A program made the position numbers and the translations under genes. From the NCBI GenBank assembly GCA_963715195.1, contig CAVQRT010000031.1, positions 262,918-326,917 on the forward strand: a stretch of DNA of 64,000 nucleotides, read 5' to 3'. The notes under the pieces were generated by a model. That model did not search any database. It was given only the letters and a program-made list of their open reading frames with translations, and was not told where the DNA came from. The stretch is from Thermodesulfovibrionales bacterium (lineage in GTDB: Bacteria > Nitrospirota > Thermodesulfovibrionia > Thermodesulfovibrionales > SM23-35). This document shows, one piece after another, positions 1-64,000 of this stretch. How positions within the stretch are numbered: the stretch's first letter is position 1; the number at the start of each line of letters is the position of its first letter.

Positions 1-459
1 CTGAAGGCAGGGATACCTGTGACATCAAGGTTTGGTGGAGTCCTCCAAATTAATTCCGACCCGGTTCGTTTTACCGCCCTGATCGCCTATGAAGGCTCTT
101 CACTCGACCCCCTTGAGGTATTCATCAAGAGCAAGATGACCGATATCATGGGTGCTGTCGGAAATCATTCGGGAAAGATACTCGCAAGTTTCAGGGAAAT
201 ACCAGTGGTGAGTATCGAGAAAGCCACACAATTGAGAGCAACACTCACGGACAAGGGCATTGGTGGTGTTCTGCTCATCGGGAACCCCAACCAGCCACTC
301 CTTGAGATGCCTGTCGGACTTGACAGGGCAGGTATGATCATCGTCGGTGGTCTTAATCCGATAGCAGCCCTTGAGGAAGCAGGTATACCAACAATAACCA
401 AGGCTATGTCCACGCTCTATAAATTTTCTGAACTTATTCCTTTTCAGGAACTCATCTAA
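1..459 (+). CDS. NrpR-type (DUF128) regulator, C-terminal part. The ORF runs off the left edge of the window.
   Basis: Frame 1 is open from base 1 (LKAGIPVTSRFGGVLQ...). By eye, roughly three quarters of residues are identical to the C-terminal domain of the ORF at 7784..8773. Shared blocks: YEGSSLDPLE, GKILASFREIPVVSIEKA, LLIGNPNQPLLEMPVGLDRAGM, VGGLNPIAALEEAGI. Confidence 0.7.
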   Translation: MKAGIPVTSRFGGVLQINSDPVRFTALIAYEGSSLDPLEVFIKSKMTDIMGAVGNHSGKILASFREIPVVSIEKATQLRATLTDKGIGGVLLIGNPNQPLLEMPVGLDRAGMIIVGGLNPIAALEEAGIPTITKAMSTLYKFSELIPFQELI

Positions 460-1055
460 TCCATATTCATAATTTAACCCCACGAAAATGCAGAGTCTAC
501 AGTATCTTATGCCCAGTCGATGAATGAAGAGGGCAAAAAGACATAAATTGATTTAGTCGGCAAACATTGCCGACCAGTTACCTCTCTGCAGTTTACTGTA
601 AAATCAAGCGGATCAAATCTAACAGGGTGATTACCGTTTAATTTATTTATATTTGTTAGGCAATAATTTTCATAATTCATCGATATGACAGGACTTGACA
701 TTTCTTTTTTTATTTGGTAGAAGTAAAGCAAAAGGTAACCGATTGCCTACGAAATGAACACTCTTTGGTCAGGCATAATTGTCCCGTGCAGTTTTTGTGA
801 AAAAATAACTGGCACACAAACGATCTCACGCCTTCTGATAATTCGATGAAAACTATATTGCTGCATGAAATCATTCGCTTTTCTCGTCAGATGATACATA
901 AAGGCTTCAAGGTCTTTTCTCTATCCAAAGCAATAATCCATCTCCATGGAAAAGAAGGAGGTGTTGAGATGTAAGGATTTTTTTGTCCATATGGTTCACC
1001 AATACTAAAGCAGGTCTAAAAAACATAATGAATACTGAAAAAGGAGGAGGAAAAG

Positions 1056-2621
1056 ATGAGTCTAAGCAAGCCAAATGCAAGTGCTGCAACAGTAACAACC
1101 ACCAGGGTGTCACCATCGCCGATGTCAGGATTGTGCGTCAACTGTGTCGATGGCTGCCCCGGATACTGCGAGGTTGGCAGGTCTGCACTTCGTGGGAGAG
1201 AAATTCTCTATCCGCAGCCTTTCGGGAAGGTCATTTCAGGGGCAGAGAAAGATTATCCGGTTGATTTCTCACATTTCAATATACATGGAACGTGTGTTGG
1301 AGCTGTGGGAAGTGAGGCAGATCCTGATAAGGCAACATTCCCTTCTGTCAGCGTAGAGACAGAAATAACCGGTCAAGGCACCAAAATCCCGATGAAAGTG
1401 CCATTTTTCACCGGTGCCCTTGGCTCGACCGAAATCGCCCGTGTCAACTGGGAGGGCACAGCTATTGGTGCAGCCATTAGCGGGTCTATTCTCGTATGCG
1501 GTGAAAATGTCTGTGGAATGGATTCAAAGGCTGAGATCAAGAATGGAAAAATCGCGAATTCGCCCGAGCTCGCGCGGCGAGTAAAGACCTACAAGGACTG
1601 GTATGACGGATACGGTACAATGCTTGTTCAGTTAAATGTTGAGGACACCCGCCTTGGGGTTGCCGAGTATGCTGTAGAAAAACTCGGCGTGGAGGGCATT
1701 GAGCTCAAATGGGGACAAGGAGCCAAATGTATTGGTGGTGAAGTGAAACTGCCGACATTGGATAGAGCGCTCCAATTGAAACAGAGAGGGTATATTGTTC
1801 TCCCTGATCCTGAAAATAAGTCAGTACAGGAAGCACATAAACTTGGAGGCGTTGCTGAATTCGAGAGACACTCACGTCTTGGAATGGTTGAAGAAGACTC
1901 ATTTATGAAAGAAGTCGAACGGGTGAGAAAGATTGGCGCAAAATATGTGACCCTTAAGACAGGGGCTTACAGGCCGGTGGATCTAGCCCGTGCAGTTAAG
2001 TATTCATCGATGGCGAAAATTGACCTCCTTACGGTGGATGGTGCCGGTGGAGGGACAGGAATGAGCCCGTGGAGAATGATGAACGAATGGGGCATCCCGA
2101 CCGTCTATCTTGAATGCCTTTTGTACAACTATCTGAAAAGGCTGAAGGAAAAGGGTGAGTTTGTCCCGTCCGTTGCCATCGCCGGTGGTATAGTTCTTGA
2201 AGACCAGATTTTCAAGGCACTGGCACTCGGCGCTCCTTTTGTGAAAGCGATCTGCATGGGGCGTTCAACCCTTACCGCGGGAATGGTCGGCAAGTCCCAG
2301 GGGAATAACATCGAAGAGGCTTTTGGAAAAGGCAAGGAATACGAAGAGGCCCTGATGAGGACGTTTAACGGTGCGGCAATGCTGAAAGACAAATTTGGGA
2401 AGGATCTCAAGAAGATTCCCCCGGCAGCGATAGGGATATACACTTACTACGACCGGCTTGCTGTGGGATTGAGACAGCTTATGGCAGGGGCACGTAAATT
2501 CGCCCTGAAGTATATTGAGAGAAGTGATCTCATGTCGATGACCCGCGAAGCAGCAGATGTGTCAGGTATCCCGTATTTGATGGATGTCGACATGAAAGAA
2601 GCAGAAAATATCTTAGGATAA
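1056..2621 (+). CDS. Glutamate synthase-related FMN-binding subunit (stand-alone GltB domain-2 type)
   Basis: 521 aa. A strong SD (AAAGGAGGAGG) precedes the ATG. N-terminal Cys cluster CVNCVDGCPGYC. Blocks FFTGALG, GIELKWGQGAK, TVDGAGGGTGMSP and IAGGI..ALALGA are typical of the Glu_synthase FMN barrel family. Confidence 0.8.
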   Translation: MSLSKPNASAATVTTTRVSPSPMSGLCVNCVDGCPGYCEVGRSALRGREILYPQPFGKVISGAEKDYPVDFSHFNIHGTCVGAVGSEADPDKATFPSVSVETEITGQGTKIPMKVPFFTGALGSTEIARVNWEGTAIGAAISGSILVCGENVCGMDSKAEIKNGKIANSPELARRVKTYKDWYDGYGTMLVQLNVEDTRLGVAEYAVEKLGVEGIELKWGQGAKCIGGEVKLPTLDRALQLKQRGYIVLPDPENKSVQEAHKLGGVAEFERHSRLGMVEEDSFMKEVERVRKIGAKYVTLKTGAYRPVDLARAVKYSSMAKIDLLTVDGAGGGTGMSPWRMMNEWGIPTVYLECLLYNYLKRLKEKGEFVPSVAIAGGIVLEDQIFKALALGAPFVKAICMGRSTLTAGMVGKSQGNNIEEAFGKGKEYEEALMRTFNGAAMLKDKFGKDLKKIPPAAIGIYTYYDRLAVGLRQLMAGARKFALKYIERSDLMSMTREAADVSGIPYLMDVDMKEAENILG

Positions 2622-2632
2622 GGAGGAAGATA

Positions 2633-2854
2633 ATGCTTAATTTAATTTGCTATAAGTTCTGTTCATCACCCTTCTGCATGGTTAGTTGTCCTGCAGGTGC
2701 AATAAGTATCTCAACAAAGGATAACAATGTTTATGCCGACACGAATAAATGCAACAGGTGTGGTATCTGTCGTGGCATGTGTTCTATTCTGAGTTTTGAT
2801 AAAAATCTGAGAAGGAGAAGGCCGTGGGTGCGTGAGGATTTCGGCAAAAAATAG
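2633..2854 (+). CDS. Small 4Fe-4S ferredoxin-domain protein
   Basis: 73 aa with SD AAGGAGG. Contains CNRCGICRGMC (CxxCxxCxxxC) and a second, irregular Cys cluster ending in CP (CYKFCSSPFCMVSCP). Confidence 0.6.
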   Translation: MLNLICYKFCSSPFCMVSCPAGAISISTKDNNVYADTNKCNRCGICRGMCSILSFDKNLRRRRPWVREDFGKK

Positions 2855-2928
2855 AAGGCATATAATCATTCTCCTCTCTTTCGTTGTACCCATCAGTCAA
2901 GGATGAGGAGTTAGAGGAAGTTACAGGT

Positions 2929-3408
2929 ATGGAAGAAGAACTTTTAGAACAAATCTTATCATCATACTGTGGTCAGAGAAATGAACTCGTTCCGATCCTT
3001 CAGGAGGTTCAGGAAAACCTTGGCTACCTTCCGGAGAAGGTGATGCTGGATATTGCGCGCTTTGTCGGCGCTCCCGAAAGTCATGTATATTCTGTCGCAT
3101 CTTTTTATGCGCAGTTCAGAACACTGCCACTCGGCAAGAGACGAGTTGCTGTCTGCAGAGGTACGGCATGTCATATCAGAGGAGCGCCTCAAGTCCTCCA
3201 TGCAATTGAGGACTCAATCCATCTGAAGGAAGGGGAAACGTCTGAGGACCTTGAGTACACGCTCGAGACGGTTGCATGTATTGGATGCTGTGCTCTGGCC
3301 CCCTGCGTAAGAGTCAATAAGGACGTTAGCGGAGATATGACGCCGGAAAAAGCCATGAAACTTTTCATGAGGAATGGCAAAAATGACGGAAGAAAAAGGA
3401 TTAAATAA
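2929..3408 (+). CDS. NuoE/HndA-type [2Fe-2S] thioredoxin-like subunit
   Basis: Cys ligand pattern CRGTAC...CIGCCALAPC and a conserved N-terminal helix region (ILQEVQENLGYLP). The ORF is open from a TTG at 2884. The ATG at 2929 is preferred. Confidence 0.8.
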   Translation: MEEELLEQILSSYCGQRNELVPILQEVQENLGYLPEKVMLDIARFVGAPESHVYSVASFYAQFRTLPLGKRRVAVCRGTACHIRGAPQVLHAIEDSIHLKEGETSEDLEYTLETVACIGCCALAPCVRVNKDVSGDMTPEKAMKLFMRNGKNDGRKRIK

Positions 3409-5020
3409 GCGGCATGTAATCCTGGTATGTCAGGGGACGGGCTGCGTTTCAGGAGGGTCAGAACATATCTTTTCAGCCCTGAAAGATGCTTTGGAAACAT
3501 CGGGGAATGGAAAAGACATCCTTGTAAAACGCACAGGCTGCCATGGTTTCTGCCAGCAAGGCCCTCTTGCTGTTGTCGAGCCACAAGGTATTTTTTACAC
3601 AAAAGTGACAAGAGAGGATATCCCTGAAATCTTGCAGTCTATTTCATTAGGAGGCAAACCGTTGGAGCGCCTCTTATATCGTGATACATTTACGGATAAA
3701 CCAATCCTCCATTACCATGATATTCCTTTCTACTGGAAACAGCAGAGAACCATATTGAAATACTGCGGCAGCATTGACCCTGAAGACATCGATGATTACA
3801 GCGAGGTCGGGGGATACAGAGCTCTGCAGAAGGCAATCTCTGCAATGTCTCCTGAAGACATTATTGGAGAAGTAAAGGAATCGGGACTGAGGGGACTTGG
3901 TGGCGCGGGTTTCCCCACCGGCCGCAAATGGGAATCCTGCCGAAATGTGCCCGGAGATATCAAGTACGTAATCTGTAATGCTGACGAAGGCGACCCGGGA
4001 GCGTTCCAGGACAGATCAGTTATGGAAGGCAACCCTCACTCGCTTATCGAAGGTATGATCATTGCAGCCTATGCAATAGGAGCTCAACGAGGTTTTGTTT
4101 ATGTGAGGGCAGAGTATCCCCTTGCTGTCAGCCGCCTAAAAATTGCTATCGACCAGGCACAGAAAGCAGGTTTTCTGGGTGACGACATTGTGGGCAGAGG
4201 TTTCAGTTTTCATATCGACATCTTTCAGGGAGCAGGGGCCTTCGTATGCGGTGAATCGACGGCTCTGGTGCGCTCAATCGAAGGAAAGAGGGGTATGCCC
4301 AAGCCAATGCCCCGTCCGAGGACTACCGAGGAAGGATTATGGAATAAACCGACCCTTCTTAATAATGTCAAAACATTTGCAAATATACCGTTGATCATCA
4401 TGAACGGTTCAGAATGGTTTTCGCAGAGAGGGACAGAGAAAAGCAAGGGCACAGCCGTATTTTCTCTCACGGGAAAGGTGATGAACTGCGGCCTTATAGA
4501 AGTGCCCATGGGAGAAACGTTGCGGAAAATCATATTCGATATCGGGGGAGGAGTTTTAGGCGGCAAGTCCCTGAAAGCAATTCAGACCGGAGGGCCATCG
4601 GGCGGGTGCCTGCCTGCACACATGATAGATATGCCTGTTGATTTCGACTCGCTCACAAAAGCAGGTTCGATCATGGGTTCCGGAGGGCTTGTCGTGATGG
4701 ATGAGGATACCTGCATGGTCGATGTTGCACGATACTTTCTTGATTTTAACCAGAGGGAATCCTGTGGCCAGTGCATCCCCTGCAGGATCGGTACCCGGCA
4801 GATGTTCGAGATCCTTGAAGAAATCACAAGAGGGAATGGACGGCCCGGGGATATCGACCTGCTCCTTGAATTAAGCAGCTCAATAAAACAGAGTTCGATA
4901 TGCGGACTCGGCAAGACAGCCCCAAATCCTGTTGTCACAACGATTCGGTATTTTCGGGATGAGTACGAGGCACACATTAAGGAGAAACGATGTCCTGCTG
5001 GTGTATGCAGGATGAATTGA
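3374..5020 (+). CDS. NuoF/HndC-type NADH-binding FMN/[4Fe-4S] subunit with an N-terminal thioredoxin-like [2Fe-2S] domain
   Basis: Motifs GLRGLGGAGFPTGRKW, CNADEGDPGAF and ESCGQCIPCR. N-terminal CQGTGC...CHGFCQQGP. The ATG at 3383 is an alternative start with better SD spacing. Confidence 0.9.
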   Translation: MAKMTEEKGLNKRHVILVCQGTGCVSGGSEHIFSALKDALETSGNGKDILVKRTGCHGFCQQGPLAVVEPQGIFYTKVTREDIPEILQSISLGGKPLERLLYRDTFTDKPILHYHDIPFYWKQQRTILKYCGSIDPEDIDDYSEVGGYRALQKAISAMSPEDIIGEVKESGLRGLGGAGFPTGRKWESCRNVPGDIKYVICNADEGDPGAFQDRSVMEGNPHSLIEGMIIAAYAIGAQRGFVYVRAEYPLAVSRLKIAIDQAQKAGFLGDDIVGRGFSFHIDIFQGAGAFVCGESTALVRSIEGKRGMPKPMPRPRTTEEGLWNKPTLLNNVKTFANIPLIIMNGSEWFSQRGTEKSKGTAVFSLTGKVMNCGLIEVPMGETLRKIIFDIGGGVLGGKSLKAIQTGGPSGGCLPAHMIDMPVDFDSLTKAGSIMGSGGLVVMDEDTCMVDVARYFLDFNQRESCGQCIPCRIGTRQMFEILEEITRGNGRPGDIDLLLELSSSIKQSSICGLGKTAPNPVVTTIRYFRDEYEAHIKEKRCPAGVCRMN

Positions 5021-5072
5021 ATGAGGCTAAGAAAGATGCTGTTGGCAGGAACAATAGAGAAAGGAGGTCGCA

Positions 5073-7760
5073 ATGGGTACGGTTACACTGAAGATTGATG
5101 ATCAGGAAATCCAAACCTGGCAAGGTGCCACTATCCTTGAAACGGCTCTGGAAAATAAAATCTATATACCACACCTCTGTTATCATCCGGACTTGAAACC
5201 TGCCGGAAGCTGCCGTATCTGCCTTGTGGAACTTGATAACGGCCGACTGGTGAATTCATGCAGGACCCCGGTAAAGGAAGGCATGGTCATAAGAACAAAG
5301 GGGTCTGAAGTCGATGCAGTGAGGCTGCCGGTTATTGAAATGATTATTGCCAATCATCATATGGACTGCAAGCATTGCCTAAAAAAAGGGCGGTGCCAAT
5401 TGCAGAAGATCATGGCATATATGAAGGTAGACAAAAAGAAAATTCAGGAGCGGATGAGACTGCCGAAAGCTGATATGCCACTTGATGAATCGAATCCTTT
5501 TTTTATCAGAGATCATAACAAATGTGTCATGTGCGGAATTTGTATACAGACCTGCAAAGAGATTGCAAAAGTTAATGCAATTGATTTTGCCGGCAGAGGG
5601 ATCCAGAGCAAAGTTGCTCCGTTTGCAGATAAGCCGATAACAGAATCCAGCTGCGTCTCATGCGGAGAGTGCGTAATCCGCTGCCCTGTTGGTGCGCTTG
5701 TTTTAAGGAATCCCAGGAAAGCTGTCACGTGGGTGAAATCTATCTGTCCATACTGCGGCGTCGGATGCGGCGTTCTTCTGGGCATCAAGGATAATGAAAT
5801 TGTTGAGGTGAGAGCTGATGCGTCGAGTGCGGTAAATTTCGGATGTCTTTGTGTAAAAGGTCGCTTCGGCATGGACTTTGTAAATTCACCGGACAGACTA
5901 AGCTACCCAATGGTAAGACAGGAGCGAGGAAAAGGAACAGACAAAGCAGCAGGTAAGGGGAGTAACAGCGGGTTTCTCGAGATTTCCTGGGACGAGGCAC
6001 TCGATCTTGTCGCAAAAAATTTGAAAAAATATAAGGGTGATGAATTTGCTCTCATAGCGTCAACTAAGTGCACTAATGAAGACAATTATGTGGCACAAAA
6101 GTTTGCAAGGGTCGTCATGGGGAGCAACAACATCGACACCTCAGCCAGACTCTACTATGGTCCGAACATCACTGCGTTGCGGAGTACGGGGAAATGTGTC
6201 GGGTTCAGTCCGCCAGACGACAGTGATGTCTTTCCGGTTCCGGCGAGACAAAATCCGGATCTGATCGAAAAGGCTGCCTGCATACTTGTTGCCGGGGCAA
6301 ATATTACCCAGTCACATCCGATATTAGGCCTGAAAATAAAGAAAGCGATTGATAACGGCGCGAAGCTTCTCGTCATAAGCCCGAATGAGACTGAACTCTG
6401 CCGAAGTGCTGAAAAATGCCTTAACCCCTATCCCGGTTCAGAACTGGCTCTTATTATGGGCATGTGCAATGTGATTGTCGAAGAGGAATTGTTTGACAGT
6501 GCATTCACAGGTATGTATTGCAATAATTTTGAAGAATTCAAAGAAGCACTCGGCGATTTTTCCCTTGGGAGGGTCGAAAGAATTACCGGGATTCCCCGTG
6601 ATATGGTCGAAGAGTCTGCCCGGACTTACGCGCTCAGCAAACCTGCTGCAATCTTCTGGGGTGCAGGAATCACCCAATATAGTCACGGGACAGACAGTGT
6701 TTATGCTCTCATAAATCTTGCAATTCTTACTGCAAATATCAAACATTCCTTTGCACTGAATCCCCTCTCAGAACAGAGCAATACCTTAGGGGCCTGCGAT
6801 ATGGGTTGCCTGCCTGACTATTATCCCTGCTATCAACCCGTTGGTTCGCCTGATATACAGGAACGATTTGAAGCTCTTTGGGAGTGTGCACTGAACCCGA
6901 AGCCCGGCCTTACCTTTACCGAAATAATAGATGCCACACTTGCAGGAAAAATCAAAGCACTCTATATTATTGGATCGAACCCGGCTGTGACAATCGCTCC
7001 ATCGAAAAAGGTAAAAGCTGCGTTGAAGAAAGCTAAATTTGTTGTTGTCCAGGACTTGTTCCTGAATGAGACAGCTCAATATGCCCACGTAGTCCTTCCG
7101 GCGGCAAGCTTTGCCGAAAAAACCGGTTCCTTTACGAATACAGGGGCTGAAACACAACCCATAGAAAAAGCACTTGAACCCTTTGGGAATTCAAGGCCGG
7201 ACTGGGAAATATTGTGCCGGCTTGCAGATAGAATGGACAGCAGAGGCTTTGCGTTTGCAAGCCCCGATGACATTCTGTCGGAGATGGTGGCGCTTATCCA
7301 GAACCTGCCTGAAACAATAGGAAAGTTTAGTTTGTTCCCGCTGCAATACAAAGCTCCGGCAGAGGCCGCAGACATGGATTATCCTCTTGTCCTGACGAGA
7401 GAGAGAGATTGTTACGCAGATGGCGTCATGTCTGAAAAAGCGCATGGCCTGAGAGAGCTTGGGTTGACAAACTATCTTCAGGTAAATCCAAAGGATGCCG
7501 CAGATTTTGGGATCGCTGACGGAGAAGCAGTTCGAATCGTTTCCCGGCACGGGTCTGCAGAGAGCAAGGCATTATTGACAGAATCAACTCCTGCAGGTCT
7601 CGCAGTCCTAAAAGAGGATCAAGAACACTTCAATTCGCTTTTGAATCCAGTTCTCGATGTAATATCAAGAACTCCTGAGATGAAAATGTGTTCAGTCAGA
7701 CTTGAAAAAGTTAAGGGGCACAAAAAGAGACAAAAGAATCTTGCAGTGAAATATGCATAG
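5073..7760 (+). CDS. FdhA/NuoG-like molybdopterin-oxidoreductase-fold subunit. It has an N-terminal 2Fe-2S site, a His/Cys cluster, two 4Fe-4S sites and an MopB-type domain, but lacks the canonical Sec/Cys-His active-site pair.
   Basis: 895 aa with SD GGAGG. Motifs CRICLVE, HHMDCKHCLKKGRCQLQ, CVMCGICIQTC, CVSCGECVIRCP and CPYCGVGCGV...CVKGRFG. The expected AR(V/L)[C/U]HGP block reads SARLYYGP. Confidence 0.85.
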   Translation: MGTVTLKIDDQEIQTWQGATILETALENKIYIPHLCYHPDLKPAGSCRICLVELDNGRLVNSCRTPVKEGMVIRTKGSEVDAVRLPVIEMIIANHHMDCKHCLKKGRCQLQKIMAYMKVDKKKIQERMRLPKADMPLDESNPFFIRDHNKCVMCGICIQTCKEIAKVNAIDFAGRGIQSKVAPFADKPITESSCVSCGECVIRCPVGALVLRNPRKAVTWVKSICPYCGVGCGVLLGIKDNEIVEVRADASSAVNFGCLCVKGRFGMDFVNSPDRLSYPMVRQERGKGTDKAAGKGSNSGFLEISWDEALDLVAKNLKKYKGDEFALIASTKCTNEDNYVAQKFARVVMGSNNIDTSARLYYGPNITALRSTGKCVGFSPPDDSDVFPVPARQNPDLIEKAACILVAGANITQSHPILGLKIKKAIDNGAKLLVISPNETELCRSAEKCLNPYPGSELALIMGMCNVIVEEELFDSAFTGMYCNNFEEFKEALGDFSLGRVERITGIPRDMVEESARTYALSKPAAIFWGAGITQYSHGTDSVYALINLAILTANIKHSFALNPLSEQSNTLGACDMGCLPDYYPCYQPVGSPDIQERFEALWECALNPKPGLTFTEIIDATLAGKIKALYIIGSNPAVTIAPSKKVKAALKKAKFVVVQDLFLNETAQYAHVVLPAASFAEKTGSFTNTGAETQPIEKALEPFGNSRPDWEILCRLADRMDSRGFAFASPDDILSEMVALIQNLPETIGKFSLFPLQYKAPAEAADMDYPLVLTRERDCYADGVMSEKAHGLRELGLTNYLQVNPKDAADFGIADGEAVRIVSRHGSAESKALLTESTPAGLAVLKEDQEHFNSLLNPVLDVISRTPEMKMCSVRLEKVKGHKKRQKNLAVKYA

Positions 7761-7783
7761 GAAAAGTCCCTTGAACAGGGTCC

Positions 7784-8773
7784 ATGTGTAGCTTTATGAA
7801 TAAAACCATGATTGCAATTCTGAAAATTCTGGAGCAGCATGAGGATACCATCCTTGGCTCAAGAGGGATTTCAAGACAATTGAAACAACATGGGATTGAA
7901 CTTACGGAGAGAACTGTGCGTTATCACCTGAGAATTCTCGATGAGCGGGGGTTTACCAAAGTATTTGGCAAGGAAGGAAGGATGATAACACAGAAAGGAA
8001 AAGTCGAGCTTTCGCATGCGTTAGTGTCTGACAGAATCGGTTTTGTTATCAGCAGGATCGAAAGTCTTTCGTATCTGACAAGCCTTGATCTCGAAAAAAA
8101 CGAAGGCGATATCATTCTCAATGTATCGTATTTTCCCGAAAAAAATCTGAAGGAAGCATTGCGGATAATGAGGCCGGTCTTTCTGTCGCCGTATGTTATG
8201 TCTGACAGGGTTATCATGAAAAGGGGAGGAGAGAAGATCGGAGATGTCCCGGTCCCGGATGAACAGGTTGGTTTTGGCACCGTCTGCAGTGTAACCATCA
8301 ACGGTATATTCCTCAAGTCAGGTATCCCTGTTATATCGAAGTTCGGTGGTGTCTTGCAGATAGAGGAAGCTGAACTGTCGAGATTTACTGCACTGATCAG
8401 TTACGAAGGTTCATCATTGGACCCGCTCGAAATATTTATCAAGAGCAGGATGACGGATGTCTTGGGTGCAGTTAGAAATCGCTCCGGGAAGATTCTCGCC
8501 AGTTTCAGAGAAATACCGGTGGTAAGCATCGAAAAAGCGGAAGAACTCTGGAACGAATTGAGAAAAAATGGCATACGGGGTATTTTGCTCATAGGCAATC
8601 CCAACCAGCCACTTCTCGAGATGCCTGTTGGACTTGACAGGGCAGGGATGGTGATCGTTGGCGGACTGAATCCAATTGCTGCACTTGAAGAAGCAGGGAT
8701 TGCGACGGTAACAAAAGCAATGTCCACCCTCCACAGGTTCTCTGACCTTGTGAAGTTTACGGAACTTCTCTAA
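7784..8773 (+). CDS. nrpR: NrpR-type transcriptional regulator (winged HTH plus one DUF128/NrpR domain)
   Basis: 329 aa. N-terminal TERTVRYHLRILDERGFT HTH block and C-terminal NrpR-domain blocks (GTVCSVTINGI, YEGSSLDPLE, ASFREIPV, GGLNPIAALEEAGI). Alternative starts lie at 7796 and 7808. Confidence 0.75.
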   Translation: MCSFMNKTMIAILKILEQHEDTILGSRGISRQLKQHGIELTERTVRYHLRILDERGFTKVFGKEGRMITQKGKVELSHALVSDRIGFVISRIESLSYLTSLDLEKNEGDIILNVSYFPEKNLKEALRIMRPVFLSPYVMSDRVIMKRGGEKIGDVPVPDEQVGFGTVCSVTINGIFLKSGIPVISKFGGVLQIEEAELSRFTALISYEGSSLDPLEIFIKSRMTDVLGAVRNRSGKILASFREIPVVSIEKAEELWNELRKNGIRGILLIGNPNQPLLEMPVGLDRAGMVIVGGLNPIAALEEAGIATVTKAMSTLHRFSDLVKFTELL

Positions 8774-9210
8774 GGCTCTTTGGACTTTTCCAGGAAGTCT
8801 AAAATATAATCACAGTACTCGTGATAATCTTTTAAACAATCTGTGATTGAAGAATAAATGCTGTTATAATCAACGACGTCATATTCATGAACCAGAATAT
8901 TCCTTGTTCCAACACTTCGGGCTATTCGCCGGGCAAATTCTTCCGGGCAAATACCGCAATCGGCAAGCCTCAGGAAAGTCTCAGCATAATCCAGCGGAGG
9001 ATTTGTATCTTTTGTTGATAGCTCTGAAATCAAATGATGATTTATATCAATAGCACGGTTGATAATTCTTTCCAGATACCGCTCAAGGGCTGCTTGTTTG
9101 ATGAAGTCACGTGTTATTTCTTGCAAAGAATATTTGGCTAAGTCAGCGAGATGAACGAGTTCATTCTGAATAAGGGTTATTTTCCTTAAAATAAAGTTTT
9201 CCCTTATCAT
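8770..9210 (-). CDS. hepT: HepT (DUF86) toxin of an MNT/HepT type VII toxin-antitoxin pair
   Basis: 146 aa with the Rx4HxY motif (RNILVHEY). It overlaps the upstream MNT gene by 4 nt. Confidence 0.8.
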   Translation of the reverse strand: MIRENFILRKITLIQNELVHLADLAKYSLQEITRDFIKQAALERYLERIINRAIDINHHLISELSTKDTNPPLDYAETFLRLADCGICPEEFARRIARSVGTRNILVHEYDVVDYNSIYSSITDCLKDYHEYCDYILDFLEKSKEP

Positions 9211-9656
9211 CTTGTCGCGGCTATCATTTCTTTTAATATCTTCTGCCGTTTTTTGATAAGAAATTTCTCAAGCGCAAAAAGAGGCTGAGAGTCGATATAT
9301 TCTTTGAAGGCAAAAGCTTTATGTGCAGCATATTCATCCTCGTCACCATAGAGTAAAATCCCTGATGAAATAACTTCGTATCTATGAAATGTATTAACCT
9401 TATTGAGATTTGTTAAATCTATTTTATTATCTGGGATACCGAACAGATCTGATAAAAAATGTAAGAGCTCAATATAATTGTTGAAATCAGCTATATTTCC
9501 TTTCTTTGTCGTTAATACTGCCACATCATAATCACTTTCTTCACGGACAGTTCCCATAGCCTGAGAGCCGAAAAGAACAAGAAATTTGATCCCATGTTCG
9601 ATTGCATATTGTTCAATATTTTCTTTATTGATTTCCATGAGTTTAATGTAGCACAT
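9207..9656 (-). CDS. mntA: MNT-type nucleotidyltransferase antitoxin
   Basis: GSxx...DxD nucleotidyltransferase signature (LVLFGSQAMGTVREESDYDVAVL). The ATG at 9638 (MEINKE...) is an alternative start. Confidence 0.8.
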   Translation of the reverse strand: MCYIKLMEINKENIEQYAIEHGIKFLVLFGSQAMGTVREESDYDVAVLTTKKGNIADFNNYIELLHFLSDLFGIPDNKIDLTNLNKVNTFHRYEVISSGILLYGDEDEYAAHKAFAFKEYIDSQPLFALEKFLIKKRQKILKEMIAATR

Positions 9657-9760
9657 AAGCGATGAAACAGCAAAACATACCCCGCAGCTTTACAACGGTT
9701 TGCATTTTTTATCAATAATTTACTATGCTTAATTATTAAACATTGGGAGGTAAGAAAGGC

Positions 9761-10108
9761 ATGACGATTACTGATAAGGCTGCTGAAAAGGCTCTGGCCA
9801 TCCTGACCGGCGAAGGCAAAGCGAACTGGGGGTTGCGGATATTTGTAGCAGGAGAAAGCTGCTGCGGCCCGTCATTCGGTCTCGATATGCAGGAAGAGCA
9901 GAGGCCTGATGATGAAGTTTTAGAGAAGAACGGTTTGAAGGTTTTCTTGGACAAACACACCATGTCAACGCTCACCGGAAGAGAGCTTGATTATTATGTC
10001 GGGGAAGAGGGTGAAGGGTTCGTCTTCACCGGGGGCGTCTCTACGTGCGGCACCGGAAGCTCTGCATGCGGCACCGGCGGTTCGGGCTGCAGCTCCTGCG
10101 GCGAGTAA
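9761..10108 (+). CDS. HesB/IscA-like Fe-S assembly accessory protein with a Cys/Gly-rich tail
   Basis: MTITDKAAEKA...RIFVAGESCCGPSFGL...F.F is the A-type-carrier fold pattern. The C-terminus is CGTGSSACGTGGSGCSSCGE. SD GGGAGG lies 10 nt upstream of the ATG at 9761. Confidence 0.65.
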   Translation: MTITDKAAEKALAILTGEGKANWGLRIFVAGESCCGPSFGLDMQEEQRPDDEVLEKNGLKVFLDKHTMSTLTGRELDYYVGEEGEGFVFTGGVSTCGTGSSACGTGGSGCSSCGE

Positions 10109-10117
10109 GACAGAGCG

Positions 10118-11089
10118 GTGTTCCCCGTTCATCGTCCGCGAAGACTCAGGAAAAATGATACGATCAGGAGAATGGTGAGGGAAACCTCACTGTCTCCTGA
10201 TCATTTTGTATATCCTCTTTTTGTTACCTCCGGCAAAGGCACACGGAAAGAGATATCCTCTATGCCCGGGTGTTATCAAGAGTCTATCGATACCGTAGCC
10301 AGGCATGCTAAGGAAGTCTTTGCGCTCGGCATTCCAGCGGTGATACTCTTCGGCATTCCCGAACACAAGGACGAGACCGGCTCGGGTGCATATGATGATC
10401 AGGGCGTCGTTCAGAAGGCTATCAGGTCAATAAAGAATAAGGTACCTGAATTGTTTGTCGCCACCGATGTTTGTTTGTGCGAATATACAAGCCACGGCCA
10501 CTGCGGAGTCATAAAAAATGGTGATGTGCAGAACGATCTAACCCTTGAATTGCTGGTGAAGGAAGCGGTTTCCCACGCGAAGGCCGGTGCTGATATGGTC
10601 GCTCCATCGGATATGATGGACGGAAGGGTCGGCACAATCCGCGCCGCCCTGGATGAAGAGGGATATGAAGAACTCCCGATTATGTCCTATGCCGCGAAAT
10701 ATGCATCGGCGTTTTACGGCCCGTTCAGAGATGCTGCCGAATCAACTCCCCAGTTCGGCGACAGGCGCTCATACCAGATGGATCCTGCCAACAGGAGAGA
10801 GGCCTTGAAGGAGGTGGCGCTTGATGTTCAGGAAGGTGCCGATATTGTTATGGTGAAACCCGCACTTGCATATCTTGACGTTATCTCAGATGTTAAGGAC
10901 GCTTTTGATGTCCCCGTGGCAGCCTACAATGTGAGCGGAGAATATTCACTCGTAAAAGCTGCCGGAAAACTCGGGTGGATAGATGAGCAGCGTGTCATGA
11001 TGGAGATACTTACCTCGATTAGGCGTGCAGGGGCTGATCTCATACTTACCTATTTTGCAAAAGAAGCCTCAAAAATTCTCAATAAATAA
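10118..11089 (+). CDS. hemB: Porphobilinogen synthase (delta-aminolevulinic acid dehydratase)
   Basis: The N-terminus [29 protein letters not shown], the zinc site [14 protein letters not shown], and MVKPA..YLD are all classic HemB blocks. GTG start. Confidence 0.95.
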
Positions 11090-11237
11090 TTATCTGCATC
11101 AAAGTTTTCCTTGACGCTTCTTTCCCCAGGACTTAGCCCAGATTATTCATATACTGTGGTACCTTGACAGGACACAATATTGTCGCTCATTCTCGGTCTT
11201 CGACCTCCGAGGAATTTTGCCTCATTATTATTGAATA

Positions 11238-11282
11238 CATAGTGTTTGAATATCTGCAAAATAAATCCGCTCAAACACTATG
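11238..11282. promoter_or_regulatory. Perfect 12-bp inverted repeat (CATAGTGTTTGA-N21-TCAAACACTATG) about 95 nt upstream of the octaheme cytochrome gene
   Basis: Read directly from the sequence. It lies in an intergenic region. Confidence 0.35.
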
Positions 11283-11377
11283 TCCTGTTAGTATCCAAGG
11301 AAATTTGTGAATTATATAGGTTAGAATGTAAGGGAAAATTTCATGCAATCATATTTATCATAGGAGGGAGGATTAAG

Positions 11378-12433
11378 ATGAAGAAGACGTCCATTATCCT
11401 GCTGTCAATGTTCGTTCTTATCGTGTCAGGGTTTCTTGCGCAGGGGTATTCTGAAGATGTCAAGAAGGAGGATTGTTTCTTCCTGTCGAGTCTTCATCAT
11501 ACGTCGAGGGGGATGGCTTACTGGTATGATAAAGCGAATGGCGGTCTTGAAACACTTACCGGCATACCGTATGCAAGTCCGAAACTCGATTGCACTAACT
11601 GTCACGTAAAGTCATGTGACGTCTGTCATAAGACGGTAACCGAAGATAAGTTGTCTTACTCTGTTAAAGCAGCGCAGAATCAGGATGTCTGTCTGAATTG
11701 CCATAAACGGGAAAAGACTCTCATGAAGATTGATAAAGATGCCAATCAGGTTGATGTCCACGTGGACAAGCAGATGCGATGCATGAATTGTCATAGAACG
11801 AGAGAAGTCCACGGTGACGGAAAGGAATATAATTCCATGAAGCAGCCTGGAGCGATCGATGCGAAATGCAAGAAGTGTCATCCGTCGGTTCCCGAAAGTA
11901 TCTCACATGAGATTCACGGGGATAGGTTGGAATGTAACGCATGTCACGTCCGTCATGTTGTAAGCTGTCAGAACTGTCATATTGAGACCATTATCAATGA
12001 GCGGAAGCGCGTAGATATCAAAGTCTCCGGATGGTTGTTTCTGATGAATTACGAAGGTAAGGTAACATCAGCAAATACCCAGACATTTGTGGTGCCGGGG
12101 AATAAGACCTTCATCTTATTTGCTCCACAGAACAGTCATTCGATCATGAGGGAGGGACGTAAGTGTGGTGACTGCCATGGTACTGATATCGTCAAACAGG
12201 CTCAGAATGGTAAGGTGAAGCTGACTTGGCTTGAAAACAATGAATTGAAGAATCTTAAGGGTGTAATCCCTGTCGTTGAGGGAGTGGAATATGATTGTGT
12301 ATATCAGGATTATAAAAACGGGAAATGGCTTCCCATCCAGAATCCACCATCACCTATGGTCCAATATAGCGGCTATGGCAAGCCCTTGACAAAGGATCAG
12401 TTGAAGAAACTGGCGCACCCGATGGGCAGGTAG
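11378..12433 (+). CDS. Exported octaheme c-type cytochrome
   Basis: Eight CxxCH motifs (CTNCH, CDVCH, CLNCH, CMNCH, CKKCH, CNACH, CQNCH, CGDCH). Signal peptide MKKTSIILLSMFVLIVSGFLAQG. SD GGAGGGAGG. Confidence 0.85.
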   Translation: MKKTSIILLSMFVLIVSGFLAQGYSEDVKKEDCFFLSSLHHTSRGMAYWYDKANGGLETLTGIPYASPKLDCTNCHVKSCDVCHKTVTEDKLSYSVKAAQNQDVCLNCHKREKTLMKIDKDANQVDVHVDKQMRCMNCHRTREVHGDGKEYNSMKQPGAIDAKCKKCHPSVPESISHEIHGDRLECNACHVRHVVSCQNCHIETIINERKRVDIKVSGWLFLMNYEGKVTSANTQTFVVPGNKTFILFAPQNSHSIMREGRKCGDCHGTDIVKQAQNGKVKLTWLENNELKNLKGVIPVVEGVEYDCVYQDYKNGKWLPIQNPPSPMVQYSGYGKPLTKDQLKKLAHPMGR

Positions 12434-12487
12434 GTAACGGCTACTTCACAAACAATTATATAGAACGACTTAATACCAATGCAGCTT

Positions 12488-12567
12488 GTCATTCCGGCTT
12501 GACCGGAATCTTTCTGAAGAAGAGGGATTCCCGACCTCCCGAAAGCATTCGGGATTGCGGGAATGAC
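12488..12567 (+). repeat. Dispersed palindromic (REP/MITE-like) element, copy A
   Basis: GTCATTCCGGCTTGACCGGAATC...GGATTCCCGA...TCGGGATTGCGGGAATGAC. The terminal GTCATTCC/GGAATGAC arms and inner hairpins are shared with copies at 31151, 33487, 47947 and 59190. Confidence 0.6.
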
Positions 12568-12593
12568 ATATGAGTAATGTCGTAATGTGAAAA

Positions 12594-13484
12594 CTATGCC
12601 CCATAAAATTTAGACGGGCCTTGCAGAACGTGCCATTCAGCTTCTTCAAAGACTTTTATGCACTCCTTGACTGTCATCCCCCGTTTGCCTTCTGTCTCTT
12701 TCTCGGTGTCGCGGGGGTTGGCCCCGGCTTCCGCCCACAGGAGGTTGGCCCCTGCAGCGGCACCAATGACATTCGGCTCGTGAGTGCAGTTGCCTGGTAC
12801 GTCATACCCCAGCGCCAATCTCACTACCGCAAGAATGTGTGCCATCTTTGCCTCGCTGACGATACCATATTGAGCCATATTGGTTCCGGGTATCGGGATT
12901 CGCCGTGCTGCCCCACTATACACCGGTTTGGCGTCACGGGTAATTATTGTCTTTTCTACTAATTCTTCAATAGAATGTTCATTACCAACCGGCTCGACAC
13001 AAGTACCCAATGATAGTCCGGCTTCTCTCGCATTTTTAAAAGTCATGAGTCTTTTATTGACAGGAATTGTTGTATCTCGACCTTCACCTAATCTCACAGC
13101 ATGGTATATTCCCACAAAACCGGTATCTTTCAGCTTTTTTGCCTGTTCTCTGGTAAAATCTCCGATGTTTGCAACAAGGACAGTTTCCGGGCGGAGGGAT
13201 TTCCTGATTTCCCGGGAGATGTTGACGAATTTTTCGAACGAATAATCAGCCGTACTCATGATATAAACGGCATTCGCTCCGTCAGCTTCGAGCTGTTTTG
13301 CTTTTGCAACAGCTTCCTCCGCTGAAATTTCAACCCTTTCAGTAAAAACTTTGTTTTTGGCCGCAAACGAACAAAATGAACAGTTCCTAGGGCACGGAGC
13401 AATATTTAAACCCACTTGCGCATGAACTTCCGCCAGGCCATTGCCTGCATGCTCACTCTTTCTTCGAGAAGCTGCGAGCATCAT
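12594..13484 (-). CDS. Radical SAM protein, BioB/HydE-like
   Basis: CPRNCSFC (Cx3Cx2C) cluster motif and overall BioB-like layout. The reading frame stays open upstream to 13624 without any ATG (see findings). Confidence 0.7.
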   Translation of the reverse strand: MMLAASRRKSEHAGNGLAEVHAQVGLNIAPCPRNCSFCSFAAKNKVFTERVEISAEEAVAKAKQLEADGANAVYIMSTADYSFEKFVNISREIRKSLRPETVLVANIGDFTREQAKKLKDTGFVGIYHAVRLGEGRDTTIPVNKRLMTFKNAREAGLSLGTCVEPVGNEHSIEELVEKTIITRDAKPVYSGAARRIPIPGTNMAQYGIVSEAKMAHILAVVRLALGYDVPGNCTHEPNVIGAAAGANLLWAEAGANPRDTEKETEGKRGMTVKECIKVFEEAEWHVLQGPSKFYGA

Positions 13485-13685
13485 TGCAGATTCTTCGGAA
13501 AAGAGGGGAACCCGGAATAATGAGGTAATTTCCTCTCTGCTGAGCGATGCTCCGTCTAATGCCTTTTGCAGTATTTCCCTAATCAGAATACTATACCCCC
13601 AGCAAAGTTCTCGCGATCGTGCGAATTAATAATTATACCATTGATTCTATGGTAAGCGCGGTCATATGTTGCCGTTAAATTCCAC

Positions 13686-13714
13686 TTGACAGGAAATTCT
13701 CATAGGTATAAAAT
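13686..13714 (+). promoter_or_regulatory. Sigma-70-type promoter (TTGACA-17 nt-TAAAAT) for the fur gene
   Basis: TTGACA at 13686..13691 and TAAAAT at 13709..13714, with exact 17-nt spacing. Confidence 0.5.
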
Positions 13715-13733
13715 GATATTGACAATCATTATC
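13715..13733. promoter_or_regulatory. Fur box
   Basis: GATATTGACAATCATTATC matches the classical 19-bp consensus GATAATGATAATCATTATC at 17 of 19 positions. It lies immediately downstream of the -10 element and upstream of a Fur-family gene. Confidence 0.65.
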
Positions 13734-13752
13734 AATAAGGAGATTAGTCGTT

Positions 13753-14226
13753 ATGCCGTGGAGAGATGGATCCGGACCCCCATGGTTGCAGGGGAAATTA
13801 AAGGGTTGTGGTTACAGGCTGACAGTACCGAGAGAAGCCATTCTGGATGTTTTGAGTAACACAAATGAACATCTGTCTGCTGAAGATATTTATCTAAAGG
13901 TACACAAGGTGCATCCTGCAATCGGATTGACGACTGTGTACCGAACTTTAGAACTGCTGGTGCAAACGGGGATGGTGTTCAAATTCGACTTTGGCGATGG
14001 CAGAGCCAGATATGAATTATCTGAAAGTCCAAAGGGTATTGGGCACCATCACCATCTCGTGTGCACCAAATGCCGCAGGATCGTTGATTATCAGGATTTT
14101 ATTGATGAAGAAAAAGAGCTCTTGAAAAAGACCGAACGGGGGCTTTCTAAGAAATATAATTTTCAGATTACGAACCATCTCATCCAGTTTTACGGGTTAT
14201 GTTCGCGCTGTCTGAAGAGCGGTTAA
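13753..14226 (+). CDS. fur: Fur-family transcriptional regulator
   Basis: 157 aa with a DNA-binding helix region (LSAEDIY..V......IGLTTVYRTLELL), HHHHLVCTKC and CSRC metal sites. Confidence 0.9.
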   Translation: MPWRDGSGPPWLQGKLKGCGYRLTVPREAILDVLSNTNEHLSAEDIYLKVHKVHPAIGLTTVYRTLELLVQTGMVFKFDFGDGRARYELSESPKGIGHHHHLVCTKCRRIVDYQDFIDEEKELLKKTERGLSKKYNFQITNHLIQFYGLCSRCLKSG

Positions 14227-14244
14227 AAAAATTTGTCATATAAT

Positions 14245-14263
14245 GAAAATGATTATCATTGGC
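14245..14263. promoter_or_regulatory. Second Fur-box-like site with a perfect AATGAT-T-ATCATT core
   Basis: GAAAATGATTATCATTGGC matches the Fur consensus at 15 of 19 positions. It lies upstream of the M50/DUF5320/NifX-like gene string. Confidence 0.55.
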
Positions 14264-14355
14264 ACCAATGGACACGAGACTTTTTGATGACCTGTATAGG
14301 AATTTTCTGATCGATGTTTCGATCAGAATCATAAGGAAGCAGATTTTTCAATACC

Positions 14356-15120
14356 ATGAAAACATTACAATTTAGAAATTGCAAAGTATGCATAAACCCT
14401 TTCTGCTCAATTATTGCGGTGATGATCATTTTCTCTTGCGTGAAAGTCATGACACCTATTGACGGTTACCGTTTGCACGCTTTTGACTATCTGATTATTT
14501 CCTTTCTGATTCTCGTTGGTTCGATGGGTTGTCTCTTCTTACACGAGTATGCACATGTTCTGGCATCGAGGAGGATAGGCTTACCGGTTAAGGAAATTAC
14601 GGTGTCATTGTTTGGAGCTTACACGTCACTTCATGGTAGCCCTTTGCAACCACGAGAGGCACTCGTTGTATCTATAGCCGGGCCTGTCGCAAATGTCTTT
14701 ATAGGAATCATTTTCTATGCAGGTTACCTTGTTTTCCTGCAATCAGATATTGTCGGTACTATATTCTTTTACCTGAGCGTTTTCAATGGTGTTCTGAGTG
14801 CTTACAATTTAATGCCAGTTATGCCTTTAGATGGAGGATTGATTGTGCGTTCCACATTGTGGTTGGTGAGCGGTAACTGGACATGGGCAACGCGAAGAGC
14901 ACTCCTCATTGGCAATGGATATGCTGTACTTTGCATTATCGCAGGAATCATGCTTGTCACCATGCAGCATAGTCTCATCGGTGCCGTTTTATGCGTTCTG
15001 GGGTTATCTCTTTGGCAAAGTGAAAAATTAGCATATCAACGAATGTTGGCAGCAAAAATATTGAACATAGTAAACCCTAAGGGCTATCGAAAGGAGGTGA
15101 TGAGAGATGCCATTCGGTGA
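14356..15120 (+). CDS. Site-2 protease family (M50) membrane zinc metalloprotease
   Basis: HEYAHV (HExxH) in a TM helix, NLMPVMPLDGG, and multiple hydrophobic segments. The start is uncertain, with alternative ATGs up to 14449. Confidence 0.75.
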   Translation: MKTLQFRNCKVCINPFCSIIAVMIIFSCVKVMTPIDGYRLHAFDYLIISFLILVGSMGCLFLHEYAHVLASRRIGLPVKEITVSLFGAYTSLHGSPLQPREALVVSIAGPVANVFIGIIFYAGYLVFLQSDIVGTIFFYLSVFNGVLSAYNLMPVMPLDGGLIVRSTLWLVSGNWTWATRRALLIGNGYAVLCIIAGIMLVTMQHSLIGAVLCVLGLSLWQSEKLAYQRMLAAKILNIVNPKGYRKEVMRDAIR

Positions 15121-15478
15121 CGGAACAGGACCTCAGGGCTTCGGGCCAAGGACAGGAAGAGGGTCAGGATATTGCGCTGGCTTTGGAATGCCTGGTTCCA
15201 TGAATTCTGTGCCTGGAGGAGCGGGCTTTGGCTTCGGCCGCGGCAGGGCAATGGGCTGCCAGTGGTTTGGAGGTGGTCGCGGATGGCGGAACTGGTATCG
15301 TGCAACTGGATTACCCCACTGGGCACGAGCAGGGTATGGATATCCTTATGCACCATCATGTACCGCCAAAGAGGAAACAAACTTTCTTAGGGAAGAGGCA
15401 GAATTTCTGAGAAAGCAGCTCGAAGACATTCAAAACCGGATCAGTACTTTAGAAAAGGCAGAAACGCAGGAAAGCTGA
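15107..15478 (+). CDS. DUF5320 family protein
   Basis: MPFGDGTGPQGFGPRTGRGSGYCAGFGMPG..., a Gly/Arg-rich middle and a C-terminal coiled coil (EEAEFLRKQLEDIQNRISTLEK). SD AAGGAGG. Confidence 0.8.
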   Translation: MPFGDGTGPQGFGPRTGRGSGYCAGFGMPGSMNSVPGGAGFGFGRGRAMGCQWFGGGRGWRNWYRATGLPHWARAGYGYPYAPSCTAKEETNFLREEAEFLRKQLEDIQNRISTLEKAETQES

Positions 15479-15610
15479 TATGTCCAATATCAGGTTGCCA
15501 TTGCGATCTCGCTCCCCCCTTCCTGTATCAAGAGCAGATGTTTTGAGTATTCTGCCTTGAGAGTGGATCGCAATGGCTTTTTTAAGAAAAGATAAGGGAG
15601 GTAACATCAC

Positions 15611-16015
15611 GTGAGAGTTGCAATATCTACAGACGGTGAATTTGTATCGGAACATTTCGGAAGATGTCCGTCTTTTACGGTAGTCGATATTGAAGAGGGC
15701 ATAGTCAGGAGTACCATGGCCTTGGAAAATCCCGGACATCAGCCAGGGGTTATCCCCCAATTTTTACATCAGAAGGGAGTCAACTGTATTGTGGCAGGCG
15801 GCATGGGAATGCGTGCAAGAGGTTTTTTTGATGAGGTCGGTATGCAAGCGATTCTGGGTATTACAGGAAGGATCGACGATGTAATCCGGAAACTTCAGAA
15901 CGGAATACTGCAGGGAGGTGAGAGTCTCTGCAAGCCAGGTGCAGGAAAAGGATATGGTCTTGACAAGGAAGTGTGTGACCATCCAGATGAAGCGCATAAA
16001 AAGTGTAAACACTAA
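15611..16015 (+). CDS. NifB/NifX-family (dinitrogenase FeMo-cofactor-binding fold) protein
   Basis: MRVAISTDG..VSEHFGRCPSFTVVD...VNCIVAGGMG. GTG start with SD GGGAGG. Confidence 0.85.
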   Translation: MRVAISTDGEFVSEHFGRCPSFTVVDIEEGIVRSTMALENPGHQPGVIPQFLHQKGVNCIVAGGMGMRARGFFDEVGMQAILGITGRIDDVIRKLQNGILQGGESLCKPGAGKGYGLDKEVCDHPDEAHKKCKH

Positions 16016-16030
16016 AGAGAGGTGATAGAC

Positions 16031-16399
16031 ATGAAAATTTGTATAACGTCACAGGAAGACAATCTCGATGCACAGGTCGATCCCCGCTTTGGCAGATGCC
16101 GATATTTTGTTATTGCTGATCCGGAAACCCTTCAGTATGAGGCGATTGTGAATCCTAATATTGATGCGAGGGGTGGTGCAGGCATACAATCAGGGCAGAT
16201 TATGGCCGAAAAGCAGGTCAAAGCAGTTGTCACGGGAAATGTAGGTCCGAATGCTTTTCAGACGCTCAATGCAGCCGGAATTACGGTAGTAACAGGTGCG
16301 TCGGGCACTGTCAGGCACGCGATAGAAAAATACAAGAACGGGGAATTAGAAACAGCCCAGGGACCAACAACCGGCGCCATGATGGCGCACGGGAAATAG
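16031..16399 (+). CDS. NifB/NifX-family protein (second copy)
   Basis: MKICITSQ...VDPRFGRCRYFVI...GAGIQSGQ...VKAVVTGNVGPNAF..L.AAGI. Confidence 0.85.
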   Translation: MKICITSQEDNLDAQVDPRFGRCRYFVIADPETLQYEAIVNPNIDARGGAGIQSGQIMAEKQVKAVVTGNVGPNAFQTLNAAGITVVTGASGTVRHAIEKYKNGELETAQGPTTGAMMAHGK

Positions 16400-16412
16400 G
16401 GAGGTGATTGGA

Positions 16413-16628
16413 ATGCCAAGAGGACAGGGTCAAGGTTCTGGTTCGGGCGGCGGGATGGGAAGAGGTGCTGGCAGCGCTGGTAGAAGAGGAATGGGAGGTA
16501 AAAAAGCTGGAGGCCCGGGAGGTAATTGCATCTGCCCCAATTGTGGAGAAAAAGTTGTCCATCAGCAGGGTGTCCCCTGTTACTCAGTCAACTGCTCCAA
16601 ATGCGGTGCAAAAATGGTGAGGGAATAG
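16413..16628 (+). CDS. Small Gly/Arg-rich zinc-ribbon protein
   Basis: MPRGQGQGSGSGGGMGRG... followed by CPNCG...CSKCG. SD GGGAGG. It lies in the same operon string. Confidence 0.55.
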   Translation: MPRGQGQGSGSGGGMGRGAGSAGRRGMGGKKAGGPGGNCICPNCGEKVVHQQGVPCYSVNCSKCGAKMVRE

Positions 16629-16667
16629 AGGTGTTAGAAATGCAATCTCCTTGGAGAGAGGTGGAAT

Positions 16668-17567
16668 ATGCGTAAGGAACAGGAATGTAAAACGAATGAA
16701 AGCAGTTCAAAGCGGAATCTCCCGACAAGGGAGGAGATTGAAGAGATGCGGGAAAAGCTTGCGCTGCAGGATAATATCGGGCGTATCAGCCACAAAGTTG
16801 TTGTACTGTCAGGTAAAGGGGGTGTCGGCAAGAGTACGGTTGCTACCAATATAGCAGTCGCCCTGTCTGTAAAGGGACAGAAGGTCGGACTGATGGATGT
16901 TGATATCCATGGTCCGAGTATTCCTAAAATGCTGGGACTTGAAGGAAACGTACTGAGAGGAACAGAAACAGGGCTTACGCCGATAGTTTATAGTGATAAT
17001 TTACGGGTGATGTCAATCGGGTTTATCCTGAGGAGTCAGAACGATGCAGTTATTTGGAGGGCACCACTGAAACACAAGCTCATAAGAGATTTTCTTACCG
17101 ATGTGAAATGGGGTGAGATTGATTATCTTATTATTGACTCTCCTCCAGGAACCGGAGACGAACCTCTTTCTGTTGCTCAGTTGATTGAAGATGCAGACGG
17201 AGCTGTCATTGTGACAACCCCTCAGGATGTAGCCCTTATAGATGTACGCAAGGCTATAACGTTTTGTCGTCAGGTAAACCTTCCGGTTTTGGGGGTTGTT
17301 GAGAATATGAGTGGCTTTGTTTGCCCTCATTGTGGTAAGACGGTGAATATATTTAAAACTGGTGGTGGTGAATCAATGGCATCAGATATGGGCGTGCCTT
17401 TTCTCGGACGTATACCACTGGAACCGAAGATTGTCGATGCAGGCGACAGCGGAAAACCGTATTTTGAGTACTACCGGGAGTCGGAAACCGCAAAGGCTTT
17501 CAATAGGGTAATAGAAACCCTGCTCTTGTTGAACTCTCAAAGGAAAACTGCTTCTTCAGGAGAGTGA
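16668..17567 (+). CDS. Mrp/NBP35 (ApbC) family Fe-S cluster carrier ATPase
   Basis: Deviant Walker A VLSGKGGVGKSTVATN, the CPHCG cluster-bridging motif and GRIPLEP. Confidence 0.9.
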   Translation: MRKEQECKTNESSSKRNLPTREEIEEMREKLALQDNIGRISHKVVVLSGKGGVGKSTVATNIAVALSVKGQKVGLMDVDIHGPSIPKMLGLEGNVLRGTETGLTPIVYSDNLRVMSIGFILRSQNDAVIWRAPLKHKLIRDFLTDVKWGEIDYLIIDSPPGTGDEPLSVAQLIEDADGAVIVTTPQDVALIDVRKAITFCRQVNLPVLGVVENMSGFVCPHCGKTVNIFKTGGGESMASDMGVPFLGRIPLEPKIVDAGDSGKPYFEYYRESETAKAFNRVIETLLLLNSQRKTASSGE

Positions 17568-17571
17568 ATCC

Positions 17572-17814
17572 ATGCCTGTTTATGAATATAAATGTGAAAC
17601 ATGCGAATATGTATTTGAAGTGAACCATGCAATGAACGAAAATCCGGCTGTGTTCTGTCCGGAGTGCAATGCAAACGCCATGAAGATTATTACCGGAGGA
17701 ACGGGGTTTATTATGAAAGGCTCTCATCATAAGGGTACCGGCATCCAGTGCGGAAGGGAACAGACATGCTGCGGAAAAAGCACCCCGTGTGAAACACGAC
17801 CGTGTGACAAATAA
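17572..17814 (+). CDS. FmdB-family zinc-ribbon protein
   Basis: MPVYEYKCETCEYVFE......CPEC is the typical CxxC...CxxC FmdB N-terminus. Confidence 0.8.
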   Translation: MPVYEYKCETCEYVFEVNHAMNENPAVFCPECNANAMKIITGGTGFIMKGSHHKGTGIQCGREQTCCGKSTPCETRPCDK

Positions 17815-17838
17815 GATGACAAGAGGAGGAATAATCCA

Positions 17839-18708
17839 TTGATCATATCGATTGCAAGCGGGAAAGGCGGCACCGGAAAGACCACTGTTGCGGTGAATCT
17901 TGCCTTATCGCTTCAGAATGTCCAGTTTCTGGACTGTGACGTGGAAGAACCGAATGCGCATCTTTTTCTGAAGCCAAAAATGCACTCGAAGAAAATTGCT
18001 ACTATCCCGGTACCCCAGGTTGATGAAACGCGATGTGATTTCTGTGGGAAATGCAGTGAGGTGTGCGCTTACAATGCGATTGCTGTTTTTCCGGGCAACG
18101 AAAACAGAATCGGGAGCGGTGTTCTGATTTTTCCCCATCTCTGCCATGGTTGCGGAGGCTGTACGCTCCTGTGTCCGCGTGGTGCCATCCATGAAGTGGA
18201 CAAGGAAATAGGCGTGATTGAAAAAGGCACATGCGGGGCTATGCATTTTGTTCACGGCAAATTACATATCGGGGAAATTATGTCACCGCCTTTAATCAGA
18301 CAGGTGAAGCTTTCTATTGACCGGTCACGCACAGTCATCATTGATGCTCCTCCTGGGACTTCCTGTCCTGTTATCGGCTCGGTAAAAGGGAGCGATTTCT
18401 GCATCCTCGTCACCGAGCCGACTCCTTTTGGATTGCATGACCTCATTCTGGCGGTTGAAGTGCTTGAGAAAATGGAGATTCCCTTCGGGGTTGTGATAAA
18501 CCGCTCTGATATCGGGGATAGCGGGGTGGACAATTTTTGCCGGGGCAGGAATATTCCTATCCTTATGCAGATTCCTTTCGACAAGGAGATTGCATTTCTC
18601 TATTCGAACGGCATCCCATTCGTCACGGAAAAGGAAGAGTACATTCAGAAATTTGAGAATATGTTTGAAGCTATTGAAGCAGGCATCAGCGGGAAGGCTG
18701 CACGATGA
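17839..18708 (+). CDS. MinD/ParA-superfamily P-loop ATPase with an inserted 2x[4Fe-4S] ferredoxin domain
   Basis: IASGKGGTGKTT, CDFCGKCSEVC and CHGCGGCTLLCP. TTG start with SD GAGGAGG. Confidence 0.85.
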   Translation: MIISIASGKGGTGKTTVAVNLALSLQNVQFLDCDVEEPNAHLFLKPKMHSKKIATIPVPQVDETRCDFCGKCSEVCAYNAIAVFPGNENRIGSGVLIFPHLCHGCGGCTLLCPRGAIHEVDKEIGVIEKGTCGAMHFVHGKLHIGEIMSPPLIRQVKLSIDRSRTVIIDAPPGTSCPVIGSVKGSDFCILVTEPTPFGLHDLILAVEVLEKMEIPFGVVINRSDIGDSGVDNFCRGRNIPILMQIPFDKEIAFLYSNGIPFVTEKEEYIQKFENMFEAIEAGISGKAAR

Positions 18709-18812
18709 ACGTTATCGACAGAATGCGCTTGCTTGATATTAAACCATATGTGCCGGATTTTGAACCGAGACAAGAAGTCGGAACCGGCTGGCTTGAGGGG
18801 ACATTACCATGA
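18705..18812 (+). CDS. 35-codon micro-ORF resembling the C-terminal TrmO/TsaA motif
   Basis: MNVIDRMRLLDIKPYVPDFEPRQEVGTGWLEGTLP. ATGA overlaps both flanking genes. Compare NRTPILDIKPL in the TrmO-like ORF at 26613..27020. Confidence 0.4.
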   Translation: MNVIDRMRLLDIKPYVPDFEPRQEVGTGWLEGTLP

Positions 18813-19657
18813 AACAGATAGTTGTTATAAGCGGAAAGGGAGGTACAGGGAAAACCGTCTTAACCGCATCTTTTGCCTCACTGGCCGGTAACAAAGTCAT
18901 GGTCGACTGTGATGTGGATGCGGCAGATTTGCATCTTTTGTTGAAGCCGGACATAAAGGAACGGCATGAGTTCAGAAGTGGTGTAACCGCCAGGATAGAC
19001 AGAGACATTTGTCAGGAATGCGGTGAATGTATTTCAGCCTGCCGATTCGAGGCAATAAGTGAAGATTTCAGGGTAGATCCAGTCTCATGTGAGGGATGTA
19101 CTGTCTGCAGCCATGTTTGTCCCGCAGGTGCGGTCATAATGGAAGAAAATATTTCAGGAGAGTGGTACATTTCAGAGACAAAATACGGTGCTCTTGTGCA
19201 TGCGAAATTGGGCATCGCCGAAGAAAACTCGGGCAAGCTCGTTGCGAAGGTGCGTCAAATTGCAAAAGATATAGCCGAGAAAACAGAGAGAGATTACGTG
19301 ATAATTGACGGCCCCCCCGGCATCGGCTGTCCTGTCATTGCAGCAATCACCGGTGTTGACCTCGCACTCATTGTAACAGAGCCAACCCTGTCAGGCATGC
19401 ATGACATGGAAAGGGTGGCACAGGTGTCGAAACATTTCGGGATTCCAACGAAAGTGGTTATCAATAAATACGACTTGAATCTGAAAAACAGCGAAACTAT
19501 CAGAAAGATGTGTGACCAGGCAGATATGGAAGTGGCAGCACTTCTGCCGTTTTCCCGGCAGGTTAGTGAATCAATCGTTCAGGGAATTCCTCTCGTCGAA
19601 TTCAGCAAGAACGGAATATCCGGGGACATCGCTCTGCTCTGGGAGAGGATCAGATAA
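18809..19657 (+). CDS. MinD/ParA-superfamily P-loop ATPase with an inserted ferredoxin domain (second copy)
   Basis: ISGKGGTGKT, CQECGECISAC and CEGCTVCSHVCP. Confidence 0.85.
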   Translation: MKQIVVISGKGGTGKTVLTASFASLAGNKVMVDCDVDAADLHLLLKPDIKERHEFRSGVTARIDRDICQECGECISACRFEAISEDFRVDPVSCEGCTVCSHVCPAGAVIMEENISGEWYISETKYGALVHAKLGIAEENSGKLVAKVRQIAKDIAEKTERDYVIIDGPPGIGCPVIAAITGVDLALIVTEPTLSGMHDMERVAQVSKHFGIPTKVVINKYDLNLKNSETIRKMCDQADMEVAALLPFSRQVSESIVQGIPLVEFSKNGISGDIALLWERIR

Positions 19658-19660
19658 TTT

Positions 19661-20593
19661 ATGAAACATGTATATGGCCCCGTGCCCTCACGGAGGTTGG
19701 GCTTTTCCCTTGGGATAGATGTAGTTCCTTATAAGACCTGTACGCTTGACTGCATATATTGTCAACTCGGAAGGACAACCCAGAAAATGACAGAGAGAAA
19801 ACACTATTCGGAAAAAGATGCTGTTTGCAGAGAAGTGCAGGAAACCTTGGACAAACAACAGCGTGTCGATTATATAACCTTCTCCGGTTCCGGTGAGCCA
19901 ACCCTGAATGCTGAAATAGGTGCTCTCATCAGAGAGGTAAAAACGATAACGCCGGTGCCGGTGGTCGTTCTTACCAACGGAACCTTGCTTTTTCGGAAAG
20001 ATGTTCAGGAAGATCTTGCAGGTGCTGATATTGTAATGCCTTCTCTTGATGCCGCTTCTCAGAAGGTGTTTGAACGTATCAACAGACCTCACAAGTCTCT
20101 CGATATACAGACAATTATTCATGGGCTCACAGCATTCAGGAAACGGTACACCGGACAGGTATGGCTGGAGATTATGTTTGTGGACGGTTTCAATAATGAT
20201 CACAACGAATTGCTTTTCTTAAAGGAGGCAGCATCAGAAATCGACCCTGATAAAATCTATCTTAATACCGTCGTAAGACCGCCGGCTGAAACATATGCAA
20301 AACCGCTCAACAAGGACGAGATGTTAACGCTAAGAAGTTACCTGGACCAACGCTGTGAAGTTATTGCAGAATTTCATGGGCAAAAAATCGAGGAAACTCA
20401 GAATGTTGATGAAGCAATTATCGAGATGACCAGAAGACGTCCCTTAACCATTACCGATATAGCAAATGTCCTTGGCATCTCGGGGGTGAACGCTGAAAAA
20501 TGGGTAAATGGTCTCGAAGAGTCGGGCAAGCTCAAAGAGCGGCAATATAAGGGAGAAAAATATTACTCGTATACAGTGGAACCGCAGAGATAA
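19661..20593 (+). CDS. Radical SAM protein with a C-terminal winged-helix-like tail
   Basis: VYGPVPSRRLGFSLGID..P.KTCTLDCIYCQLG (Cx3Cx2C). C-terminal LTITDIANVLGIS... Confidence 0.8.
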   Translation: MKHVYGPVPSRRLGFSLGIDVVPYKTCTLDCIYCQLGRTTQKMTERKHYSEKDAVCREVQETLDKQQRVDYITFSGSGEPTLNAEIGALIREVKTITPVPVVVLTNGTLLFRKDVQEDLAGADIVMPSLDAASQKVFERINRPHKSLDIQTIIHGLTAFRKRYTGQVWLEIMFVDGFNNDHNELLFLKEAASEIDPDKIYLNTVVRPPAETYAKPLNKDEMLTLRSYLDQRCEVIAEFHGQKIEETQNVDEAIIEMTRRRPLTITDIANVLGISGVNAEKWVNGLEESGKLKERQYKGEKYYSYTVEPQR

Positions 20594-20917
20594 CTGACAA
20601 GAACCGGGGGATGAAGCTTTCCGAACTTGAGCGTTGGTTTGAAGTTTTCGACTGATCTTTCTCATTTCGGCAGTATTCGGAAAATAGTGTTTTAAAAATC
20701 ATCAACCCGAAAAGCGCAGACATTGTTTTCGCCCCGGCGAATCCGCTGAGGCGGACAAAATTTATTTACCCCGATGATGTTTGCCTCACCGAATCCCCGA
20801 AGTGAAAAATAAAGTCAGCAAAACCAATTATTGAAAAACGACTTTTTCAGCGTCCCGTTAAAAATGTGCTTCTGCAGGACACAGGTTGACAAAGAGTCAT
20901 TGTTTATAATAAAGTAT

Positions 20918-20936
20918 ATTGAGACTCAATCTCAAT
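20918..20936. promoter_or_regulatory. Perfect 6-1-6 palindrome ATTGAG-A-CTCAAT (then CTCAAT again) abutting the start codon of the second Fur paralog
   Basis: Read directly from the sequence. A TTGACA lies at 20886..20891 upstream. Confidence 0.4.
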
Positions 20937-21396
20937 GGAAGAAGAAATATTCAGACAATATCTTGAGAAGAACGGGCAGCGGTTAACGAGGGAGAGGAAT
21001 GCTGTTTTGGAGAAGGCTTTGTCGTGCAGGGGACACTTTGATCCTGAAACCCTTTACGTAGACATGAGGAAGAGGGGCATGAAGGCATCAAGGGCCTCCG
21101 TATACAGAACCCTCAATTTGCTGTGTGAATGCGGACTTGTGGAAAAAGTCAACAAAACAGAACACGGCACCATTTACGAACAGGCACTCGGCCGCCCTCA
21201 TCACGATCATATGGTCTGTATTCATTGCGGAAAAATTATAGAATTTTTTTCTGAAAGCCTCGAAAAACTGCAGGAAGAGATATGCAGTGAACGGGGATTC
21301 AGAGGGAAAAATCATACGCTTGAAATTCGCGGATATTGCAAAGACTGTGAAAGAGGGAAAGACGTTGCGGAAGGAGAGAAAACATATGGGCGGTGA
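20935..21396 (+). CDS. Fur-family transcriptional regulator (second paralog)
   Basis: 153 aa with ASVYRTLNLL, HHDHMVCIHCG and CKDC. Confidence 0.85.
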   Translation: MEEEIFRQYLEKNGQRLTRERNAVLEKALSCRGHFDPETLYVDMRKRGMKASRASVYRTLNLLCECGLVEKVNKTEHGTIYEQALGRPHHDHMVCIHCGKIIEFFSESLEKLQEEICSERGFRGKNHTLEIRGYCKDCERGKDVAEGEKTYGR

Positions 21397-21649
21397 TCTC
21401 ATGCCACTGATCTTGCTGAAGGAAGGCCAAGAAGGGATCGTGCATATGGTCTCTGGAGGATTGGGACTGATTGGCAGGCTTGCTTCTCTGGGGATAACTT
21501 CTGGTATGAGGGTCAAGGTGGTCAGGAATATTGGTGGACCTTTAATAATTACGACGAATGGTACAAGGATTGCCATAGGAAGGGGGCAGGCCCAGAAAAT
21601 ACTTATCCGGCGTTTGGCCGCCGGAATGGTGCAAGCAGAGATTGCATGA
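21386..21649 (+). CDS. feoA: Ferrous iron transport protein A
   Basis: The FeoA SH3-like pattern LKEGQEGIV......G....RLASLGI..G..V.V. SD GGAGAG. Overlaps the end of the fur paralog. Confidence 0.8.
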
Positions 21650-23633
21650 CAGCAGGGAAAGACCTGCTGGTTGCCCTTGCCGGACAGCCAAATGTCGGCA
21701 AATCAACAGTTTTCAATCTGTTGACCGGCCTGTCTCAGCATGTCGGTAACTGGCCGGGCAAGACGGTCGAAAAAAAAGAAGGTTTTTGTTCCACGAATGG
21801 CACAAGGATAAAAATCGTAGACCTTCCCGGCAGCTACAGCCTGACTGCCTATTCTGAAGAAGAGAAGAATAGCGAGAGACTTTATCATTAATGAACGGCC
21901 GGACGCGGTTGTTCTCATGGCTAACGCCTCGGCACTCGAAAGAAGTCTATATCTCCTCGCGGAGTTTCTGCTTTTAAAAGCTCCGGTCATTTTTGCCCTC
22001 AATATGACGGATGTGGCGGAGCAGCAGGGGATCCGGATTGATGTCGGCCTTCTCGAAAAATACCTCGGGGTTCCTGTTATCCCCATGATCGCTTCAAAAA
22101 ACCGGGGTACCAAAGCATTGATCTCCGAGATCCTTCTCCTTACAGAAGGAAAAAAGGAAAACAGGCCTTCTCTGGCCGAAGTTTCTGATGACCATAAAGA
22201 GATCTTTCTTGAGCTGGCCGATATTCTCGAACAATATATTACCCCGCCGTATCTGACAAAATGGACTATTACGAAAATTATGGAGGGTGATCCTGATATA
22301 ACTGAGAAGATGAGCCGAACTGTCCGGCCCGATTCGTGGAACAAGGTTCAGGCCCTCTTGAGGAAACACGAAGATTCACTTCTTGCTGTCGTCAAGGGGC
22401 GATATGACTGGATTGAGGGCGCTGTTCGCGCTTCTCTTTCCGAGTTCAAGAGGGGGCAGATCCTTCTGACGGATCGACTGGATCATGTTCTCACGCGTCC
22501 TGTGTTTGGGATCCCGATTCTTCTGGGTGTTCTTGCCCTTGTTTTTTCGCTAACCTATGGCTTGGGGTTGCCGTTACAACAACTGCTCGAATCCCTCATG
22601 AACTCTCTTGCGGGCTGGGTCGAACCGTTTCTCGGGAAATCATTCTGGCTGAGGGGAATCATCGTCGACGGTTTACTTGGTGGAGCGGGAACAGTTATGA
22701 CATTTCTCCCGGTGCTTTTCTTTTTTTTTGCGGCCATGGCATTTCTCGAAGACGTGGGATATATGGCAAGAGCTGCTTTCGTCATGGACAGATTTATGCA
22801 TGTGATCGGACTTCACGGGAAAAGTTTTCTTCCTTTCTGTTTGGGCTTCGGCTGCAATGTTCCGGCTGTCATGGGTGCGAGAATCCTGGAATCAGGCAGG
22901 ATACGGTTCCTCACAATCTTCCTTACGCCCTTTGTTCCCTGCACTGCTAAGCTGGCTGTCGTCACGCTTATTGCAGCTGCCATATTTGGGAAGACTGCGC
23001 TCATCATGTCGTGGGCGCTCGTCGCCGGAAACATTTTGATCCTCGGTTTTGCGGGCTTCATAGCGAGCAAGTTCCTTTTCAAAAAACAGCACATGCCTTT
23101 TATCATGGAACTTCCTTTTTATCACAAACCGAACCCGAGAACGATAGGAATGGTTGTCTGGAAAAGGATTACAGCCTTTATCAGGAAGGCCGGAACGATT
23201 ATTGTGATATTTTCCGTGCTTCTTTGGTTATTGTCTCATATTCCAGGCGGACATATCGAAGGCAGCATTCTCGGTTTGATAGGGCAGTCGATTGAGCCTG
23301 TCGGGCGGCCCAATAGGGCTTGACTGGAAGATGATCGTCGCGCTCCTGGCGAGTGTCACGGCGAAGGAAAACTCGATAGCAGCACTGGGGGTACTCTATG
23401 GTGTTGGAGAAGAGGGTATTAGGGGAATTCTGCCGACTGTGATGAGTCACGCATCAGCACTCTCTTTCCTCGTGATACTTATGCTGTTTGTACCCTGTGT
23501 TGCCACGCTCGTGGTCATGAAACAGGAGATGGGTGGATGGCGTTGGTTCTTGTCTTCTTTCCTCTTCATGCTTGTTCTGTCTTATGTATCCGGTATGGCT
23601 GTCTATCAGTTTGCTCTCATGGTCGGACTATGA
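21646..23633 (+). pseudogene. feoB: Ferrous iron transporter FeoB, split by two single-base frame disruptions
   Basis: The G-domain ([20 protein letters not shown]) sits in frame [29 protein letters not shown] continues in another frame after about 21860. GPIGLDWKMIVALLASVTAKEN continues in a third frame after about 23305. The three ORFs are 21646..21891, 21917..23323 and 23292..23633. Confidence 0.85.
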
Positions 23634-23718
23634 CTTGTGATGTGTATGCTAATTTTTCTTAACCCCCGGATTGCTGTCTTCCATTGGATTGCCTTGCTGC
23701 GTAAGATTTTGAGAGGAA

Positions 23719-24858
23719 ATGATTACATTCAAACAATTAAGAAGGCAGATTGAAAAGATCGGGAGAAAGAAGAGACCTTTCATCGCCTTGCAGATCGAAC
23801 CTACTTCGAGATGCCAACTCAGATGTGTCATGTGTCCGAGGACTATTTTTTCAAGAGAATGGGATAACGGGGACATGCCTCTCTCTCTCTATGACAAGAT
23901 AAGCACGTCTTTCCATCTTGTTGACAATATTCATCTTCAAGGGTGGGGTGAACCGCTTCTTCATCCCGAAATTTCTCTCATGATTCAGAAAGCAAAAGCA
24001 GTGCCTTGCAGGACAAGTCTCACAACAAACGGGGTCCTTCTTAGCGAGCCCGTATCACATGATTTTATCGAAAAGGGTCTCGATACTATCGTGATCTCTA
24101 TTGCTGGAGCAGTGAGCGAAACGCATGAGGCTATCCGCTGCGGTTCTCACTTCGGGCAGATTATCGATAATGTAAAAGTGCTGGCACATTTGAAATTGAG
24201 TATGAAATCCAAGACCCCCAAAATCGTGCTTTCTTTTCTGATGACAAAGAAAAATATCGAAGAGCTGCCTGAGGCAGTGCTGCTCGCGAAGGATACAGGA
24301 TCGGATGAAATGGTCGCAACAAATGTGGATTACATAGCGGGACAATATCAGGATGATATGAAGATATTTTCCTGTAAAGAAGCAGACAGTGAATACAAGA
24401 AAATCGTAGAAAAAGCCTTGCGGACGGCAAAAAAGGCAAAAATTACTTTTCGTGTTTATCCTCTGGAGATGGAAGAACTTATCATGTGCGAGATGAATCC
24501 GCTGAAAATCGTGTTCTTGTCACACGATGGATGTGTCTCTCCTTGTGTTTATTTGAATCTGTCTAAAAAAGGATGGATTCCGCGGATATTTTGTGGAAAT
24601 TATCAAGGGATACAGAAACAGTGCTTTGGATATGTCGGAGAGGATGACTTTGTCGAGATTTGGGAACGCAAAGAATACAAGAACTTCAGGGAACCCTATG
24701 TTAGGAGAATGGCTTTCAACAAGAGAGCATTCGATGTTATCGCTGACGTGCAATCTTCAAAGGCTGCTATGGATGAACTGGAAAAACTGGAAGCGGTGCT
24801 GAGAGATAATCCCTTGCCAGCGGTATGCAGCACCTGCTATAAGGCTTACAATATTTAA
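23719..24858 (+). CDS. Radical SAM protein with a Cys-rich (SPASM-like) C-terminal region
   Basis: EPTSRCQLRCVMCP (Cx3Cx2C), GWGEPLL, and C-terminal CVSPCVY...C....C..C. Confidence 0.75.
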   Translation: MITFKQLRRQIEKIGRKKRPFIALQIEPTSRCQLRCVMCPRTIFSREWDNGDMPLSLYDKISTSFHLVDNIHLQGWGEPLLHPEISLMIQKAKAVPCRTSLTTNGVLLSEPVSHDFIEKGLDTIVISIAGAVSETHEAIRCGSHFGQIIDNVKVLAHLKLSMKSKTPKIVLSFLMTKKNIEELPEAVLLAKDTGSDEMVATNVDYIAGQYQDDMKIFSCKEADSEYKKIVEKALRTAKKAKITFRVYPLEMEELIMCEMNPLKIVFLSHDGCVSPCVYLNLSKKGWIPRIFCGNYQGIQKQCFGYVGEDDFVEIWERKEYKNFREPYVRRMAFNKRAFDVIADVQSSKAAMDELEKLEAVLRDNPLPAVCSTCYKAYNI

Positions 24859-24952
24859 GATTTTTCGATAATTTTTTAAAAATGTTTTACAATGGACCGT
24901 ACTACTTTTTTAAAGTGATACCGGTAAGTCTTTCTGAAAGGTGAGAAAACAT

Positions 24953-25741
24953 ATGGAACTGGATGAAGTTGTCATAACGAAGGCGATTGTCGATCAATTC
25001 TGCAAAAAGCTGACCAATCATCTTGAAACTGATGTCGCTATTGTAGGGGGTGGACCTTCAGGTCTTGTCGCCGGTTATTTTTTGGCAAAAGCGGGCAGGA
25101 AAACCGTTCTGTTCGAACGCAAGCTGAGTGTGGGTGGCGGTATGTGGGGTGGCGGCATGTTATTCAACGAAATTGTAGTTCAGAAAGCCGCAGTTCGGAT
25201 TCTTAAAGAATTTGGAATAACGTACTGCGAATTTCAGAAAAATTACTATACTGCGGATTCCGTTGAGTCGATTTCCACGCTTATTTCCAGGGCGGTGCAG
25301 GCCGGTGTGACGATCTTTAACTGCATCACTGCCGAAGATGTGCTGATGCGCACGTCACGCGTTACCGGTCTGGTGCTGAATTGGTCGGCAGTCGAAATGG
25401 CACGCCTTCATGTCGACCCACTGGCTGTTCGTTCCCGCTTTGTCGTCGATGCCACGGGCCACGAAACTGCGGTGGTCAGACTGGTTCAGAATAAAGTGCC
25501 CGGGACGCTGAAAACTCTAAGCGGGAAAGTAGAGGGAGAGAAATCGATGTGGTCGGATAAGGCCGAGAGCCTGACGCTCAAAAATACGAGAGAAGTTTTC
25601 CCCGGTTTATATGTGGCCGGCATGGCTGCAAATGCGACATTTGGAGGACCCCGCATGGGGCCGATATTCGGGGGGATGCTCCTTTCAGGCGAAAAAGTTG
25701 CAAAGCTGCTTTTGCAAGCACTTTCACAGAAATCCAAATAA
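24953..25741 (+). CDS. thi4: Thi4-family thiazole synthase
   Basis: [48 protein letters not shown] and [16 protein letters not shown]. The ORF is open from a GTG at 24941. Confidence 0.85.
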
Positions 25742-25767
25742 CCCGTTTCGTTGCAGAGGTGCTTTTC

Positions 25768-26616
25768 TTATATCTGAAGAACTGTTCCGGTCTGCAGATG
25801 CTGCAACTTTTCTCCAAGCACACTCTTGAGAACAGCATATGCTTTCTGACATGTGCAATGCCCCGTATACATTGACTGAATCGGATAGCGAAGAGTCTCT
25901 TTAGCGATGTTCTGTATATCAGTTTTACTGTCTGCCAGAGAGTTGCGCTTCGGCAGGCATATCAAATGAAAACCCCCTATGACTGCCTTGATAGGCAGTC
26001 CGGGGAATTTCTCTGCGACAGTATCGACCATGTTCAGCACGCCGTTATGGGAGCAGCCTGTAAAGATTACCAGATTACCGTTTTCTCTGACAGCCATGAT
26101 AAGCTCATGGTCAAAATTATCTAAACTCCAGCGGGTGCCTTTCCTGGTATATAAGGATCTGTTCCCTTTTGGTTTCGGGTATGCCGTGCCGATAGTCGGA
26201 AAGATGTATACACCGGTAAGAATTTCGGTAAATTTCTCTATATACCCAAACCTCGCAGCATATGTTTTAAATAAATCCCTGTCCAGTCCTATATATCTCC
26301 TGGGCAACAGCGATGCCTTAAAGTAACACTCTCCGACCGGTGGCCTTTTAAGATAGACCTTTGCGCTCTGGTTCAACGCAAAAAACCGCTGCAATCCACC
26401 GCCATGATCGTAATGGTGGTGGGACAATACAGCTGCGTCAGCAGCGCCCAGGTCAATTCCGAGTTTATCCGCATTCTGAGAAAAAGAATCTGATGCTCCT
26501 GTGTCAAAGAGAATCGCTTTATTATCGAATGATATATGCAATGATAATCCGTGCTCTGCAGACAAACCAGTGTTGTTATCTGCCTGCGTATTTTCGATCA
26601 GGGTGGTAATGATCAT
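25768..26616 (-). CDS. MBL-fold metallo-hydrolase (COG1237-like)
   Basis: AEHGLS..I......ILFDTG and LSHHHYDHGGGL (HxHxDH). Confidence 0.8.
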   Translation of the reverse strand: MIITTLIENTQADNNTGLSAEHGLSLHISFDNKAILFDTGASDSFSQNADKLGIDLGAADAAVLSHHHYDHGGGLQRFFALNQSAKVYLKRPPVGECYFKASLLPRRYIGLDRDLFKTYAARFGYIEKFTEILTGVYIFPTIGTAYPKPKGNRSLYTRKGTRWSLDNFDHELIMAVRENGNLVIFTGCSHNGVLNMVDTVAEKFPGLPIKAVIGGFHLICLPKRNSLADSKTDIQNIAKETLRYPIQSMYTGHCTCQKAYAVLKSVLGEKLQHLQTGTVLQI

Positions 26617-27020
26617 AAATCACACTGTCTTTTTAATCCGGTAAGAGGCTTAATATCCAAGATAGGTGTTCTGTTTACCATATCCAGGCCTTTTACATAA
26701 ACAACATTTTCTTCAATACCAGTGACTCTGAGAACTGACATGCCTATGGGATTAGGCCTTATGGGTGAACAGGTACTGAAAACACCGAGTTGTTCCATTC
26801 GATGCGGAGGTTTCTGGACGAGATGATCTGCGGTAAACTCCCGGCTCTGATGAAAATTGAAAAGAACAAGGATATCCTGCCCTTTCTGAATATCCTTTAA
26901 ACCTTTTTTGTACGCTTCCTCAATGACGATTTTCCCTGGAACATCGGAAAGTGTCCAATGGCGGGGTATTGCGACGGCATCTGTTTGTACAAAACCGATA
27001 GGCTTGAATTCGATGGCCAT
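26613..27020 (-). CDS. TrmO/TsaA-family (YaeB-like) SAM-dependent methyltransferase
   Basis: FKPIGFV, FSTCSPIRPNPIG.SV and TPILDIKP. The ORF is open to 27098. The ATG at 27020 (MAIEF) is preferred. Confidence 0.8.
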   Translation of the reverse strand: MAIEFKPIGFVQTDAVAIPRHWTLSDVPGKIVIEEAYKKGLKDIQKGQDILVLFNFHQSREFTADHLVQKPPHRMEQLGVFSTCSPIRPNPIGMSVLRVTGIEENVVYVKGLDMVNRTPILDIKPLTGLKRQCDL

Positions 27021-27148
27021 ATTTTCCTCAAGCGAAGAAAAGATATTTGCCATAACTATACACAATCTTATTGGGTTTGCACAAAAAAAGCAGCACATAG
27101 GGAAAAGAACACCTTGCTATTGTTATGGGCATATGCTTATAATTAAAT

Positions 27149-27481
27149 ATGTCGAGACCGAGAAAATGCAGAGTCATTCAATGCAAACCCGATGCAACAT
27201 ATTTTAAGCCACGGGGGATACCGTTAGTGGATCTCGATGAGATCAGCATTTCGATTGATGAGCTTGAATCAATAAGGCTTGCGGATTTCGAGGGCCTTTA
27301 TCATGAAGACGCCGCTCTGAAAATGAAGATCTCGAGGCAGACATTCGGGAGAATCCTCAATGAAGCGCGCAGAAAAGTTGCCGAGTGCCTCTTGAAAAGT
27401 AAAGCCTTGAAAATAGAATTACCAAAAAAGGAGGAGCTGTATGAAAGCATGTTTTCCGGTAGCAGAAGTCAAAGGAATTGA
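27149..27481 (+). CDS. DUF134 (UPF0251) putative DNA-binding protein
   Basis: MSRPRKCR.....P....FKPRGIP......I....DE.E.IRL.D.EGL..E.AA..M.ISR.TF.R.L..AR.KVA. Confidence 0.8.
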   Translation: MSRPRKCRVIQCKPDATYFKPRGIPLVDLDEISISIDELESIRLADFEGLYHEDAALKMKISRQTFGRILNEARRKVAECLLKSKALKIELPKKEELYESMFSGSRSQRN

Positions 27482-27821
27482 CAGTGAAATTTATGGTCAT
27501 TTCGGTTCGGCCCCAGCGTTTATTATAGTTGAGACTGACGATAATACAGTGACCACGATTAAGAACAACGATCAGCATCATGCCCACGGTGCATGCAACC
27601 CGCTGAAGAAATTTAACAACAATCAGGTTGACGCGCTCGTTGTTGGGGGAATTGGAATGGGAGCATTAAATGTATTAAATCAATCCGGCATCCGCGTATT
27701 CCAGGCCCAGGCTCCAACAGTGCAGGAGAATATCGTTTTCCTGAAGGCGGGAAACCTGCCGGAGTTTTCTCCACAGCATACCTGCGCAGGTCATGGTCAT
27801 GGGGGTGGCTGCGGACATTAA
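27441..27821 (+). CDS. NifB/NifX-family protein (third copy)
   Basis: HFGSAPAFIIVE, HHAHGAC and VDALVVGGIGMGALN.LN..GI.V. Confidence 0.8.
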   Translation: MKACFPVAEVKGIDSEIYGHFGSAPAFIIVETDDNTVTTIKNNDQHHAHGACNPLKKFNNNQVDALVVGGIGMGALNVLNQSGIRVFQAQAPTVQENIVFLKAGNLPEFSPQHTCAGHGHGGGCGH

Positions 27822-27986
27822 GAACAGTCTCATGATAGTCTGCGTTTTTAATGCGTCATCCTGAACGAAGGCAAGGAATCTCCAATTCATAAGAGAATGG
27901 ATACCCGACAAGAACCTCGGGCTGACGTATAAGCGAGAAATCATTCAATATCATTGAATGTCGGACATAACTATATTTAGAAGTTA

Positions 27987-28382
27987 ATGAAAACAAGGAG
28001 GTTATTATGGCAAAGGGAAAGAAGAGAATTGCGATCATTGGCGTGCAAAAATATCAAAGGGGTCTCTTGTGTCGGTGGTTGCCTGAAATGTTTTAAGGGA
28101 ATCGCTGAGAGGGCCGGTGAGTATGAGCGCTGGAAAGATTATGATGTTGAAGTCATAGGAATGGACGATTGTGGCGGCTGCCCCGGTGTTATTATGCCCA
28201 AACTCCTTCTCATGAAAGATATGGGGAAGCTTTATGACAGAGATTTTGATGCAGTGCATCTCGGCACGTGTATTATGAAAGCGACTCAGACAGCAAAATG
28301 CCCGATCGATGTTGAAAAACTAAAAGGGCTGATTGAAACGAAGATGGGGAAAGAGGTTATTCTGGGCACACACGCTTATTAA
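27987..28382 (+). CDS. CGGC-domain protein. The N-terminus is probably frame-disrupted.
   Basis: CVGGCLKCF...DDCGGCPG...HLGTC. A better start (SD AAGGAGG, ATG at 28007, MAKGKKRIAIIG) sits in a frame one base off the main ORF and joins it at about 28043. Confidence 0.7.
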   Translation: MKTRRLLWQRERRELRSLACKNIKGVSCVGGCLKCFKGIAERAGEYERWKDYDVEVIGMDDCGGCPGVIMPKLLLMKDMGKLYDRDFDAVHLGTCIMKATQTAKCPIDVEKLKGLIETKMGKEVILGTHAY

Positions 28383-28453
28383 ATCCATCATACGCTTTCA
28401 TCGCATTTAATCAGGGCGGTCGGCGTTTTAATCTGTTTCTAATTGATGCTTCT

Positions 28454-28783
28454 ATGCAAAGGTTCAAGAAATATATAGGCAAAGACTTTATTCTCGGAAA
28501 TGTAAAAGACACTGAAGCACTGAGGTCAACAGGTTTCCTCTGCGATAATATCCCTGATTCAATAGGAGATTTTGACGAACTCGAATTCTTATCGGAATGG
28601 GATGGAAAGCAACTTCTCATGTGTCTCGCAGTATTAACGGGAAAAGTCAAAAGAATCATGTTCGTTATGAGAAACAGTGAAGACCCTGATGATGTGAGAC
28701 CACTGAGTGAAGGCGAACTGAGGGATTTTCTGAATCAGAAAGGCGACCAGTTAGTCAGTTTTTTTGAAAGTATCACTCAGTGA
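28454..28783 (+). CDS. Hypothetical protein
   Basis: A 109-aa ORF with no motif I recognise. It fills an otherwise empty gap on the operon strand. Confidence 0.4.
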   Translation: MQRFKKYIGKDFILGNVKDTEALRSTGFLCDNIPDSIGDFDELEFLSEWDGKQLLMCLAVLTGKVKRIMFVMRNSEDPDDVRPLSEGELRDFLNQKGDQLVSFFESITQ

Positions 28784-28792
28784 GGATACTGT

Positions 28793-29110
28793 ATGATCTA
28801 TCGATTATCCAAAGGTCTCAGCAGGATTTGTGACATGAGGGTGAAAAATGTTATGAAAAACCTCATACGGGGACTTTTTTGCTGCATGGTTATTTTGATG
28901 GGTTACTCGGCCCATGCCGGAAGCTGGGATCAATGCAAAGGTTGCCATGATGGGGCATTTGCTCCTGACGCGAAAGCTCTCAAACAAAAATACAAGACAG
29001 TGGACGATTTGATAAAGGCTGCGAAAAAGTCAGATGAGCCTCTGATGAATCGCTATAAACAGGATGAAGAGTTTCTGAGAAAGGCTGCAAAGGATATCGG
29101 CCTGCAATAG
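28793..29110 (+). CDS. Small exported monoheme c-type cytochrome
   Basis: A single CKGCH and a hydrophobic leader LFCCMVILMGYSAHA. The start is probably at an internal ATG (28835 or 28853). Confidence 0.6.
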   Translation: MIYRLSKGLSRICDMRVKNVMKNLIRGLFCCMVILMGYSAHAGSWDQCKGCHDGAFAPDAKALKQKYKTVDDLIKAAKKSDEPLMNRYKQDEEFLRKAAKDIGLQ

Positions 29111-29129
29111 TAAACACCGGGGGAAAATG

Positions 29130-31139
29130 TCACACCTGCATTTTCTGCAGTTCAGTCAGCAAATCATTCAGGACAGGATATTTATTCTTTGCCAAAGCTG
29201 CATCTTCTCCGAGTAATCTCAAGCCTTCCGGAACGTATTTCAGGAAATACTTCTTCCCCTTTGTGAAAGTTAAATATGCATATGCGCCAAGGGCCTGCAT
29301 ATGGCGCTGAAGGCGGCAAGGAAGCAGGGTTTCCCTGAATTCATTTTTCGTAATCCCCCCTAATCCTTTTTTATGAAATGGGGAATTTTTTTGGGGGATT
29401 ACTTTATAGACATAATAATCAAGCAATTTTTCCCTTAAGGCATCTTCGAGCCGGTAATACGGATCCCATAATAGTGAGACAACATCGTAGGCAGGGGGTC
29501 CGATTCTTGCTCCCTGATAATCCAGAATTCTTGGAATGCCGCCTTTGGTGATCATGATATTTTGTGACTGGAAATCACGATGAACAATTGTCTTTGGAAA
29601 AGAATCTACGGTCAAGGCGAGTTGGTGGAATTCCCCTTCAAGATATGCGAGAACCTTGCTATGAACTTCCATGAAGCTATGAACAAATCTTTCCAGAAAA
29701 TAATTCGTTTCCCATCGGAGATGTTCATAATCAAAAACCCTATTATTAAGAAGCGGGCAATCATGCACATACGAGGATGCGGTTAAGTGAATTGAAATAA
29801 GGATGTCGAGAACCCTCCTGTATATCTCTTCAACCTGCACTTCTGAACGCGGGCATCTCAGCCAACTGAAAAGAGACACGTCGCCGAGGTCCTCAAAGAG
29901 TGCTGTTTTCTTGTTAATGTCCGCATCTATTAATTCAGGAACAGGAACGGAATATCTTCTCAAAAAGGTTGTATATTCTAAATGCCGCCGAAAGTCAGGA
30001 TCGTTTTGATTACAGCGCATGTGTACCACGGAATAACCGTTTTTTCTGATCCTGTAATATTTTCTATCGGATCCGCCGGCACCGATCAAGTACAAGTGAT
30101 GATCTGCACTCTCATAGAGGTCTGATTCCGCGAGTTGTACCTTGAATTGCCGACCGACTATGCAGTTTTCGAAAGGCCGGTTCTTGACAGGGAAAAGGCC
30201 GGGGTTTCCGGTAAGAACAATACAATTTCTCAGTTGAACAGGTTTTGTTTTTGACCCTGAACCGCGGCCTTGTTCGATCTTTTTTGGGGGGCGATTACGT
30301 TGCCCTGAAAGATAACCTCTATCTTCAATAACAATAAAACCATCGAAATCAATATCACTGCACTCTTTTACTGACGGATGTATATACACTGTCTCACCTG
30401 TGTTTCTCAGCTTGTCAACAACAGCCTTCGCATAAGAAGCCGGTGTGCCGATGTCTGTCCAGTAGCAGCCGGTTACATCCACAGTCCCGATTCTGTGTCC
30501 GGCTGACATGGCATTGAACCATGCATCAACGACGCTTGAATTGCCATTCGGGAGAAATTGCAGGAATTCAGGCTGGTAAAAAGCTATTCCGGTGAAGGCA
30601 ACTGGGTTAGTTGGTTCTTTTCTCTTCCCCCTAAATCCCCTTACCCTCGAGGGGGGAGGAAAAGGGTGGGGATGTTTAATGATGTCTTTCAGAAAACCGT
30701 CTTTATCAATAATGAGTCTATTGAATTCAGGATAATCATGAATTGCAAGGGTTGCGATGTTCCCCGATGAAAGATGGAACTCACAAAGTCTCTTCAAATC
30801 CATATCACAAATGATGTCTGCATTATAGACAAGGAAAGGACCATTTTTGAGAAAATCCTCTGCGTTTTTTAAAGCACCCCCGGTGCCCAGAATAGGATCT
30901 TCGGGAAAGATGGAAATATTTTTCCCGTATGCGGAGTGTTCCAGCCAGTCCTTGATTGCCTGTTTCTTATGATGGAGATTAATCCCTATATCATGAACGG
31001 GTAAGGCGGCTATTCTTTCGAGGACGGATTCCAAAACCGGTTTACCAAGAATCGGTAATAGTGGTTTGGGAATATATTGAGTGATGGGAAGAAGCCTCTC
31101 GCCGAGTCCTGCAGCAAGGATGAATGCTGAGATGTTCAC
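29130..31139 (-). CDS. Fusion of a MurU-like sugar-1-phosphate nucleotidyltransferase and an AmgK-like anomeric sugar kinase
   Basis: N-terminus ILAAGLGERLLPIT...PKPLLPILGKP. C-terminus GGSDRKYYRI and HRDFQSQNIMI (APH-type kinase fold). Confidence 0.75.
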   Translation of the reverse strand: MNISAFILAAGLGERLLPITQYIPKPLLPILGKPVLESVLERIAALPVHDIGINLHHKKQAIKDWLEHSAYGKNISIFPEDPILGTGGALKNAEDFLKNGPFLVYNADIICDMDLKRLCEFHLSSGNIATLAIHDYPEFNRLIIDKDGFLKDIIKHPHPFPPPSRVRGFRGKRKEPTNPVAFTGIAFYQPEFLQFLPNGNSSVVDAWFNAMSAGHRIGTVDVTGCYWTDIGTPASYAKAVVDKLRNTGETVYIHPSVKECSDIDFDGFIVIEDRGYLSGQRNRPPKKIEQGRGSGSKTKPVQLRNCIVLTGNPGLFPVKNRPFENCIVGRQFKVQLAESDLYESADHHLYLIGAGGSDRKYYRIRKNGYSVVHMRCNQNDPDFRRHLEYTTFLRRYSVPVPELIDADINKKTALFEDLGDVSLFSWLRCPRSEVQVEEIYRRVLDILISIHLTASSYVHDCPLLNNRVFDYEHLRWETNYFLERFVHSFMEVHSKVLAYLEGEFHQLALTVDSFPKTIVHRDFQSQNIMITKGGIPRILDYQGARIGPPAYDVVSLLWDPYYRLEDALREKLLDYYVYKVIPQKNSPFHKKGLGGITKNEFRETLLPCRLQRHMQALGAYAYLTFTKGKKYFLKYVPEGLRLLGEDAALAKNKYPVLNDLLTELQKMQV

Positions 31140-31150
31140 GGTATTTTTAT

Positions 31151-31235
31151 GTCATTTCGACTTGATCGGAATCTTTCTTGGATTGCTTTATCATAGAGGA
31201 TTCATGAAGAAGGATTCCAGACAAGCTGGAATGAA
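31151..31235 (+). repeat. Dispersed palindromic element, copy B
   Basis: GTCATTTCGACTTGATCGGAATCTTTCT...GGATTCCAGACAAGCTGGAATGAA is collinear with copy A. Confidence 0.5.
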
Positions 31236-31328
31236 AGATTGTATACATTATCATTATAAGAGCATACTCTTCTTATTAAAATCCCACTTTTATAAAGGAG
31301 ATATTAGGGGGATTACTGAATGAATTAC

Positions 31329-32513
31329 TCAATCATATAGTAAATACTTTTTTCTCATATTCTTATTAAACTGAATACATTCCTTCTGCCACCATGCTTC
31401 CATGCGATCTAATGACACACTGTTTTCGATATCCCGCCGCAACCTGTCTGTGCCGGCAAGGATATCAACAGGCATTTTCTCATATTCATACTCATAAGGA
31501 GGTTGTTTCCATGCAAATTGGTCCGGATATAAATCGTGTATTGCTTTTATCACAGCAGCTCCTGTTTTCAGCGGTCTGAATTTTTCCCTGTCGGTGACAT
31601 GGATCTGGGCTCCTCCACATAATCTGCCGGCATATTTTTGAAAAGTGGGCTGAAAATACACCGGCCTGAAAATTACCCCGGATATTTGATGTTTCTTGAG
31701 ACGTCCGACAAGCAGATCAGGGTCAATAAACGGCGCGCCAAATAATTCGAAAGGTCTTGTTGTGCCTCTGCCTTCGCTTATATTGGTTCCTTCAAGAAGA
31801 CACATGCCGGGATACACCATCGCGGTATCCTGCGTCGGCATATTCGGAGATGGCATAACCCAGGGGCATCCGGTTTGATCAAACCACATCCTTCTCTCCC
31901 AGCCTTGCATAGAAATGACATGAAAATCGAGCGATGGATAGTATTCACCGTGGAGATAGTTTCCTATTTCACCGATTGTCATCCCGTGACGCACAGGAAT
32001 GGGATGCCGGCCAACAAACGAGGCAAATGTTTTGTTCAAAACAGGACCTTCGGTGAGATGTCCGCCTATCGGATTCGGCCTGTCAAGTACGACAACCGAT
32101 TTATTCATTTCTGTACAAGCCTGCATGCAGAGGTCCATCGTCCATATAAACGTATAGTAACGGGAACCAATATCCTGCAGATCTATGAGCATTCCATCCA
32201 AATTTTTCAGCATGGAAGTATCAGGTTTGCGGTTTCTCCCATAGAGGCTGAAGACGGGCAGGTCTGTTTTTCTGTCATGAAATCCTTCCCATTCAACCAT
32301 ATTGTCTTGTGTCTCACCACGAATTCCATGTTGCGGGCCGAAAAGGGCTTTGAGTTCAAATTGTTTGGATTTGTGTATCAAGCAGGCGGTATGCTCCAGA
32401 TTCCTGTTTACTGATGCAGGATGTACCAGGAGGCCTACCCTGGCTTTCCTCAGGCTGCGCGGCCATTTTTCCCCGAAGAGATCAATCCCTGATTTTACAG
32501 GAAGAAGAGGCAT
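31329..32513 (-). CDS. namZ: DUF1343 family exo-beta-N-acetylmuramidase (NamZ-like)
   Basis: VGLLVHPASV, LFGPQHGIRGE, DLQDIGSRYYT and ISEGRGTT.PFE are typical DUF1343 blocks. Confidence 0.85.
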   Translation of the reverse strand: MPLLPVKSGIDLFGEKWPRSLRKARVGLLVHPASVNRNLEHTACLIHKSKQFELKALFGPQHGIRGETQDNMVEWEGFHDRKTDLPVFSLYGRNRKPDTSMLKNLDGMLIDLQDIGSRYYTFIWTMDLCMQACTEMNKSVVVLDRPNPIGGHLTEGPVLNKTFASFVGRHPIPVRHGMTIGEIGNYLHGEYYPSLDFHVISMQGWERRMWFDQTGCPWVMPSPNMPTQDTAMVYPGMCLLEGTNISEGRGTTRPFELFGAPFIDPDLLVGRLKKHQISGVIFRPVYFQPTFQKYAGRLCGGAQIHVTDREKFRPLKTGAAVIKAIHDLYPDQFAWKQPPYEYEYEKMPVDILAGTDRLRRDIENSVSLDRMEAWWQKECIQFNKNMRKKYLLYD

Positions 32514-32519
32514 AGGATA

Positions 32520-33287
32520 TTACGGAATCGTGTCAATTGAGGCGAAAGCCGGTTCATGCAGAGGCAGTATAATGTCTGCCATATCCCGAACTTTCAGGAC
32601 GATATCGTAGGCTTCATAGACATTGACGACTGTCCCCGGAGGGATGACTTCCATTTCCATAGCACGTATCTTCGGGGGAGGATTGAAATTTTCCATGATG
32701 AGGCAGAAACCTGTAATTGCTGCTTTCCCCTTTTCAGTATTGATCAAAACAGTCATGCCACCCTCGGTATGTGCTGGCGTATGTACCATGGTAATCCCCG
32801 GCAGGATTTCCGTATCATCTGAGAGGAGCTTAATCTGACCATTCTTTTCGGTATCAATGATAAAATCCTCATTATATCGGATGTCGAGGGGATGCACATT
32901 GTGTATTCGCTCAATTTCTTTTTGATGAACATAGAAAGTAGCATTTTTACATTTGTCATCATTCTCGCAATGATCATTATGCAGGTGAGTGTGTATGACA
33001 ATATCGATATCTTCCGGCTTTAACCCCCAACGGCTTAACCCTTCCTCAAATGTGTAGATTTTTCCGCCGATCGCCTCTTCCCGCTCTCTTGATTTAAAGG
33101 GTGCCATTTCTCCGGTATCAACCAATATTTTCCGATCGCCCCCCTCGATATACCAGCAGTAGATGGGTATGGTGTATAGCTTTCCATAGTCGTGTTGGTA
33201 AGTCATCATCCCTTTATCAAAAACCTTTGTACCCATTACGATGGGATGAATGCGGTAATTGTATGGTCTACTCATTTGTCCATCCAT
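32520..33287 (-). CDS. MBL-fold hydrolase (lactonase-like)
   Basis: ILVDTG and HTHLHNDHCEN (HxHxDH). Confidence 0.75.
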   Translation of the reverse strand: MDGQMSRPYNYRIHPIVMGTKVFDKGMMTYQHDYGKLYTIPIYCWYIEGGDRKILVDTGEMAPFKSREREEAIGGKIYTFEEGLSRWGLKPEDIDIVIHTHLHNDHCENDDKCKNATFYVHQKEIERIHNVHPLDIRYNEDFIIDTEKNGQIKLLSDDTEILPGITMVHTPAHTEGGMTVLINTEKGKAAITGFCLIMENFNPPPKIRAMEMEVIPPGTVVNVYEAYDIVLKVRDMADIILPLHEPAFASIDTIP

Positions 33288-33486
33288 ATAAGCAAAGGCT
33301 ATATAATTTTTGTTTGTTAATCAAAAATTTGCATCGTGTAGCGTATTATTCATGCTGCCATAATTTGGATTTTCCCGACCATAATGATATACAAGTTACA
33401 TGGTGTGCATACCTTGACAATACCACATATTGCTGTTAAATTTAACTAGAGCCTATATCAGAGCAGTAATATCGGCTGGAATCCGT

Positions 33487-33576
33487 CACCCCCGCGAAGG
33501 CGGGGGGGCCACTTAAAGCCTTTAACACATGGATTCCCGCCGGAGTTTACCCTCGTGAAGACGGTGGCGGGAATGG
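33487..33576 (+). repeat. Dispersed palindromic element, copy E (divergent)
   Basis: GTCACCCCCGCGAAGGCGGGGG...GGATTCCCGCC...GGCGGGAATGGC has the same two-hairpin architecture as copy A. Confidence 0.5.
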
Positions 33577-33694
33577 CAACCGCTTGAGGATCTATAATAA
33601 AAAAGGAATTTTGATATGGGTTCACGTAATAACGGTGAGATGGCTTAAGAAAAATCATATGAGCAGATCTCTACAGTAGAATTGGAGGATAAAT

Positions 33695-34135
33695 ATGTCA
33701 GAGGATATCAAAGCAAACGTTTTGTTAGTTGATGATGAGGAACAGTTTCTGAAGGTATTTTCCCAGAGACTGGAAAGCAGAGGCATGAAAGTTGACACCT
33801 CTGCAAGCGGTGAAGATGCCCTTAAGAAGGTTCACGGCAAGGACTTTGATGCAATTATTCTTGATATGGTTATGCCCGGCATGAGCGGTATAGAAACACT
33901 AAAGCGAATTCAGGCTGAAAACCCTGACATGCAAATTATCATCCTTACCGGTCATGGAACGATAGAAAAAGGTGTAGAGGCAATGAAATCAGGAGCAGTT
34001 GATTTTCTGGAAAAGCCTGCCGACCTCAAAAAGATTATGGAAAAAATTTCTGAAGCCAAGCACAACAGAATTGTTCTCGTTGAGAAAAAGCACGAGGAAA
34101 ATGTGAAGGAGATATTACAGAGTAAGGGCTGGTAA
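33695..34135 (+). CDS. Response regulator, receiver domain only
   Basis: VLLVDDEE, DAIILDMVMPGMSG and IILTGHG. Confidence 0.85.
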   Translation: MSEDIKANVLLVDDEEQFLKVFSQRLESRGMKVDTSASGEDALKKVHGKDFDAIILDMVMPGMSGIETLKRIQAENPDMQIIILTGHGTIEKGVEAMKSGAVDFLEKPADLKKIMEKISEAKHNRIVLVEKKHEENVKEILQSKGW

Positions 34136-34147
34136 GTGTTGTAATGC

Positions 34148-34177
34148 CGGTCAAGAAGATATCTTGACCGTATTCTT
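34148..34177 (+). terminator. Candidate intrinsic terminator
   Basis: A 9-bp stem (CGGTCAAGA/TCTTGACCG) with loop AGATA, followed by TATTCTT. Confidence 0.45.
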
Positions 34178-34483
34178 CAGGCTGATCTTTAATTCGAGAC
34201 CATTTTTTCTGAATTTTTTGAATGTGTGAAGGGTGCGCGAGGCACCAGTGCGAATAGATTTCGTCTTTGTATAGACGTATTGATCATCATTTTCCTTTGT
34301 CATCTAAAGAGAAAGGAGTTGTTGTTTTCTCTTCAAAACTCTTTGTGAAGGACTCTTCTGAAAATGATTTATCTAAAAAGTATGGTCTGTGTTATGGCTT
34401 TAATTCAATGAAATCTACAAAAAACAGAGACAAAAATATTGCGGTAGATACGAAAAAGAAAAAAATGAAATGCTGGGAAATCT

Positions 34484-36706
34484 TTGCAATGCGAAAAGCA
34501 GGATTGCCCGGTGTTTCAGTCAAAAATTAAAAATTGCTGGTTAATTTCAGGAACTCTTTGCCGGGATTCAATTCAGGGTAAATTTTTGGAAAAAATGGAG
34601 ATGTGCCTTTCCTGCGAGGCATTTCAAGAAAATCATGACCTTTCCACATTGAAGGCTACACTTGATACTGTCAATAAACAGTTTACAGAATTCCGGAGGA
34701 TTATTGACGACAGGGATAACGAACTGGAACTTATGAGCATGGAATTGGCCATAAGTCTTTCTGAAGTCTTCGAGGCACTCAAGCGGATTTCTTCCGGAGA
34801 CCCCTCGGTCAGATTATTTGAGGAATCATCAATAGAGCTCATCAGCAAATTAAAACATCTTGTCAATTTAACTGCCGAGGAAATCGGAGAAATTGTAGAT
34901 CAATCCCATGAATTTGCTATAGTTCTTGCCGAACATTTCGATGTGCTCCATAAGGTTTCGAAGGGAGATTTGGATGCACGGGTGGCAGGAAAATCACAGA
35001 TCGAGCTTCTGGAATCCTTGCAGAAAGTAACAAATGAAATGATTGAGAGCATTCAAGGTGAAATCGCAAAACGCAAGCAGGCGGACTCAGAGTTAAAGCT
35101 AGCCTATGATGAACTTGAGAATAAAGTACATGAACGCACCGCAGCGTTGAGATTAATAAATGAGAAACTCCTGCAAGAGATAGCGGAACGAAAAAGGATT
35201 GAAAGTAATCTCCGGGAGGCAGAGGTGCGCTATCAGACGGTTGCAGATTTTACTTTTGCATGGGAATATTGGGAAATGCCCGAGGGTAAAATAAGTTATA
35301 TGTCTCCTTCAGGTGAACGAATCTCCGGATATAAAGTGGAGCAATTTGTTGACAATCCAAACTTCCTCTCAGAGATTATCGTACCTGCAGACAAAGATAT
35401 CTGGGTGCAACATCGCCACGATGCTCGTTCAGATATGCGTCCAAGAGATATTATGTTCCGGATCAGGAAAAAAGATGGCACGGTATGCTGGATTGAACAT
35501 ATCTGTCAACCGGTAATCGATGGCGAGGGCACGTTTTTAGGCATCCGTGCTAGTAACCGTGACATAACCTTGCGAAAGGAAACCGAGGAAAAACTGAGAG
35601 ATACTCTTTCATTGCTTAGTGCTACGATTGAATCAACTGCCGATGGTATCCTTGTTGTGGATATGGAAGGGAGCATAGTCATTTATAATCAAAAATTTTT
35701 GGAGATGTGGCATATCCCGTATTCAGTCATAAAGGAACGGGATGATAAGAAAACACTCTCATTCGTCCTTGATCAATTGAGGAATCCTGAAGAATTTTTT
35801 AAAAGAGTCAGGGAATTATATGAGCACCCTGAAGCAGTGAGCTTCGATGTGCTTGCCTTCGAGGATGGGAGGGTTTTTGAGCGTTATTCTCACCCACAGA
35901 AAATCGGAGACGAGATTATTGGAAGGGTATGGAGTTTCCGAGATGTTACGGAACGGAAACAAGCAGAAAAGGCATTACGGGAATCCGAGCAGTTATTACT
36001 GCAGGCACATAAAATGGAAGCGATCGGACGACTTGCAGCCGGTGTCGCACATGAAATCAATAATCCTCTTGCTGTCATCAATGAGAAGGCAGGTCTGATG
36101 AAAGATTTTCTTGAGTTATCCGGGGATTTTCAACAGCATAAAGAAAAATTTATTTCGTTAATCCAGGGGATTTTCGACAGTGTAGGGCGCTGTCGGACAA
36201 TCACTCATCGTCTTCTTGGTTTTTCAAGGCGTGTTGATGCATTGCTCGAAACATTTGATTTGAACCTCATCGTCAGAGAGGTTATCGATTTTGTTGAAAA
36301 GGAGCTTTTATACAAGAATGTTCAGGTGAAAATGACCTTTGCTGAGGATCTGACCCATATCGAAAGCGACAAAGGCAAGCTTCAGCAGGTAATTCTCAAC
36401 ATCCTGAATAATGCTGTTGATGCAGTTGAAAAGGGAGGTACCATCGAAGTTCAGACCGGCATAAAAGACGAACATACAGCGACTGTATCGATTATCGATA
36501 ATGGCCACGGGATACCCGAAAGCATACTGAACCATATTTTTGAACCTTTTTTTACGACCAAAGAAAAGGATAAAGGTACCGGGCTCGGGCTTTCGATATC
36601 CTATGGGATTATGAAAAAATTAGGAGGTACTATTTCTGTCCGGAGCAAGGTCAATGAGGGAACTACTTTTCTAATCGAGGTACCCCGCAGAGCAAAAACT
36701 GAGTGA
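34484..36706 (+). CDS. PAS-domain sensor histidine kinase with a Cys/Trp-rich N-terminal module
   Basis: H-box AAGVAHEINNPL, N-box ILNNAVDA, G-boxes DNGHGIP and GTGLGLS, and two PAS-like segments. An upstream ATG at 34465 (MKCWEIF) is one base out of frame. Confidence 0.9.
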   Translation: MQCEKQDCPVFQSKIKNCWLISGTLCRDSIQGKFLEKMEMCLSCEAFQENHDLSTLKATLDTVNKQFTEFRRIIDDRDNELELMSMELAISLSEVFEALKRISSGDPSVRLFEESSIELISKLKHLVNLTAEEIGEIVDQSHEFAIVLAEHFDVLHKVSKGDLDARVAGKSQIELLESLQKVTNEMIESIQGEIAKRKQADSELKLAYDELENKVHERTAALRLINEKLLQEIAERKRIESNLREAEVRYQTVADFTFAWEYWEMPEGKISYMSPSGERISGYKVEQFVDNPNFLSEIIVPADKDIWVQHRHDARSDMRPRDIMFRIRKKDGTVCWIEHICQPVIDGEGTFLGIRASNRDITLRKETEEKLRDTLSLLSATIESTADGILVVDMEGSIVIYNQKFLEMWHIPYSVIKERDDKKTLSFVLDQLRNPEEFFKRVRELYEHPEAVSFDVLAFEDGRVFERYSHPQKIGDEIIGRVWSFRDVTERKQAEKALRESEQLLLQAHKMEAIGRLAAGVAHEINNPLAVINEKAGLMKDFLELSGDFQQHKEKFISLIQGIFDSVGRCRTITHRLLGFSRRVDALLETFDLNLIVREVIDFVEKELLYKNVQVKMTFAEDLTHIESDKGKLQQVILNILNNAVDAVEKGGTIEVQTGIKDEHTATVSIIDNGHGIPESILNHIFEPFFTTKEKDKGTGLGLSISYGIMKKLGGTISVRSKVNEGTTFLIEVPRRAKTE

Positions 36707-36717
36707 GGAGGTCGCCA

Positions 36718-37092
36718 TTGTCTCAAATAAGAGTGCTCCTCGTTGACGATGAAGTTGAATTTGCGTTAGCCTTAGCGGAACGATTAAAGTTACGCAATTT
36801 CGATACACAAGCTGTTTCCAATGCTGAAGATGCAATAACGGAAGTTCGAAATAATCCTCCTGATATTGTGCTGCTTGATTACAGGATGCCTGGTACGGAT
36901 GGTATAGGAACCCTGAAGATCATTAAAGAAATAAATCCCTCCATCGAGGTTATTATGTTGACAGGCCTCCAGGATAATCTCAGCATGGAAGAGGGAATAA
37001 AGAGCGGTGTTTTTGAATATTTGGTGAAGCCCGTAGATATTGAGGAATTGATGATAAAGATCAAGCTTGCTCAGAAGAAAAGGCAGGGTTGA
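36718..37092 (+). CDS. Response regulator, receiver domain only
   Basis: VLLVDDE, DIVLLDYRMPGTDG and IMLTG. TTG start 6 nt after SD GAGGAGG. The ORF is open from a GTG at 36703. Confidence 0.85.
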   Translation: MSQIRVLLVDDEVEFALALAERLKLRNFDTQAVSNAEDAITEVRNNPPDIVLLDYRMPGTDGIGTLKIIKEINPSIEVIMLTGLQDNLSMEEGIKSGVFEYLVKPVDIEELMIKIKLAQKKRQG

Positions 37093-37317
37093 AGTCAGCA
37101 TATGCCTGCAAACTCTTGATTTCTTGTTTCTTGTCCGGAAGCCAGACCCTTCAATATAACATTCCAGAAAGCTTGTCCCATCGTTCGTTCGGTTCCAAAT
37201 AAACTCAAAAGAACCCCGATAACAAAGTTATTGACTTTTTTGAAAGAACTATGATATTTTTGCACCTATCCAACAGGTAGTACCAGTTCTCATTAGAATT
37301 CAGGAAGGGGAACATTT

Positions 37318-38576
37318 ATGAGTGATTCAACAGGTTGGGATTGGGACACAAAAGAAAAATTAGTAGCAAACATTGATGAGTGGAGAAAAAAATATTATGC
37401 CATCCGTGATCTTGTCCCCAGTGATGACGGCGAAAAAATGGCCACGATCGTTAAGAACGAAGACCGCAGATTTACCACCTGCGTCAATGGCGACGTATGG
37501 GAAGAAACCTTCGAGAGGGTCTATTCATTAAAATTCACCCCGGACGGTCAGCTCGTTTCGCTTACGTACAGAGACTATGAATGGGCCGTCGCAGTCGATC
37601 ACGAGATGTGGGAGGAAAAGTTCGATTACCTGTGGAATCTTACCATAAGTCCTGATGGCAAAAGCATTGCAGTCAATATACGAACAGGTGAGATGACAAG
37701 CGGGGTTTGTCTGAACGGGAAGACGTGGGAAAACAATTTCCCCGAGGCGAGAGATCTCATGTTAAGTCCTGACGGAAAAAGGACTGCATCTCATGTTCAG
37801 GTAACCCCGCGTGCCGAACTAGATATCCACGGTTTTTTAAAGAAAAATTGGACAGTTGCCGTGGATGGGACTACCTGGGACACCACCTTCTTGACAGCTT
37901 GGGGGTCTGCTTTCAGTGACGACAGCAATCATGTGGCTGCTATAGGAATGACAGACTTGTCTCAGTACACGATCGTTGTTGACGGCAACCCTTGGGAGCA
38001 GGTTTATTCGGCGCTGTATGGGAGCCAATTTTCAAGCCCAAGAGTACTGATGTTATTGCCCCTGTGCAGACACCCAAGGGCTGGACTCTTGCAATGAACG
38101 GAAAACCGATATGGAGTAATTTTTCGCAGGTATGGAAGCAAACATATAGTCCTGATGGTAAATTGGCAGCTGTTGTTGCGGTTGATGTCGGGAAATGGAC
38201 GGTAGCAGTTGATGGTATACCATGGAATGCTGTGTACAACCAGATGGTGTTATCCCCGATATTCAGTCCTGACGGGAAAAAGGTTGCGGCTGTAGTTAAA
38301 AATAATAATCGATGGACAGTTTCTGTGGATGGCGCTGTATGGTCAGAAACCTTCGATAACATATGGGATCCGGTTTTTAGTCCGGGTAGCGATATCCTGA
38401 TAGCAAAGGCTGAGAAAAACGGAAGATATTTTGTTACGGTGAATGGAAAAATCGGGAAGAAGGATTATGAGTGGCTCTGGAACCCCGTTTTTAATTCCGA
38501 TGGGACAAAAATCCTGATCAGAGCTATGGATAAAGGTAAGTATTACCGCAGAATAGTGTCTGTAAACGAAATCTAA
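37318..38576 (+). pseudogene. Cytoplasmic beta-propeller-like repeat protein (SPDGK/W-x-W repeats), split by one frame disruption
   Basis: About nine roughly 45-aa repeats of the form W..F..(V/L)W.(P/L).(F/I)SPDGK..A.......W.V.VDG..W. The ORFs 37318..38097 and 37992..38576 join at about 38012 (...PWEQVYSA / VWEPIFKPKS...). Confidence 0.55.
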
Positions 38577-38597
38577 ATTACATAGGTAGGGGAAATT

Positions 38598-39269
38598 ATG
38601 GAATTTTTAGGAAGCACGGCACTATACAACATCCTCAGAGGTCCTCTTGTGTGGGTTGCTTTTCTTGTTTTTATCGGGGGGAGCAGTTACAGGATTTATA
38701 CCCTGCTTGATCTCGCAAAAAAAGAGAAAGTCATTTTTCCATTCATCAGCCTGAAAGCCACCCTGAAGTCTCTTTTCCACTGGGTTATCCCCTTTGCTTC
38801 AAGAAACTGGAGACTCAGGCCTGTGATGACGGTGGTAACGTTTTTATTCCATATAGGTCTTGTTTTTACCCCTATCTTTCTGCTCTCCCATAATATCCTC
38901 TGGCGTGAATCCTGGGGAATAACATGGTGGAGCCTGCCTGAAAATATCGCTGATATCATGACCCTTATTGTTATTTTCACCTGTATTTTTTTCTTTCTCA
39001 GGAGGATTTTCACGCCGGAGGTCAGATTTGTTACATTTACGTCGGATTATGTTTTGCTCGCTGTTTCCTTTCTCCCTTTTTTCACCGGATTTCTTGCGTA
39101 TCACCAGTGGGCTCTTCCGCATACAGCGATGGTAAATCTCCATATCCTTTTTGGTGAAGTCATGTTGATTGCAATTCCTTTCACGAGACTGGGCCATATG
39201 TTTTATTTCTTCTTGACGAGGTCATGGATGGGTTCCAATTTTGCCCTTTGGCACACAAGAGACTGGTAA
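38598..39269 (+). CDS. hmcE: NarI/DsrM/HmcE-type integral-membrane di-heme cytochrome b subunit
   Basis: 223 aa with about five hydrophobic helices and conserved His in helices (FHWVIP, LFHIGLVF, NLHILFGE). It lies directly upstream of the HdrD-like gene. Confidence 0.7.
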   Translation: MEFLGSTALYNILRGPLVWVAFLVFIGGSSYRIYTLLDLAKKEKVIFPFISLKATLKSLFHWVIPFASRNWRLRPVMTVVTFLFHIGLVFTPIFLLSHNILWRESWGITWWSLPENIADIMTLIVIFTCIFFFLRRIFTPEVRFVTFTSDYVLLAVSFLPFFTGFLAYHQWALPHTAMVNLHILFGEVMLIAIPFTRLGHMFYFFLTRSWMGSNFALWHTRDW

Positions 39270-39295
39270 CGAGTTCGGTATAGAGGAGGACAAGA

Positions 39296-40691
39296 ATGGC
39301 GGTAAAGAATACAGCGAAAGAAGCCGTAAAAGAAAAAGTGATAAGCAGGGAATTCAAGGAATATGTGCGGGATGTCAATCCCGATAAGGGTCTTGATGAA
39401 ACGATAGCGAACCTTACGCCGGAAAAGATAGAAAAGACTATTAAGGCGGTTATCGGCGGGCGTTCTTCAAGGATTAAAGCGGTTATGAATACCTGTATCC
39501 ATTGCGGCCTCTGCGCTGAGGCTTGCCAGTGGTATCATTTCCAATGACAAAGATCCAACCTATGCACCGGTAGCAAAGATGAGGATGACGATATGGGAGA
39601 TGCTAAAACGGGACGGTAAGGTTGATGCCGAATTCATAAAGCAATGCGCACGGATAGTGTTCACAGAATGTAACATCTGCCACCGCTGCAGCATGTATTG
39701 CCCGTATGGGTTGGATATTACCTTTATCATCGGTATGGTCCGCCGCATCTGTTTTTTACTCGGGGTCATTCCCCAGCGCCAGTTCGACCAGGCTGAAGCC
39801 CATATCGCTACGTTGAATCAGGTCTGGCTTTCGCAGAATGACTGGCTTGATGCCGTGCAGTGGCATAGAAGAAGAGTCAGGGGCGGATTATATAGACCTG
39901 CGTATTCCTATTGATAATGAGGGAGCAGAGGTTATGTTCTTGCCTCTCGGCGCAGAGCCGAAGACGGGGACGTACCACATAGAGCGTACAGCGAAGATTA
40001 TGCTTGCTGCAGGAGTGAACTGGACGGTACCCGGGTAAGGGTGACTGGGACTGCAGCAGCATGTCCATGTTCGTCCGTGACATGGTGACCATGCAGAGGA
40101 TCGTGAGGGGGCTTTATGAGAATGCAGCCAGATTGCGAATTAAAACAATGATGTTGACTGAGTGAGGGCACCCTCGCTTTGCCACAAGTTTTGTGGCACC
40201 GCCGATGCTGGGATACAAAGAACTCCCCTTTGAAGTGAAGCAGACGGGTGAAGTGTTACTATGACCTTCTCAAGAGCGGGAGGATAAAGATTGACCCAAG
40301 CAAAAAGATTAAAGTACCTGTTACGCTTCAGGACCCGTGCAACATTATCGGACGGGCAGGGGCAGCGGAGAAATTCAGGTATATTGTCAATGCAACCTGT
40401 GAGGATTTCCGGGAAATGACGCCGAACCGTGAGCATAACTATTGCTGTAATGCAGGTGGCGGACTGGCAGCGTTGTCGAACTGGGCAGCGCATAAAGCGA
40501 AGGGAAACAGGGTGAAGGCCGAGCAGATTAAGGCAACGGGTGCGAAGATTGTCATTACACCATGCCATAACTGCAGTACCGGTATAAAAGATGTAATCAA
40601 AATCTGGGACCTCGGTGTAAAGAATATGTTTTTTGATGAATTACTCGTAAATACCATGGTAATGCCTGATGAATTTAAAGTACAGAAATAA
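39296..40691 (+). pseudogene. hmcF: HdrD/DsrK/HmcF-type cytoplasmic Fe-S protein (2x[4Fe-4S] plus two CCG-type domains). It has four single-base frame disruptions and one in-frame TGA.
   Basis: CIHCGLCAEAC and CNICHRCSMYCP. The second CCG domain is DPC...YCCNAGGG...PCHNC. Conserved sequence can be followed through five frames, with junctions at about 39539, 39864, 40033 and 40247. A TGA sits at 40163..40165. Confidence 0.75.
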
Positions 40692-40712
40692 AGCGGGAAG
40701 GATGAGAATATT

Positions 40713-42389
40713 ATGAAAAAAGGGTTAATTGTTTTTGCCGTCGGATTTTGTTATCTCATCTTGATCATTTACGGTATCGGTGTAATCTATTCTGTGGAAA
40801 CTCCCACTGAGAAAACAGAAGTTGTTCAAAAGGTCCCGGTTGAACAGCTCAAGGATAAAATTTCCATTGCCCATGCCGATATCTTTGGTTCGCTTGAACG
40901 CCCTCAGGTGATTTTTGATCACAAGAAGCATATTGAAGCACTGGTCAAGGATGGCAAAAAGGATTGGGAAACCTGCGACTCCTGCCATCCCTGGAATGAA
41001 GACAAGACGCATATGTCCTTTATTTTTCCCCAAAAGGTCGCAAAAAAAGATAAAGACTCCTACATGCATGCTTACCACGATGAGTGCATGGATTGTCACA
41101 AGGAGATGAGTTCCGAGAAAAAGAAAAGCGGCCCTGTCGTCTGCGGCGAGTGTCATGTTGAAAAGCTTGCAGCGTTACAATATATATATCCGGCCGCAGA
41201 ATTTAGTTACGAACATCATGATAACCATGACAAGAAATTAAAAGAAAAGAATATACAAGACAACTGTGCTTATTGCCATCATATTTATAATGAAGAACTC
41301 GTCTATGAAAAGGGCAAGGAGTGGTCATGTTATTACTGCCACGAGATCGGCAGAAAGACAGGTCCGGTTCTTGCCGAGGAGACAAGAATAATCGGCAAGA
41401 AAGGCCTCGGTCTGGACAGGGTCTCCCATACGCGATGCCTCAATTGCCATCTCTACTATAAAAAGCAGGATGAAGGAAAGAAGAAAGCCAAGGACGAAAA
41501 AGAGATTCCGATTGAATGTGCGCAATGTCATACGGGTAAATACAAGACGATAGCGGAACTGGAAAAGGTTCCCCGGCCGGATAGCGGACAGGCAGAAAAA
41601 GCTTTTATAGACGTTGACAAGGCAAAAATGAAGGGGGTTCCCTTTGACCATAAGAGCCATCAAACCCAATCCAAGACATGCCGGGGATGCCACCACGAAA
41701 CCCTGAATGCATGCAAAGAATGTCACACGCTCACCGGGAATCCGGATGGAGGGAACGTAAATATTGCTGGGGCGTACCACGAAATTTCTTCTGAACAGAG
41801 CTGCTCTGGATGTCATACGGTCAAGAAAGCTGAGAAAAATTGTAACGGATGCCACCATGCAATCATGCCTGTCGATGCCCAGACAAAGGGTCCTAAGAAG
41901 GCAATTTGTGCAATCTGCCATTCCGGAAAGCGGGAACTCCTTCCCGCAACAAAACTTTCCATCGCCGGACTTGATACAGAGAAGGTCAAGAAGGAGGTGG
42001 AAGTAAAGATCCTTGAGAAGGAATATGAACCTTCTAAGTTCCCGCATATAAAGATTATTGAGAAGATGGTAAAAATTTCGAATGATGACAAGTTAGGATC
42101 CTATTTCCACAGGGATCTCCAAACACTCTGTGAGGGATGTCATCATCAGAGCCGGGCAGAGGCAGAGGCAAAGAAAGACGAGCCGCCTTATTGCAGGAAC
42201 TGTCATTCCATAGCATTTGATCCCCAGCGAATCAACAGGCCAAGATTACTTGCCGCCTACCACCGTCAGTGCATACAGTGTCATCAAAAGATGGAACTTG
42301 AGAAACCGAAAGAATGCAAGGAATGTCATAAGGAAAAAGAACTGCGTCCGGAATTCGTTCTTTCAAAGCCCAGTGAAGTAAGCCGGTAG
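40713..42389 (+). CDS. hmcA: Sixteen-heme high-molecular-weight cytochrome c (HmcA-type)
   Basis: Sixteen CxxCH motifs counted in 558 aa, with an N-terminal signal/anchor helix. Confidence 0.9.
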   Translation: MKKGLIVFAVGFCYLILIIYGIGVIYSVETPTEKTEVVQKVPVEQLKDKISIAHADIFGSLERPQVIFDHKKHIEALVKDGKKDWETCDSCHPWNEDKTHMSFIFPQKVAKKDKDSYMHAYHDECMDCHKEMSSEKKKSGPVVCGECHVEKLAALQYIYPAAEFSYEHHDNHDKKLKEKNIQDNCAYCHHIYNEELVYEKGKEWSCYYCHEIGRKTGPVLAEETRIIGKKGLGLDRVSHTRCLNCHLYYKKQDEGKKKAKDEKEIPIECAQCHTGKYKTIAELEKVPRPDSGQAEKAFIDVDKAKMKGVPFDHKSHQTQSKTCRGCHHETLNACKECHTLTGNPDGGNVNIAGAYHEISSEQSCSGCHTVKKAEKNCNGCHHAIMPVDAQTKGPKKAICAICHSGKRELLPATKLSIAGLDTEKVKKEVEVKILEKEYEPSKFPHIKIIEKMVKISNDDKLGSYFHRDLQTLCEGCHHQSRAEAEAKKDEPPYCRNCHSIAFDPQRINRPRLLAAYHRQCIQCHQKMELEKPKECKECHKEKELRPEFVLSKPSEVSR

Positions 42390-42404
42390 CAAGAGGAGGA
42401 CTGA

Positions 42405-42518
42405 ATGTATATATTCGAACAACTGTTTTCCCATCACGGATACGAATATGCGGTTGCCGTGCTGGCGATGTTTGTTTTTATCGCGTTTTATATGATTATT
42501 ACATCGGAGAGAAAATAA
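42405..42518 (+). CDS. 37-codon single-TM micro-protein (possible HmcD equivalent)
   Basis: MYIFEQLFSHHGYEYAVAVLAMFVFIAFYMIITSERK. Excellent SD (AAGAGGAGGA) 4 nt upstream. It is below the ORF-track size cutoff. Confidence 0.45.
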   Translation: MYIFEQLFSHHGYEYAVAVLAMFVFIAFYMIITSERK

Positions 42519-42537
42519 ACGGCATGGAGGCGAACGT

Positions 42538-43566
42538 ATGAGTATAGACAGAAGGAAATTCCTGAAGCACTCCTTAACCATGGCTGGAGCAACGTTGCTC
42601 AGCGGTGGATCCATTGCCCATGCTTTAGATAAACGCGATCCTTCTATTCTTTCGACCGGAAACACCGCAAATGCAAGAAACTGGAAGCTATGGGTCGAGA
42701 AGTCTGAAAGCCTTACCCCGGAAAAATATGGCGTTCTCGTTGATACAACTGTCTGTATCGGATGCCGCAGATGCGAGTGGGCATGCAATGAATGGAATAA
42801 AAACCCAAACAGGCCGATAAAGGAGTTTGAAGCGTCGGTATCACAACAAAAATCTGTTTTCGACACGGTCCGGAGAATGCATGCCGGCAACTTTACGGTG
42901 GTTAATCGCTTCATAAGCTCTAAAGACGGCAAGCCGATATACGTGAAGAGGCAATGCATGCACTGCGACGATCCCGGCTGTTTATCCTCATGTTTTGTCG
43001 ATGCATACAGAAAAGCCAAAAATGGCCCGGTTGTCCATAACGCATCGGTATGTATCGGGTGCCGCTATTGCATGGTTGCCTGCCCCTTTGACGTGCCCGC
43101 ATATGAATACTATGCTCCGTTAAACCCGCAAATCACAAAATGTACGTTTTGCTTTGACAGAATATCGCAGGGCGGGGTCCCGGCCTGTGTCGAGATTTGT
43201 CCTGCGGGAGTACTGACCTATGGGAAAAGAAGCGATCTTATGAAACTTGCACGCGAAAAGATAGGAAACAACCCTGATAAATATATTGATCATGTTTACG
43301 GAGAATATGAGGTGGGAGGTACAAGCTGGCTTTATTTGTCGTCAGTTCCTTTTCATGAAATAGGTCTGAGAACAGATGTTGGAACAACCCCTACACCAAA
43401 ACTCACTAAGGGATTTCTTATTGGTGTCAAGATGTTCGAAATAGTCGCCGCATGGCCTCTTGTTTTCGGGGCCTATTATACAATCTCAAAGGCTCGGGAA
43501 AAAACAAGAGCGGGCCATGAAGCATCCGCTGCTGGAAAGGAAGAAGGTCATGGCGAAAAACACTAA
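42538..43566 (+). CDS. hmcB: Tat-exported 4x[4Fe-4S] ferredoxin-type subunit (HmcB/NrfC/PsrB-like) with a C-terminal TM anchor
   Basis: Twin-arginine leader DRRKFLK...AHA. Clusters CIGCRRCEWAC, CMHCDDPGC, CIGCRYCMVACP and CTFC...C.EICP. Confidence 0.85.
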   Translation: MSIDRRKFLKHSLTMAGATLLSGGSIAHALDKRDPSILSTGNTANARNWKLWVEKSESLTPEKYGVLVDTTVCIGCRRCEWACNEWNKNPNRPIKEFEASVSQQKSVFDTVRRMHAGNFTVVNRFISSKDGKPIYVKRQCMHCDDPGCLSSCFVDAYRKAKNGPVVHNASVCIGCRYCMVACPFDVPAYEYYAPLNPQITKCTFCFDRISQGGVPACVEICPAGVLTYGKRSDLMKLAREKIGNNPDKYIDHVYGEYEVGGTSWLYLSSVPFHEIGLRTDVGTTPTPKLTKGFLIGVKMFEIVAAWPLVFGAYYTISKAREKTRAGHEASAAGKEEGHGEKH

Positions 43567-44764
43567 TTCTTGGTTTCGGGAAAAGATACTTCTTGGCAAG
43601 TCTAATAGAGATTACATTATCAGCAGTGCTACTCCGGGGAATTTTATCGCAGGTCTTATCATCGTCTATGGGGTTATCGTCATGGTTTACCGTCTTTTCT
43701 TCGGTCTCGGACCCTCGACGAATCTCTCTGATAACTATCCCTGGGGCTTCTGGATAGGGTTCGATATCCTTATCGGGATTGCTTTGGCAGCTCCGGGCTT
43801 AACCCTTGGAACAGCAGTCCATCTCTTCGGGATGAAGAAATATCACCATTTCGTCCGCCCTGCTATTCTCTCAAGTCTTCTCGGATATATTTTTGCGGTA
43901 TTTGCGCTTCTTTTCGACCTTGGCCGTTACTATCGGATCCCCTATCTCCTGGGATGGTCATGGGGTTTTTCTTCAGTGCTGTTTTTGATCGGCTGGCATT
44001 TCTTCCTGTATATCAACATCTGCCTCATTGAGTGGAGTCCTGCGCTTTTTGAATGGTTGAATCTCAAGAAACTCCGCGAATTTTTTCAGAGGGCGGCAAT
44101 ATGGGCAACTATTTTCGGAGTCATTATCGCCGGAGGCCATCAGTCTGCGCTTGGTGGGTTGTATCTGATTGCCCCTGCAAAACTTCACCCCCTCTGGTAT
44201 TCAATGTTCTTGCCGGTTTTTTTCCTTTTATCCGCAATATTTGTAGGCATTGCGATGGTGATCGTGGAAAGCACGATTACTCACAAGGTGTTTAAACATC
44301 AGCTGAAGGATTTTAACCAGGCTGAATTTGACAAGCGGACCATGGGTCTTGGCACGGCCGCTGCAGCGGGTTTATTCATCTACTTTATTCTCAAAATATT
44401 TGATCTGGCTCATTCAGACAACTGGGCATATTTGAACACATTTTATGGTTACTGGTACTTGCTTGAGGTCCTGGGCTTTGTTCTCCTGCCGGCAATGCTT
44501 TTCGCATCGGGCGTTAGAAACGGGAATGCAAAGCTTATTCGCCTGACGGCAGTTTTGACGGTGGCCGGTGTGATATTAAACCGATTGAATGTCTCTATCT
44601 TTGCCTATAACTGGCAATTCCCTGCATCAATGAAGTATTACCCGAAATGGATGGAAATTTCACTGTCTTTCGGGGTTGTAGCAATGTTGATTGTCGCGTA
44701 CCGCTTTATTGCCAACAGAATGGCAATCATGTACGATCACCCTGATTACGGTTCAGGTCACTAA
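43550..44764 (+). CDS. hmcC: NrfD/PsrC-family integral membrane subunit (HmcC-like)
   Basis: About 400 aa with 8-10 hydrophobic helices. The ATG at 43550 is preceded by GGAAAGGAAGAAGG. The ORF is open from 43460. Confidence 0.85.
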   Translation: MAKNTNSWFREKILLGKSNRDYIISSATPGNFIAGLIIVYGVIVMVYRLFFGLGPSTNLSDNYPWGFWIGFDILIGIALAAPGLTLGTAVHLFGMKKYHHFVRPAILSSLLGYIFAVFALLFDLGRYYRIPYLLGWSWGFSSVLFLIGWHFFLYINICLIEWSPALFEWLNLKKLREFFQRAAIWATIFGVIIAGGHQSALGGLYLIAPAKLHPLWYSMFLPVFFLLSAIFVGIAMVIVESTITHKVFKHQLKDFNQAEFDKRTMGLGTAAAAGLFIYFILKIFDLAHSDNWAYLNTFYGYWYLLEVLGFVLLPAMLFASGVRNGNAKLIRLTAVLTVAGVILNRLNVSIFAYNWQFPASMKYYPKWMEISLSFGVVAMLIVAYRFIANRMAIMYDHPDYGSGH

Positions 44765-44775
44765 TATGATGATGG

Positions 44776-44801
44776 GTTTTCGGAAAAAAGCGAAAACTTT
44801 T
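44776..44801 (+). terminator. Intrinsic terminator after the hmc genes
   Basis: GTTTTCG-GAAAAAAG-CGAAAAC followed by TTTT. Confidence 0.55.
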
Positions 44802-44833
44802 ATATAGGAACCCTGATAAATATTGAGCTGTTT

Positions 44834-45346
44834 TCAGGTTGCAGACTTTCTATTTGCTGTATTTAATAATTTATCGATATGCTTTTGGAGATAAGTCAGA
44901 GCTTCTGCGAGTTTGTCCTGGGAAATCCTCGGTACCGTGTTTAGTAAACTTCTGATTTCAGGTTCATCCTTTCCCAGTGCTTTACTGATATAAAACGAAT
45001 CAATTTTGCTATCCATTATTAAACAGCCGCACCCGCCTGCTGAACCTAAAAACTCCCCGTTTATAAAAATAGGCACGAGAAATTTTGAAAATCCCGCTTC
45101 ACATTCATCAATAACTGGAGTCCTGCTCTGAAAAACTTTTTTTGAAAAATTTTGCTGGGAAGTAGCACATATTACACGGGAATCGCCGGCCTTAATCAAA
45201 GGACACACCTCATTTGCCCATCCAACAGGAGAATGAATAAGGAGATTGTCCTTATTATAAATACAACTGTTAAAGCCAAAATTTTTATACATATCCTCAG
45301 CCAACTGCCTCCAGGATTCAACAGGAATTAGATCAGTGAGTTCCAT
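44834..45346 (-). CDS. PocR-type sensory domain protein
   Basis: C..I......G...C...D.C.AG...F..PI...GEF.G..GGCG pattern (CPLIKAG...CATSQQ...DECEAGFSKFLVPIFINGEFLGSAGGCG). SD AGGAGGAGG. Confidence 0.65.
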   Translation of the reverse strand: MELTDLIPVESWRQLAEDMYKNFGFNSCIYNKDNLLIHSPVGWANEVCPLIKAGDSRVICATSQQNFSKKVFQSRTPVIDECEAGFSKFLVPIFINGEFLGSAGGCGCLIMDSKIDSFYISKALGKDEPEIRSLLNTVPRISQDKLAEALTYLQKHIDKLLNTANRKSAT

Positions 45347-45460
45347 CCTCAACCTCCTCCTATTTATTTATATTACACTAATATTATCATGAGCAAGGAA
45401 AAAAGATAACAGTTATTTCTTATAACAGCTTTATGAATTAGTAGCATTACTGCTGTATAA

Positions 45461-45499
45461 ACACAAAACTGCGCAAAGGGTCATTTGCCCTCTGCGCAG
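45461..45499 (-). terminator. Intrinsic terminator for the minus-strand exported-protein gene
   Basis: The minus strand reads CTGCGCAGAGGG-CAAATGA-CCCTTTGCGCAG followed by TTTTGTGTTT. Confidence 0.55.
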
Positions 45500-45522
45500 C
45501 CATTTTATGCTACAGGTGGACA

Positions 45523-45891
45523 TTATTGAAAAGTAATACTCCTTGCGAGATTCACTTCGCCCTTCTTGGTATATACAACAACAATCTTGTCGCCGGCTTT
45601 GATGTCAGAGAGGCCCCTTTTTTCATTCCCTTTCATTATTTTTGTTTCCTGGTCTGTAACAGCAGTAACTGCTATGGTCTTATCCTTAAATTTTTTTGTT
45701 ACGGTAATGGTACCAGCGCCTTCATTTACTGATTGGACAGCCCCACTGATCTGTAAAGATTTCGATGCAGGCAGGAGTTTAAAATCATGTGACTGATCCT
45801 TTTGATTTTCGGACGCATATGAAGTTGTTGCGATACAAAAAGCAAAGAAAAAAGACAAGAGAATAAAGATACATTTCTTCACAGAAATCAC
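45523..45891 (-). CDS. Small exported protein of unknown function
   Basis: Signal peptide KCIFILLSFFFAFCIATTSYA followed by a beta-rich mature part. SD AGGAGG. Confidence 0.5.
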   Translation of the reverse strand: MISVKKCIFILLSFFFAFCIATTSYASENQKDQSHDFKLLPASKSLQISGAVQSVNEGAGTITVTKKFKDKTIAVTAVTDQETKIMKGNEKRGLSDIKAGDKIVVVYTKKGEVNLARSITFQ

Positions 45892-46143
45892 CTCCTTTCG
45901 TGAATATTTTCATGAACACTTTATGTAGATGATCTTTCTTGTGACTTATCATTATACTAAAAAATTGCGCATAACGGGAAAGATTTTTCTTAACGAGACA
46001 AATAAACAGTATCTCGCTTAAGCCTTATATATCTTCTGGTAACAATAAGAGCACGGGTGGCTATTTTAGGATGAAAAAGTCCGGACATTTTCAGCAATTT
46101 TTATGGTAAAATTACTTACTTTACAAAGGAGCAGAGAGGCATT

Positions 46144-47874
46144 ATGAAGATGACCGGAGCTGAAATATTTATTGAGAGTCTGAAAAGAGAAGGGGTCAAG
46201 CACATCTTCGGATACCCCGGAGGAGTGATACTGAACATATTTGATCTCCTCTATGAAGATAAGGACATACAACTCATTCTCACAAGACACGAGCAAGGAG
46301 CTGTGCATGCGGCAGATGGATATGCACGGTCAACAGGCAAGCCTGGGGTGGTCCTTGTTACCTCAGGGCCAGGGGCTACCAATACCGTAACGGGGATTGC
46401 AACCGCCTCTATGGATTCCATACCCCTTGTTGTTTTTTCCGGCCAGGTGCCGACCATGCTTATTGGGAATGATGCGTTTCAGGAAGCAGATATCGTCGGG
46501 ATTTCGAGGCCGTGCACGAAATATAATTTTCTTGCAAAAGACGTCAATGACCTATCGATGATTGTCAGAGAGGCATTCTACATCGCAATGGCAGGACGTC
46601 CGGGACCGGTCCTTATTGATCTTCCTAAAGATGTTACGTCATCAAGGGCAGAGTTCACGTGGCCTGAAGTAAAAATCAGAAGCTACAATCCGACATACGA
46701 AGGCAATAAGTGGAGAATCAGCCAGGCTGCTCAGATGATTGCGAAATCGAAGAAAGCCCTTATCATTGCCGGCGGCGGCGTGATTCTTTCGGGAGCCCAT
46801 AAGGAATTAAAAGAGCTTGCTGAAATAACCAATACCCCGGTTACGATGACACTTATGGGACTTGGGGGCTTTCCGGGCACACATCCGCTTTCCCTCGGGA
46901 TGCCGGGAATGCACGGCACGTATTACGCCAACAAGTCAATTCAGGAGTCTGATCTTCTGATTGCAATAGGTATGCGGTTTGATGACAGGGTGACCGGAAA
47001 GCTCGATGAATTTGCTCCCCATGCAAAAATCATTCATATTGATATCGATCCGACTTCCATAAAGAAAAACGTTCGGGTGGATGTTCCGATCGTGGGTGAT
47101 GTCAGGAGAGTTCTCACTGTTTTGAACAGGATATTGAAGGAGGATACGAAAGAGCAGTGGGAGGAAGTGCGCAAGGCCTGGTTAAGACAGATCGATGCCT
47201 GGAAACAGGAAAGACCGATGACGTACACGTACAGTGAGGAAGTGATAAAACCTCAGTTTGTTGTGGAAAAAATCTACGAATTAACAAAAGGGGATGCGAT
47301 CATCTCGACTGAAGTTGGCCAGAACCAGATGTGGGCTGCTCAGTTCTATAAGTATGACAAACCCCGGATGTGGCTGACTTCGGGTGGACTCGGTACAATG
47401 GGCTATGGCTTCCCTGCTGCAATCGGTGCCCAGATAGCCCATCCGAACAAGCTGGTAATCGATATCGCCGGAGATGGAAGTATACAGATGAATATCCAGG
47501 AGCTTGCTACAGCAGTTATTAATAAACTGCCGGTAAAGGTTGCGATACTCAATAACCGCTATCTCGGAATGGTACGGCAATGGCAGGAACTTTTCTACAA
47601 CGAAAGGTATTCATATACCCATCTCGAGGTTGTGCCGGATTTTGTGAAATTAGCCGAGGCATATGGTGCAGTTGGTCTCAGAGCAACAAAACCAAACGAA
47701 GTCGAACCTGTCTTGAAAGAAGCATTTAAGATCAAAAAGACCGTATTCATGGATTTTGTTGTTCACTGGAAGGAGAAAGTCTTTCCCATGGTGCCTGCAG
47801 GTGCACCGATCGACCATATGCTTTTTGAAGAGAAGGAACAAAAGGAAGAGAAAAAATTAAAAGCAGTCAAGTAA
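46144..47874 (+). CDS. ilvB: Acetolactate synthase large subunit (biosynthetic type)
   Basis: [46 protein letters not shown] and [15 protein letters not shown]...GDGS.QMN.QEL. Confidence 0.95.
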
Positions 47875-47946
47875 AGATAGGAGACAGGAAATAACAACTG
47901 AATTACTAAGGAGTTCATAAATAAGATTACATATAATAAAAATACT

Positions 47947-48012
47947 GTCATTGTCCGGCTCGACCGGACAATCCAGTGTTTTCTGGATTCCCCGATCAAG
48001 TCGGGGAATGAC
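47947..48012 (+). repeat. Dispersed palindromic element, copy C, between ilvB and ilvN
   Basis: GTCATTGTCCGGCTCGACCGGACAATC...GGATTCCCCGATCAAGTCGGGGAATGAC. Confidence 0.55.
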
Positions 48013-48073
48013 GATTATGAAACTATGCTTATGTACTTCTTAGTAAGAAACTGAGATACAGAAGAGGGCTATC

Positions 48074-48562
48074 ATGCGACATACCATTTCATTACTTGTT
48101 GAAAACAAATTCGGGGTACTTTCAAGAATATCAGGCCTTTTCAGCGGCAGGGGGTACAATATCGAGAGCCTGTCCGTTGGTGAAACGATCGACCCGCAAA
48201 TATCGACCATGACGATTGTCACAAGCGGTGATGATAAGATCATAGAGCAGATCAACAAACAACTCAATAAGCTCATTGATGTGGTAAAGGTTATCGATAT
48301 GACGGAGCTTGACCATGTTGAACGAGAGATGGTTCTTATTAAGGTTACCCCGAAACACGAAGACAAAGCTGAAGTCCTGAGGCTTGCGGAAATCTTCCGG
48401 GGGAGAATTGTTGATTCCAGCAAGAGCACCTACACGATCGAGATAACTGGCGACGAAAAGAAGATTGAAGCGATTATTGAGCTCCTCAAACCGGTCGGCA
48501 TCAGAGAATTTGTGAGGACCGGAAAGATAGCCATAGCCCGTGAGGGCATCAGGAAAGCCTGA
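48074..48562 (+). CDS. ilvN: Acetolactate synthase small (regulatory) subunit
   Basis: [34 protein letters not shown] (ACT domain). Confidence 0.95.
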
Positions 48563-48666
48563 TTCCTCTCTGTGCTCACGCCCTTTTGAGGACATTGTCT
48601 CTCAATTGTGTGTGACGGGTCCAATCCTCTCTTCATAAGAAGAGATCGTGCTTTGCTGAAATTATT

Positions 48667-49668
48667 TCAAAGACCTCTATCCGCAGAAAGGCTATTCACG
48701 CACTTAATGTCTTCACATGATTTTTTGAAACAGGGCGCGCAAGGGGTATTTGATCTGATAACGGTATGCCCTTCACCATAAGGCCCCGTTTTCCGGGGAT
48801 CGGTTGGACCGAATATCGCAAAGACAGGTGTTCCGAGAGCGGCAGCAATATGCATGGGCCCTGAATCGTTACTCACGACGAACTGTGCCTGTTTCATAAT
48901 GTCCACCAAATCCTTCAGATCTGTTTTTCCTGCAAGAGATATGGACTTGCCTTTTGACAGAGAGACGATTTCATCAGCGATAGTGCTATCGCCTTTGCTT
49001 CCCACGATACAAGTTTTTGTGGGCAGTAAGGATGCAAGTTTCCCAAAGTGTTCAGCGGGCCATCGTTTGGTTTTCCATCTGGCACCTGGCACAAGAACTG
49101 CGTATCCATCAGGGGTAGGCAAGGATGAAGGATGAGGGATGAAGGATGAAGCTCTCTCGACTGGCGGGAACGGAAAGGAGATGTCAGATATATCGCAGCC
49201 CAGATATTCGGCAATTTTCAGATATCTATCGACAGCATGGATATCTTTTCCACCCGTAACGGTATGTGTATAAAAAACCCTGCTCCCTTCTCTCGCCTCC
49301 TGAAATCCGATTCTTACCGGAGAACCGGTTGCAGAAGTAATAATTCCGCTCCTCAGAAGTCCCTGCAGGTCAATTACCAGATCGTATTTTTCCTGCTTCA
49401 GCTCTCTGAACAAGAGCCTGACTTCTTGCACGGTCTGCCTTGCATTCCGGATGTTTTTCCAGGAGTCTTTTTTGATGATCCATAATCTGTGGATCATCGG
49501 GTGGCCTTGAAGAAGTCCTTCGAATCCATGTGCGATAACCCAGTGAATCTCGGCTCCAGGGAAACGTTGTTTCAGTGCATACAGAAAGGGGAGGCTGTGC
49601 ACGATATCACCGAGCGAACTCGGTTTAACAATGAGAATTTTCCGTGGAACTTTCATTTTAAGCTTCAA
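48667..49668 (-). CDS. Glycosyltransferase family 9 LPS heptosyltransferase (WaaC-like)
   Basis: KILIVKPSSLGDIVHSLP, K.WP...F and NDSGPMHIAAALGTP. Confidence 0.85.
   Translation of the reverse strand: MKLKMKVPRKILIVKPSSLGDIVHSLPFLYALKQRFPGAEIHWVIAHGFEGLLQGHPMIHRLWIIKKDSWKNIRNARQTVQEVRLLFRELKQEKYDLVIDLQGLLRSGIITSATGSPVRIGFQEAREGSRVFYTHTVTGGKDIHAVDRYLKIAEYLGCDISDISFPFPPVERASSFIPHPSSLPTPDGYAVLVPGARWKTKRWPAEHFGKLASLLPTKTCIVGSKGDSTIADEIVSLSKGKSISLAGKTDLKDLVDIMKQAQFVVSNDSGPMHIAAALGTPVFAIFGPTDPRKTGPYGEGHTVIRSNTPCAPCFKKSCEDIKCVNSLSADRGL
49122..49149. repeat. Four tandem heptanucleotide units (RGGATGA) inside the GT9 gene
   Basis: AGGATGA AGGATGA GGGATGA AGGATGA, read directly. On the minus strand it encodes ...SSFIPHPSSLP... 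Confidence 0.7.
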
Positions 49669-49673
49669 ACTTT

Positions 49674-51263
49674 TTATTTTTTATCCCCTCTAATAAGAGG
49701 GGAATCTTGGGTGTTTTTTAGTATCCATTTCACCGCATCTGTTAAGTTGGCAGCGGTGTAATCTGCGTGCTCGGATTCCTGTAACTTACCCGTTTGAACC
49801 AATACTGCTTTAGCACCAACAGATTTTGCAAGAAGCATATCCGTTTCCTTATCCCCAACCACAAAAGATTTTTTGAGATTAATCCGATGGCTGCTTCTGG
49901 CCCTCAGCAGCATTTCCGGTTCAGGCTTCCTGCAAACGCAGTGTTCGTCAGGATGATGGGGGCAGTAATAAAAATCATGAAAGCCATACTGATTGGTGAA
50001 CAAACTGTTTGCCTCCTGAACGAACTTTTCATCAATCAGACCTCGAGCGATTCCGGATTGATTGCTTGCCCCTATGAGTTTGAATCCTTGTTCTTTCAGC
50101 AATTTCAGGCTATCTATGTCTGTGAAGATATTCAGATCTTTCATGTTGTTTATATACCCAGTGTCCTGACAGATGGTGCCGTCCCGGTCAAAAAAAACCG
50201 CCGGGACATCAGGAAGTATTTTTTTTATCCCGTAATAAACCTCATCCGATGCAACAGCATACATGCATTGCATATCATTCCGTTTGCAGGAGCGATGAAA
50301 ACAGGGGCTGCAAGGTATGTCAGGGGCAATTACTACGGTGTTGCTGCTTTTGTCATCGGGAGGAGGGCCGGTCAATTCGGGATCCGTTGATCCGAATATC
50401 GCGACCATCGGGGTCCTTGTAGCATATGCAATGTGCAGGGGCCCTGAATCATTCGTAAGAAAAACATCACATTCCGAAATGAGCGATATGAGCTCTCTGA
50501 CGGTTGTCTGCCCGGCTGCATTGAGCAGTGTATCCGGCTTCCTGAACTCCGGAATAATAAGTTTATATATCTCATCTGCAATATCGACTTCTGCGTTTCC
50601 TCCGAAGATAATTACGCTTCCGCCGGTATCTGCCATAAACCAGGTAGCGACCTCGGCAAATCTTTCGGGGAACCACCTCTTCGCAGAGCCATATGTTGCA
50701 CCGGGATTGATTCCGAGGATTGGTTTTTTCATCCCCTCAAGGCGTTTTCTTGCCTGTAGCCGCTCGTCAAGCAAAAGGTATATATACGGGTAGGAATATT
50801 CAGCCTTCATCCCGATCTTTCTGAGAAGGTTCAGGTAGTAATAAATTTGATGCGTTTTTTCGTGCGGGACTGAGACCGCACTTGTCAGAAGAAAGCCTCT
50901 GCCGTCCCGGTTGTAACCGACGCGATCCTTAATGCCGGAGAGAAAAGTCAGCATAGCTGCATCAAAGGCATTCTGAAAAAGAATTGCACCGCAGAAATGT
51001 TCCCTGCGTAATGTCCCTGATAGTTTAACCTTGCCGGTGAGGCCTTTATGGGTATCAGCGTACAGGATTATCGAGTCGATATCCGGATTATTCTCAAAAA
51101 CGCCCGATACCCAGGGTTTTACGAGGAGAGAGATGTTTGTTCTGCTCAGTTCGTTCCTCAACGCTTTCAGTGCAGGAAGGGTCATGACACCGTCTCCTAT
51201 CCAGTTCACCCCTCTGACGAGCAGCCTTTCACACGAAGTATCAATCATCAAATATTGTAGCAT
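49674..51263 (-). CDS. Fusion of a GT9 heptosyltransferase (WaaF-like) and D,D-heptose 1,7-bisphosphate phosphatase (GmhB)
   Basis: N-terminus VRGVNWIGDGVMTLPAL, KRW and NDSGPLHIA. C-terminus FFDRDGTI and CYCPHHPDEHCVCRKPEPEM (GmhB HAD and zinc motifs). Confidence 0.85.
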   Translation of the reverse strand: MLQYLMIDTSCERLLVRGVNWIGDGVMTLPALKALRNELSRTNISLLVKPWVSGVFENNPDIDSIILYADTHKGLTGKVKLSGTLRREHFCGAILFQNAFDAAMLTFLSGIKDRVGYNRDGRGFLLTSAVSVPHEKTHQIYYYLNLLRKIGMKAEYSYPYIYLLLDERLQARKRLEGMKKPILGINPGATYGSAKRWFPERFAEVATWFMADTGGSVIIFGGNAEVDIADEIYKLIIPEFRKPDTLLNAAGQTTVRELISLISECDVFLTNDSGPLHIAYATRTPMVAIFGSTDPELTGPPPDDKSSNTVVIAPDIPCSPCFHRSCKRNDMQCMYAVASDEVYYGIKKILPDVPAVFFDRDGTICQDTGYINNMKDLNIFTDIDSLKLLKEQGFKLIGASNQSGIARGLIDEKFVQEANSLFTNQYGFHDFYYCPHHPDEHCVCRKPEPEMLLRARSSHRINLKKSFVVGDKETDMLLAKSVGAKAVLVQTGKLQESEHADYTAANLTDAVKWILKNTQDSPLIRGDKK

Positions 51264-51300
51264 TTCGAAGGCCTGCGGAACTGCTCTCTTCGGCCTGGAT

Positions 51301-52008
51301 TTATGGCTGGTTCACCGTTCCCTGATCGCTCGCCTGATTTCTCCGGTAAGCCCTCGGCGACATCTTGTATGCCGCCTTGAATGCTCTGATAAAGTGGCCG
51401 CAGTTATTATAGCCTACTGAAAAAGCGATTTCGGTAATACTGGTGCTGGAATTTTTCAGGAGATCCCCGGCATTCTTCAGCCTTACACTGTTCAGATACG
51501 ATATAAAGCATTGATTGAATTTCTCCTTGAATGCCCTGGAGAAACTGAACCTGCTCATGCAGGCCATACGGGAAAGTTTCTCAAGAGTGATTTCCTCCAT
51601 GTAGTTCAACTGGATATATCGTGCGATATTGTCCATGTGACGCTCTTTGTTGAATGGTGCCGGATTATCTCCCTGTCCCTTTTTATCCCTGAGTATGTCT
51701 GAAACCCTCTTCCTGAGGTACCCGAGATTGAGAGGTTTTTTTATGTAGTCTGTTACATTCTTTCTGAGCGCCTGAATGATCAGTTCTTCATCACCATATC
51801 CCGTTATCATGATGACCGGCAGGAACGGGTTTTTCTCCCTGAGTGACTCCAGCACATCAAATCCATCCCGGTCCGGCAGGAAATAGTCGATAATTGCAAG
51901 GTCAACAGACCGAGAGAGGAATTGCATGCTATCGAGATATGTTGACGCTTCGAATATATGATAATCAGTAGCGAGAGCCTTCGAATAACATCCCGAATAA
52001 CGCATCAT
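51301..52008 (-). CDS. Response regulator with an AraC-type HTH output domain. The N-terminus is frame-disrupted.
   Basis: DLAIIDYFLPDRDG, IMITGYG, and the AraC signature ITEIAFSVGYNNCGHFIRAFK. The upstream MIYPIDQ / KSLLIVDDDALF segments lie in two other frames, up to an ATG at 52052. Confidence 0.8.
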   Translation of the reverse strand: MMRYSGCYSKALATDYHIFEASTYLDSMQFLSRSVDLAIIDYFLPDRDGFDVLESLREKNPFLPVIMITGYGDEELIIQALRKNVTDYIKKPLNLGYLRKRVSDILRDKKGQGDNPAPFNKERHMDNIARYIQLNYMEEITLEKLSRMACMSRFSFSRAFKEKFNQCFISYLNSVRLKNAGDLLKNSSTSITEIAFSVGYNNCGHFIRAFKAAYKMSPRAYRRNQASDQGTVNQP

Positions 52009-52371
52009 CGTCTACAATGAGAAGAGACTTCCTGATCGATTGGGTATATCATCTATTTAGCAAATGCTTATAAAAATAATTATAAACAATGTGATGCAGG
52101 TCGTAAAGGATAAAAAAATCAGCTTATTGCACTCTTCACAATTTTTGCTTGGCAATAAATAAGAGAATTGTAATAATGATATTGTTTTAGTAAAATAATA
52201 CGTTTTGCAGCAGGCGACAGATCAGTAGACTCAAAGCGCCAGCATGATAGTATTCTTCTGTGATTTTTAAGGAACAAGCAAGAACTCCCTGTGCTCTTGG
52301 CGCAGGGTTCTTAACAAAAATTGTCGACTATAATTACACATAAATAATTGAGCTGATAAAGGAGAAAGATT

Positions 52372-54495
52372 ATGTTGTCACGCATTTTCCCTTTTCTGGA
52401 ATGGCTGAAAGGCTACAACTTTGTCAAATTAAAGGCTGATGGAATCGCCGGATTGACGGTGGCATTGGTTCTCATCCCCCAATCAATGGCATACGCACAA
52501 TTGGCCGGTCTTCCCGCATATTACGGATTGTACGCATCTTTCTTGCCGCCAATGATCGCTGCATTATTCGGTTCGAGCAGGCAGCTTGCAACAGGGCCTG
52601 TGGCTGTCGTTTCGCTGATGACTGCAGCGTCGTTGAGTCCACTCGCAACTGCCGGCAGTAGTAGCTTTATCGCGTATGCCATTTTACTTGCGCTCATCGT
52701 TGGGGTTTTTCAGTTCCTTTTGGGTATTTTACGACTCGGTCTCGTCGTCAATTTCCTCTCACATCCTGTTGTGAATGGATTCACCAATGGCGCAGCTATC
52801 ATTATTGCTACATCACAACTGTCAAAGATGTTCGGAGTATATGTTGATGGAGCTGATCATCACTACGAAACAATAATGCGGGTCATTCAGGCAGCCATTC
52901 ATTACACTCACTGGCCTACACTGATCATGGGTATCGGTGCTTTCGCAATTATGTACGCATTGAAGAAGATAAATCCAAGAATACCGAATGTTCTCGTAGC
53001 CGTTGCCATAACAACTGTTATTTCATGGGCGATCGGATTCGAAAAAGATATGAAGGTTGATGAGTCGAAGATTGATTCTCTGAGAACACAGCAACTCATA
53101 ACAAATTTCAATCAAACACTGCATGAAAAATCGTTGCTTGTCAAAGAACGCACAGATAATACCTTATTAGTAGAAGAAGCCCAAAAGAATCATGATAAGA
53201 TCAGGTTACTTGACCTAAAACGGAATGAAGCAGTTTTAAACACGAAGTTGGAAGATTTGAAAACAAAAGAGGGATCTTTAAGAAACGAAATAAGGGAATT
53301 GTTTTTTACTGCTGTAAAGCAACCTGACGGCTCTTCGAAATTTTATCTCAAAGGGGAAGTACCGGGGAATCAAAATCCTGACGGAACGATATGGCGGATT
53401 AAAGTCGGGAATGACCCGATCAAAGAAGATTCAATCCGCTTTACAGGTGGCGGTGCTGTCGTGGGTGTTGTGCCGAAAGGGTTGCCATCGTTTACTGTTC
53501 CCCCGATAGACTTCAAGGCAATTATGCATCTGCTGCCATACGCGGTTATCATCTCCCTCCTCGGTTTTATGGAAGCAATTTCTATAGCCAAAGCTCTTGC
53601 GGGAAAAACCGGTCAGCGACTCGACCCAAATCAGGAATTGATCGGCCAGGGGCTGGCAAATATACTTGGTGCTGTTGGGAAGAGTTATCCGGTTTCCGGT
53701 TCTTTTTCACGCTCAGCGGTAAACTTTCAGGCAGGCGGGCTTACTGGCTTCTCAAGCGCTTTTACGAGCATTGCGGTATTGATTATGCTTTTATTCTTAA
53801 CACCACTTCTCTACCATTTACCGCAGTCTGTCCTGGCTGCAGTCATCATGATGGCGGTTATCGGCCTGCTGAATGTTTCCGGATTTATTCATGCGTGGAA
53901 GGCCCAGAAATATGACGGTGTCATCTCTGTTATTTCGTTCATAGCGACATTGGCTTTTGCCCCTCATCTGGATAAGGGCATTATGATCGGTGTGGTGCTC
54001 TCGATTGCGGTCTTCTTGTACAAGAGCATGAAGCCATCAATATCCATCCTTGCCCGGCATGAGGACAAATCGCTCCGCAGTGTTGAAGCACACGGACTGT
54101 TGGAATGCGAGCACATTGCCATGGTGCAGTTTGAAGGGTCGCTGTTTTTTGCGAATGCAAGTTACCTTGAAGACAGCATGCGAACTATTATCGAGAGGAA
54201 GAAGCATTTAAGACATATCATTCTTGTGTGTAACGGGATCAATGAAATGGATGCGTCGGGGGAAGAAACACTGTCCCTTCTTATAGACCGCATCAGAAGC
54301 GCAGGGCTTGATATATCATTTAGCGGGGTGAATGAGGCACTTATGAAGGTTTTCAGAAGAACTCATTTGCTCGAGAAGATTGGACGCGACCATGTCTTCC
54401 CGACAAAGGAAGAGGCTATTTGTACGATTTATCCGGTCGCGCATAAAGAATCGATTGAGAAAGAGTGTCCGCTTATGTCTGTGTGCAAAATTTAG
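52372..54495 (+). CDS. SulP-family anion transporter with a C-terminal STAS domain and a large internal insertion
   Basis: GLTVALVLIPQSMAYAQLAGLP, GLYASF and QELIGQGLANI. The STAS domain shows FEGSLFFANA. Confidence 0.9.
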   Translation: MLSRIFPFLEWLKGYNFVKLKADGIAGLTVALVLIPQSMAYAQLAGLPAYYGLYASFLPPMIAALFGSSRQLATGPVAVVSLMTAASLSPLATAGSSSFIAYAILLALIVGVFQFLLGILRLGLVVNFLSHPVVNGFTNGAAIIIATSQLSKMFGVYVDGADHHYETIMRVIQAAIHYTHWPTLIMGIGAFAIMYALKKINPRIPNVLVAVAITTVISWAIGFEKDMKVDESKIDSLRTQQLITNFNQTLHEKSLLVKERTDNTLLVEEAQKNHDKIRLLDLKRNEAVLNTKLEDLKTKEGSLRNEIRELFFTAVKQPDGSSKFYLKGEVPGNQNPDGTIWRIKVGNDPIKEDSIRFTGGGAVVGVVPKGLPSFTVPPIDFKAIMHLLPYAVIISLLGFMEAISIAKALAGKTGQRLDPNQELIGQGLANILGAVGKSYPVSGSFSRSAVNFQAGGLTGFSSAFTSIAVLIMLLFLTPLLYHLPQSVLAAVIMMAVIGLLNVSGFIHAWKAQKYDGVISVISFIATLAFAPHLDKGIMIGVVLSIAVFLYKSMKPSISILARHEDKSLRSVEAHGLLECEHIAMVQFEGSLFFANASYLEDSMRTIIERKKHLRHIILVCNGINEMDASGEETLSLLIDRIRSAGLDISFSGVNEALMKVFRRTHLLEKIGRDHVFPTKEEAICTIYPVAHKESIEKECPLMSVCKI

Positions 54496-54514
54496 ATATT
54501 ATGGAGGGAATACC

Positions 54515-55030
54515 ATGTCAATAATTACAATATTTGCAGGGTCGTATTGCAATGAAGAATCAGCAATACAGGAAATTCTCAAAAGGACAGACTACACCTA
54601 TATAAGAGATTCTGATATTGTTGCAAAAGCCAGCAGGTTGTCTGATTTTTCTGAAGAGAAAATTATGAAGGCTTTTTCGGCAAAGACATCTGCTTTCAAT
54701 CAGTTTACGCATGAAAAAGAACGGTCCATCGCATATCTTAAGCTTGCTGTGGCTGAATCGCTTGCTGTGGACAATATCCTTCTCCATGGATTCACGAGCC
54801 TTCTGATACCAATGAGTATTACTCATGTTCTTCGGGTATGCATCATCGCTGATATGAAATACAGAATTGCCAACGCCTCTTCCAATGGAATGTCTGAGAG
54901 TGACGCACTGAAAACGATTCATAAGAACGACGAGGACAGGATTCTTTGCCTTCTTCATCGTGATTTTTCTTCAATCGCTGAAGGACTTCACATCGTCACC
55001 GGCGGGAGGAATTGTTTTGTGATGCTATGA
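54515..55030 (+). CDS. Hypothetical protein, possibly a cytidylate-kinase-like fold without a P-loop
   Basis: MSIITIFAGSYC... with SD GGAGGG. The family assignment comes only from recollected similarity to P-loop-less CMP-kinase-like proteins. Confidence 0.35.
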   Translation: MSIITIFAGSYCNEESAIQEILKRTDYTYIRDSDIVAKASRLSDFSEEKIMKAFSAKTSAFNQFTHEKERSIAYLKLAVAESLAVDNILLHGFTSLLIPMSITHVLRVCIIADMKYRIANASSNGMSESDALKTIHKNDEDRILCLLHRDFSSIAEGLHIVTGGRNCFVML

Positions 55031-56777
55031 GACTCCCTTTTTCACTTCCCTGACATTGATTGGTATTTCGACGATAAAGGTTGTTCCCTGATTTTGTTTA
55101 CTCTCCACCAGAATAGTGCCCCCTAACTTTTGGACGATGCCGTAGGAAATTGAAAGACCCAGGCCTGTTCCCTTTCCTTTTTCCTTTGTCGAATAAAACG
55201 GCTCAAAAATGTGCTTCAGGTTTTCCTTTGGAATCCCACTTCCATTGTCTTTTATCGCAACCCGGACAAACTGATCGTCTTTCAGATAGGTCGATACTTT
55301 GATATGTCCATTTTCCTTCACTGCATCAATCGCATTATTGATGATGTTCAGGAATACCTGTTGTACTTGTCCTCTGTCAGTAATCATTTTCGGAAGATCC
55401 TTCTGCAGATCGAGTTCCAACTGAATATCCCTGTAGAGGATCTCTTTTTCCAGAAATCCAATAACTTCCTGAATGGCATCATTGATGTCTGTGGTATCCT
55501 GACTGAGTTCCATTCTCCGTGAAAAACCCAACAGTCGATGGGTAATCGTCCGGCACCGGGTTACGCTGTCTGATATTCCGTTGATAAGTGTCAGGAATTT
55601 TTCTTTGTGTTGTCCCATATTATCTGATCGCTCAATGATATCTTTCATAAGTCCTGCCTTTTCATTAATGATGGCGAGCGGGTTATTGATTTCATGGGCG
55701 ACACCGGCTGCAAGCCTTCCTATGGAAGCCATTTTGCCTGCGTGTTCAGATTGCGTCATGGCTTCTTCCCGTTCAAGGTCGGATAGTTTTATGCGATTTA
55801 CGACCATATTTGCCATGAGAATGGTAAAAATTGTTCCGAGCAGGATACTGAAAATGGTGATAAAAAATATTTCATTTCTGAAGATGCTCGGGATCTTGGT
55901 ATAAGGAGCCGATCGGATATCGGTAATTAAAATCCATGATGTATGCTGTATCGGGGCTAACCCGCATATTTTAGAAGTACCGTCTTTTGCCTGGATTTCC
56001 TCTATCGATATTCCCTGCCGGGGCATCTTGAGTTGATATATATATTGCTGCAAGACATCTCCATTGAATTTGGAAGGGGTTTGCAGTGTCCCTTCACGGT
56101 TTATGATGAAAATATCATCATTCGGCCTCTGATTAACAGCGGTTACGTATTTTTGCAAGGTATCGATGTTGATGGTGGCTCTGAGAATCCAGAATGGCTG
56201 ATTCCCCCTGGCTTCGCTTTTGACAGCGATAGCAAAATGAGGAATTTTTCGGTATCCCAAAAAGACATCGCTGACATAAAATGAACGGATTATGACCTCC
56301 TGGAACCACTCCTGTTTCGAATAATCTTTGCCCGTGAGGCTATAGGGCCCTGAATACGATTTCTGGATTCCTTCCGGGTCAATGACGCCGAAATCGACGA
56401 GTCCCCCAAATTCTCTCTTAAACTTGTTGAATACGTCGGTCAAGGTTTCTGGTATCTGATAATTGCTCGTAGCTGTAACTTGAAACGATGAACCGGAGTG
56501 CAGATATCCTGCTATCCATGAAGAACTCAATTGTTTGCCTGGTATTCTGGATCTCCCAATTCACTTGTTTATAAAAATCGTCTTTCAGAATCTTCTGAAA
56601 CCAGAAGTAACTTATCGTGATGACAATAAAGAGGGGAACCATCGAGAGAAATATATCAAGTAAAACAATCCGTATTTTCAGGCTTGAGTAGCGGTCTTTG
56701 CCGAGAATCCGAAAAATTTCATGGGGGTGAAAGATGTCTCTGAGAAGGTCGGCAAGTTGTTGCTTCAGATTGCTCAT
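55025..56777 (-). pseudogene. Membrane sensor histidine kinase (Cache-like periplasmic domain) split by one frame disruption
   Basis: H-box AAGVAHEINNPL, N-box IINNAIDA, and DNGSGIP, GTGLGLS. The N-terminal TM and sensor part (56418..56777) joins the main ORF (55025..56530) at about 56453 (...SYEQLSD / PETLTDVFNKF...). Confidence 0.8.
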
Positions 56778-56800
56778 AGATCCTTTACCGAATTACGATT

Positions 56801-57865
56801 TCACTTCAGTTCTTTAATCTTCTCCGCCTGATCATAGGTAATGAGAGCGTCAAGGATTTCATCGATATCGCCCTCAAGCACCTGGTCAAGCTTATGGAGC
56901 GTAAATCCGATTCGGTGATCGGTCACGCGGTTTTGGGGGAAATTGTACGTCCTGATTTTCTCACTCCTGTCACCGCTTCCTACCTGCGATCTCCTCTCTG
57001 AAGCACGCTCCTTTTCCTGGCGTTCCATCTCGATCTCATACAGTCTAGCACGCAGAACCTTCATCGCTTTATCTTTATTTTTGATCTGGGACCGCTCATC
57101 CTGACACTGGACAATCAGTCCCGTGGGAATGTGGACGATTCTTACCGCAGAATAGGTAGTATTTACTCCCTGACCTCCGGGGCCTGATGAACAGAATGTG
57201 TCTATCCTGAGGTCTTTTTCATCCACCCTGATGTCAACGTCTTCAGCCTCGGGAAGCACCGCAACGGTGGAGGCAGAGGTGTGGATTCTTCCTGAACCCT
57301 CGGTAACGGGGACCCGCTGGACCCTGTGCACGCCGCTTTCATATTTCAGACGGCTGTAAGCATTTTTCCCCTGTATGGAAACGATGACTTCCTTGATACC
57401 GCCAAGACCTGTAGGGTTCAGCGCTATTGTCTCCACTTTCCAGCGCCTGTGCTCTGCGTATTTCAAATACATGCGAAGGAGTTCAGACGCAAAGAGCGCG
57501 GCCTCCTCTCCGCCTGTGCCCGCCCGGATTTCAAGGATGACGTTTTTCTTATCACGCGGGTCTCCGGGGATAAGCATGATCGTCAGGTCTTCCTCTATCC
57601 TCGGCTTTTTCTCCCTCAATGCATCGAGTTCTACCTGTGCGAGTTCGCGCATATCGCCATCACCGCTGTGAAGGAGCTCTGCTGCACCTTCGATGTCGGA
57701 AAGCAGTTTACGGTATTCCCTGATTTTTTCCACCAGAGGGAGAAGTTCTGCCTGCTCTTTCGAATACTTCTGCAGTTCCGTCGGTTTTGAAAGGACCTCC
57801 GGATCCATCAGAAGCCTTGTCAGTTCTTCGTATTTGTGTTCTACTGCTGTGAGTTTCTCAAGCAT
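56801..57865 (-). CDS. prfA: Peptide chain release factor 1
   Basis: PVT tripeptide (VQRVPVTE) and the GGQ motif ([11 protein letters not shown]). Confidence 0.95.
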
Positions 57866-58736
57866 GCGCTTCTTCTGTTATAAGAACTTCCCGGAGTGCC
57901 CTGACCGCTACCTCGATCTGTGCTTCATCAGGTTCCCTGGTTGTCAGTCGCTGGAGCAACAAGCCGGGCTGGATCAGGAAATGCATCAGGAGGTTGTGTT
58001 CCATCTTTGCAGAAAGTTTCAGGATCTCATATGAAATTCCGGCAATGAGGGGGATAAGAATAAGGCGGGATAAAAATTTATAGATGAACTGCCATTCCTG
58101 AGGGATAAAGGAAAACACGAATATGCTGATAATCATTACGATGAGCAGAAAGCTTGTCCCGCAACGGGGGTGAAGAGGGCTGTGGATTTTAATATTGTTT
58201 ACGGTCAGGTCCTTACCGTTTTCGTATGCATGGATGACCTTATGTTCAGCTCCGTGATATTCAAAAATCCGCCTCATCTCCTTCCACATCCCGACTGAGA
58301 TGATATACACGAGGAAGATAAGGACTCTGATGACACCATCGACGAGGTTAAAGACGAGGGAGCTTCCGGAGACAGATTCAAAAAACAGACCAAGCAGTTT
58401 GGTAGCATACAACGGAAGGAGAATAAAAAGCCCGATACCGATAAGTACAGCCATGGAAATGGTTAACACGATTGAAGCGGGACTTAATGGTTTCCCCTCC
58501 TCTTCTTCATATGCCTTGCTCGCAGAGAATTCTATTGCCTTAATGCCGATAAAGAGGGCATAAAAGAGTGCTAGGAACCCCCGAAGGATGGGAAGCCTGA
58601 AGAGTTTCGGGAGTTCGGATAGTTCCTCTGTTTTTACATGGATTTCCCCCTTCGGGCTCCTGACTGCAACTGTCCAGCTTTTCCTGCCCTTCATCATGAC
58701 GCCTTCTATGACTGCCTGTCCGCCGATATTCTTCAT
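57858..58736 (-). CDS. DUF1385 (YqhQ-like) membrane protein
   Basis: [11 protein letters not shown] and HGAEHK. It sits in the conserved position between rpmE and prfA. Confidence 0.85.
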
Positions 58737-58832
58737 GACAGTTGTGTACCTTTCCTCCCCCTGCCCGGTTCCATTGTGTAGGGGTATCCCCGGATCTCAG
58801 GTGGAACGGTGGAGAGGGGAGCAGGCGTATTC

Positions 58833-58870
58833 ACACAAAAGCCGTTAGTCTGGATCGATTGACTAACGGC
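58833..58870 (-). terminator. Intrinsic terminator after rpmE
   Basis: The minus strand reads GCCGTTAGTC-N10-GACTAACGGC followed by TTTTGTGTG. Confidence 0.6.
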
Positions 58871-58888
58871 TTTTTCATCTTACGGTAT

Positions 58889-59089
58889 CTATTTTTTTGC
58901 GTATTTCTTCTTGAACTTCTCTACCCGTCCTTCTGCATCGACAATTTTCTGTTTGCCGGTGAAGAACGGATGGCACTTTGAACAGATATCCACATGAATT
59001 TTCTGTTTTGTTGAACGTGTTGTAAAAACCTCACCACAGGCACATTCGATTTTTGTTTCATTGTATGTGGGATGAATTCCTTCTTTCAA
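58889..59089 (-). CDS. rpmE: 50S ribosomal protein L31 (zinc-ribbon type)
   Basis: MKEGIHP.Y....I.C.CG......ST.....VDICS.CHPFFTG. Confidence 0.95.
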
Positions 59090-59189
59090 TCTGTTCCTCC
59101 TGAAAATTTAATCATTAATAATAATAGATTCTTACAATTTTTAGCAAGCCGGGGATGGCAATGTCAAATTCTTTCAGTTTTTCAGGGCT

Positions 59190-59213
59190 GTCATTCTGGC
59201 CAAGCCAGAATGA
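59190..59213 (+). repeat. Minimal copy (D) of the GTCATTC...GAATGAC palindromic element
   Basis: GTCATTCTGGCCAAGCCAGAATGAC. Confidence 0.45.
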
Positions 59214-59343
59214 CACAATAGGATATGAACTGTCGGAACAGAGTTTGCTTTGATGTAACCACAACAATATACAAAAATAGGCAGAAATATTGTTCACTGA
59301 TAATATATAGTATCAATCGAACATTACCAAGGAGGGGGCAAGA

Positions 59344-59889
59344 ATGGATGAGATCATCGACATAATCCTGAACAAAATGCCTGTGGGTGTTGTTGTCTAT
59401 AACAGGAAATTGCATATGGTCTATACAAACAGAATGGCAGAGAATTTTTTGAAACGGTATTTTCTTCCGGACGAAATATCCCAGCTGACCAGGAGGATAT
59501 TCGATGCGATGGATGCCTCCAGTCTGCAAGAATCCTTCCCCGGCGAAGTGTATATTTTCAAGAGGCTTGACGGCTCCTCGAGCAATTGGATATTCAGGTT
59601 TTTTCTGTCCGAGGGACCCAAAAAGCTTGTAGGCATTTTTATCATCGAGGAAAGGATTTCGCAAAAGCTTGACATGAATGAGATACGGAAGCAATTCAGG
59701 CTGACCCGACGGGAAACCGACATACTCAGGCGCGTGCTCGATGGCTTGAAAAATGTCGAAATTGCAGAAGAGCTCGAGATCTCCGAGCAGACCGTGAAGG
59801 ATCACCTGAGCAATATTTATATGAAATCAGGGGTTGAAAACCGGTTTGATCTCGCACGGTTGCTTATGCATGCGGAGAACAGTTCATGA
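59344..59889 (+). CDS. LuxR-family transcriptional regulator with a PAS-like N-terminal domain
   Basis: LTRRETDILRRVLDGLKNVEIAEELEISEQTVKDHLSNIYMK. Confidence 0.8.
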   Translation: MDEIIDIILNKMPVGVVVYNRKLHMVYTNRMAENFLKRYFLPDEISQLTRRIFDAMDASSLQESFPGEVYIFKRLDGSSSNWIFRFFLSEGPKKLVGIFIIEERISQKLDMNEIRKQFRLTRRETDILRRVLDGLKNVEIAEELEISEQTVKDHLSNIYMKSGVENRFDLARLLMHAENSS

Positions 59890-60828
59890 TCCCGGTTTGT
59901 TTCTGCAGAGGAGCTGCCTGGCATATGCAATATCTTCCCTGATCTGTTTTTCAAGACTTGCTGCGTCCGGAAATGTGCGTTCTCCCCTTATTCTGTCGAT
60001 AAAATATATCCTGATATTTTCTCCCAGCAGGTTACCGGAAAAACTGAAGAGGTGCACTTCATAACTGATCTTGTCATTGCCGAATGTCGGATTTTTTCCG
60101 ATGTTTGCGACTCCGTTATGCACTGTGCCTCTTACACTGACCCTTACTGCATATACTCCTTCCCTGGGGGCGATCTCTACCGGTGTTGTGATATTTGCCG
60201 TCGGAATGCGGAGGAGTTGCTGTCCTCTTCCCTTTCCTTTTATAACACTTCCTTCAATTGAATATGGCCTTGCGAGAAATTTCGAAGCCTCGGAGACCGA
60301 TCCCTTCTGGAGCAGTGACCTGACGGCGCTGCTGCTCACGATATTGCCGTGAACCATGACGTTTTTGATCGCCTGCACACCGAACCCGAGGAGTTTTCCC
60401 TGTTTTTTCAGCAGTTCAATGGTCCCTTTCTTATGCTTCCCAAAGGTATAGTGGTCCCCGACGATAATTTCCCTGACGCGCAGTTTTTTGATCAAGACCT
60501 CATTGATAAAATCATCGGGCAGTAAGCCGGAGAATTCCTTATTGAAATTTATCAAGAGCAGGACATGGATCCCCATTGCCTCGATAAGCCGCGCCTTTTC
60601 CTCTGTTGTCGTGAGCAGTTTAATATTTCTTTCCGGTGCGATGACCTTTACCGGATGAGGCTCAAACGTCATCACCATGGACGTGCCTTTTGTCTCCGCA
60701 GCTTTCTTGACCACTGCTGACAGGATTTTCTGATGGCCAAGATGCACCCCGTCATAATTGCCTATGGTGAGGACAGTATCAGGATACGGCCTCTCCAGAG
60801 CTTCAAGGCCGACAACAATCTCCATCAT
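59884..60828 (-). CDS. ribF: Bifunctional riboflavin kinase / FMN adenylyltransferase
   Basis: IGNYDGVHLGHQ, with RGQQLLRIPTAN and the C-terminal kinase block. Confidence 0.9.
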   Translation of the reverse strand: MMEIVVGLEALERPYPDTVLTIGNYDGVHLGHQKILSAVVKKAAETKGTSMVMTFEPHPVKVIAPERNIKLLTTTEEKARLIEAMGIHVLLLINFNKEFSGLLPDDFINEVLIKKLRVREIIVGDHYTFGKHKKGTIELLKKQGKLLGFGVQAIKNVMVHGNIVSSSAVRSLLQKGSVSEASKFLARPYSIEGSVIKGKGRGQQLLRIPTANITTPVEIAPREGVYAVRVSVRGTVHNGVANIGKNPTFGNDKISYEVHLFSFSGNLLGENIRIYFIDRIRGERTFPDAASLEKQIREDIAYARQLLCRNKPGS

Positions 60829-61417
60829 GACCCTTAGACATGAGCTTTTTATAGATATCTCTCACTTGCTGCTCCGTCTCTTCCATTGTTCCATTATTAT
60901 TTATTGTAAAGTCAGACCTGCTGGCCTTTTCCTCTAAAGGGAGCTGCGACCGGATTCTTTCAATGGCCTCTCCCCGCTTTACGCCTTTTTTTTCAAGCCG
61001 TTCAAGTGCTTCTTCCTGCGCTGTTTGTACCGTAATGATTTTTTGAAATCCGCCTTCATAGTTCCGTTCAAAAAGGAGTGGCGTCTCGACAACAACGATG
61101 TTGCTTTTTCTTTCTTCACGCTCAAGGAGATGGTTTATCTTCTCGAATACCTGAGGATGAAGAATGTCCTCGAGAGAGTGCCTCAAAACAGCATGTGCAA
61201 AGATTAAGGAGGCAACTTTTTTTTTATCAAGGCCGCCATCCGGGCGAAACACCCTGTCACCGAGAAGATTTTTGATTTTTTTTATCACTGTTTCTTCCCG
61301 GAGCAGGGATGCAACGATTTCATCTGCATCATAAGCAATCGCTCCGAGATTCCGGAACATCTTCAGCACCGTGCTTTTCCCCGTACCATAATTGCCGGTC
61401 AACCCCACCAGAAGCAT
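60803..61417 (-). CDS. coaE: Dephospho-CoA kinase
   Basis: VGLTGNYGTGKSTV and DADEIV. Confidence 0.9.
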   Translation of the reverse strand: MLLVGLTGNYGTGKSTVLKMFRNLGAIAYDADEIVASLLREETVIKKIKNLLGDRVFRPDGGLDKKKVASLIFAHAVLRHSLEDILHPQVFEKINHLLEREERKSNIVVVETPLLFERNYEGGFQKIITVQTAQEEALERLEKKGVKRGEAIERIRSQLPLEEKASRSDFTINNNGTMEETEQQVRDIYKKLMSKGHDGDCCRP

Positions 61418-61523
61418 AGCCAGTATTATACCAGTTCGGACGTAGCGTGTAGCGGAAAGAATAGTCCCAGTCTTGCAGTGATAAATCTTCTGTCTAAAAT
61501 CACCTGTCAGGATTATGAAAGGA

Positions 61524-62435
61524 TTATGCTGCCCTGATGCCCCCGATTATATCCCTGACGGTATGAATATTTTTTCTTTGGAGATACGCAGCCAGTCCCT
61601 CGATAATCTCAGAAGTTGCCCGTGGATTCAGGAAGTTGCCTGTGCCTACCTGAACGGCAGAAGCACCTGCAAGCAAAAATTCTATGGCATCCGAAGCATT
61701 GAGGATGCCGCCTATTCCTATGACAGGGATGCTTACCGCCTGAGATGCCTCCCAGACCATTCTCAATGCGATTGGTTTGATTGCCGGGCCTGACAATCCG
61801 CCTGTTACATTGGCAAGTTTTGACTTTCGCGTCTCAATGTCAATCGACAGGGCCGGGATGGTATTAATCAGCGATATGGCATTGCTTCCTGCATCCTCGG
61901 CTGCCCTCGCAAAAACAGGTATGCTCGATACATTCGGAGAAAGCTTTGTTATGACTACCGTAGCACCTGAAGCTTGTTTAACGGCACCGACAAGCTTTGC
62001 GAGTGAACGCTGATCGGTGCCAAAGGCCATCCCGCCTTTTTTTACATTCGGGCATGACACATTCAACTCAATTCCGTCAACGCCTGTTTCATCGAGTGCT
62101 CTCGCAAGCCTGACGTATTCCTGAACGCTCTTTCCGAGGATGTTGACGATAACCTTTGTGTCAAAATTCCTGAGGTAGGGCAGTTTTTCTTTGAGAAACT
62201 TCTTCAGGCCCACATTCTGAAGGCCGATTGCGTTCAGCATCCCACAGGGCGTCTCGCATATCCTCGGGGCAGGATTCCCCTCCATGGGTTTCAGGGAAAT
62301 TCCCTTCACCACGATGCCACCGAGCAGATTCAGATCGACAAACTCATTGTATTCCTCACCGTATCCGAACGTACCGGACGCGGTCAAGACCGGGTTCTTG
62401 AGGTTCAGTTTCCCTATGTTGACAGATAAATCCAC
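61524..62435 (-). CDS. pyrD: Dihydroorotate dehydrogenase, class 1B catalytic subunit
   Basis: L.NPV..ASGTFGYG, ELN.SCPN and GG.SG.AIKPIALR. Confidence 0.95.
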   Translation of the reverse strand: MDLSVNIGKLNLKNPVLTASGTFGYGEEYNEFVDLNLLGGIVVKGISLKPMEGNPAPRICETPCGMLNAIGLQNVGLKKFLKEKLPYLRNFDTKVIVNILGKSVQEYVRLARALDETGVDGIELNVSCPNVKKGGMAFGTDQRSLAKLVGAVKQASGATVVITKLSPNVSSIPVFARAAEDAGSNAISLINTIPALSIDIETRKSKLANVTGGLSGPAIKPIALRMVWEASQAVSIPVIGIGGILNASDAIEFLLAGASAVQVGTGNFLNPRATSEIIEGLAAYLQRKNIHTVRDIIGGIRAA

Positions 62436-62479
62436 GGGATTTTAATCTTGTGAGTTGATGGGATTGTCCAATCTATCGA

Positions 62480-63250
62480 TTACCATACGATTTCGTCTAT
62501 CGAAAATACCGGCCCTTCCTTACAAACTCTTTTATACCCCGCTACTGTCTGCACAGCACACCCGAGACATGCACCGAACCCGCATGCCATGTTTTCCTCG
62601 AGAGATACAAATCCCTTCAGCTGATTTTCCAGAGCTATTTTAGCCACAGCAGCGAGCATGGGTTTTGGTCCGCAGGCGTAGATCATATATGAAGCGCCTT
62701 TGGACGAAGGAGACGCCAGAAAACTGGTCAAAATGTCAGTTGCCTTCCCATCCCCGCCAAAAGAGCAGTCATCAGTACAGGTCATGAGATCGCTTTCTAA
62801 CCGCTCTAATTCTTTCAGCAGCAGAAGATCACTTTTGCACCTGGCGCCGTATATGAGGCATATTTTATTCGTGAGGCGTTCTGCGAGGGGAAAAAGGGAG
62901 GCGATACCTACTCCACCAGCAATAAGCAATGGAGTAAATCCTCTCTTGGGGTTCGGATATCCGGTACCGAGAGGACCGATTACCTGTATTTCACTGCCTG
63001 GTTTCAATGCCTTCATCTTCGCTGTCCCTTTTCCCCTCACTGTGTAGAGGAATTGAAGGGTGGCAGGAGTTTTTCTGAAATAACTGAAAGGCCTTTTCAG
63101 CAGGGGGTCGAGTGAATTGCCTGTCTCCACCATGTAGAACTGGCCTGGGGCTGGTTCGATGGTCGGCCCAAGAGGCTCTATGGTAAGGAGATAATTCTTT
63201 CTGTTTAACGGAAGGTTATCGGTTACTTTTGCGGTGAAGATCCTATGCAA
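62480..63250 (-). CDS. pyrK: Dihydroorotate dehydrogenase electron-transfer subunit
   Basis: RPFS, CGP.PM and the C-terminal MACGFGACLGCAV 2Fe-2S motif. Confidence 0.9.
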   Translation of the reverse strand: MHRIFTAKVTDNLPLNRKNYLLTIEPLGPTIEPAPGQFYMVETGNSLDPLLKRPFSYFRKTPATLQFLYTVRGKGTAKMKALKPGSEIQVIGPLGTGYPNPKRGFTPLLIAGGVGIASLFPLAERLTNKICLIYGARCKSDLLLLKELERLESDLMTCTDDCSFGGDGKATDILTSFLASPSSKGASYMIYACGPKPMLAAVAKIALENQLKGFVSLEENMACGFGACLGCAVQTVAGYKRVCKEGPVFSIDEIVW

Positions 63251-63719
63251 AGCTGATCTCTAAGATCTCGTACTCCACGGTTTTTGCGGGAACCTTGATG
63301 GTGACAACGTCGCCTACTTCCTTGTTCAGTAAGGCCTTGCCGACAGGCGAGCTGATGGATATTTTCCCGTTTTTCACGTCCGCTTCTTCAGGGCCGACAA
63401 GCATGAAGCTTTTCTCTTCGTCGGACGAGAGGTCGATGACTTTCACGGTGGCTCCGAAGGCAATTTTTTCCTGTGAGATCTTGGAGGGGTTGATGACATC
63501 TGCAAGGGCAAGTTTAGTCTTCAGTTCCTGGATCTTTCCTTCGATAAATGACTGTCTTTCTTTTGCAGCATGGTATTCGGCATTCTCTGAAAGATCCCCG
63601 TGCGCCCTTGCCTCGGAGATATCCTTGATGTTCCTGGGCCTGTCGACTTTCAGCAGCCGGGCCAGTTCTTCCTGAAGTTTCTGGAATCCGTCCGGTGTTA
63701 TTGGCATCCTTCTGAGCAC
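63243..63719 (-). CDS. greA: Transcription elongation factor GreA
   Basis: ITPDGFQKLQEEL......R.....I.EARAHGDLSENAEYHAAKE. Confidence 0.95.
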   Translation of the reverse strand: MLRRMPITPDGFQKLQEELARLLKVDRPRNIKDISEARAHGDLSENAEYHAAKERQSFIEGKIQELKTKLALADVINPSKISQEKIAFGATVKVIDLSSDEEKSFMLVGPEEADVKNGKISISSPVGKALLNKEVGDVVTIKVPAKTVEYEILEISFA

Positions 63720-63750
63720 GATATCCCCCTTTTTGAATAAATTAATGTAA

Positions 63751-64000
<250 letters not shown>

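Follow-up and report, generated by a model that had tools for sequence, protein, structure and literature searches.

The window analyzed in this work, a 64-kb stretch of contiguous DNA, carries five co-directional genes (1056-7760) that encode a GltS-type FMN protein, a ferredoxin with eight Cys residues, and NuoE-like, NuoF-like, and NuoG/FdhA-like subunits, with an nrpR gene on either side (Table 1). Intergenic spacing within the cluster ranges from −35 to +52 nt. The host is a Nitrospirota bacterium from sediment. The ORF list and profile searches placed all seven ORFs where the preliminary description had put them, with the domains it had assigned. The GltD-type small subunit that it reported missing is indeed absent, as no protein of the cluster matches Pyr_redox_2 or Fer4_20. 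Likewise, the operon has no gene for a glutaminase or an ammonia-tunnel domain, and no glutaminase gene lies nearby. To our knowledge, no enzyme of this make-up has been studied biochemically.

Table 1. Genes and candidate regulatory elements at the locus (positions within the window)
Feature	Position	Strand	Evidence
3′ part of nrpR1	1..459	+	PF01995, 176 bits
Sigma-70-like promoter candidate	695..723	+	TTGACA (695-700), 17-nt spacer, TAGAAG (718-723)
NrpR-box-like palindrome GGTAACCGATTGCC (reverse strand GGCAATCGGTTACC)	734..747	.	candidate operon operator
Short block resembling the 3′ end of a KaiC-HTH-cupin regulator gene	930..975	+	alignment with relatives
GltS-type FMN/Fe-S subunit, 521 aa	1056..2621	+	PF01645, 52.6 bits
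8-Cys 2x[4Fe-4S] ferredoxin, 73 aa	2633..2854	+	Fer4_9/Fer4_7, below cutoff
NuoE/HydC-like [2Fe-2S] subunit	2884..3408	+	PF01257, 156 bits; NF005722, 143 bits
NuoF/HydB-like NADH-binding FMN subunit	3374..5020	+	PF01512, PF10589
NuoG/HydA/FdhA-like Fe-S subunit	5073..7760	+	six Pfam domains
nrpR2, 329 aa, wHTH + NRD1_2	7784..8773	+	PF01995, 289 bits; PF08461, 63 bits

NrpR is a 2-oxoglutarate-sensing repressor of nif and glnA in methanogens. The left gene, nrpR1, starts outside the window; in a near-identical contig (L087; 99.8% over 4,376 nt), it is a full-length, 324-aa wHTH+NRD gene preceded by a second GltB-like paralogue (64% identity). NrpR1 is 75% identical to NrpR2; the part of it within the window is 76% identical over 153 aa. 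Since nrpR2 starts 23 nt past the preceding gene, it is probably co-transcribed with the five-gene cluster. The bracketing of the operon by two nrpR genes, emphasized previously, is true of this locus but is not kept in relatives: the downstream position is retained (L001-L008 and L086), while a KaiC-HTH-cupin regulator takes the place of the left nrpR. No gene for this regulator is detectable in the window, and the short block resembling its 3′ end is probably a gene remnant within the 5′ leader. The block contains TCCAT-N4-ATGGA, a palindrome whose count is at chance level.

The promoter candidate, missed by a consensus scan because its −10 hexamer lacks the final T, aligns with TTGACA-N17-TTAAAG-type elements of L001, L003, L005, and L007. 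An exact GGAA-N6-TTCC operator, which had been suggested as a search target, is absent from 460-1055 and 7761-7783; a degenerate variant alone was found, ∼10 nt past the −10 element. This palindrome is the sole match to GGNAAWCRGYTDCC in the 64 kb (0.07 expected). The module GGTAACCGTTTGCC (GGTAGCCGTTTGCC in L008) is found in L001, L003, L005, L006, L007, and L008, and in Dehalococcoidia GGnAAACnGTTTCC lies directly 3′ of the −10 element of an nrpR-led operon. Overall, the NrpR-box-like motif is present at 13 of 22 NrpR loci, compared with 2 of 64 other loci. Judged from this sequence pattern, the palindrome is a candidate NrpR operator, and the motif tracks nrpR across phyla. The inexact match and the distance of ∼310 nt from the start codon argue against NrpR control. 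The operon is probably switched on by nitrogen shortage.

A neighborhood survey bore out the expectation that the five-gene order is kept beside nrpR in several phyla. The order FMN protein-Fd-NuoE-NuoF, followed by either the FdhA-like subunit or a 211- to 225-aa Fe-S protein corresponding to the NuoG N terminus, recurs in Nitrospirota, Chloroflexota (Dehalococcoidia), Actinomycetota, Bacillota (including Ammonifex), and a Thermoproteota-labelled MAG, usually beside nrpR, glnA, or other nitrogen genes. Of 51 related loci that span 10 kb or more, 37 have neighbors with roles in nitrogen metabolism or its regulation, among them NrpR, GAF-ANTAR, and NtrC-type regulators, GlnA, P-II, GDH, NadE, CarAB, PurF, and PurLQ. 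At most Desulfobacterota loci, the FMN protein gene stands alone or with a small ferredoxin gene only, and GAF-ANTAR, GDH, or AOR-like clusters are the neighbors; the family can therefore work without adjacent NuoEF.

The assignment of the 521-aa FMN protein as glutamate-synthase type was upheld by its sole Pfam match (PF01645, cutoff of 20.4 bits; a partial match, covering profile positions 187 to 302) and by its GltS signature motifs. The corresponding motifs in the FMN protein and canonical GltB are FTGALGS and CTGAMSHGS, KWGQGAK and KIAQGAKPGEGG, and DGAGGGTGMSP and DGGTGASP; the GltS-specific motifs, among them the QGAK lysine and GGTGxSP, do not vary, and neither does the N-terminal motif C27-x2-C30-x3-C34-x3-C38. 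The family is tight, highly conserved, and very widespread, with orthologues 63 to 93% identical across phyla. Its distance from canonical GltB is nevertheless large. No curated NCBIfam model matches the FMN protein, sequence and profile searches with it found no GltS structures, tblastn with canonical GltB did not recover it, and hhalign gave a low probability. Alignment to GltB shows neither the [3Fe-4S] motif nor a residue at exactly the position of Arg992. The AF2 model (pLDDT of 82.7) is an FMN TIM barrel. Its highest query TM-scores in Foldseek are with GltS structures (0.47 to 0.49); in the ranking, hydroxy-acid oxidases and lactate monooxygenase stand no lower than GltS. Because of this distance and because no glutaminase is encoded, "glutamate synthase" is used here as an inferred designation. 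In relatives, a separate split GOGAT of the archaeal type also lies nearby, so a second GOGAT would need a rationale.

Among the electron-input subunits, the ATG at 2929 is the likelier start of the NuoE-like protein, judging from orthologues 157 to 159 aa in length. The NuoF-like protein comprises an N-terminal [2Fe-2S] thioredoxin-like domain, PF01512, PF10589, and an N3-type [4Fe-4S] site; its TIGR01959 score (480 bits) is below the cutoff of 558.65. As first described, it lacks a C-terminal 2x[4Fe-4S] domain: it ends ∼75 residues past ESCGQCIPCR, at ...KRCPAGVCRMN, exactly where the HydB C-terminal ferredoxin domain starts. Its best PDB matches are bifurcating HydB/NfnB proteins (763 to 620 bits, versus 402 for FdsB and ∼370 for NuoF), which by sequence comparison places it clearly in the bifurcating HydB/BfuB lineage. 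Relatives of the subunit that adjoin the same FMN protein in Actinomycetota and Desulfobacterota keep the full domain: a BfuB of full length, two-cluster C-terminal domain included, directly follows the FMN protein in L029 and is near it in L035, L036, L044, and L065. The small ferredoxin, whose Fer4_9 and Fer4_7 matches are both under Pfam's 27-bit cutoff, resembles FwdF, DsrB, and NrfC and matches the HydB C terminus only at E values of 0.2 to 3. At every locus with a short NuoF, its gene is kept between those for the FMN protein and NuoE; L029, with a full-length NuoF, lacks it. We propose that this ferredoxin serves as an electron wire or takes the place of the absent HydB C-terminal domain.

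The NuoG/FdhA-like subunit contains Fer2_4, NADH-G_4Fe-4S_3, Fer4, Molybdop_Fe4S4, Molybdopterin, and Molydop_binding domains. It is the least conserved subunit (41 to 59% identity versus 66 to 92% for the others) and is replaced by the 211- to 225-aa Fe-S protein in Dehalococcoidia, L029, L020, and L086. The suggestion that the enzyme might be NADH or formate linked survives in its first half only, in that NADH fits the NuoE/NuoF-like pair. A formate reading, in which the FdhA-like subunit oxidizes formate and passes electrons to the FMN subunit or NAD+, draws on high overall similarity to the alpha subunits of NAD-dependent formate dehydrogenases (7e5z and 6tg9; E of ∼1e-147 to 1e-143) and on TIGR01591 (568 bits, below the cutoff of 666). 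However, Tyr-Tyr takes the place of the catalytic Cys/Sec-His pair here, and orthologues have SD, CQ, CD, TH, SH, or CY; at the position of the catalytic Arg, the window protein has Ser and each of the ten orthologues has F, W, or L. With this loss, low conservation, and replacement in other lineages against it, a formate-linked enzyme was rejected as having a very small chance of being correct. All Fe-S motifs of the subunit are kept in the ten orthologues, while the active-site positions vary; we propose that the subunit, with its catalytically degenerate molybdopterin-type domain, acts as an electron chain and scaffold.

Our preferred reading, to which we assign a probability of roughly 0.5, is that the operon encodes a soluble, multisubunit oxidoreductase carrying out NADH-driven reductive amination of the glutamate-synthase type under NrpR repression. 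Synteny is the basis on which we infer that the five proteins form one physical complex, with the FMN protein as the proposed catalytic subunit. Based on homology at the cofactor sites, NADH would donate hydride to the FMN bound by the NuoF/HydB-like subunit, which has the NuoE/HydC-like [2Fe-2S] protein as its partner. Electrons would then run along the [2Fe-2S] and [4Fe-4S] clusters in the NuoG/FdhA-like subunit, whose inactivated molybdopterin-type domain may persist as a dead scaffold, before the 8-Cys ferredoxin relays them to the 521-aa subunit, with its N-terminal four-Cys cluster and FMN. There, as motifs and gene context suggest, 2-iminoglutarate formed from 2-oxoglutarate and ammonia would be reduced to L-glutamate, the nitrogen coming either from free ammonia or from ammonia released by a glutaminase encoded elsewhere. 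Transcription would start from the promoter candidate, and NrpR bound to the downstream palindrome would block initiation when 2-oxoglutarate is low.

The least unlikely of the alternatives is that the NADH module serves an FMN/Fe-S reductase for another nitrogen-related substrate (such as a different 2-oxo or imino acid) or a glutamate-oxidizing enzyme. The remoteness of the FMN protein from GltS in sequence and Foldseek ranking, its different Fe-S site, the lack of a glutaminase or GXGXG partner in the operon, and the co-occurring archaeal-type GOGAT are all consistent with this possibility, and the Glu_synthase family already includes a non-GOGAT member, N-methylglutamate synthase subunit C (PMC6237917). 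Against it stand the invariant GltS-specific motifs, the overwhelmingly glutamine- and glutamate-centered neighbors, and a stand-alone GXGXG gene adjoining the operon in L085; a non-systematic look at the alignments made also showed no counterpart of the hydroxy-acid-oxidase catalytic residues. We consider it improbable, and rank it lowest of the readings weighed in this paragraph, that the locus holds two separate co-regulated units, i.e., a ferredoxin-dependent GltS-like enzyme and a stand-alone NADH:ferredoxin or NADH:acceptor oxidoreductase formed by the NuoE/NuoF/NuoG-like proteins. The Desulfobacterota loci, with other neighbors, would fit such a split, but four or more phyla retain the contiguous order, with genes that are closely spaced or overlap. 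Moreover, a relative of the FMN protein (P0239, 34% identical) is fused to a Fer4+FrhB (FrhB-type F420) module, which shows that members of this family can be coupled directly to a donor of their own.

Electron bifurcation, set aside in the preliminary description on account of the missing C-terminal domain, deserves a hearing given the HydB/BfuB lineage of the NuoF-like subunit and its full-length relatives, although we judge it quite unlikely. In a Bfu-type enzyme, NADH oxidation would drive both GltS-type reduction and ferredoxin reduction, or the reductase would draw on both NADH and reduced ferredoxin, with the separate 8-Cys ferredoxin standing in for the missing B3/B4 domain. The NADH-driven version is thermodynamically feasible, with potentials of about −0.13 V for 2-oxoglutarate+NH4+/glutamate, −0.32 V for NADH, and about −0.45 V for ferredoxin. 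NADH alone is energetically sufficient. The NuoF-like subunit retains the thioredoxin-like domain and a CNADEGDPGAF motif, and inert Fdh/NuoG-like domains in BfuA subunits have a precedent in NfnA (PMC11829005). Without the B3/B4 domain, however, the subunit falls outside the BfuB domain definition of PMC9304861, and deletion of this domain from T. kivui HydABC abolished bifurcation, according to its citation in PMC11829005. The FwdF/NrfC-like character of the small ferredoxin also weighs against bifurcation, and the third substrate of known Bfu enzymes is a mid- or low-potential couple rather than a high-potential acceptor.

Compared with known systems, NrpR in the window resembles its methanogen counterpart in pairing a wHTH with the NrpR regulatory domain and in gene placement beside nitrogen-assimilation genes; the candidate operators are likewise GG-AA...TT-CC palindromes with a 14-bp span, at or just past the −10 element. 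It differs in its bacterial hosts, its single NRD unit per protein, the two paralogues in this genome, and its degenerate candidate operator (GGTAAC-N2-(A/T)TTGCC versus GGAA-N6-TTCC). With the synthase domain of the GltS/GOGAT alpha subunit, the FMN protein shares PF01645, the FMN (beta/alpha)8 barrel, nitrogen-assimilation neighborhoods, and motifs around the catalytic Lys (QGAK) and FMN-phosphate loop (DG-GGTG-SP). Unlike GltS, it has an N-terminal C-x2-C-x3-C-x3-C in place of the C-x5-C-x4-C [3Fe-4S] site and is too remote for sequence or profile searches to find GltS structures; the operon lacks Ntn glutaminase, central, and GXGXG domains and a GltD partner, and genomes with the FMN protein additionally carry a conventional archaeal-type GOGAT.

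The F420-dependent glutamate synthases (FGltS) of methanogens and ANME, which are predicted and not purified (PMC3448663, PMC3087415, PMC9012536), embody the same concept, in which a GltS-type subunit receives its electrons from a dedicated module of another kind, and the FrhB fusion of P0239 matches them (PMC3448663, PMC3087415). In the window, by contrast, the donor module is NuoE/NuoF/NuoG-like and NADH dependent, not FrhB/F420, and the hosts are bacterial. FdsABG/Fdh1AB (6tga, 7e5z) likewise combine NuoE-like and NuoF-like proteins with a NuoG-like N terminus fused to a molybdopterin domain, and their alpha subunit has the highest PDB similarity to the FdhA-like subunit; here, however, none of the catalytic residues (Cys/Sec, His, and Arg) is kept, and the NuoF-like protein is nearer HydB than FdsB.

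The types catalogued in PMC9304861 (main text and supplement) include no mention of a GltS-type catalytic partner. The BfuABC/HydABC enzymes (A. mobile NiFe-HydABCSL 7t2r, T. kivui HydABC, and NfnABC; PMC9304861, PMC11829005) have the same three-subunit core, which combines a NuoE-like C1 cluster and a NuoG-like Fe-S chain with a NuoF-like FMN, N3-type cluster, and N-terminal thioredoxin-like domain. The B subunit is nearest to bifurcating members, the inert Fdh/NuoG-like A-subunit domain has precedents among them, and, as in Type 2 Bfu enzymes, a separate catalytic subunit is attached modularly. The proposed complex departs from them in lacking the B3/B4 ferredoxin domain required by the family definition and for bifurcation and in its presumed third substrate, a high-potential couple. 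The operon pairs a very widespread, uncharacterized GltS-like Fe-S flavoprotein with a HydABC/Bfu-type NADH-oxidizing module.

The ORF list places seven co-directional genes at the coordinates claimed in the preliminary description, and their domains, by Pfam and NCBIfam, agree with it (see the table below). The absence of a GltD-type gene, likewise claimed there, was borne out by the ORF calls and the Pfam/NCBIfam annotation, and neither a GATase_2 glutaminase, a GXGXG domain nor GltD was found in the operon or in the rest of the 64-kb window. No other nuo genes (the complex I membrane/quinone module) lie in the cluster according to the ORF list and Pfam, and the complex I models TIGR01959 and TIGR01973 scored under their cutoffs. 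The window yielded no tRNA or Rfam element, and the leader matched no Rfam family at E values up to 1.

Genes and candidate control elements of the operon and its flanks (window coordinates)
Feature	Position (nt)	Content and remarks
NrpR1, fragment	1-459	PF01995
Promoter-like module	TTGACA 695-700; TAGAAG 718-723	17-nt spacer; from alignment with relatives
Candidate operator GGTAACCGATTGCC	734-747	GGTAACCGTTTGCC in relatives
FMN protein, 521 aa	1056-2621	Sole match PF01645 (Glu_synthase), partial; 52.6 bits against a cutoff of 20.4, profile positions 187-302 only
Ferredoxin (Fd), 73 aa	2633-2854	8 Cys
NuoE-like	2884-3408	Start probably 2929
NuoF-like	3374-5020	Additional N-terminal thioredoxin-like [2Fe-2S] domain
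NuoG/FdhA-like, 895 aa	5073-7760	Several Fe-S and molybdopterin-type domains
NrpR2, full	7784-8773	wHTH and NRD

The window proteins occur in identical form in a Nitrospirota sediment population, NrpR2 being KPK43927.1 of 'Nitrospira bacterium SM23_35', and the nearest relatives among the matches listed are Thermodesulfovibrionales MAGs. The contig L087, which is 99.8% identical to window 1-4376, reaches 2 kb further left. On this contig NrpR1 is complete; it is 75% identical to NrpR2 and shares its wHTH and NRD architecture. Ahead of nrpR1, L087 also encodes (at 3-1478, some 590-2070 nt to the left of window position 1) another GltB-like paralogue, at least 491 aa long and 64% identical to the FMN protein, with a GC-rich hairpin 3' of it. 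Tandem GltB-like paralogues occur also in Ammonifex (L014) and in a Bacillota MAG (L084). With the left sequence supplied by L087, the local order becomes GltB-like2, NrpR1, promoter region, GltB-like1 (the FMN protein), Fd, NuoE, NuoF, FdhA-like, NrpR2. The two-NrpR bracket noted in the preliminary description is thus present here, but it is specific to this genome, relatives having a KaiC-HTH-cupin regulator upstream. On the right, a HepT-like RNase and MNT nucleotidyltransferase toxin-antitoxin pair (8770-9656, minus strand) lies between nrpR2 and an IscA-like gene. Neither of the near-identical contigs L089 and L090 has the pair: there the Fe-S_biosyn gene comes directly after nrpR2, and the pair is therefore a strain-variable insertion. 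After the operon, window 9743-12433 encodes the IscA-like Fe-S assembly protein, HemB and a multihaem cytochrome c with many CxxCH motifs; Fur and a radical-SAM protein are encoded further on, as are several NUBPL/Mrp-type and Fer4-containing P-loop ATPases (16668-19657).

In a scan of species-representative genomes, at least 586 stretches encoded a relative of the FMN protein, and among the matches listed, identity to the FMN protein is 63-93% across Nitrospirota, Chloroflexota, Bacillota, Actinomycetota, Desulfobacterota, Aerophobetes and others. Arrangements were compared by tblastn with the window proteins and by clustering of neighboring ORFs. The five-gene order beside nrpR, from which the preliminary description had reasoned, recurs in relatives, for example in Nitrospirota L001-L008 (FMN protein-Fd-NuoE-NuoF-FdhA-like-NrpR, often then HemB) and in an Actinomycetota MAG, L085 (NrpR-FMN-Fd-NuoE-NuoF-FdhA-like, with glnA and a GXGXG gene divergent). 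The Ammonifex locus holds the full operon, including the FdhA-like subunit, and in the Bacillota MAG the order is GlnA-FMN2-FMN-Fd-NuoE-NuoF-FdhA-like, behind two ANTAR regulators. In Dehalococcoidia (L009-L017), NrpR-HisF-FMN-Fd-NuoE-NuoF is followed, where present, by a 154-225-aa NuoG N-terminal Fe-S protein that replaces the FdhA-like subunit; three further loci (L020, L029, and L086) are Dehalococcoidia-like in having a short NuoG-type protein of 211-225 aa. In many Desulfobacterota the FMN protein stands by itself or is accompanied by a small Fd, and the neighbors there include a GAF-ANTAR regulator, NrpR, GDH, GlnA, NtrC-type regulators, NadE, CarAB, PurF or an AOR/HdrA/NuoEF cluster. 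At least one neighbor from nitrogen metabolism or its regulation was present in 37 of the 51 loci of at least 10 kb. In L001 and L002, glnA, glnB, amt and a split archaeal-type GOGAT lie less than 10 kb from the operon; none of these was found in the rest of the window. The archaeal-type GOGAT genes (L002) or the GXGXG gene (L085) are separate from the operon, though near it.

Several of these neighborhoods contain additional genes. In Desulfobacterota L035, L037, L044, L050, L056, L060, L065, L075 and others, the FMN protein and small Fd directly precede an AOR-family tungsten enzyme, after which come a 124-aa Fd, HdrA-like, MvhD-like and HdrC-like proteins, NuoE and a full-length BfuB; this AOR-to-BfuB group is a Bam/Wor-Bfu-like cluster. 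A stand-alone class-I glutamine amidotransferase (166-177 aa; L001:7239-7739 and L002:55-588, minus strand), under all equivalog cutoffs, has glnB on one side and glnA on the other, diverges from the operon, and is a conceivable glutaminase partner. In the Dehalococcoidia loci, hisF separates nrpR from the FMN gene and belongs to the operon presumed to be under NrpR-box control, with PdxT, purL and purQ nearby; glutamine-consuming amidotransferase genes cluster with the FMN enzyme in this lineage. HisF and PdxT were considered as an ammonia-delivery pair and set aside, since both pass their own cutoffs (HisF as an equivalog) and are therefore ordinary biosynthetic genes.

The PF01645 match, partial in the FMN protein, extends over profile positions 57-309 in its relatives P0121 and P0239. 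No NCBIfam model matched the FMN protein, and PDB sequence and profile searches with it did not reach GltS structures, only de novo TIM barrels being matched. Its family is tight: phmmer against 1.84 billion cluster representatives returned 1082 matches at E<=1e-3 and 149 at 1e-30, few enough that canonical GltB lies beyond the reach of phmmer from this protein, and mean column identity among 16 diverse members is 78%. The AlphaFold (AF2) model is an FMN TIM barrel [(beta/alpha)8] with a pLDDT of 82.7 and a pTM of 0.85. Foldseek with this model retrieved hydroxy-acid oxidases, IMPDH and GltS at similar E values; query TM-scores were highest for GltS (7mfm_G, 1llw; TMq 0.47-0.49), hydroxy-acid oxidases otherwise scoring equally.

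For comparison at the level of motifs, the FMN-protein profile was aligned, using hhalign, with the FMN domain of the canonical GltB from locus L077. At low alignment probability, P-FFTGALGS pairs with RFCTGAMSHGS, GEN with GEGGE, ELKWGQGAK224 with IKIAQGAKPGEGG (KWGQGAK224 being opposite KIAQGAK), and DGAGGGTGMSP with DGGTGASP. The GltS signature residues are invariant in 16 family sequences, and we take the QGAK lysine to be the catalytic, 2-oxoglutarate-binding Lys972 (Synechocystis numbering). Arg992 of GltS has no position-exact counterpart in the hhalign output, Arg237 of the FMN protein being an approximate one, 3 residues earlier. The [3Fe-4S] motif C-x5-C-x4-C after the FMN site is missing from the 16 sequences, in which Cys400 is the sole conserved Cys of that region, and an N-terminal C27-x2-C30-x3-C34-x3-C38 cluster is invariant in the same set.

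P0239, which is 34% identical to the FMN protein, consists of Fer4, FrhB_N and FrhB_C domains fused to this domain. Judged by domain composition, the fusion shows a family apparently served by interchangeable donor modules, and its FrhB portion ties the family to the predicted F420-dependent glutamate synthases. The latter have been predicted in methanogens and ANME and are unpurified (PMC3448663, PMC3087415, PMC9012536). A further uncharacterized member of the family, a 471-aa Fer4-plus-GltB-like paralogue without the QGAKPG motif, forms cluster c32 (L063:15536-16954, L051, L072) and adjoins an archaeal-type GltB FMN subunit, glnA and glnB.

In the electron-input module, the NuoE-like subunit matches PF01257 at 156 bits, and the NuoF-like subunit matches PF01512, PF10589 and, N-terminally, PF01257. 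The latter aligns with 7t2r_B, subunit B of the bifurcating NiFe-hydrogenase from A. mobile, at 763 bits, with other bifurcating HydB/NfnB proteins at 716-620 bits, with FdsB at 402 bits and with NuoF at about 370. As the preliminary description had stated, it is without the C-terminal 2x[4Fe-4S] (B3/B4) domain of HydB/BfuB, ending in ...KRCPAGVCRMN, with the alignment stopping exactly where the HydB domain starts. The 73-aa ferredoxin resembles FwdF-, DsrB- and NrfC-type units. That it is the split-off HydB C-terminal domain was considered, and similarity was unsupportive (E 0.2-3); this remains a functional possibility only.

Formate-linked input was an alternative in the preliminary description, and the FdhA-like subunit is nearest to the alpha subunits of NAD-dependent FDH (7e5z, 6tg9). 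At the RLCHAS motif of FDH, however, the window has SARLYYGPN, the catalytic Cys-His being replaced by Tyr-Tyr, and orthologues have SD, CQ, CD, TH, SH or CY at this position. PLSEQSN stands at the PLRGQNN motif of FDH, and the Arg is F, W or L in all orthologues; the full catalytic set (Cys/Sec-His plus Arg) was found in none of 10 orthologues, and TIGR01591 gave 568 bits, under its cutoff of 666. These replacements and the low model score count against formate as the donor. The N-terminal Fe-S motifs (Fer2_4, NADH-G_4Fe-4S_3, Fer4) are all kept across orthologues, and no other subunit of the set is as poorly conserved (41-59% identity). Because catalytic residues are lost, Fe-S motifs kept, conservation low and a short Fe-S protein substituted in other lineages, the FdhA-like protein is predicted to be an electron-transfer/scaffold subunit and not a formate dehydrogenase. 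Such a role resembles that of NuoG, NiFe-HydA and NfnA (PMC11829005).

In the NADH-linked reading, which we consider the likeliest, the subunits would form a complex in which NADH is oxidized at the FMN of the NuoF-like subunit. Electrons would pass via the NuoG-like Fe-S chain, then the ferredoxin, and reach the GltS-type subunit at its four-Cys cluster and FMN; there the imine of 2-oxoglutarate and ammonia, the presumptive nitrogen donor, would be reduced to glutamate. NADH has a potential of -0.32 V and the 2-oxoglutarate+NH4+/glutamate couple one of about -0.13 V; NADH can therefore drive the glutamate couple unaided, and a simple, non-bifurcating enzyme suffices. In principle, the surplus free energy would also permit NADH-driven ferredoxin reduction. 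The operon might then encode a new class of flavin-based bifurcating enzyme with a HydBC-type core, in which the strongly exergonic glutamate-synthase-type reduction drives the uphill transfer from NADH to ferredoxin (2 NADH + Fd(ox) + 2-oxoglutarate + N donor -> 2 NAD+ + Fd(red) + glutamate) and the 73-aa ferredoxin may supply the missing B3/B4 domain in trans. This question stays alive because a small 8-Cys Fd gene lies between the FMN gene and nuoE wherever NuoF is short, and because in L029 NuoE comes straight after the FMN gene, together with a 618-aa NuoF that has its own ferredoxin domain, a separate Fd gene being absent. We nevertheless consider bifurcation improbable, at perhaps one chance in eight. 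The B3/B4 domain belongs to the definition of BfuB (PMC9304861), and in T. kivui bifurcation was lost when this domain was deleted, according to a citation within PMC11829005; without this domain, the NuoF-like polypeptide fails a defining Bfu feature. Were it true, bifurcation would let energy-limited anaerobes regain low-potential reductant from nitrogen assimilation. A HydB-lineage subunit with and without a ferredoxin domain beside one catalytic partner constitutes a natural experiment on the requirements of bifurcation.

Expression of the NADH-linked enzyme would rise with 2-oxoglutarate, through de-repression by NrpR. NrpR2 matches PF08461 at 63 bits and PF01995 at 289 bits. Exact GGAA-N6-TTCC, the operator type proposed in the preliminary description, is absent from 460-1055 and 7761-7783, and its 4 occurrences in the whole window are at chance level. 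For six of seven Dehalococcoidia loci, the sequence ahead of the nrpR-led operon contains TTGACA and a -10-like element together with the palindrome GGnAAACnGTTTCC; GGAA-N6-TTCC is exact in some Dehalococcoidia palindromes, and exact or with 1 mismatch in Dehalococcoidia operons. Alignment of the window with Nitrospirota relatives revealed a homologous module (see table), its candidate operator lying about 310 nt from the FMN-gene start codon. Eight sites, not including those in L005-L008 and L019, defined the pattern GGNAAWCRGYTDCC, which has one match in the 64-kb window versus 0.07 expected. It occurs in 13 of 22 NrpR loci versus 2 of 64 others, the loci being phylogenetically non-independent, and is found with one mismatch upstream of the operon in Desulfobacterota L040, L061 and L071, in Actinomycetota L085 and in L086. 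NrpR control of the operon, predicted to act via this palindrome, has good computational support.

The palindrome signal emerged only from close-relative alignment and from searching upstream of each operon's first gene. A generic inverted-repeat search of 440-1060 returned nothing, counting short palindromes ahead of the FMN gene across phyla yielded no signal, and consensus promoter and terminator scans stayed at background level. TCCAT-N4-ATGGA (937-950) was rejected as an operator, as its count is at chance and relatives have this block within the coding sequence of their upstream regulator. This repeat and a strong GGAGGTG are part of the window block at 930-975, which is similar to the 3' end of a KaiC-HTH-cupin gene, the gene itself being missing; L005 has the same remnant-like block 3' of its promoter/operator module. 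To our knowledge, bacterial NrpR regulons have hardly been studied, and the conserved palindrome provides a concrete candidate operator for bacterial NrpR.

Our literature search found no description of this gene combination; GapMind 2026 and the Losey 2020 paper make no mention of the gene cluster, and the Bfu catalogue contains no glutamate-synthase type. The FMN protein is a widespread uncharacterized enzyme, without curated family model or solved structure. In sulfate reducers, syntrophs, Dehalococcoidia and Nitrospirota its gene adjoins those central to nitrogen assimilation. If it proves to be an NADH-dependent glutamate synthase, it would account for 2-oxoglutarate reduction without a GltD-type subunit in many strict anaerobes, and the NuoEF/HydBC type would be a fourth donor class beside NADPH-, ferredoxin- and predicted F420-dependent enzymes.

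Complete GOGAT has a glutaminase, a GXGXG domain and a [3Fe-4S] site, and the operon product, having none of the three, falls outside it. Nor is the product an FDH, as the catalytic residues are lost. It matches the Bfu family in the BfuC [2Fe-2S] subunit, the BfuA N-terminal Fe-S chain and, on BfuB, the FMN/NADH domain, SLBB, N3-type cluster and N-terminal thioredoxin-like domain, but is not a Bfu enzyme by the published definition because the B3/B4 domain is missing. Closest in concept are the predicted F420-type glutamate synthases. The operon joins NrpR, a synthase domain of the GltS family and an NADH module of HydABC/Bfu lineage, all known parts, in an undescribed way.

What the first reader, a model, noticed from the sequence alone, without database searches (positions are those of the whole stretch)
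6153..6158. The FdhA-fold subunit has Tyr-Tyr where formate dehydrogenases carry the Sec/Cys-His catalytic pair
The 895-aa protein keeps all N-terminal Fe-S motifs and the MopB 4Fe-4S motif (CPYCGVGCGV...CVKGRFG). The block that aligns with the FdhH/FdsA active site, AR(V/L)-[U/C]-H-GP, instead reads SARL-Y-Y-GPN, with codons TAC TAT at 6153..6158.

The ORF contains no in-frame TGA, so this is not a missed selenocysteine. Each codon is one substitution away from TGC (Cys) and CAT (His).

Loss of the Mo/W ligand and the catalytic His argues that the subunit no longer oxidises formate. It may act as a NuoG-like electron-transfer scaffold or bind a different substrate.
Basis: partly seen in the sequence, partly recalled or inferred. 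Interest (0 to 1): 0.6.

Follow-up and report, generated by a model that had tools for sequence, protein, structure and literature searches.

The report
Catalytically dead formate-dehydrogenase-like subunit
This 895-residue protein has the shape of a formate dehydrogenase catalytic subunit but has lost all three catalytic residues, so it most likely acts only as an iron-sulfur "wire" and scaffold in a nitrogen-regulated, NADH-fed enzyme built around a glutamate-synthase-like flavoprotein.

Summary
Codons TAC TAT at 6153-6158 encode Tyr361-Tyr362, which align with the Sec/Cys-His pair of solved formate dehydrogenases. The active-site Arg is also lost (Ser566). Independent metagenome and metatranscriptome contigs carry the same codons.

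The protein belongs to a large clade (107 of 117 tree rows) that branches from canonical NAD-type FdhA. In this clade the three catalytic positions change state at least 15, 19 and 17 times, while most conserved control columns change 0-1 times. All five Fe-S sites are retained. The cap domain and active-site loop are partly degenerate.

Every one of the six full-length clade members whose context I inspected lies in the same operon. The order is Glu_synthase-family FMN protein (521 aa), 73-aa ferredoxin, NuoE, NuoF, FdhA-like, and NrpR or GlnA usually lies nearby. In three same-order operons (Dehalococcoidia, a Thermoproteota MAG) the subunit stops after the N-terminal Fe-S module and has no MopB domain.

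Best reading: this is a dead, NuoG-like electron-transfer scaffold derived from a formate dehydrogenase. Whether a pterin cofactor is still bound remains open. Non-catalytic FdhA-like proteins are already known (NuoG, FhcB, OmeA, StnC), so the subunit is a new member of a known kind. I found no description of the surrounding complex.

The parts
5073..7760 (+). FdhA/NuoG-fold subunit, 895 aa (P0001). It has an N-terminal 2Fe-2S site, a His-ligated 4Fe-4S site and two further 4Fe-4S sites, followed by a MopB module.
   Evidence: Pfam domains Fer2_4, NADH-G_4Fe-4S_3, Fer4_7, Molybdop_Fe4S4, Molybdopterin and Molydop_binding. TIGR01591 scores 568 bits, below the 666 cut-off. The AF2 model (pLDDT 80.8) best matches NAD-FDH alpha subunits: 7vw6_A TM 0.82, 6tg9_A 0.80, against NuoG 0.64-0.70.
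6153..6158 (+). Tyr361-Tyr362 (TAC TAT) at the position of the Sec/Cys-His catalytic pair.
   Evidence: The same codons are present in independent assemblies and contigs.
6768..6770 (+). Ser566 (TCA) at the position of the catalytic Arg (FdhH R333, RcFDH R587).
   Evidence: The roles of Cys386, His387 and Arg587 are taken from PMC7171172.
6192..6257 (+). Clade-specific insertion of about 20 residues (residues 374-395). It replaces the canonical GxGAM(S/T)N loop and contains Cys375 (6195-6197).
   Evidence: Alignment blocks. pLDDT is below 50 for residues 375-395.
5073..5897 (+). Fe-S relay, residues 1-275. Ligands are C36/C47/C50/C63 (2Fe-2S), a His of the conserved H95-H96 pair with C99/C102/C108, C151/C154/C157/C161, C194/C197/C200/C204, and FS0 C225/C228/C232/C260 with K262.
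   Evidence: These columns are invariant or nearly invariant in alignment A1. Codons were checked. Retention of canonical-conserved columns is 100% in the N-terminal region and 93% in FS0. dN/dS is 0.055 for the N-terminal region.
3374..5020 (+). NuoF-like FMN/NADH subunit, 548 aa. It has an N-terminal thioredoxin-like 2Fe-2S domain and no C-terminal 2x[4Fe-4S] domain.
   Evidence: Pfam and NCBIfam hits.
2884..3408 (+). NuoE-like 2Fe-2S subunit. The start is probably the ATG at 2929.
   Evidence: Orthologues are 157-159 aa.
2633..2854 (+). 73-aa ferredoxin-like protein with eight Cys (CX3CX4CX3CP ... CX2CX2CX3C).
   Evidence: Pfam Fer4 dicluster hits are below threshold. The protein is conserved at 73-92% identity in the same position in relatives.
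1056..2621 (+). Glu_synthase-family FMN protein, 521 aa (P0005), with an N-terminal CX2CX3CX3C motif. It is the presumed catalytic subunit of the operon.
   Evidence: PF01645 scores 52.6 bits. Homologues are 77-90% identical across phyla. The AF2 model is an FMN TIM barrel.
7784..8773 (+). NrpR-type regulator downstream of the operon. The C-terminal part of a second NrpR lies at 1..459.
   Evidence: Pfam HTH_12 and NRD1_2 hits.

Best explanation
P0001 descends from the alpha subunit of a NAD-linked formate dehydrogenase of the NuoEF-FdhA type and has lost formate-oxidising chemistry.

It works like NuoG of complex I. Its five conserved Fe-S clusters carry electrons from the NuoF FMN site (NADH) towards the small ferredoxin and the Glu_synthase-family FMN subunit encoded in the same operon. 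The MopB module survives as a folded structural or docking domain, not as a catalyst.

The operon is flanked by NrpR regulators, and in a Bacillota relative it follows glnA. It therefore probably reduces a 2-oxoglutarate-derived imine, a glutamate-synthase-like reaction.

Shown here: loss of the catalytic triad; drift at those positions; retention of the Fe-S sites; conserved gene order; existence of same-order operons without the MopB domain.

Inferred: physical complex formation, the direction of electron flow, the substrate, and absence of the Mo/W cofactor.
For: 1. Cys/Sec, His and Arg are replaced by Tyr, Tyr and Ser. TIGR01591 scores below its cut-off.

2. On a 117-row tree, canonical C-H-R proteins are basal, and an Arg-less clade of 107 rows has 100% support. 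The window lies in an xY[S/A/L] subclade nested inside C-H-W forms. Positions 361, 362 and 566 need at least 15, 19 and 17 state changes. Six of seven conserved control columns need 0-1; K262 needs 8.

3. Retention of 160 columns conserved in 49 canonical FDHs:
- N-terminal Fe-S 100%
- FS0 93%
- domains II-III 77% (canonical 91%, E. coli NuoG 37%)
- cap domain 56% (canonical 88%, NuoG 36%)
The active-site loop varies greatly in length, TNTERR is degraded to TNTGAE, and a conserved W-P..G..L-F segment is deleted.

4. dN/dS against a close relative: Glu_synthase 0.039, NuoF 0.084, FdhA-like N-terminus 0.055, MopB domains II-III 0.124, C-terminal part 0.199. Selection is relaxed but still purifying.

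5. Gene order Glu_synthase(521) - ferredoxin(73-75) - NuoE - NuoF - FdhA-like holds in all six Arg-less full-length members inspected, from YY to CHW and CQW forms, with NrpR or GlnA nearby. The nearest canonical homologue instead sits with a HydB-type NuoF and two MoeA genes.

6. In L016, L017 (Dehalococcoidia) and L022 (Thermoproteota MAG) the same gene order ends in an open frame of 227-277 aa. It is 50-55% identical to residues 1-210 and stops right after the last 4Fe-4S motif. About 20 further loci have nuoE-nuoF-NuoG(N)-only-glu.

7. Precedents exist for non-catalytic FdhA-like subunits.
Against: The MopB module is not decaying freely. dN/dS is about 0.12-0.2. P0001 keeps 54 of the 69 MopB columns that are at least 90% conserved in canonical FDHs, against 25 in E. 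coli NuoG. The kept columns include those aligned to FdhH K44, Q335, R581 and K679, so a pterin cofactor may still bind.

Every member of the Tyr362 clade that lacks Cys361 has Cys375 in the adjacent inserted loop (22 of 22).

Complex formation, NADH use and the glutamate-synthase-like reaction rest on gene order and domain homology only. The Foldseek neighbours of the FMN subunit are alpha-hydroxy-acid oxidases, not GltB.

I could not search the genome for Moco biosynthesis genes or for a canonical FDH.
Confidence: 0.62

Rival explanations
1. The MopB module still binds Mo/W-bisPGD, or a metal-free pterin. The ligand would be either absent or relocated to Cys375 in the inserted loop. The module would then perform a new reaction or act as an additional redox or sensing site in the complex.
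For: Retention is 77% of canonical-conserved columns in domains II-III, including columns aligned to FdhH K44, Q335, R581 and K679. Selection on the domain is purifying. In the Tyr362 clade the counts are 22 with C375 but no C361, 5 with C361 but no C375, 4 with both, and 0 with neither. Met157 of FdhH, in the loop that the insertion replaces, lines a tunnel to the active site (PMC7171172).
Against: C375 arose once on the tree, so there is a single independent contrast (sign test p = 1). At least eight other lineages of the same operon family lost Cys361 (to S, T, N, Y or G) with no Cys in the loop. Positions 361, 362 and 566 show many different states rather than a new fixed set. The cap domain that shields the pterins keeps only 56% of conserved columns and has deletions. 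Same-order operons work without any MopB domain. The loop has pLDDT below 50.
Confidence: 0.17
2. The complex is a true Bfu-type electron-bifurcating or confurcating enzyme. The 73-aa ferredoxin would supply in trans the 2x[4Fe-4S] domain that HydB-type NuoF subunits carry in cis. The FdhA-like subunit would be its BfuA. Its role as an Fe-S relay would be the same as in the best explanation, but the energetics would differ (NADH plus reduced ferredoxin).
For: The nearest canonical relative has a 626-aa HydB-type NuoF with C-terminal Fer4 domains. The small ferredoxin resembles that tail (42% identity over 36 residues, E = 9e-7, pairwise only). P0002 has the N-terminal 2Fe-2S domain. The nuoE-nuoF-NuoG(N)-glu loci have long NuoF open frames.
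Against: P0002 itself lacks the extra clusters that the Bfu review treats as defining for bifurcating BfuB (PMC9304861). Non-bifurcating RcFDH FdsB also has an N-terminal ferredoxin-like domain. The similarity of the ferredoxin is generic, and its Pfam hits are below threshold.
Confidence: 0.15
3. It is still a formate dehydrogenase with an unconventional active site.
For: The overall fold and 30-35% identity to NAD-FDH alpha subunits. Sources annotate relatives as formate dehydrogenase alpha subunit.
Against: The ligand, the His and the Arg are all absent. There is no in-frame TGA. The protein is below the curated FdhA cut-off. The three positions are not conserved among orthologues. The context has no Moco, FdhD or formate genes.
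Confidence: 0.03
4. Tyr-Tyr is an assembly or sequencing artefact, or the gene is a pseudogene.
For: None found.
Against: The identical protein occurs in four other assemblies. Contigs from three DNA metagenomes and one metatranscriptome show no difference at 6153-6158. A relative 84% identical has TAT TAT. The frame is intact and dN/dS is 0.12.
Confidence: 0.01

Closest known systems
NuoG / Nqo3 (75-kDa subunit of respiratory complex I)
   Same: Both have an N-terminal 2Fe-2S site plus 4Fe-4S clusters, including the His-ligated one, followed by a MopB-fold module without the catalytic residues. Both partner with NuoE and NuoF as the NADH input. Both are thought to derive from an FDH-like ancestor (PMC7171172).
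   Different: There are no membrane-arm nuo genes here. TIGR01973 scores 325 bits against a 470 cut-off. The MopB module is much less degenerate than in E. coli NuoG (77% against 37% of FDH-conserved columns). The fold is closer to FdsA (TM 0.80-0.82) than to NuoG (0.64-0.70).
FdsA / FoDH1 alpha, NAD-dependent Mo/W formate dehydrogenases (6tg9, 7vw6, 7e5z)
   Same: These are the best sequence and fold matches, with the same domain order and Fe-S complement and the same NuoE/NuoF-type partners.
   Different: Cys386, His387 and Arg587 are Tyr, Tyr and Ser here. The cap domain and active-site loop are remodelled. The operon partner is a Glu_synthase-family flavoprotein, and there are no FdsC/FdsD or Moco genes nearby.
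[quoted passage not shown]
   Same: These are FdhA/FwdB-fold proteins whose ligand Cys is replaced. They are proposed or shown to lack Mo/W-bisPGD and to serve as structural scaffolds in multi-subunit redox complexes.
   Different: They belong to different complexes (Fhc, Hdr-FdhB), lack the NuoG-type N-terminal extension, and are a different clade.
StnC / NsoC / SfrA (NuoG/FdhA-like parts of NuoEF- or GltD-linked oxidoreductases)
   Same: They are annotated as formate dehydrogenase but have no formate activity (shown for Stn). They act as Fe-S relays next to NuoE/NuoF-like or GltD-like flavoproteins (PMC7483475).
   Different: StnC is fused to a GltD-like NADPH module. Here the flavoprotein partner is a GltB-type FMN barrel encoded separately. 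Sequence similarity is weaker (8oh5 and 9bov rank far below the FDHs).
Dehalococcoides CISM / OmeA 'formate dehydrogenase-like' protein
   Same: It is an FDH homologue with Ser in place of Cys/Sec, lacks FDH activity, and has been re-used as an electron-transfer module (PMC5736913).
   Different: It is of the periplasmic FdnG type, is part of the organohalide respiration complex, and has no NuoEF partners.

Membership tests
Mo/W-bisPGD formate dehydrogenase alpha subunit (FdhA/FdsA/FdhH; TIGR01591) | Score at or above the curated equivalog cut-off. | tested here: not met
   568 bits against a cut-off of 666.25.
Mo/W-bisPGD formate dehydrogenase alpha subunit (FdhA/FdsA/FdhH; TIGR01591) | Sec or Cys ligand to Mo/W (FdhH U140, RcFDH C386). 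| tested here: not met
   Tyr361. There is no in-frame TGA.
Mo/W-bisPGD formate dehydrogenase alpha subunit (FdhA/FdsA/FdhH; TIGR01591) | Adjacent catalytic His (H141/H387) and active-site Arg (R333/R587). | tested here: not met
   Tyr362 and Ser566.
Mo/W-bisPGD formate dehydrogenase alpha subunit (FdhA/FdsA/FdhH; TIGR01591) | MopB fold with a proximal 4Fe-4S cluster (FS0) and the Lys44 equivalent. | tested here: met
   C225/C228/C232/C260 and K262. TM 0.80-0.82 to FDH alpha subunits.
Mo/W-bisPGD formate dehydrogenase alpha subunit (FdhA/FdsA/FdhH; TIGR01591) | A bound Mo/W-bisPGD cofactor. | not testable with these tools
   Only indirect evidence is available: 77% (domains II-III) and 56% (cap) retention of FDH-conserved columns.
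NuoG (complex I subunit; TIGR01973) | Score at or above the cut-off, and location in a nuoA-N operon with membrane subunits. | tested here: not met
   324.8 bits against 470. The neighbours are the Glu_synthase-family gene, the ferredoxin, nuoE, nuoF and nrpR only.
NuoG (complex I subunit; TIGR01973) | N-terminal 2Fe-2S, His-ligated 4Fe-4S and further 4Fe-4S clusters, plus a non-catalytic MopB module next to NuoE/NuoF. | tested here: met
BfuABC (HydABC-type) electron-bifurcating enzymes | BfuB carries extra clusters, including a C-terminal 2x[4Fe-4S] domain, in addition to the NuoF core (PMC9304861). | tested here: inconclusive
   P0002 has the N-terminal 2Fe-2S domain but ends after the NADH_4Fe-4S domain. 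A separate 73-aa eight-Cys protein lies upstream.
Non-catalytic MopB scaffolds (FhcB, HdrA-associated Molybdop, OmeA) | Ligand Cys/Sec replaced, and no conservation of the active-site residues among orthologues. | tested here: met
   Positions 361, 362 and 566 need at least 15, 19 and 17 changes on the family tree.
Glutamate synthase (GltB FMN domain, PF01645), for the partner P0005 | Pfam gathering score reached; a full-length match to the GltB synthase domain; a glutaminase partner. | tested here: inconclusive
   52.6 bits against 20.4, but only profile positions 187-302 of 369 are matched. There is no NCBIfam hit and no PDB sequence hit apart from designed TIM barrels. Foldseek neighbours are alpha-hydroxy-acid oxidases. 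GATase genes lie nearby in only some relatives.

The most novel reading that the evidence does not exclude
The operon would encode an undescribed, NrpR-controlled, NADH-driven (possibly ferredoxin-coupled) glutamate-forming enzyme that is widespread in anaerobes.

Its FdhA-like subunit family would preserve, among living sequences, a graded series in the conversion of an active formate dehydrogenase into a NuoG-like scaffold:
- C-H-R (canonical)
- C-H-W
- C-Y-x
- Y-Y-S (this window)
- MopB domain absent

This is the step long postulated for the origin of the complex I 75-kDa subunit. A bolder variant is that Cys375 has taken over as ligand and the pterin site has a new function.
Probability: 0.35. 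Interest if true: 0.72.

Novelty: new member of a known kind. Interest (0 to 1): 0.45.

Why it matters
**Annotation.** Sources label relatives of this protein "formate dehydrogenase alpha subunit" or "formate dehydrogenase (NADP+)". Metabolic reconstructions of Nitrospirota, Thermodesulfovibrionales, Actinomycetota and Bacillota MAGs will therefore wrongly infer formate or CO2 metabolism. Three alignment columns (361, 362 and 566 of this protein) together with the Glu_synthase/NuoEF gene context separate these proteins from true FDHs.

**Evolution.** The family offers many naturally occurring intermediates between a working FDH and a NuoG-like scaffold within one conserved operon. It can be used to ask which parts of a MopB domain are kept for structure and which for the cofactor.

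**Physiology.** The partner flavoprotein is about 60-93% identical across many anaerobic phyla in the loci examined. It sits beside nitrogen regulators and glnA, and I found no paper on it. The NADH module described here suggests an electron source for testing its function.

Tried and rejected
- **Whole-genome search.** I wanted to look for a canonical FDH paralogue and for moa/mob/fdhD genes. The genome search and the fetch from genomes were shut.
- **Rfam scan of the window.** No matches.
- **PDB sequence search with the Glu_synthase-like protein.** Only designed TIM barrels were found.
- **Literature.** Searches for the operon (glutamate synthase + NuoF + FDH + NrpR; Bfu + glutamate synthase; 'FMN-binding glutamate synthase') found no description. 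The Bfu review does not mention glutamate synthase.
- **Lists of MGD-contact residues.** Neither PMC7171172 nor PMC10869683 gives one in the text. I used columns conserved in 49 canonical FDHs instead.
- **'Relocated ligand' idea (Cys375 replacing Cys361).** The raw pattern is striking. It rests on one evolutionary origin, so it has no statistical support, and Cys-less, loop-Cys-less lineages contradict it. I kept it as a minor rival.
- **Distance from Cys375 to the former metal site.** AF2 coordinates are not exposed, so this could not be measured. The loop is low-confidence in any case.
- **Simple pseudogene or artefact.** Rejected.
- **The 73-aa ferredoxin as a detached HydB tail.** Only generic similarity was found.
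Full report
**1. The observation**

The + strand ORF 5073..7760 encodes 895 residues, has no in-frame TGA and ends in TAG. Pfam finds this domain order:
- Fer2_4
- NADH-G_4Fe-4S_3
- a 4Fe-4S dicluster domain
- Molybdop_Fe4S4
- Molybdopterin
- Molydop_binding

Codons 6153-6155 (TAC) and 6156-6158 (TAT) are Tyr361 and Tyr362, within NNIDTSARLYYGPN.

phmmer alignments to solved formate dehydrogenases put YY exactly on the Cys-His pair. The 7e5z/7vw6 block reads ...trlCHass. The 9wxb block reads ...arvCHsp. A MAFFT alignment puts YY on U140-H141 of E. coli FdhH, which I translated from fdhF.

It is also gone: the window reads PLSEQSNTLG, with Ser566 at 6768-6770. The roles of Cys386, His387 and Arg587 are as described for RcFDH in PMC7171172.

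**2. Is the sequence real?**

- The identical 895-aa protein is called on four other contigs from separate samples, and L001-L003 carry TAC TAT.
- Logan contigs of three DNA metagenomes from different studies and years cover 6153-6158 with no difference.
- A sediment metatranscriptome contig also covers it, and fragments of the whole operon appear in four RNA libraries.

These are assembled contigs, not raw reads, and RNA libraries can contain DNA. Agreement across samples still rules out an assembly artefact. The only nearby variant is G>A at 6111 (Val347 to Ile).

**3. Orthologues**

A search of 5.8 billion proteins returned more than 100 relatives at 50-84% identity over residues 220-720. 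When aligned, only three of them keep Cys-His plus Arg. The rest carry W, S, L, A, T, M or F at the Arg position, and the following pairs at the Cys-His position: CH, CD, CQ, CY, CS, SH, SD, SY, GY, YY, TY, HY and NH.

On a FastTree of 117 sequences rooted with canonical FDHs, the canonical C-H-R proteins are basal. One clade of 107 rows with 100% support has lost the Arg, with one exception. The window protein lies in an xY[S/A/L] subclade that is nested inside C-H-W forms.

Parsimony counts on that tree:

| Column | Minimum state changes |
|---|---|
| 361 | 15 (Cys gained or lost at least 11 times) |
| 362 | 19 |
| 566 | 17 |
| Six of seven FDH-conserved control columns | 0-1 |
| K262 (the seventh control column) | 8 |

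Codons in relatives show the one-step paths: TGC CAT, TGC CAA, TGT TAT, TAT TAT and TAC TAT. The former catalytic triad is therefore among the least constrained parts of the protein. This pattern fits a site that no longer does chemistry, not one retuned to a new substrate.

**4. How much of the rest is kept**

I took 160 alignment columns that are at least 80% conserved in 49 canonical C-H-R sequences.

| Region | Window protein | Canonical | E. coli NuoG |
|---|---|---|---|
| N-terminal Fe-S | 100% | 88% | 68% |
| FS0 region | 93% | 94% | 60% |
| Domains II-III | 77% | 91% | 37% |
| Cap domain IV | 56% | 88% | 36% |

Basal Arg-less members keep 82% in the cap domain.

The losses cluster around the old active site:
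- R333, G334, N336, V338 and Q339 (FdhH numbering) are replaced.
- The TNTERR motif has become TNTGAE.
- A W-P..G..L-F segment before the cap is deleted.
- FHF in the cap is lost.
- The GxGAM(S/T)N loop after the ligand is replaced by an insertion of about 20 residues. This loop varies greatly in length across the family.

All Fe-S ligands are invariant or nearly so.

dN/dS against an 84%-identical relative (dS about 0.6):

| Gene or region | dN/dS |
|---|---|
| Glu_synthase-like gene | 0.039 |
| Ferredoxin | 0.061 |
| nuoF | 0.084 |
| FdhA-like, N-terminal Fe-S part | 0.055 |
| FdhA-like, MopB domains II-III | 0.124 |
| FdhA-like, C-terminal part | 0.199 |

The MopB module is thus a folded domain under selection, but that selection is two to four times more relaxed than on the Fe-S relay.

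The AF2 model has mean pLDDT 80.8, and most of the MopB core is above 90. It matches NAD-FDH alpha subunits best (TM 0.80-0.82) and NuoG less well (0.64-0.70). The inserted loop 375-395 is below pLDDT 50.

**5. Genomic context**

In the window the gene order is:
- NrpR (C-terminal part, 1-459)
- Glu_synthase-family FMN protein, 521 aa
- 73-aa eight-Cys ferredoxin
- NuoE
- NuoF, with an N-terminal 2Fe-2S domain and no C-terminal Fer4 domain
- FdhA-like subunit
- NrpR

All six Arg-less full-length relatives I looked up have the same order. Their triads are YYS (x2), CYL, CHW, CQW and S-H-L. They include a Bacillota MAG in which the operon follows glnA and a second Glu_synthase paralogue.

The nearest canonical C-H-R homologue is different. 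It sits behind NuoE and a 626-aa HydB-type NuoF, next to two MoeA genes, with no Glu_synthase-family gene and no NrpR.

Identity to the window across five relatives:

| Protein | Identity to the window |
|---|---|
| Glu_synthase-like | 88-95% |
| NuoF | 75-91% |
| FdhA-like | 59-84% |

**6. The MopB module is dispensable in this operon type**

I scanned one genome per GTDB species with the Glu_synthase-like alignment and kept 80 loci. I then searched their open reading frames with HMMs built from the operon proteins.

Three loci have the window's gene order (glu, fd, nuoE, nuoF): two Dehalococcoidia MAGs (L016, L017) and a Thermoproteota archaeon MAG (L022). In these the next frame is only 227-277 residues from stop to stop. 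It is 50-55% identical to residues 1-210 of P0001 and ends with a stop right after the last 4Fe-4S motif. The downstream genes I inspected show no match to the operon HMMs.

About 20 further loci from Aminicenantes, Eubacteriales, Zixibacteria, Ignavibacteria, Planctomycetota and others have nuoE, a long nuoF, a NuoG(N)-only gene and then glu. An Ammonifex MAG has a full-length subunit with T-H...L.

What these operons share is the N-terminal Fe-S relay, not the MopB domain.

**7. Mechanism proposed**

- NADH is oxidised at the NuoF FMN.
- Electrons pass through the NuoF 4Fe-4S cluster and the 2Fe-2S and 4Fe-4S clusters of the FdhA-like N-terminus.
- They then reach the 73-aa ferredoxin, which would play a role like NuoI next to NuoG.
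- From there they go to the N-terminal Cys cluster and FMN of the Glu_synthase-family subunit.
- That subunit would reduce a 2-oxoglutarate-derived imine.

The MopB module serves as a structural or docking body, as it does in NuoG.

Shown here: the residue losses, the drift, the retention of the clusters, the synteny, and the MopB-less variants. Inferred: the physical complex, the direction of flow, the substrate, and absence of the cofactor.

The substrate inference rests on three points:
- NrpR genes flank the operon. NrpR is a 2-oxoglutarate-responsive nitrogen repressor in methanogens; this is from established knowledge and was not tested here.
- glnA and GATase genes are neighbours in relatives.
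- PF01645 is matched.

It is weakened by three points:
- The Pfam match is partial.
- There are no NCBIfam or PDB sequence hits.
- The Foldseek neighbours of a medium-confidence model (pLDDT 66.7) are alpha-hydroxy-acid oxidases.

**8. Rivals**

*(a) A pterin cofactor is retained, with no protein ligand or with Cys375.* In the Tyr362 clade every sequence without Cys361 has Cys375 (22 of 22), and none lacks both. However:
- Cys375 arose once, so there is one independent contrast.
- At least eight other lineages lost Cys361 with no Cys in the loop.
- The cap domain is degraded.
- MopB-less operons exist.

I give this about 0.17.

*(b) A Bfu-type bifurcating enzyme with the small ferredoxin acting in trans.* This is possible but unsupported beyond generic similarity. 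It would not change the role of the subunit.

*(c) Still a formate dehydrogenase, or (d) an artefact.* Both are effectively excluded.

**9. Comparison with what is known**

Non-catalytic FdhA/MopB-fold proteins are established:
- NuoG.
- FhcB, with Cys replaced by Ser and no cofactor.
- The Molybdop protein of type II HdrA clusters (PMC12054007).
- Dehalococcoides OmeA/CISM, with Ser at the ligand position (PMC5736913).
- StnC, NsoC and SfrA. StnC has no formate activity despite its annotation (PMC7483475).

Among 150 representatives (50%-identity clusters) that match this protein best, only about a third keep C-H-R, so loss of the triad is common.

The Tyr-Tyr pair is therefore a new member of a known kind. 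Two things look new. The first is the host complex: I found no paper on a Glu_synthase-family, NuoEF and FdhA-like operon. The second is the graded decay series within one operon family. Earlier notes of this scan on other genomes reached a similar reading of related operons. I treated them as leads and re-derived the key points independently.

**10. Limits**

- Whole-genome search was shut, so I could not test for Moco genes or a canonical FDH elsewhere in this genome.
- The tree is a FastTree with local supports only.
- The read-level check used assembled contigs.
- Cofactor status cannot be decided by sequence alone.

**Verdict**

The subunit is a catalytically dead, NuoG-like Fe-S scaffold derived from a formate dehydrogenase (confidence 0.62 for the whole statement, more than 0.9 for "not a formate dehydrogenase"). 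Interest is moderate.

Noticed in passing
window 1056-2621 (P0005); loci L015-L094: The 521-aa Glu_synthase-family FMN protein keeps nearly the same length and is about 60-93% identical across Nitrospirota, Dehalococcoidia, Bacillota, Actinomycetota, Thermodesulfobacteriota, Aminicenantes and even a Thermoproteota archaeon MAG. This is unusually high conservation, or reflects horizontal spread, for a protein with no assigned function. Cultured carriers include Desulfacinum infernum DSM 9756 and Desulfotomaculum copahuensis.
   Followed up: partly
window 1056-2621: The AF2 model of P0005 (pLDDT 66.7; residues 1-96 below 50) is an FMN TIM barrel. Its best PDB fold matches are lactate monooxygenase, glycolate oxidase and flavocytochrome b2, not GltB. 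The 'glutamate synthase' label is therefore weak.
   Followed up: partly
window 2633-2854: The 73-aa ORF has eight Cys in an unusual first motif (CX3CX4CX3CP) followed by CX2CX2CX3C. It is conserved at 73-92% identity in the same slot in relatives but is only sub-threshold for Pfam ferredoxin models.
   Followed up: partly
window 6195-6197 (Cys375) and 6192-6257: A clade-specific loop motif, RRTGKCVGF, lies next to the former active site. All 22 relatives without Cys361 have this Cys, but the Cys arose only once on the tree.
   Followed up: yes
window 6111: A G>A variant (Val347 to Ile) occurs in contigs of one DNA metagenome (X7) and one metatranscriptome (X26). It is a natural strain polymorphism 42 nt upstream of the YY codons.
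   Followed up: no
window 1-459 and 7784-8773; L004, L005, L007: NrpR genes bracket the operon. In relatives, a further unit of HTH/KaiC-like regulator, Glu_synthase paralogue (about 533-543 aa, 64% identical to P0005) and NrpR precedes it. The window starts inside the upstream NrpR, so that part cannot be seen here.
   Followed up: partly
L013 (Dehalococcoidia MAG) 7224-12169: Here the same Glu_synthase-like gene follows NrpR and a HisF-like gene, and is followed by a DAO-type FAD oxidoreductase, with no NuoE, NuoF or FdhA-like gene within the 9-kb flanks fetched. The electron-input module therefore appears to be exchangeable.
   Followed up: no
window 5928-5966 (residues 286-298): A Gly/Lys-rich insertion (GKGTDKAAGKGSN) in the MopB module relative to the solved FDHs has pLDDT below 50.
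   Followed up: no

Follow-up and report, generated by a model that had tools for sequence, protein, structure and literature searches.

What do the eleven genes do that follow one another on the forward strand between positions 14356 and 20593 of the 64,000-nt stretch of DNA analysed here (the window)? The original prediction treated the function of the ensemble as not established. This stands for its physiological role but not for the core system, whose biochemistry has been described: the core appears to be an orp (ORange Protein complex) cluster of the type known from D. vulgaris (DVU2103-2109) and studied in Desulfovibrio since 2011. We consider it fairly probable that the string is the orp-type operon of a Thermodesulfovibrionales-like anaerobe, with its own Fur repressor at the head and a role in the carriage and rescue of Fe-S or metal-sulfur clusters.

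All eleven co-directional open reading frames are present, and the proposed families hold up in Pfam, NCBIfam and motif searches. The gene ends overlap or lie at most 40 nt apart, much as had been claimed, except for a 132-nt spacer between the DUF5320 gene and the first NifX gene. The string opens with an M50 intramembrane metalloprotease (14356..15120; Pfam Peptidase_M50, 61.9 bits), in which inspection of the sequence reveals the HExxH (HEYAH) and NxxPxxxLDG (NLMPVMPLDG) motifs. Among the loci examined its homologs are limited to L084 and L031; it is missing from the relatives L086 and L087 and occurs in one of 80 genome loci. The M50 gene is best seen as a lineage-specific insertion outside the conserved ensemble. 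The DUF5320 protein (15107..15478; 94 bits) consists of a cationic region rich in glycine, arginine and aromatic residues (residues 1-85: Gly 29%, R+K 9%, aromatic 18%, pI 10.2), followed by an acidic, coiled-coil-like tail. The family comprises 3481 representative clusters, nearly all of them stand-alone proteins.

The identity of the core rests on the NifX-fold proteins and the ATPases. [quoted passage not shown] The Mrp/NBP35 Fe-S carrier ATPase (16668..17567; ParA/NUBPL, 345 bits; GKGGVGKS and CPHC motifs) covers positions 3-258. MrpORP is the best NCBIfam model for this protein and for both NifX proteins, and the Mrp score is 403 bits; that it misses the 450-bit cut-off is explained by the separate gene for the Di-Nase domain. 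The ATPase corresponds to the P-loop half of MrpORP (Orp9), and together with NifX-fold protein A it makes up a split MrpORP. NifX-fold protein B (16022..16399; Nitro_FeMo-Co), which probably begins at the ATG at 16031, has D. gigas ORP as its top match among solved structures (2WFB, E 3.7e-20) and can be assigned by similarity to the orange protein (ORP/Orp8) type. With the ORP ortholog of Desulfovibrio sp. X2, which is followed by two MinD-ferredoxin genes, it shares 41% identity. Both MinD-type ATPases of the string contain an inserted 2x[4Fe-4S] ferredoxin domain, and each has two CxxCxxCxxxC motifs. Identity to the first and second of the X2 genes is 42% and 48%, respectively, and the pair is of the Orp3/Orp4 type. 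ATPase 1 (17839..18708; Pfam CbiA, ParA and Fer4) also has a GKGGTGKT motif; ATPase 2 occupies 18809..19657 (Pfam MinD/CbiA). Orthology to the Desulfovibrio system was judged from the X2 genes, the ORP of D. gigas and the NCBIfam model.

A protein with a Gly/Arg-rich N-terminal part (pI 12) and a C-terminal 2xCxxC zinc ribbon (16404..16628; all Pfam zinc-ribbon matches sub-threshold) probably starts at the ATG at 16413 (MPRGQ...) and is found again in 31 of 80 related loci. An FmdB-family zinc ribbon with a Cys-rich tail (17572..17814) matches Zn_ribbon_8 with 48 bits and TIGR02605 with 58 bits. The micro-ORF between the two MinD genes (18705..18812) resembles the C terminus of a 144-residue TrmO_N protein encoded at the same position in L086 (62% identity over 32 residues, E 5e-10); in L084 the counterpart is an ORF of 41 residues, and L087 has none. 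The micro-ORF is what remains of the 3' end of a TrmO-like gene located between the MinD genes in relatives. The string ends with a COG0731-type radical SAM protein (19661..20593; Radical_SAM 64.7 bits, CTLDCIYC). The winged-helix tail attributed to it is borne out by MarR, TrmB or TBPIP Pfam matches in its homologs and by the AF2 model (pLDDT 67.8), in which residues 249-304 form an H-H-H-β-hairpin.

The earlier suggestion that the ensemble recurs in strict anaerobes, methanogens included, is well founded. The same families occur together in all 80 fetched loci, which represent numerous anaerobic phyla of both bacteria and archaea, and the gene order is therefore far from chance. The MinD-ferredoxin genes are adjacent to each other in 78 of these loci (97%). 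An ORP-type NifX gene accompanies 86-91% of MinD-ferredoxin loci, Mrp 47-62% and DUF5320 39-44%, and the frequencies are 29-39% for the Gly-rich zinc ribbon, 31-35% for FmdB, 21-24% for DUF134 and 20-24% for a radical SAM gene after the second MinD gene.

The regulatory region lies upstream. The fur1 gene (13753..14226, forward strand; Pfam FUR, 108 bits over residues 20-147) encodes a Fur protein whose W/G/R-rich N-terminal extension (residues 1-19) is atypical for the family. It is preceded by P1, a predicted σ70-like promoter on the same strand (13686..13714; TTGACA-17-TAAAAT, 11 of 12 consensus positions), whose TTGACA is unchanged in L084, L086 and L087. Directly abutting the -10 hexamer is Fur box 1, GATATTGACAATCATTATC (13715..13733), with two mismatches to the 19-bp Fur consensus; its position is kept in the same three relatives, and fur1 starts 19 nt further on. 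Fur box 2, TATAATGAAAATGATTATCATTGGC (14239..14263), is formed by two overlapping 19-mers with three mismatches each. It lies 13 nt past the fur1 stop codon and about 95 nt ahead of the M50 gene, and overlaps a putative promoter, TTGTCA-15-TATCAT. The sequence AATGAAAATGATTATCATT is kept directly after fur in the three relatives. In the whole 64 kb, just two loci match the consensus with at most three mismatches (four strand-specific matches), both flanking fur1, against a chance expectation of 0.01.

The association of fur1 with orp-type genes extends far beyond the window. In metagenome loci with fur1-type genes of at least 46% identity (46-85%), orp-type genes lie directly downstream in 44 of 53 cases, namely 20 of 24 at 60% identity or more and 24 of 29 at 46-60%; below 46% there are none in nine. 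DUF5320 directly follows fur1 in most fur1-anchored loci. Orthologs of fur1 directly upstream of DUF5320-NifX are found in MAGs of Clostridia, Omnitrophota, WOR-3 and Eubacteriales; the arrangement is seen in L001, L004, L005 and L054, which belong to four other phyla. Furthermore, Fur-box-like sites number 2.4 per kb beside fur1-type genes compared to 0.025 per kb elsewhere. These data suggest that fur1 represents a Fur subfamily dedicated to, and syntenic with, the orp-type cluster, and the proposed Fur control of the string is very probable on the strength of the two box loci, their kept positions and the cluster-linked subfamily. The co-travelling Fur paralog points to a role of the orp cluster in iron or iron-sulfur handling.

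The spacer between DUF5320 and NifX is occupied by a predicted RNA hairpin of about 81 nt (15497..15577, forward strand), followed by a U-run. The fold of the spacer has an energy of -46.2 kcal/mol (z = -4.15). In four genomes the hairpin has 25 consensus pairs, with one compensatory and several G-U changes, and its identity is 74-81%, compared to 61-69% at third codon positions of the flanking genes. There is no match in Rfam, and matches of a covariance model are confined to this clade. The hairpin is possibly an attenuator, a terminator or a stabiliser, and, being strong and followed by a U-run, could uncouple the genes from NifX onwards from the Fur-controlled promoters.

Downstream of the string, a second Fur gene and feoAB (20935..23633, forward strand) were correctly anticipated, but feoB is split. 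Matches to FUR, FeoA, FeoB_N, Gate and FeoB_C are found for fur2 (20935-21396), feoA (about 21401-21649) and feoB (21646-23633) and are spread over three ORFs. Two frameshifts break feoB, and shifts of +1 and -1 near 21870 and 23300 restore the frame; the gene looks inactivated, unless these are sequencing errors. The companion set at 26613..28382 was also recognized correctly, all four proteins having Pfam matches: TrmO-like (26613-27098, reverse strand; TrmO_N), DUF134 (27149-27481), a third NifX-fold protein (27441-27821; Nitro_FeMo-Co) and CGGC (27987-28382). No Fur box with at most four mismatches is found at this mini-module. Genes of the DUF134, NifXc, CGGC and TrmO types are found inside orp-type clusters elsewhere. 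In agreement with the original prediction, nitrogenase genes are absent: no ORF of at least 150 residues in the window has a NifH- or NifDK-type Pfam match, and the NifX-fold proteins of the string are not nitrogenase-linked here.

A nitrogenase-like logic could nevertheless apply to another enzyme encoded elsewhere. The module would mature one specific complex metallocofactor: the radical SAM protein would supply NifB-like chemistry, the NifX-fold proteins would act as carriers, and deviant Walker A ATPases resembling NifH and CooC would insert or reduce the cofactor. The part list does mirror NifB/NifX/NifH, MinD-family ATPases such as CooC are known to insert metal, and isolated ORP holds a heterometallic Mo/Cu-sulfide cluster, not an Fe-S cluster (PMC6345978). 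In the fold search with the radical SAM model, NifB structures (6Y1X, 7JMA and 7BI7) come out on top; however, PFL-AE, viperin and MoaA match equally well (TM ~0.48), so that the search does not discriminate, and the model has the low pLDDT given above. The best partial NCBIfam match is to a tungsten-cofactor oxidoreductase maturase, but its 52.8 bits are far under the 380-bit cut-off. The radical SAM gene is confined to about a fifth to a quarter of loci, no possible target enzyme is a constant neighbor, and Fur control is more in line with iron economy at large than with the maturation of a single enzyme. We regard this explanation as doubtful. An iron-sulfur store or buffer of the IssA type is unlikely. 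Here the NifX-fold proteins would nucleate an anionic, thioferrate-like iron-sulfide polymer, while the separate Gly/Arg/Trp-rich DUF5320 protein and the Gly-rich ribbon stand in for the cationic tail of IssA. IssA is a NifX-fold protein (IPR003731) with a cationic, aromatic, Gly-rich tail (Gly 21%, cationic 10%, aromatic 20%, pI 10.7), and its clade includes MTH1175 (PMC5524996), the next structural match of NifX-fold protein B (E 4e-19). The composition of DUF5320 residues 1-85 is nearly that of the tail, but this likeness is purely compositional, and none of the top 150 DUF5320 representatives is fused to NifX. Gly/Arg-rich small proteins are also encoded in the orp locus of Desulfovibrio sp. 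X2 (one after a weak NifX-like N-terminal part), and in several genomes feoAB and genes for CDF-NifX fusions are found close to the module. However, a Fur-repressed operon would be turned on at iron scarcity, the wrong sign for an iron store, and storage leaves the two ferredoxin-insert ATPases and the Mrp carrier unexplained.

A MinD-like positioning or cell-division device, with the metal clusters as mere redox sensors, was the original proposal for the ORP complex of D. vulgaris, and the published phenotype of orp mutants there has been interpreted as a defect in cell division or morphology and not as an Fe-S defect. The complex has been described as putatively linked to cell division, MrpORP is found at one cell pole (PMC6345978), and a MinD-like C-terminal amphipathic helix is reported for Orp3 and Orp4 (PMC6345978, PMC4641369). 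Yet the module in the window is headed by an iron regulator and has no min, fts or par genes next to it, iron transport genes flank it in other genomes, its steadiest partners are cluster carriers (NifX-fold proteins and Mrp) rather than division proteins, and it is present in archaea with other division machineries. Such a role appears highly improbable. That the genes are chance co-directional neighbors, transcribed independently and without common function, is scarcely credible, even though the spacer with its hairpin and U-run splits DUF5320 from the rest and the M50 gene and TrmO remnant attest to gene gain and loss: it is contradicted by conservation, since dozens of phyla have these families in an unchanged order, and the close spacing of the genes also argues against it.

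The preferred reading is cluster carriage induced by iron limitation. In this mechanism, fur1 would be autoregulated through Fur box 1, and Fur box 2 would guard entry into the M50-DUF5320-...-radical SAM genes. [quoted passage not shown] The NifX-fold proteins may hold anionic metal-sulfur species non-covalently, perhaps helped, to judge from composition, by the cationic DUF5320 protein and the Gly-rich zinc ribbon, and the MinD-ferredoxin pair may spend ATP on delivering, reducing or positioning clusters. Against this reading stand the Mo/Cu-sulfide cluster of isolated ORP, the phenotype reported for the D. vulgaris mutants, the atypical N-terminal extension of Fur1, the Mrp score under its cut-off and the hairpin ahead of the NifX genes. 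If this is true, the module is a carrier and rescue system for Fe-S (metal-sulfur) clusters in anaerobes and not a nitrogenase accessory.

In Desulfovibrio, Orp3, Orp4 and Orp8 co-purify (PMC6345978, PMC8359166, PMC3897727), and Fe-S clusters are transferred to them in vitro from MrpORP (PMC6345978). This biochemistry speaks for a role in Fe-S handling. Regulation there is by σ54 and OrpR (PMC6345978, PMC8359166, PMC3897727), and a PAS-σ54 activator gene adjoins the locus of strain X2, as in the published orp locus. The string of the window differs in having candidate Fur sites; its two candidate promoter regions contain no σ54 -24/-12 site. What seems new is an orp cluster under a dedicated Fur paralog that co-travels with it across many phyla. 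The whole set would be de-repressed at iron scarcity, much like the Fur-repressed suf operon of E. coli.

Twelve closely packed open reading frames occupy positions 13753-20593 on the + strand: fur1 (13753-14226), which codes for a Fur-family regulator, and the string of 11 genes that it heads. The string begins with the genes for a Peptidase_M50 (14356-15120) and a DUF5320 protein (15107-15478), followed by two Nitro_FeMo-Co (NifX-fold) proteins, here called NifXa (15611-16015) and NifXb (16022-16399), and a Gly-rich protein with a C-terminal 2xCxxC ribbon (16404-16628), for which zinc-ribbon matches were sub-threshold only. Further downstream are an Mrp/NBP35 ATPase (16668-17567), an FmdB ribbon (17572-17814), two MinD/CbiA ATPases with two CxxCxxCxxxC motifs per protein (the MinD-ferredoxin pair, 17839-18708 and 18809-19657) with a 35-residue micro-ORF between them (18705-18812), and a radical SAM protein (19661-20593). 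The families, assigned with Pfam and NCBIfam, bear out the 11-gene string of the original prediction. Its description of the gene ends as overlapping or nearly abutting is right for most of the string, where neighbouring reading frames overlap or are at most 40 nt apart, but not for the 132-nt spacer between DUF5320 and NifXa. The cluster-binding and catalytic motifs of the proteins are intact. A winged-helix tail on the radical SAM protein is supported by matches to MarR, TrmB or TBPIP in its homologs and by an AF2 model (mean pLDDT 67.8), in which residues 249-304 are predicted to form three helices and a β-hairpin. The companion genes, TrmO_N, DUF134, a third NifX-fold protein and CGGC, were all verified in the window, as had been proposed. 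Rfam at the gathering threshold gave no known RNA element, and no tRNA was found. Judged by the nearest named homologs, the DNA probably comes from a member of the Thermodesulfovibrionales (Nitrospirota).

The original prediction regarded the ensemble as anonymous and thus overlooked a system that has already been named and partly characterized. By sequence, its core is the ORange Protein complex (orp) cluster. The best NCBIfam model for the Mrp protein is the iron-sulfur cluster carrier protein MrpORP (NF041136), with 403 bits over model positions 3-258, which falls short of the model's cut-off of 450 bits. The C-terminal Di-Nase part of the model is matched by both NifX reading frames. A single-protein MrpORP was not found, as the P-loop part (16668-17567) and the Di-Nase part (15611-16015) are encoded by separate genes; fused and unfused forms are mixed within the tree of these proteins (PMC6345978). 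The closest solved structure to NifXb is the orange protein of D. gigas (PDB 2WFB, E 3.7e-20), and both MinD-type proteins carry GKGGTGKT and two CxxCxxCxxxC motifs, as expected of an Orp3/Orp4 pair. The D. gigas sequence, used as a query, led to the genome of Desulfovibrio sp. X2, where an ORP ortholog, 41% identical to NifXb as expected of the small NifX-fold Orp8, adjoins PAS-sigma54 activators and is followed by two MinD-ferredoxin genes with 42% and 48% identity to the window pair. The layout of this locus matches the published orp3-orp4-orp5 / orpR / orp7-orp8-orp9 arrangement.

In D. vulgaris, Orp3, Orp4 and Orp8 co-purify, and MrpORP, which contains a bridging [4Fe-4S] and a [3Fe-4S] cluster, transfers Fe-S in vitro to the ORP complex. 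The orp operons need sigma54, IHF and the Fe-S redox sensor OrpR, which is restricted to δ-proteobacteria. The system is linked to the anaerobic lifestyle, is possibly of archaeal origin, and its physiological role is given only as 'putatively cell division' (PMC6345978, PMC8359166, PMC3897727, PMC4641369). Complex formation and cluster transfer by Mrp are known only from the D. vulgaris proteins (PMC6345978).

Two proteins without a Pfam match are encoded upstream of ORP in Desulfovibrio sp. X2 (7059-7900 of that locus) and are reminiscent of the window's DUF5320 and Gly-rich ribbon. One, of 168 residues, has a weakly NifX-fold-like N-terminal part (E 1.5e-4 to NifXa) and a Gly/Arg/Cys-rich tail, and the other, of 112 residues, consists mostly of GQG and GRG repeats. 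No hypothetical protein of this genome matched DUF5320 or CGGC significantly.

Scanning one genome per species with an alignment of the MinD-ferredoxin proteins yielded 80 loci, spread over Clostridia, Omnitrophota, WOR-3, Chloroflexota, Desulfobacterota, Planctomycetota and Acidobacteriota, and also over Methanosarcinales, Methanocellales, Bathyarchaeia, Thermoplasmatota, Asgard archaea and others. The proposed conservation in strict anaerobes and methanogens thus holds across many bacterial and archaeal phyla. Genes were classified by BLASTP against the window proteins and counted if they were on the same strand and within 7 kb of the anchor. A second MinD-ferredoxin gene is found in 97% of the 80 loci and ORP-type NifX in 86-91%; these form the core. 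Frequent members are Mrp (47-62%), DUF5320 (39-44%), the Gly-rich ribbon (29-39%), FmdB (31-35%), DUF134 (21-24%) and radical SAM (20-24%), short low-complexity proteins being probably undercounted. CGGC (6-12%), Fur (6-9%) and TrmO (about 6%) are rarer.

Two genes placed in the ensemble by the original prediction do not belong there. M50 is present in one of the 80 loci and is missing from two of three close relatives (L086 and L087, but not L084; 79-86% identity), and was therefore rejected as a member. The micro-ORF aligns with the C-terminal 32 residues of a 144-residue TrmO-like protein encoded at the same position in L086 (62% identity, E 5e-10), which argues that it is a deletion remnant of a TrmO-like gene and not a genuine small gene. 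Both M50 and the TrmO remnant are incidental to the module. The gene order common to the three relatives is fur, M50 (L084 only), DUF5320, NifX, NifX, Gly-rich ribbon, a protein of 113-139 residues that the window lacks, Mrp and FmdB (both absent from L086), PAS kinase and MBL inserts, MinD, a TrmO-like gene, MinD and radical SAM.

The 113-139-residue protein (6549-6890 in L084, 9537-9911 in L086 and 7128-7547 in L087) is conserved (...CxxC...NCHLPSGMC...) and has no Pfam match. Its gene lies 3' of the Gly-rich ribbon gene, and precedes Mrp in L084 and L087, L086 having no Mrp; in the window the Gly-rich ribbon and Mrp genes are 39 nt apart. Downstream of the module, the relatives encode a cation-diffusion-facilitator transporter (Cation_efflux and ZT_dimer) fused to a NifX-fold (Nitro_FeMo-Co) domain (L084 15482-16849, L086 13700-14986, L087 12930-14246). 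This fusion is missing from the window. A small reading frame ahead of it resembles the window's Gly-rich ribbon protein in its zinc-ribbon part.

The proposed Fur control of the string is borne out as a prediction. The product of fur1 scores 108 bits with Pfam FUR, and matches to the 19-bp Fur-box consensus with at most three mismatches occur at only two loci in the 64 kb, with 0.01 expected by chance. The first, at 13715-13733, directly adjoins the -10 hexamer of a promoter that lies upstream of fur1 and is close to consensus, and the second, at 14239-14263, begins 13 nt past the fur1 stop codon. L084, L086 and L087 have Fur boxes at both of these positions, despite diverged flanking DNA; the small reading frames called directly after fur in relatives (MKMIII...) are merely the Fur box read as codons. 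Orthologs of fur1 with 55-74% identity lie directly upstream of the DUF5320-NifX-NifX-...-MinD-MinD series in four other phyla. A metagenome scan seeded with the fur1 alignment gave 80 loci. Among those with at least 1 kb of downstream sequence, orp-type genes follow directly in 20 of 24 at ≥60% identity to fur1, in 24 of 29 at 46-60%, and in none of the nine below 46%, three of which adjoin feoB instead. Fur-box-like sites (at most four mismatches) occur at 2.4 per kb beside fur1-type genes and at 0.025 per kb in the rest of these loci, a difference of about 100-fold. The identity split, the synteny across phyla and the site enrichment together indicate that fur1 belongs to a Fur subfamily dedicated to the cluster and travelling with the module. 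No link of Fur to these genes was found in the accessible literature, including that on DUF5320 and on Fur, dinitrogenase iron-molybdenum cofactor and iron limitation.

Control by sigma54 and OrpR, as in Desulfovibrio, was rejected. Neither 14227-14355 nor 15479-15610 contains a sigma54 site (TGGCAC-N5-TTGCW-like, at most two mismatches), the 38 sigma54-like matches in the whole window are at chance level (29.8 expected), and Pfam scans of the window's reading frames gave no Sigma54_activat or other enhancer-binding protein, while a Fur gene stands in the regulator position. By its location, fur1 can be taken to occupy the place that OrpR has in δ-proteobacteria; in many other loci this place seems to be held by DUF134.

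Before the Pfam FUR domain, fur1 has a Trp/Gly/Arg-rich N-terminal extension (residues 1-19, 13753-13812), which is also present in its orthologs among the loci fetched from other genomes (L084-L153). Examples are MPWRDGSGPPWLQGKLKGCGYR and MPGRWGGGPAKWWHGEFRGCGYR, and the rough consensus is MPGRWGxGPxxWWHGxFRGCGYR. In the closest relatives the extension starts with MPW+DGTGP (+ is K or R), resembling the family-wide start of DUF5320, MPxGD[GR]TGP.

The spacer between DUF5320 and NifXa (15479-15610), where the string has its one intergenic gap of any size, contains a conserved hairpin of about 81 nt (15497-15577). Its outer stem is formed by GCCAUUGCGAUC and GAUCGCAAUGGC. The C-rich internal loop CCCCCUUCC is invariant except for its first base and is complementary to the downstream Shine-Dalgarno sequence GGGAGG; an inner stem and a U-run follow. 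The spacer as a whole folds with a z-score of -4.15. The hairpin is better conserved than the third codon positions of the flanking genes, and the covariation among four genomes is thin: one compensatory pair, besides several G-U changes. Nothing in Rfam matches the hairpin. When the four sequences were turned into a covariance model and about 1 Mb of related loci was searched with it, only the same four and the near-identical L085 came up; the hairpin is thus clade-specific and was rejected as a widespread RNA motif.

Downstream of the string, the fur2-feoA-feoB set lies where the original prediction had put it, but feoB is not intact. It is distributed over three reading frames (21646-23633) by two frameshifts, one near 21870 in a purine-rich run and the other near 23300 in GGGCGGCCC. 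After frame shifting the typical FeoB sequence returns (including a 15-residue stretch and IGLDWKMIV); either the gene has decayed to a pseudogene or the assembly is in error. An inverted repeat, ATTGAGA CTCAA TCTCAAT (7-5-7, 20917-20935), ends at the start codon of fur2 (20935-21396). It lies within about 27 bases that are identical upstream of the fur2 ortholog of L084 (TATATTGAGACTCAATCTCAATGG and the next few bases), whereas the DNA further upstream has diverged. The repeat is a candidate operator, unlike the classical Fur box. Two more radical SAM genes flank the region: one on the - strand (12594-13484), divergent from fur1, and a radical SAM/SPASM gene on the + strand (23719-24858), with feoB on one side and a Thi4-type thiazole synthase (24941-25741) on the other. 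In L079 and L121, too, a Thi4 homolog is near the module. Directly 3' of a NuoE/NuoF-like and molybdopterin formate-dehydrogenase-like gene set (2884-7760) lies the gene of an NrpR-type regulator (7784-8773; NrpR regulatory domains and a winged helix), a type known chiefly as the nitrogen repressor of methanogens.

The operon architecture, the Fur boxes, the intact motifs and the conserved synteny are read from the DNA itself; the mechanism is modelled on better known proteins. By homology with Desulfovibrio, Mrp would load [4Fe-4S] clusters onto the MinD-ferredoxin pair, which would be in complex with ORP, and the Di-Nase-type NifX protein would hold a cluster of its own. By analogy with Fur-repressed suf, iron limitation is expected to de-repress the module. 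The NifX-fold proteins may carry an anionic metal-sulfur species, possibly assisted by the cationic Gly/Arg/aromatic proteins. This helper role is suggested by composition rather than by homology: residues 1-85 of DUF5320 contain 29% Gly, 9% cationic and 18% aromatic residues (pI 10.2), and the tail of IssA 21%, 10% and 20%, respectively (pI 10.7; PMC5524996). The Gly/Arg-rich small proteins of the Desulfovibrio sp. X2 orp locus point the same way. A 'Rosetta stone' fusion of DUF5320 to NifX was not found among the best 150 of 3481 representative clusters. Almost all of these proteins stand alone, and in the ten longer ones Pfam recognized no further domain.

Chance adjacency of the genes is excluded by the conservation data. 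A cell division or positioning device, the published guess, would leave the iron regulator and the constant cluster-carrier partners unexplained. A maturation line for one particular cofactor, modelled on NifB/NifX/NifH, is attractive, but radical SAM is present in only about one fifth of the loci, and its matches do not discriminate: NifB ranked first in the fold search, tied with PFL-AE, viperin and MoaA. The search by sequence against solved structures returned only weak MoaA matches (E 1e-3) and every NCBIfam match was far below the cut-off, so that no specific radical SAM family could be assigned. Storage of iron-sulfur in the manner of IssA agrees with both the composition and the iron context, yet a store repressed by Fur has the wrong regulatory sign. 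A broader and rather improbable extension is that, outside δ-proteobacteria, the orp module handles anionic iron-sulfide species in response to iron, the Fur paralog with its W/G/R extension sensing the module's iron-sulfur species instead of, or besides, free Fe2+, and DUF5320 and the Gly-rich ribbon acting in trans as IssA-like tails for tail-less NifX carriers. If true, this would amount to a widespread anaerobe pathway of Fe-S trafficking and storage, independent of ISC and SUF and with its own sensor.

The ORP complex is among the few protein sets described as anaerobe-specific; for its cellular role, cell division has been suggested in print, whereas its biochemistry speaks for the handling of Fe-S. 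Two features of the module give a concrete link to the iron economy: in many phyla a Fur-family regulator of its own, with conserved Fur boxes, stands at its head, and feoAB or CDF-NifX transporter genes are often close by. What appears to be new is this regulatory variant, in which a Fur paralog dedicated to the module bears a W/G/R-rich extension at its N-terminus, together with the extended parts list. Fur1 is the regulator to manipulate where sigma54 and OrpR are absent, and the sorting into core, frequent and incidental members guides the choice of proteins for co-expression.

The string shares with the nitrogenase cofactor proteins NifB, NifX, NafY and NifH the NifX fold, a radical SAM partner and deviant Walker A ATPases with Fe-S clusters. 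Unlike those systems, the window has no nifHDK or nifEN; its NifX-fold proteins are of the ORP, MTH1175 and Di-Nase types, and its radical SAM protein is COG0731-type, with no NifB family match. As the original prediction had held, nitrogenase genes are missing: neither Fer4_NifH nor Oxidored_nitro was found by Pfam at threshold in reading frames of at least 150 residues in the 64 kb, and a nitrogenase linkage within the window was rejected. IssA, the thioferrate iron-sulfur storage protein of Pyrococcus furiosus, has in common with the window a NifX-fold (IPR003731) domain of the same broad clade as MTH1175, a link to cationic Gly/Arg/aromatic-rich sequence, and an iron-sulfur context in an anaerobe. 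No single polypeptide combining the NifX fold with a long cationic Gly/aromatic tail was found in the window, where all three NifX-fold proteins are tail-less (pI 5.6-6.3) and the tail-like sequence is on the separate DUF5320 and Gly-rich ribbon proteins. The window adds ATPases, an Mrp carrier, radical SAM and predicted Fur repression.

MrpORP (Orp9), an Mrp/NBP35 carrier fused to Di-Nase, and the window's Mrp have the P-loop part in common, including a deviant Walker A motif (GKGGVGKS) and the CxxC motif that bridges the cluster, and the Di-Nase motifs HFGxC, PGHxPGxxP and CDH recur in the neighbouring NifX-fold protein. In the window two other genes lie between these domains, the first Cys of CxHFGHCE is replaced by Ser, and no N-terminal non-canonical Cys motif is apparent. 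The cluster of D. vulgaris Hildenborough (DVU2103-DVU2109) shares the MinD-type ATPase pair with 2x[4Fe-4S] inserts, the ORP-type NifX-fold protein, the Mrp/NBP35 carrier with its Di-Nase partner, small Gly/Arg-rich proteins and confinement to anaerobes. It consists of two divergent operons, whereas the window has a single co-directional string, in which MrpORP is divided into two genes and DUF5320, the Gly-rich zinc ribbon, FmdB, radical SAM-winged helix and (in this lineage only) M50 are extra. Sigma54 promoters, IHF and the Fe-S PAS activator OrpR are replaced by Fur boxes and a dedicated, predicted Fur-family repressor. In this respect the window resembles the Fur-repressed sufABCDSE operon of E. 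coli, an Fe-S handling operon with a promoter-overlapping Fur box, in its predicted induction at low iron, and other known systems in the autoregulation of Fur, predicted here from the Fur box. The window proteins are unrelated to those of suf, with no SufBCD, SufS or IscU among them, and the Fur paralog, with its W/G/R-rich N-terminal extension, lies inside the operon and moves with it across phyla.
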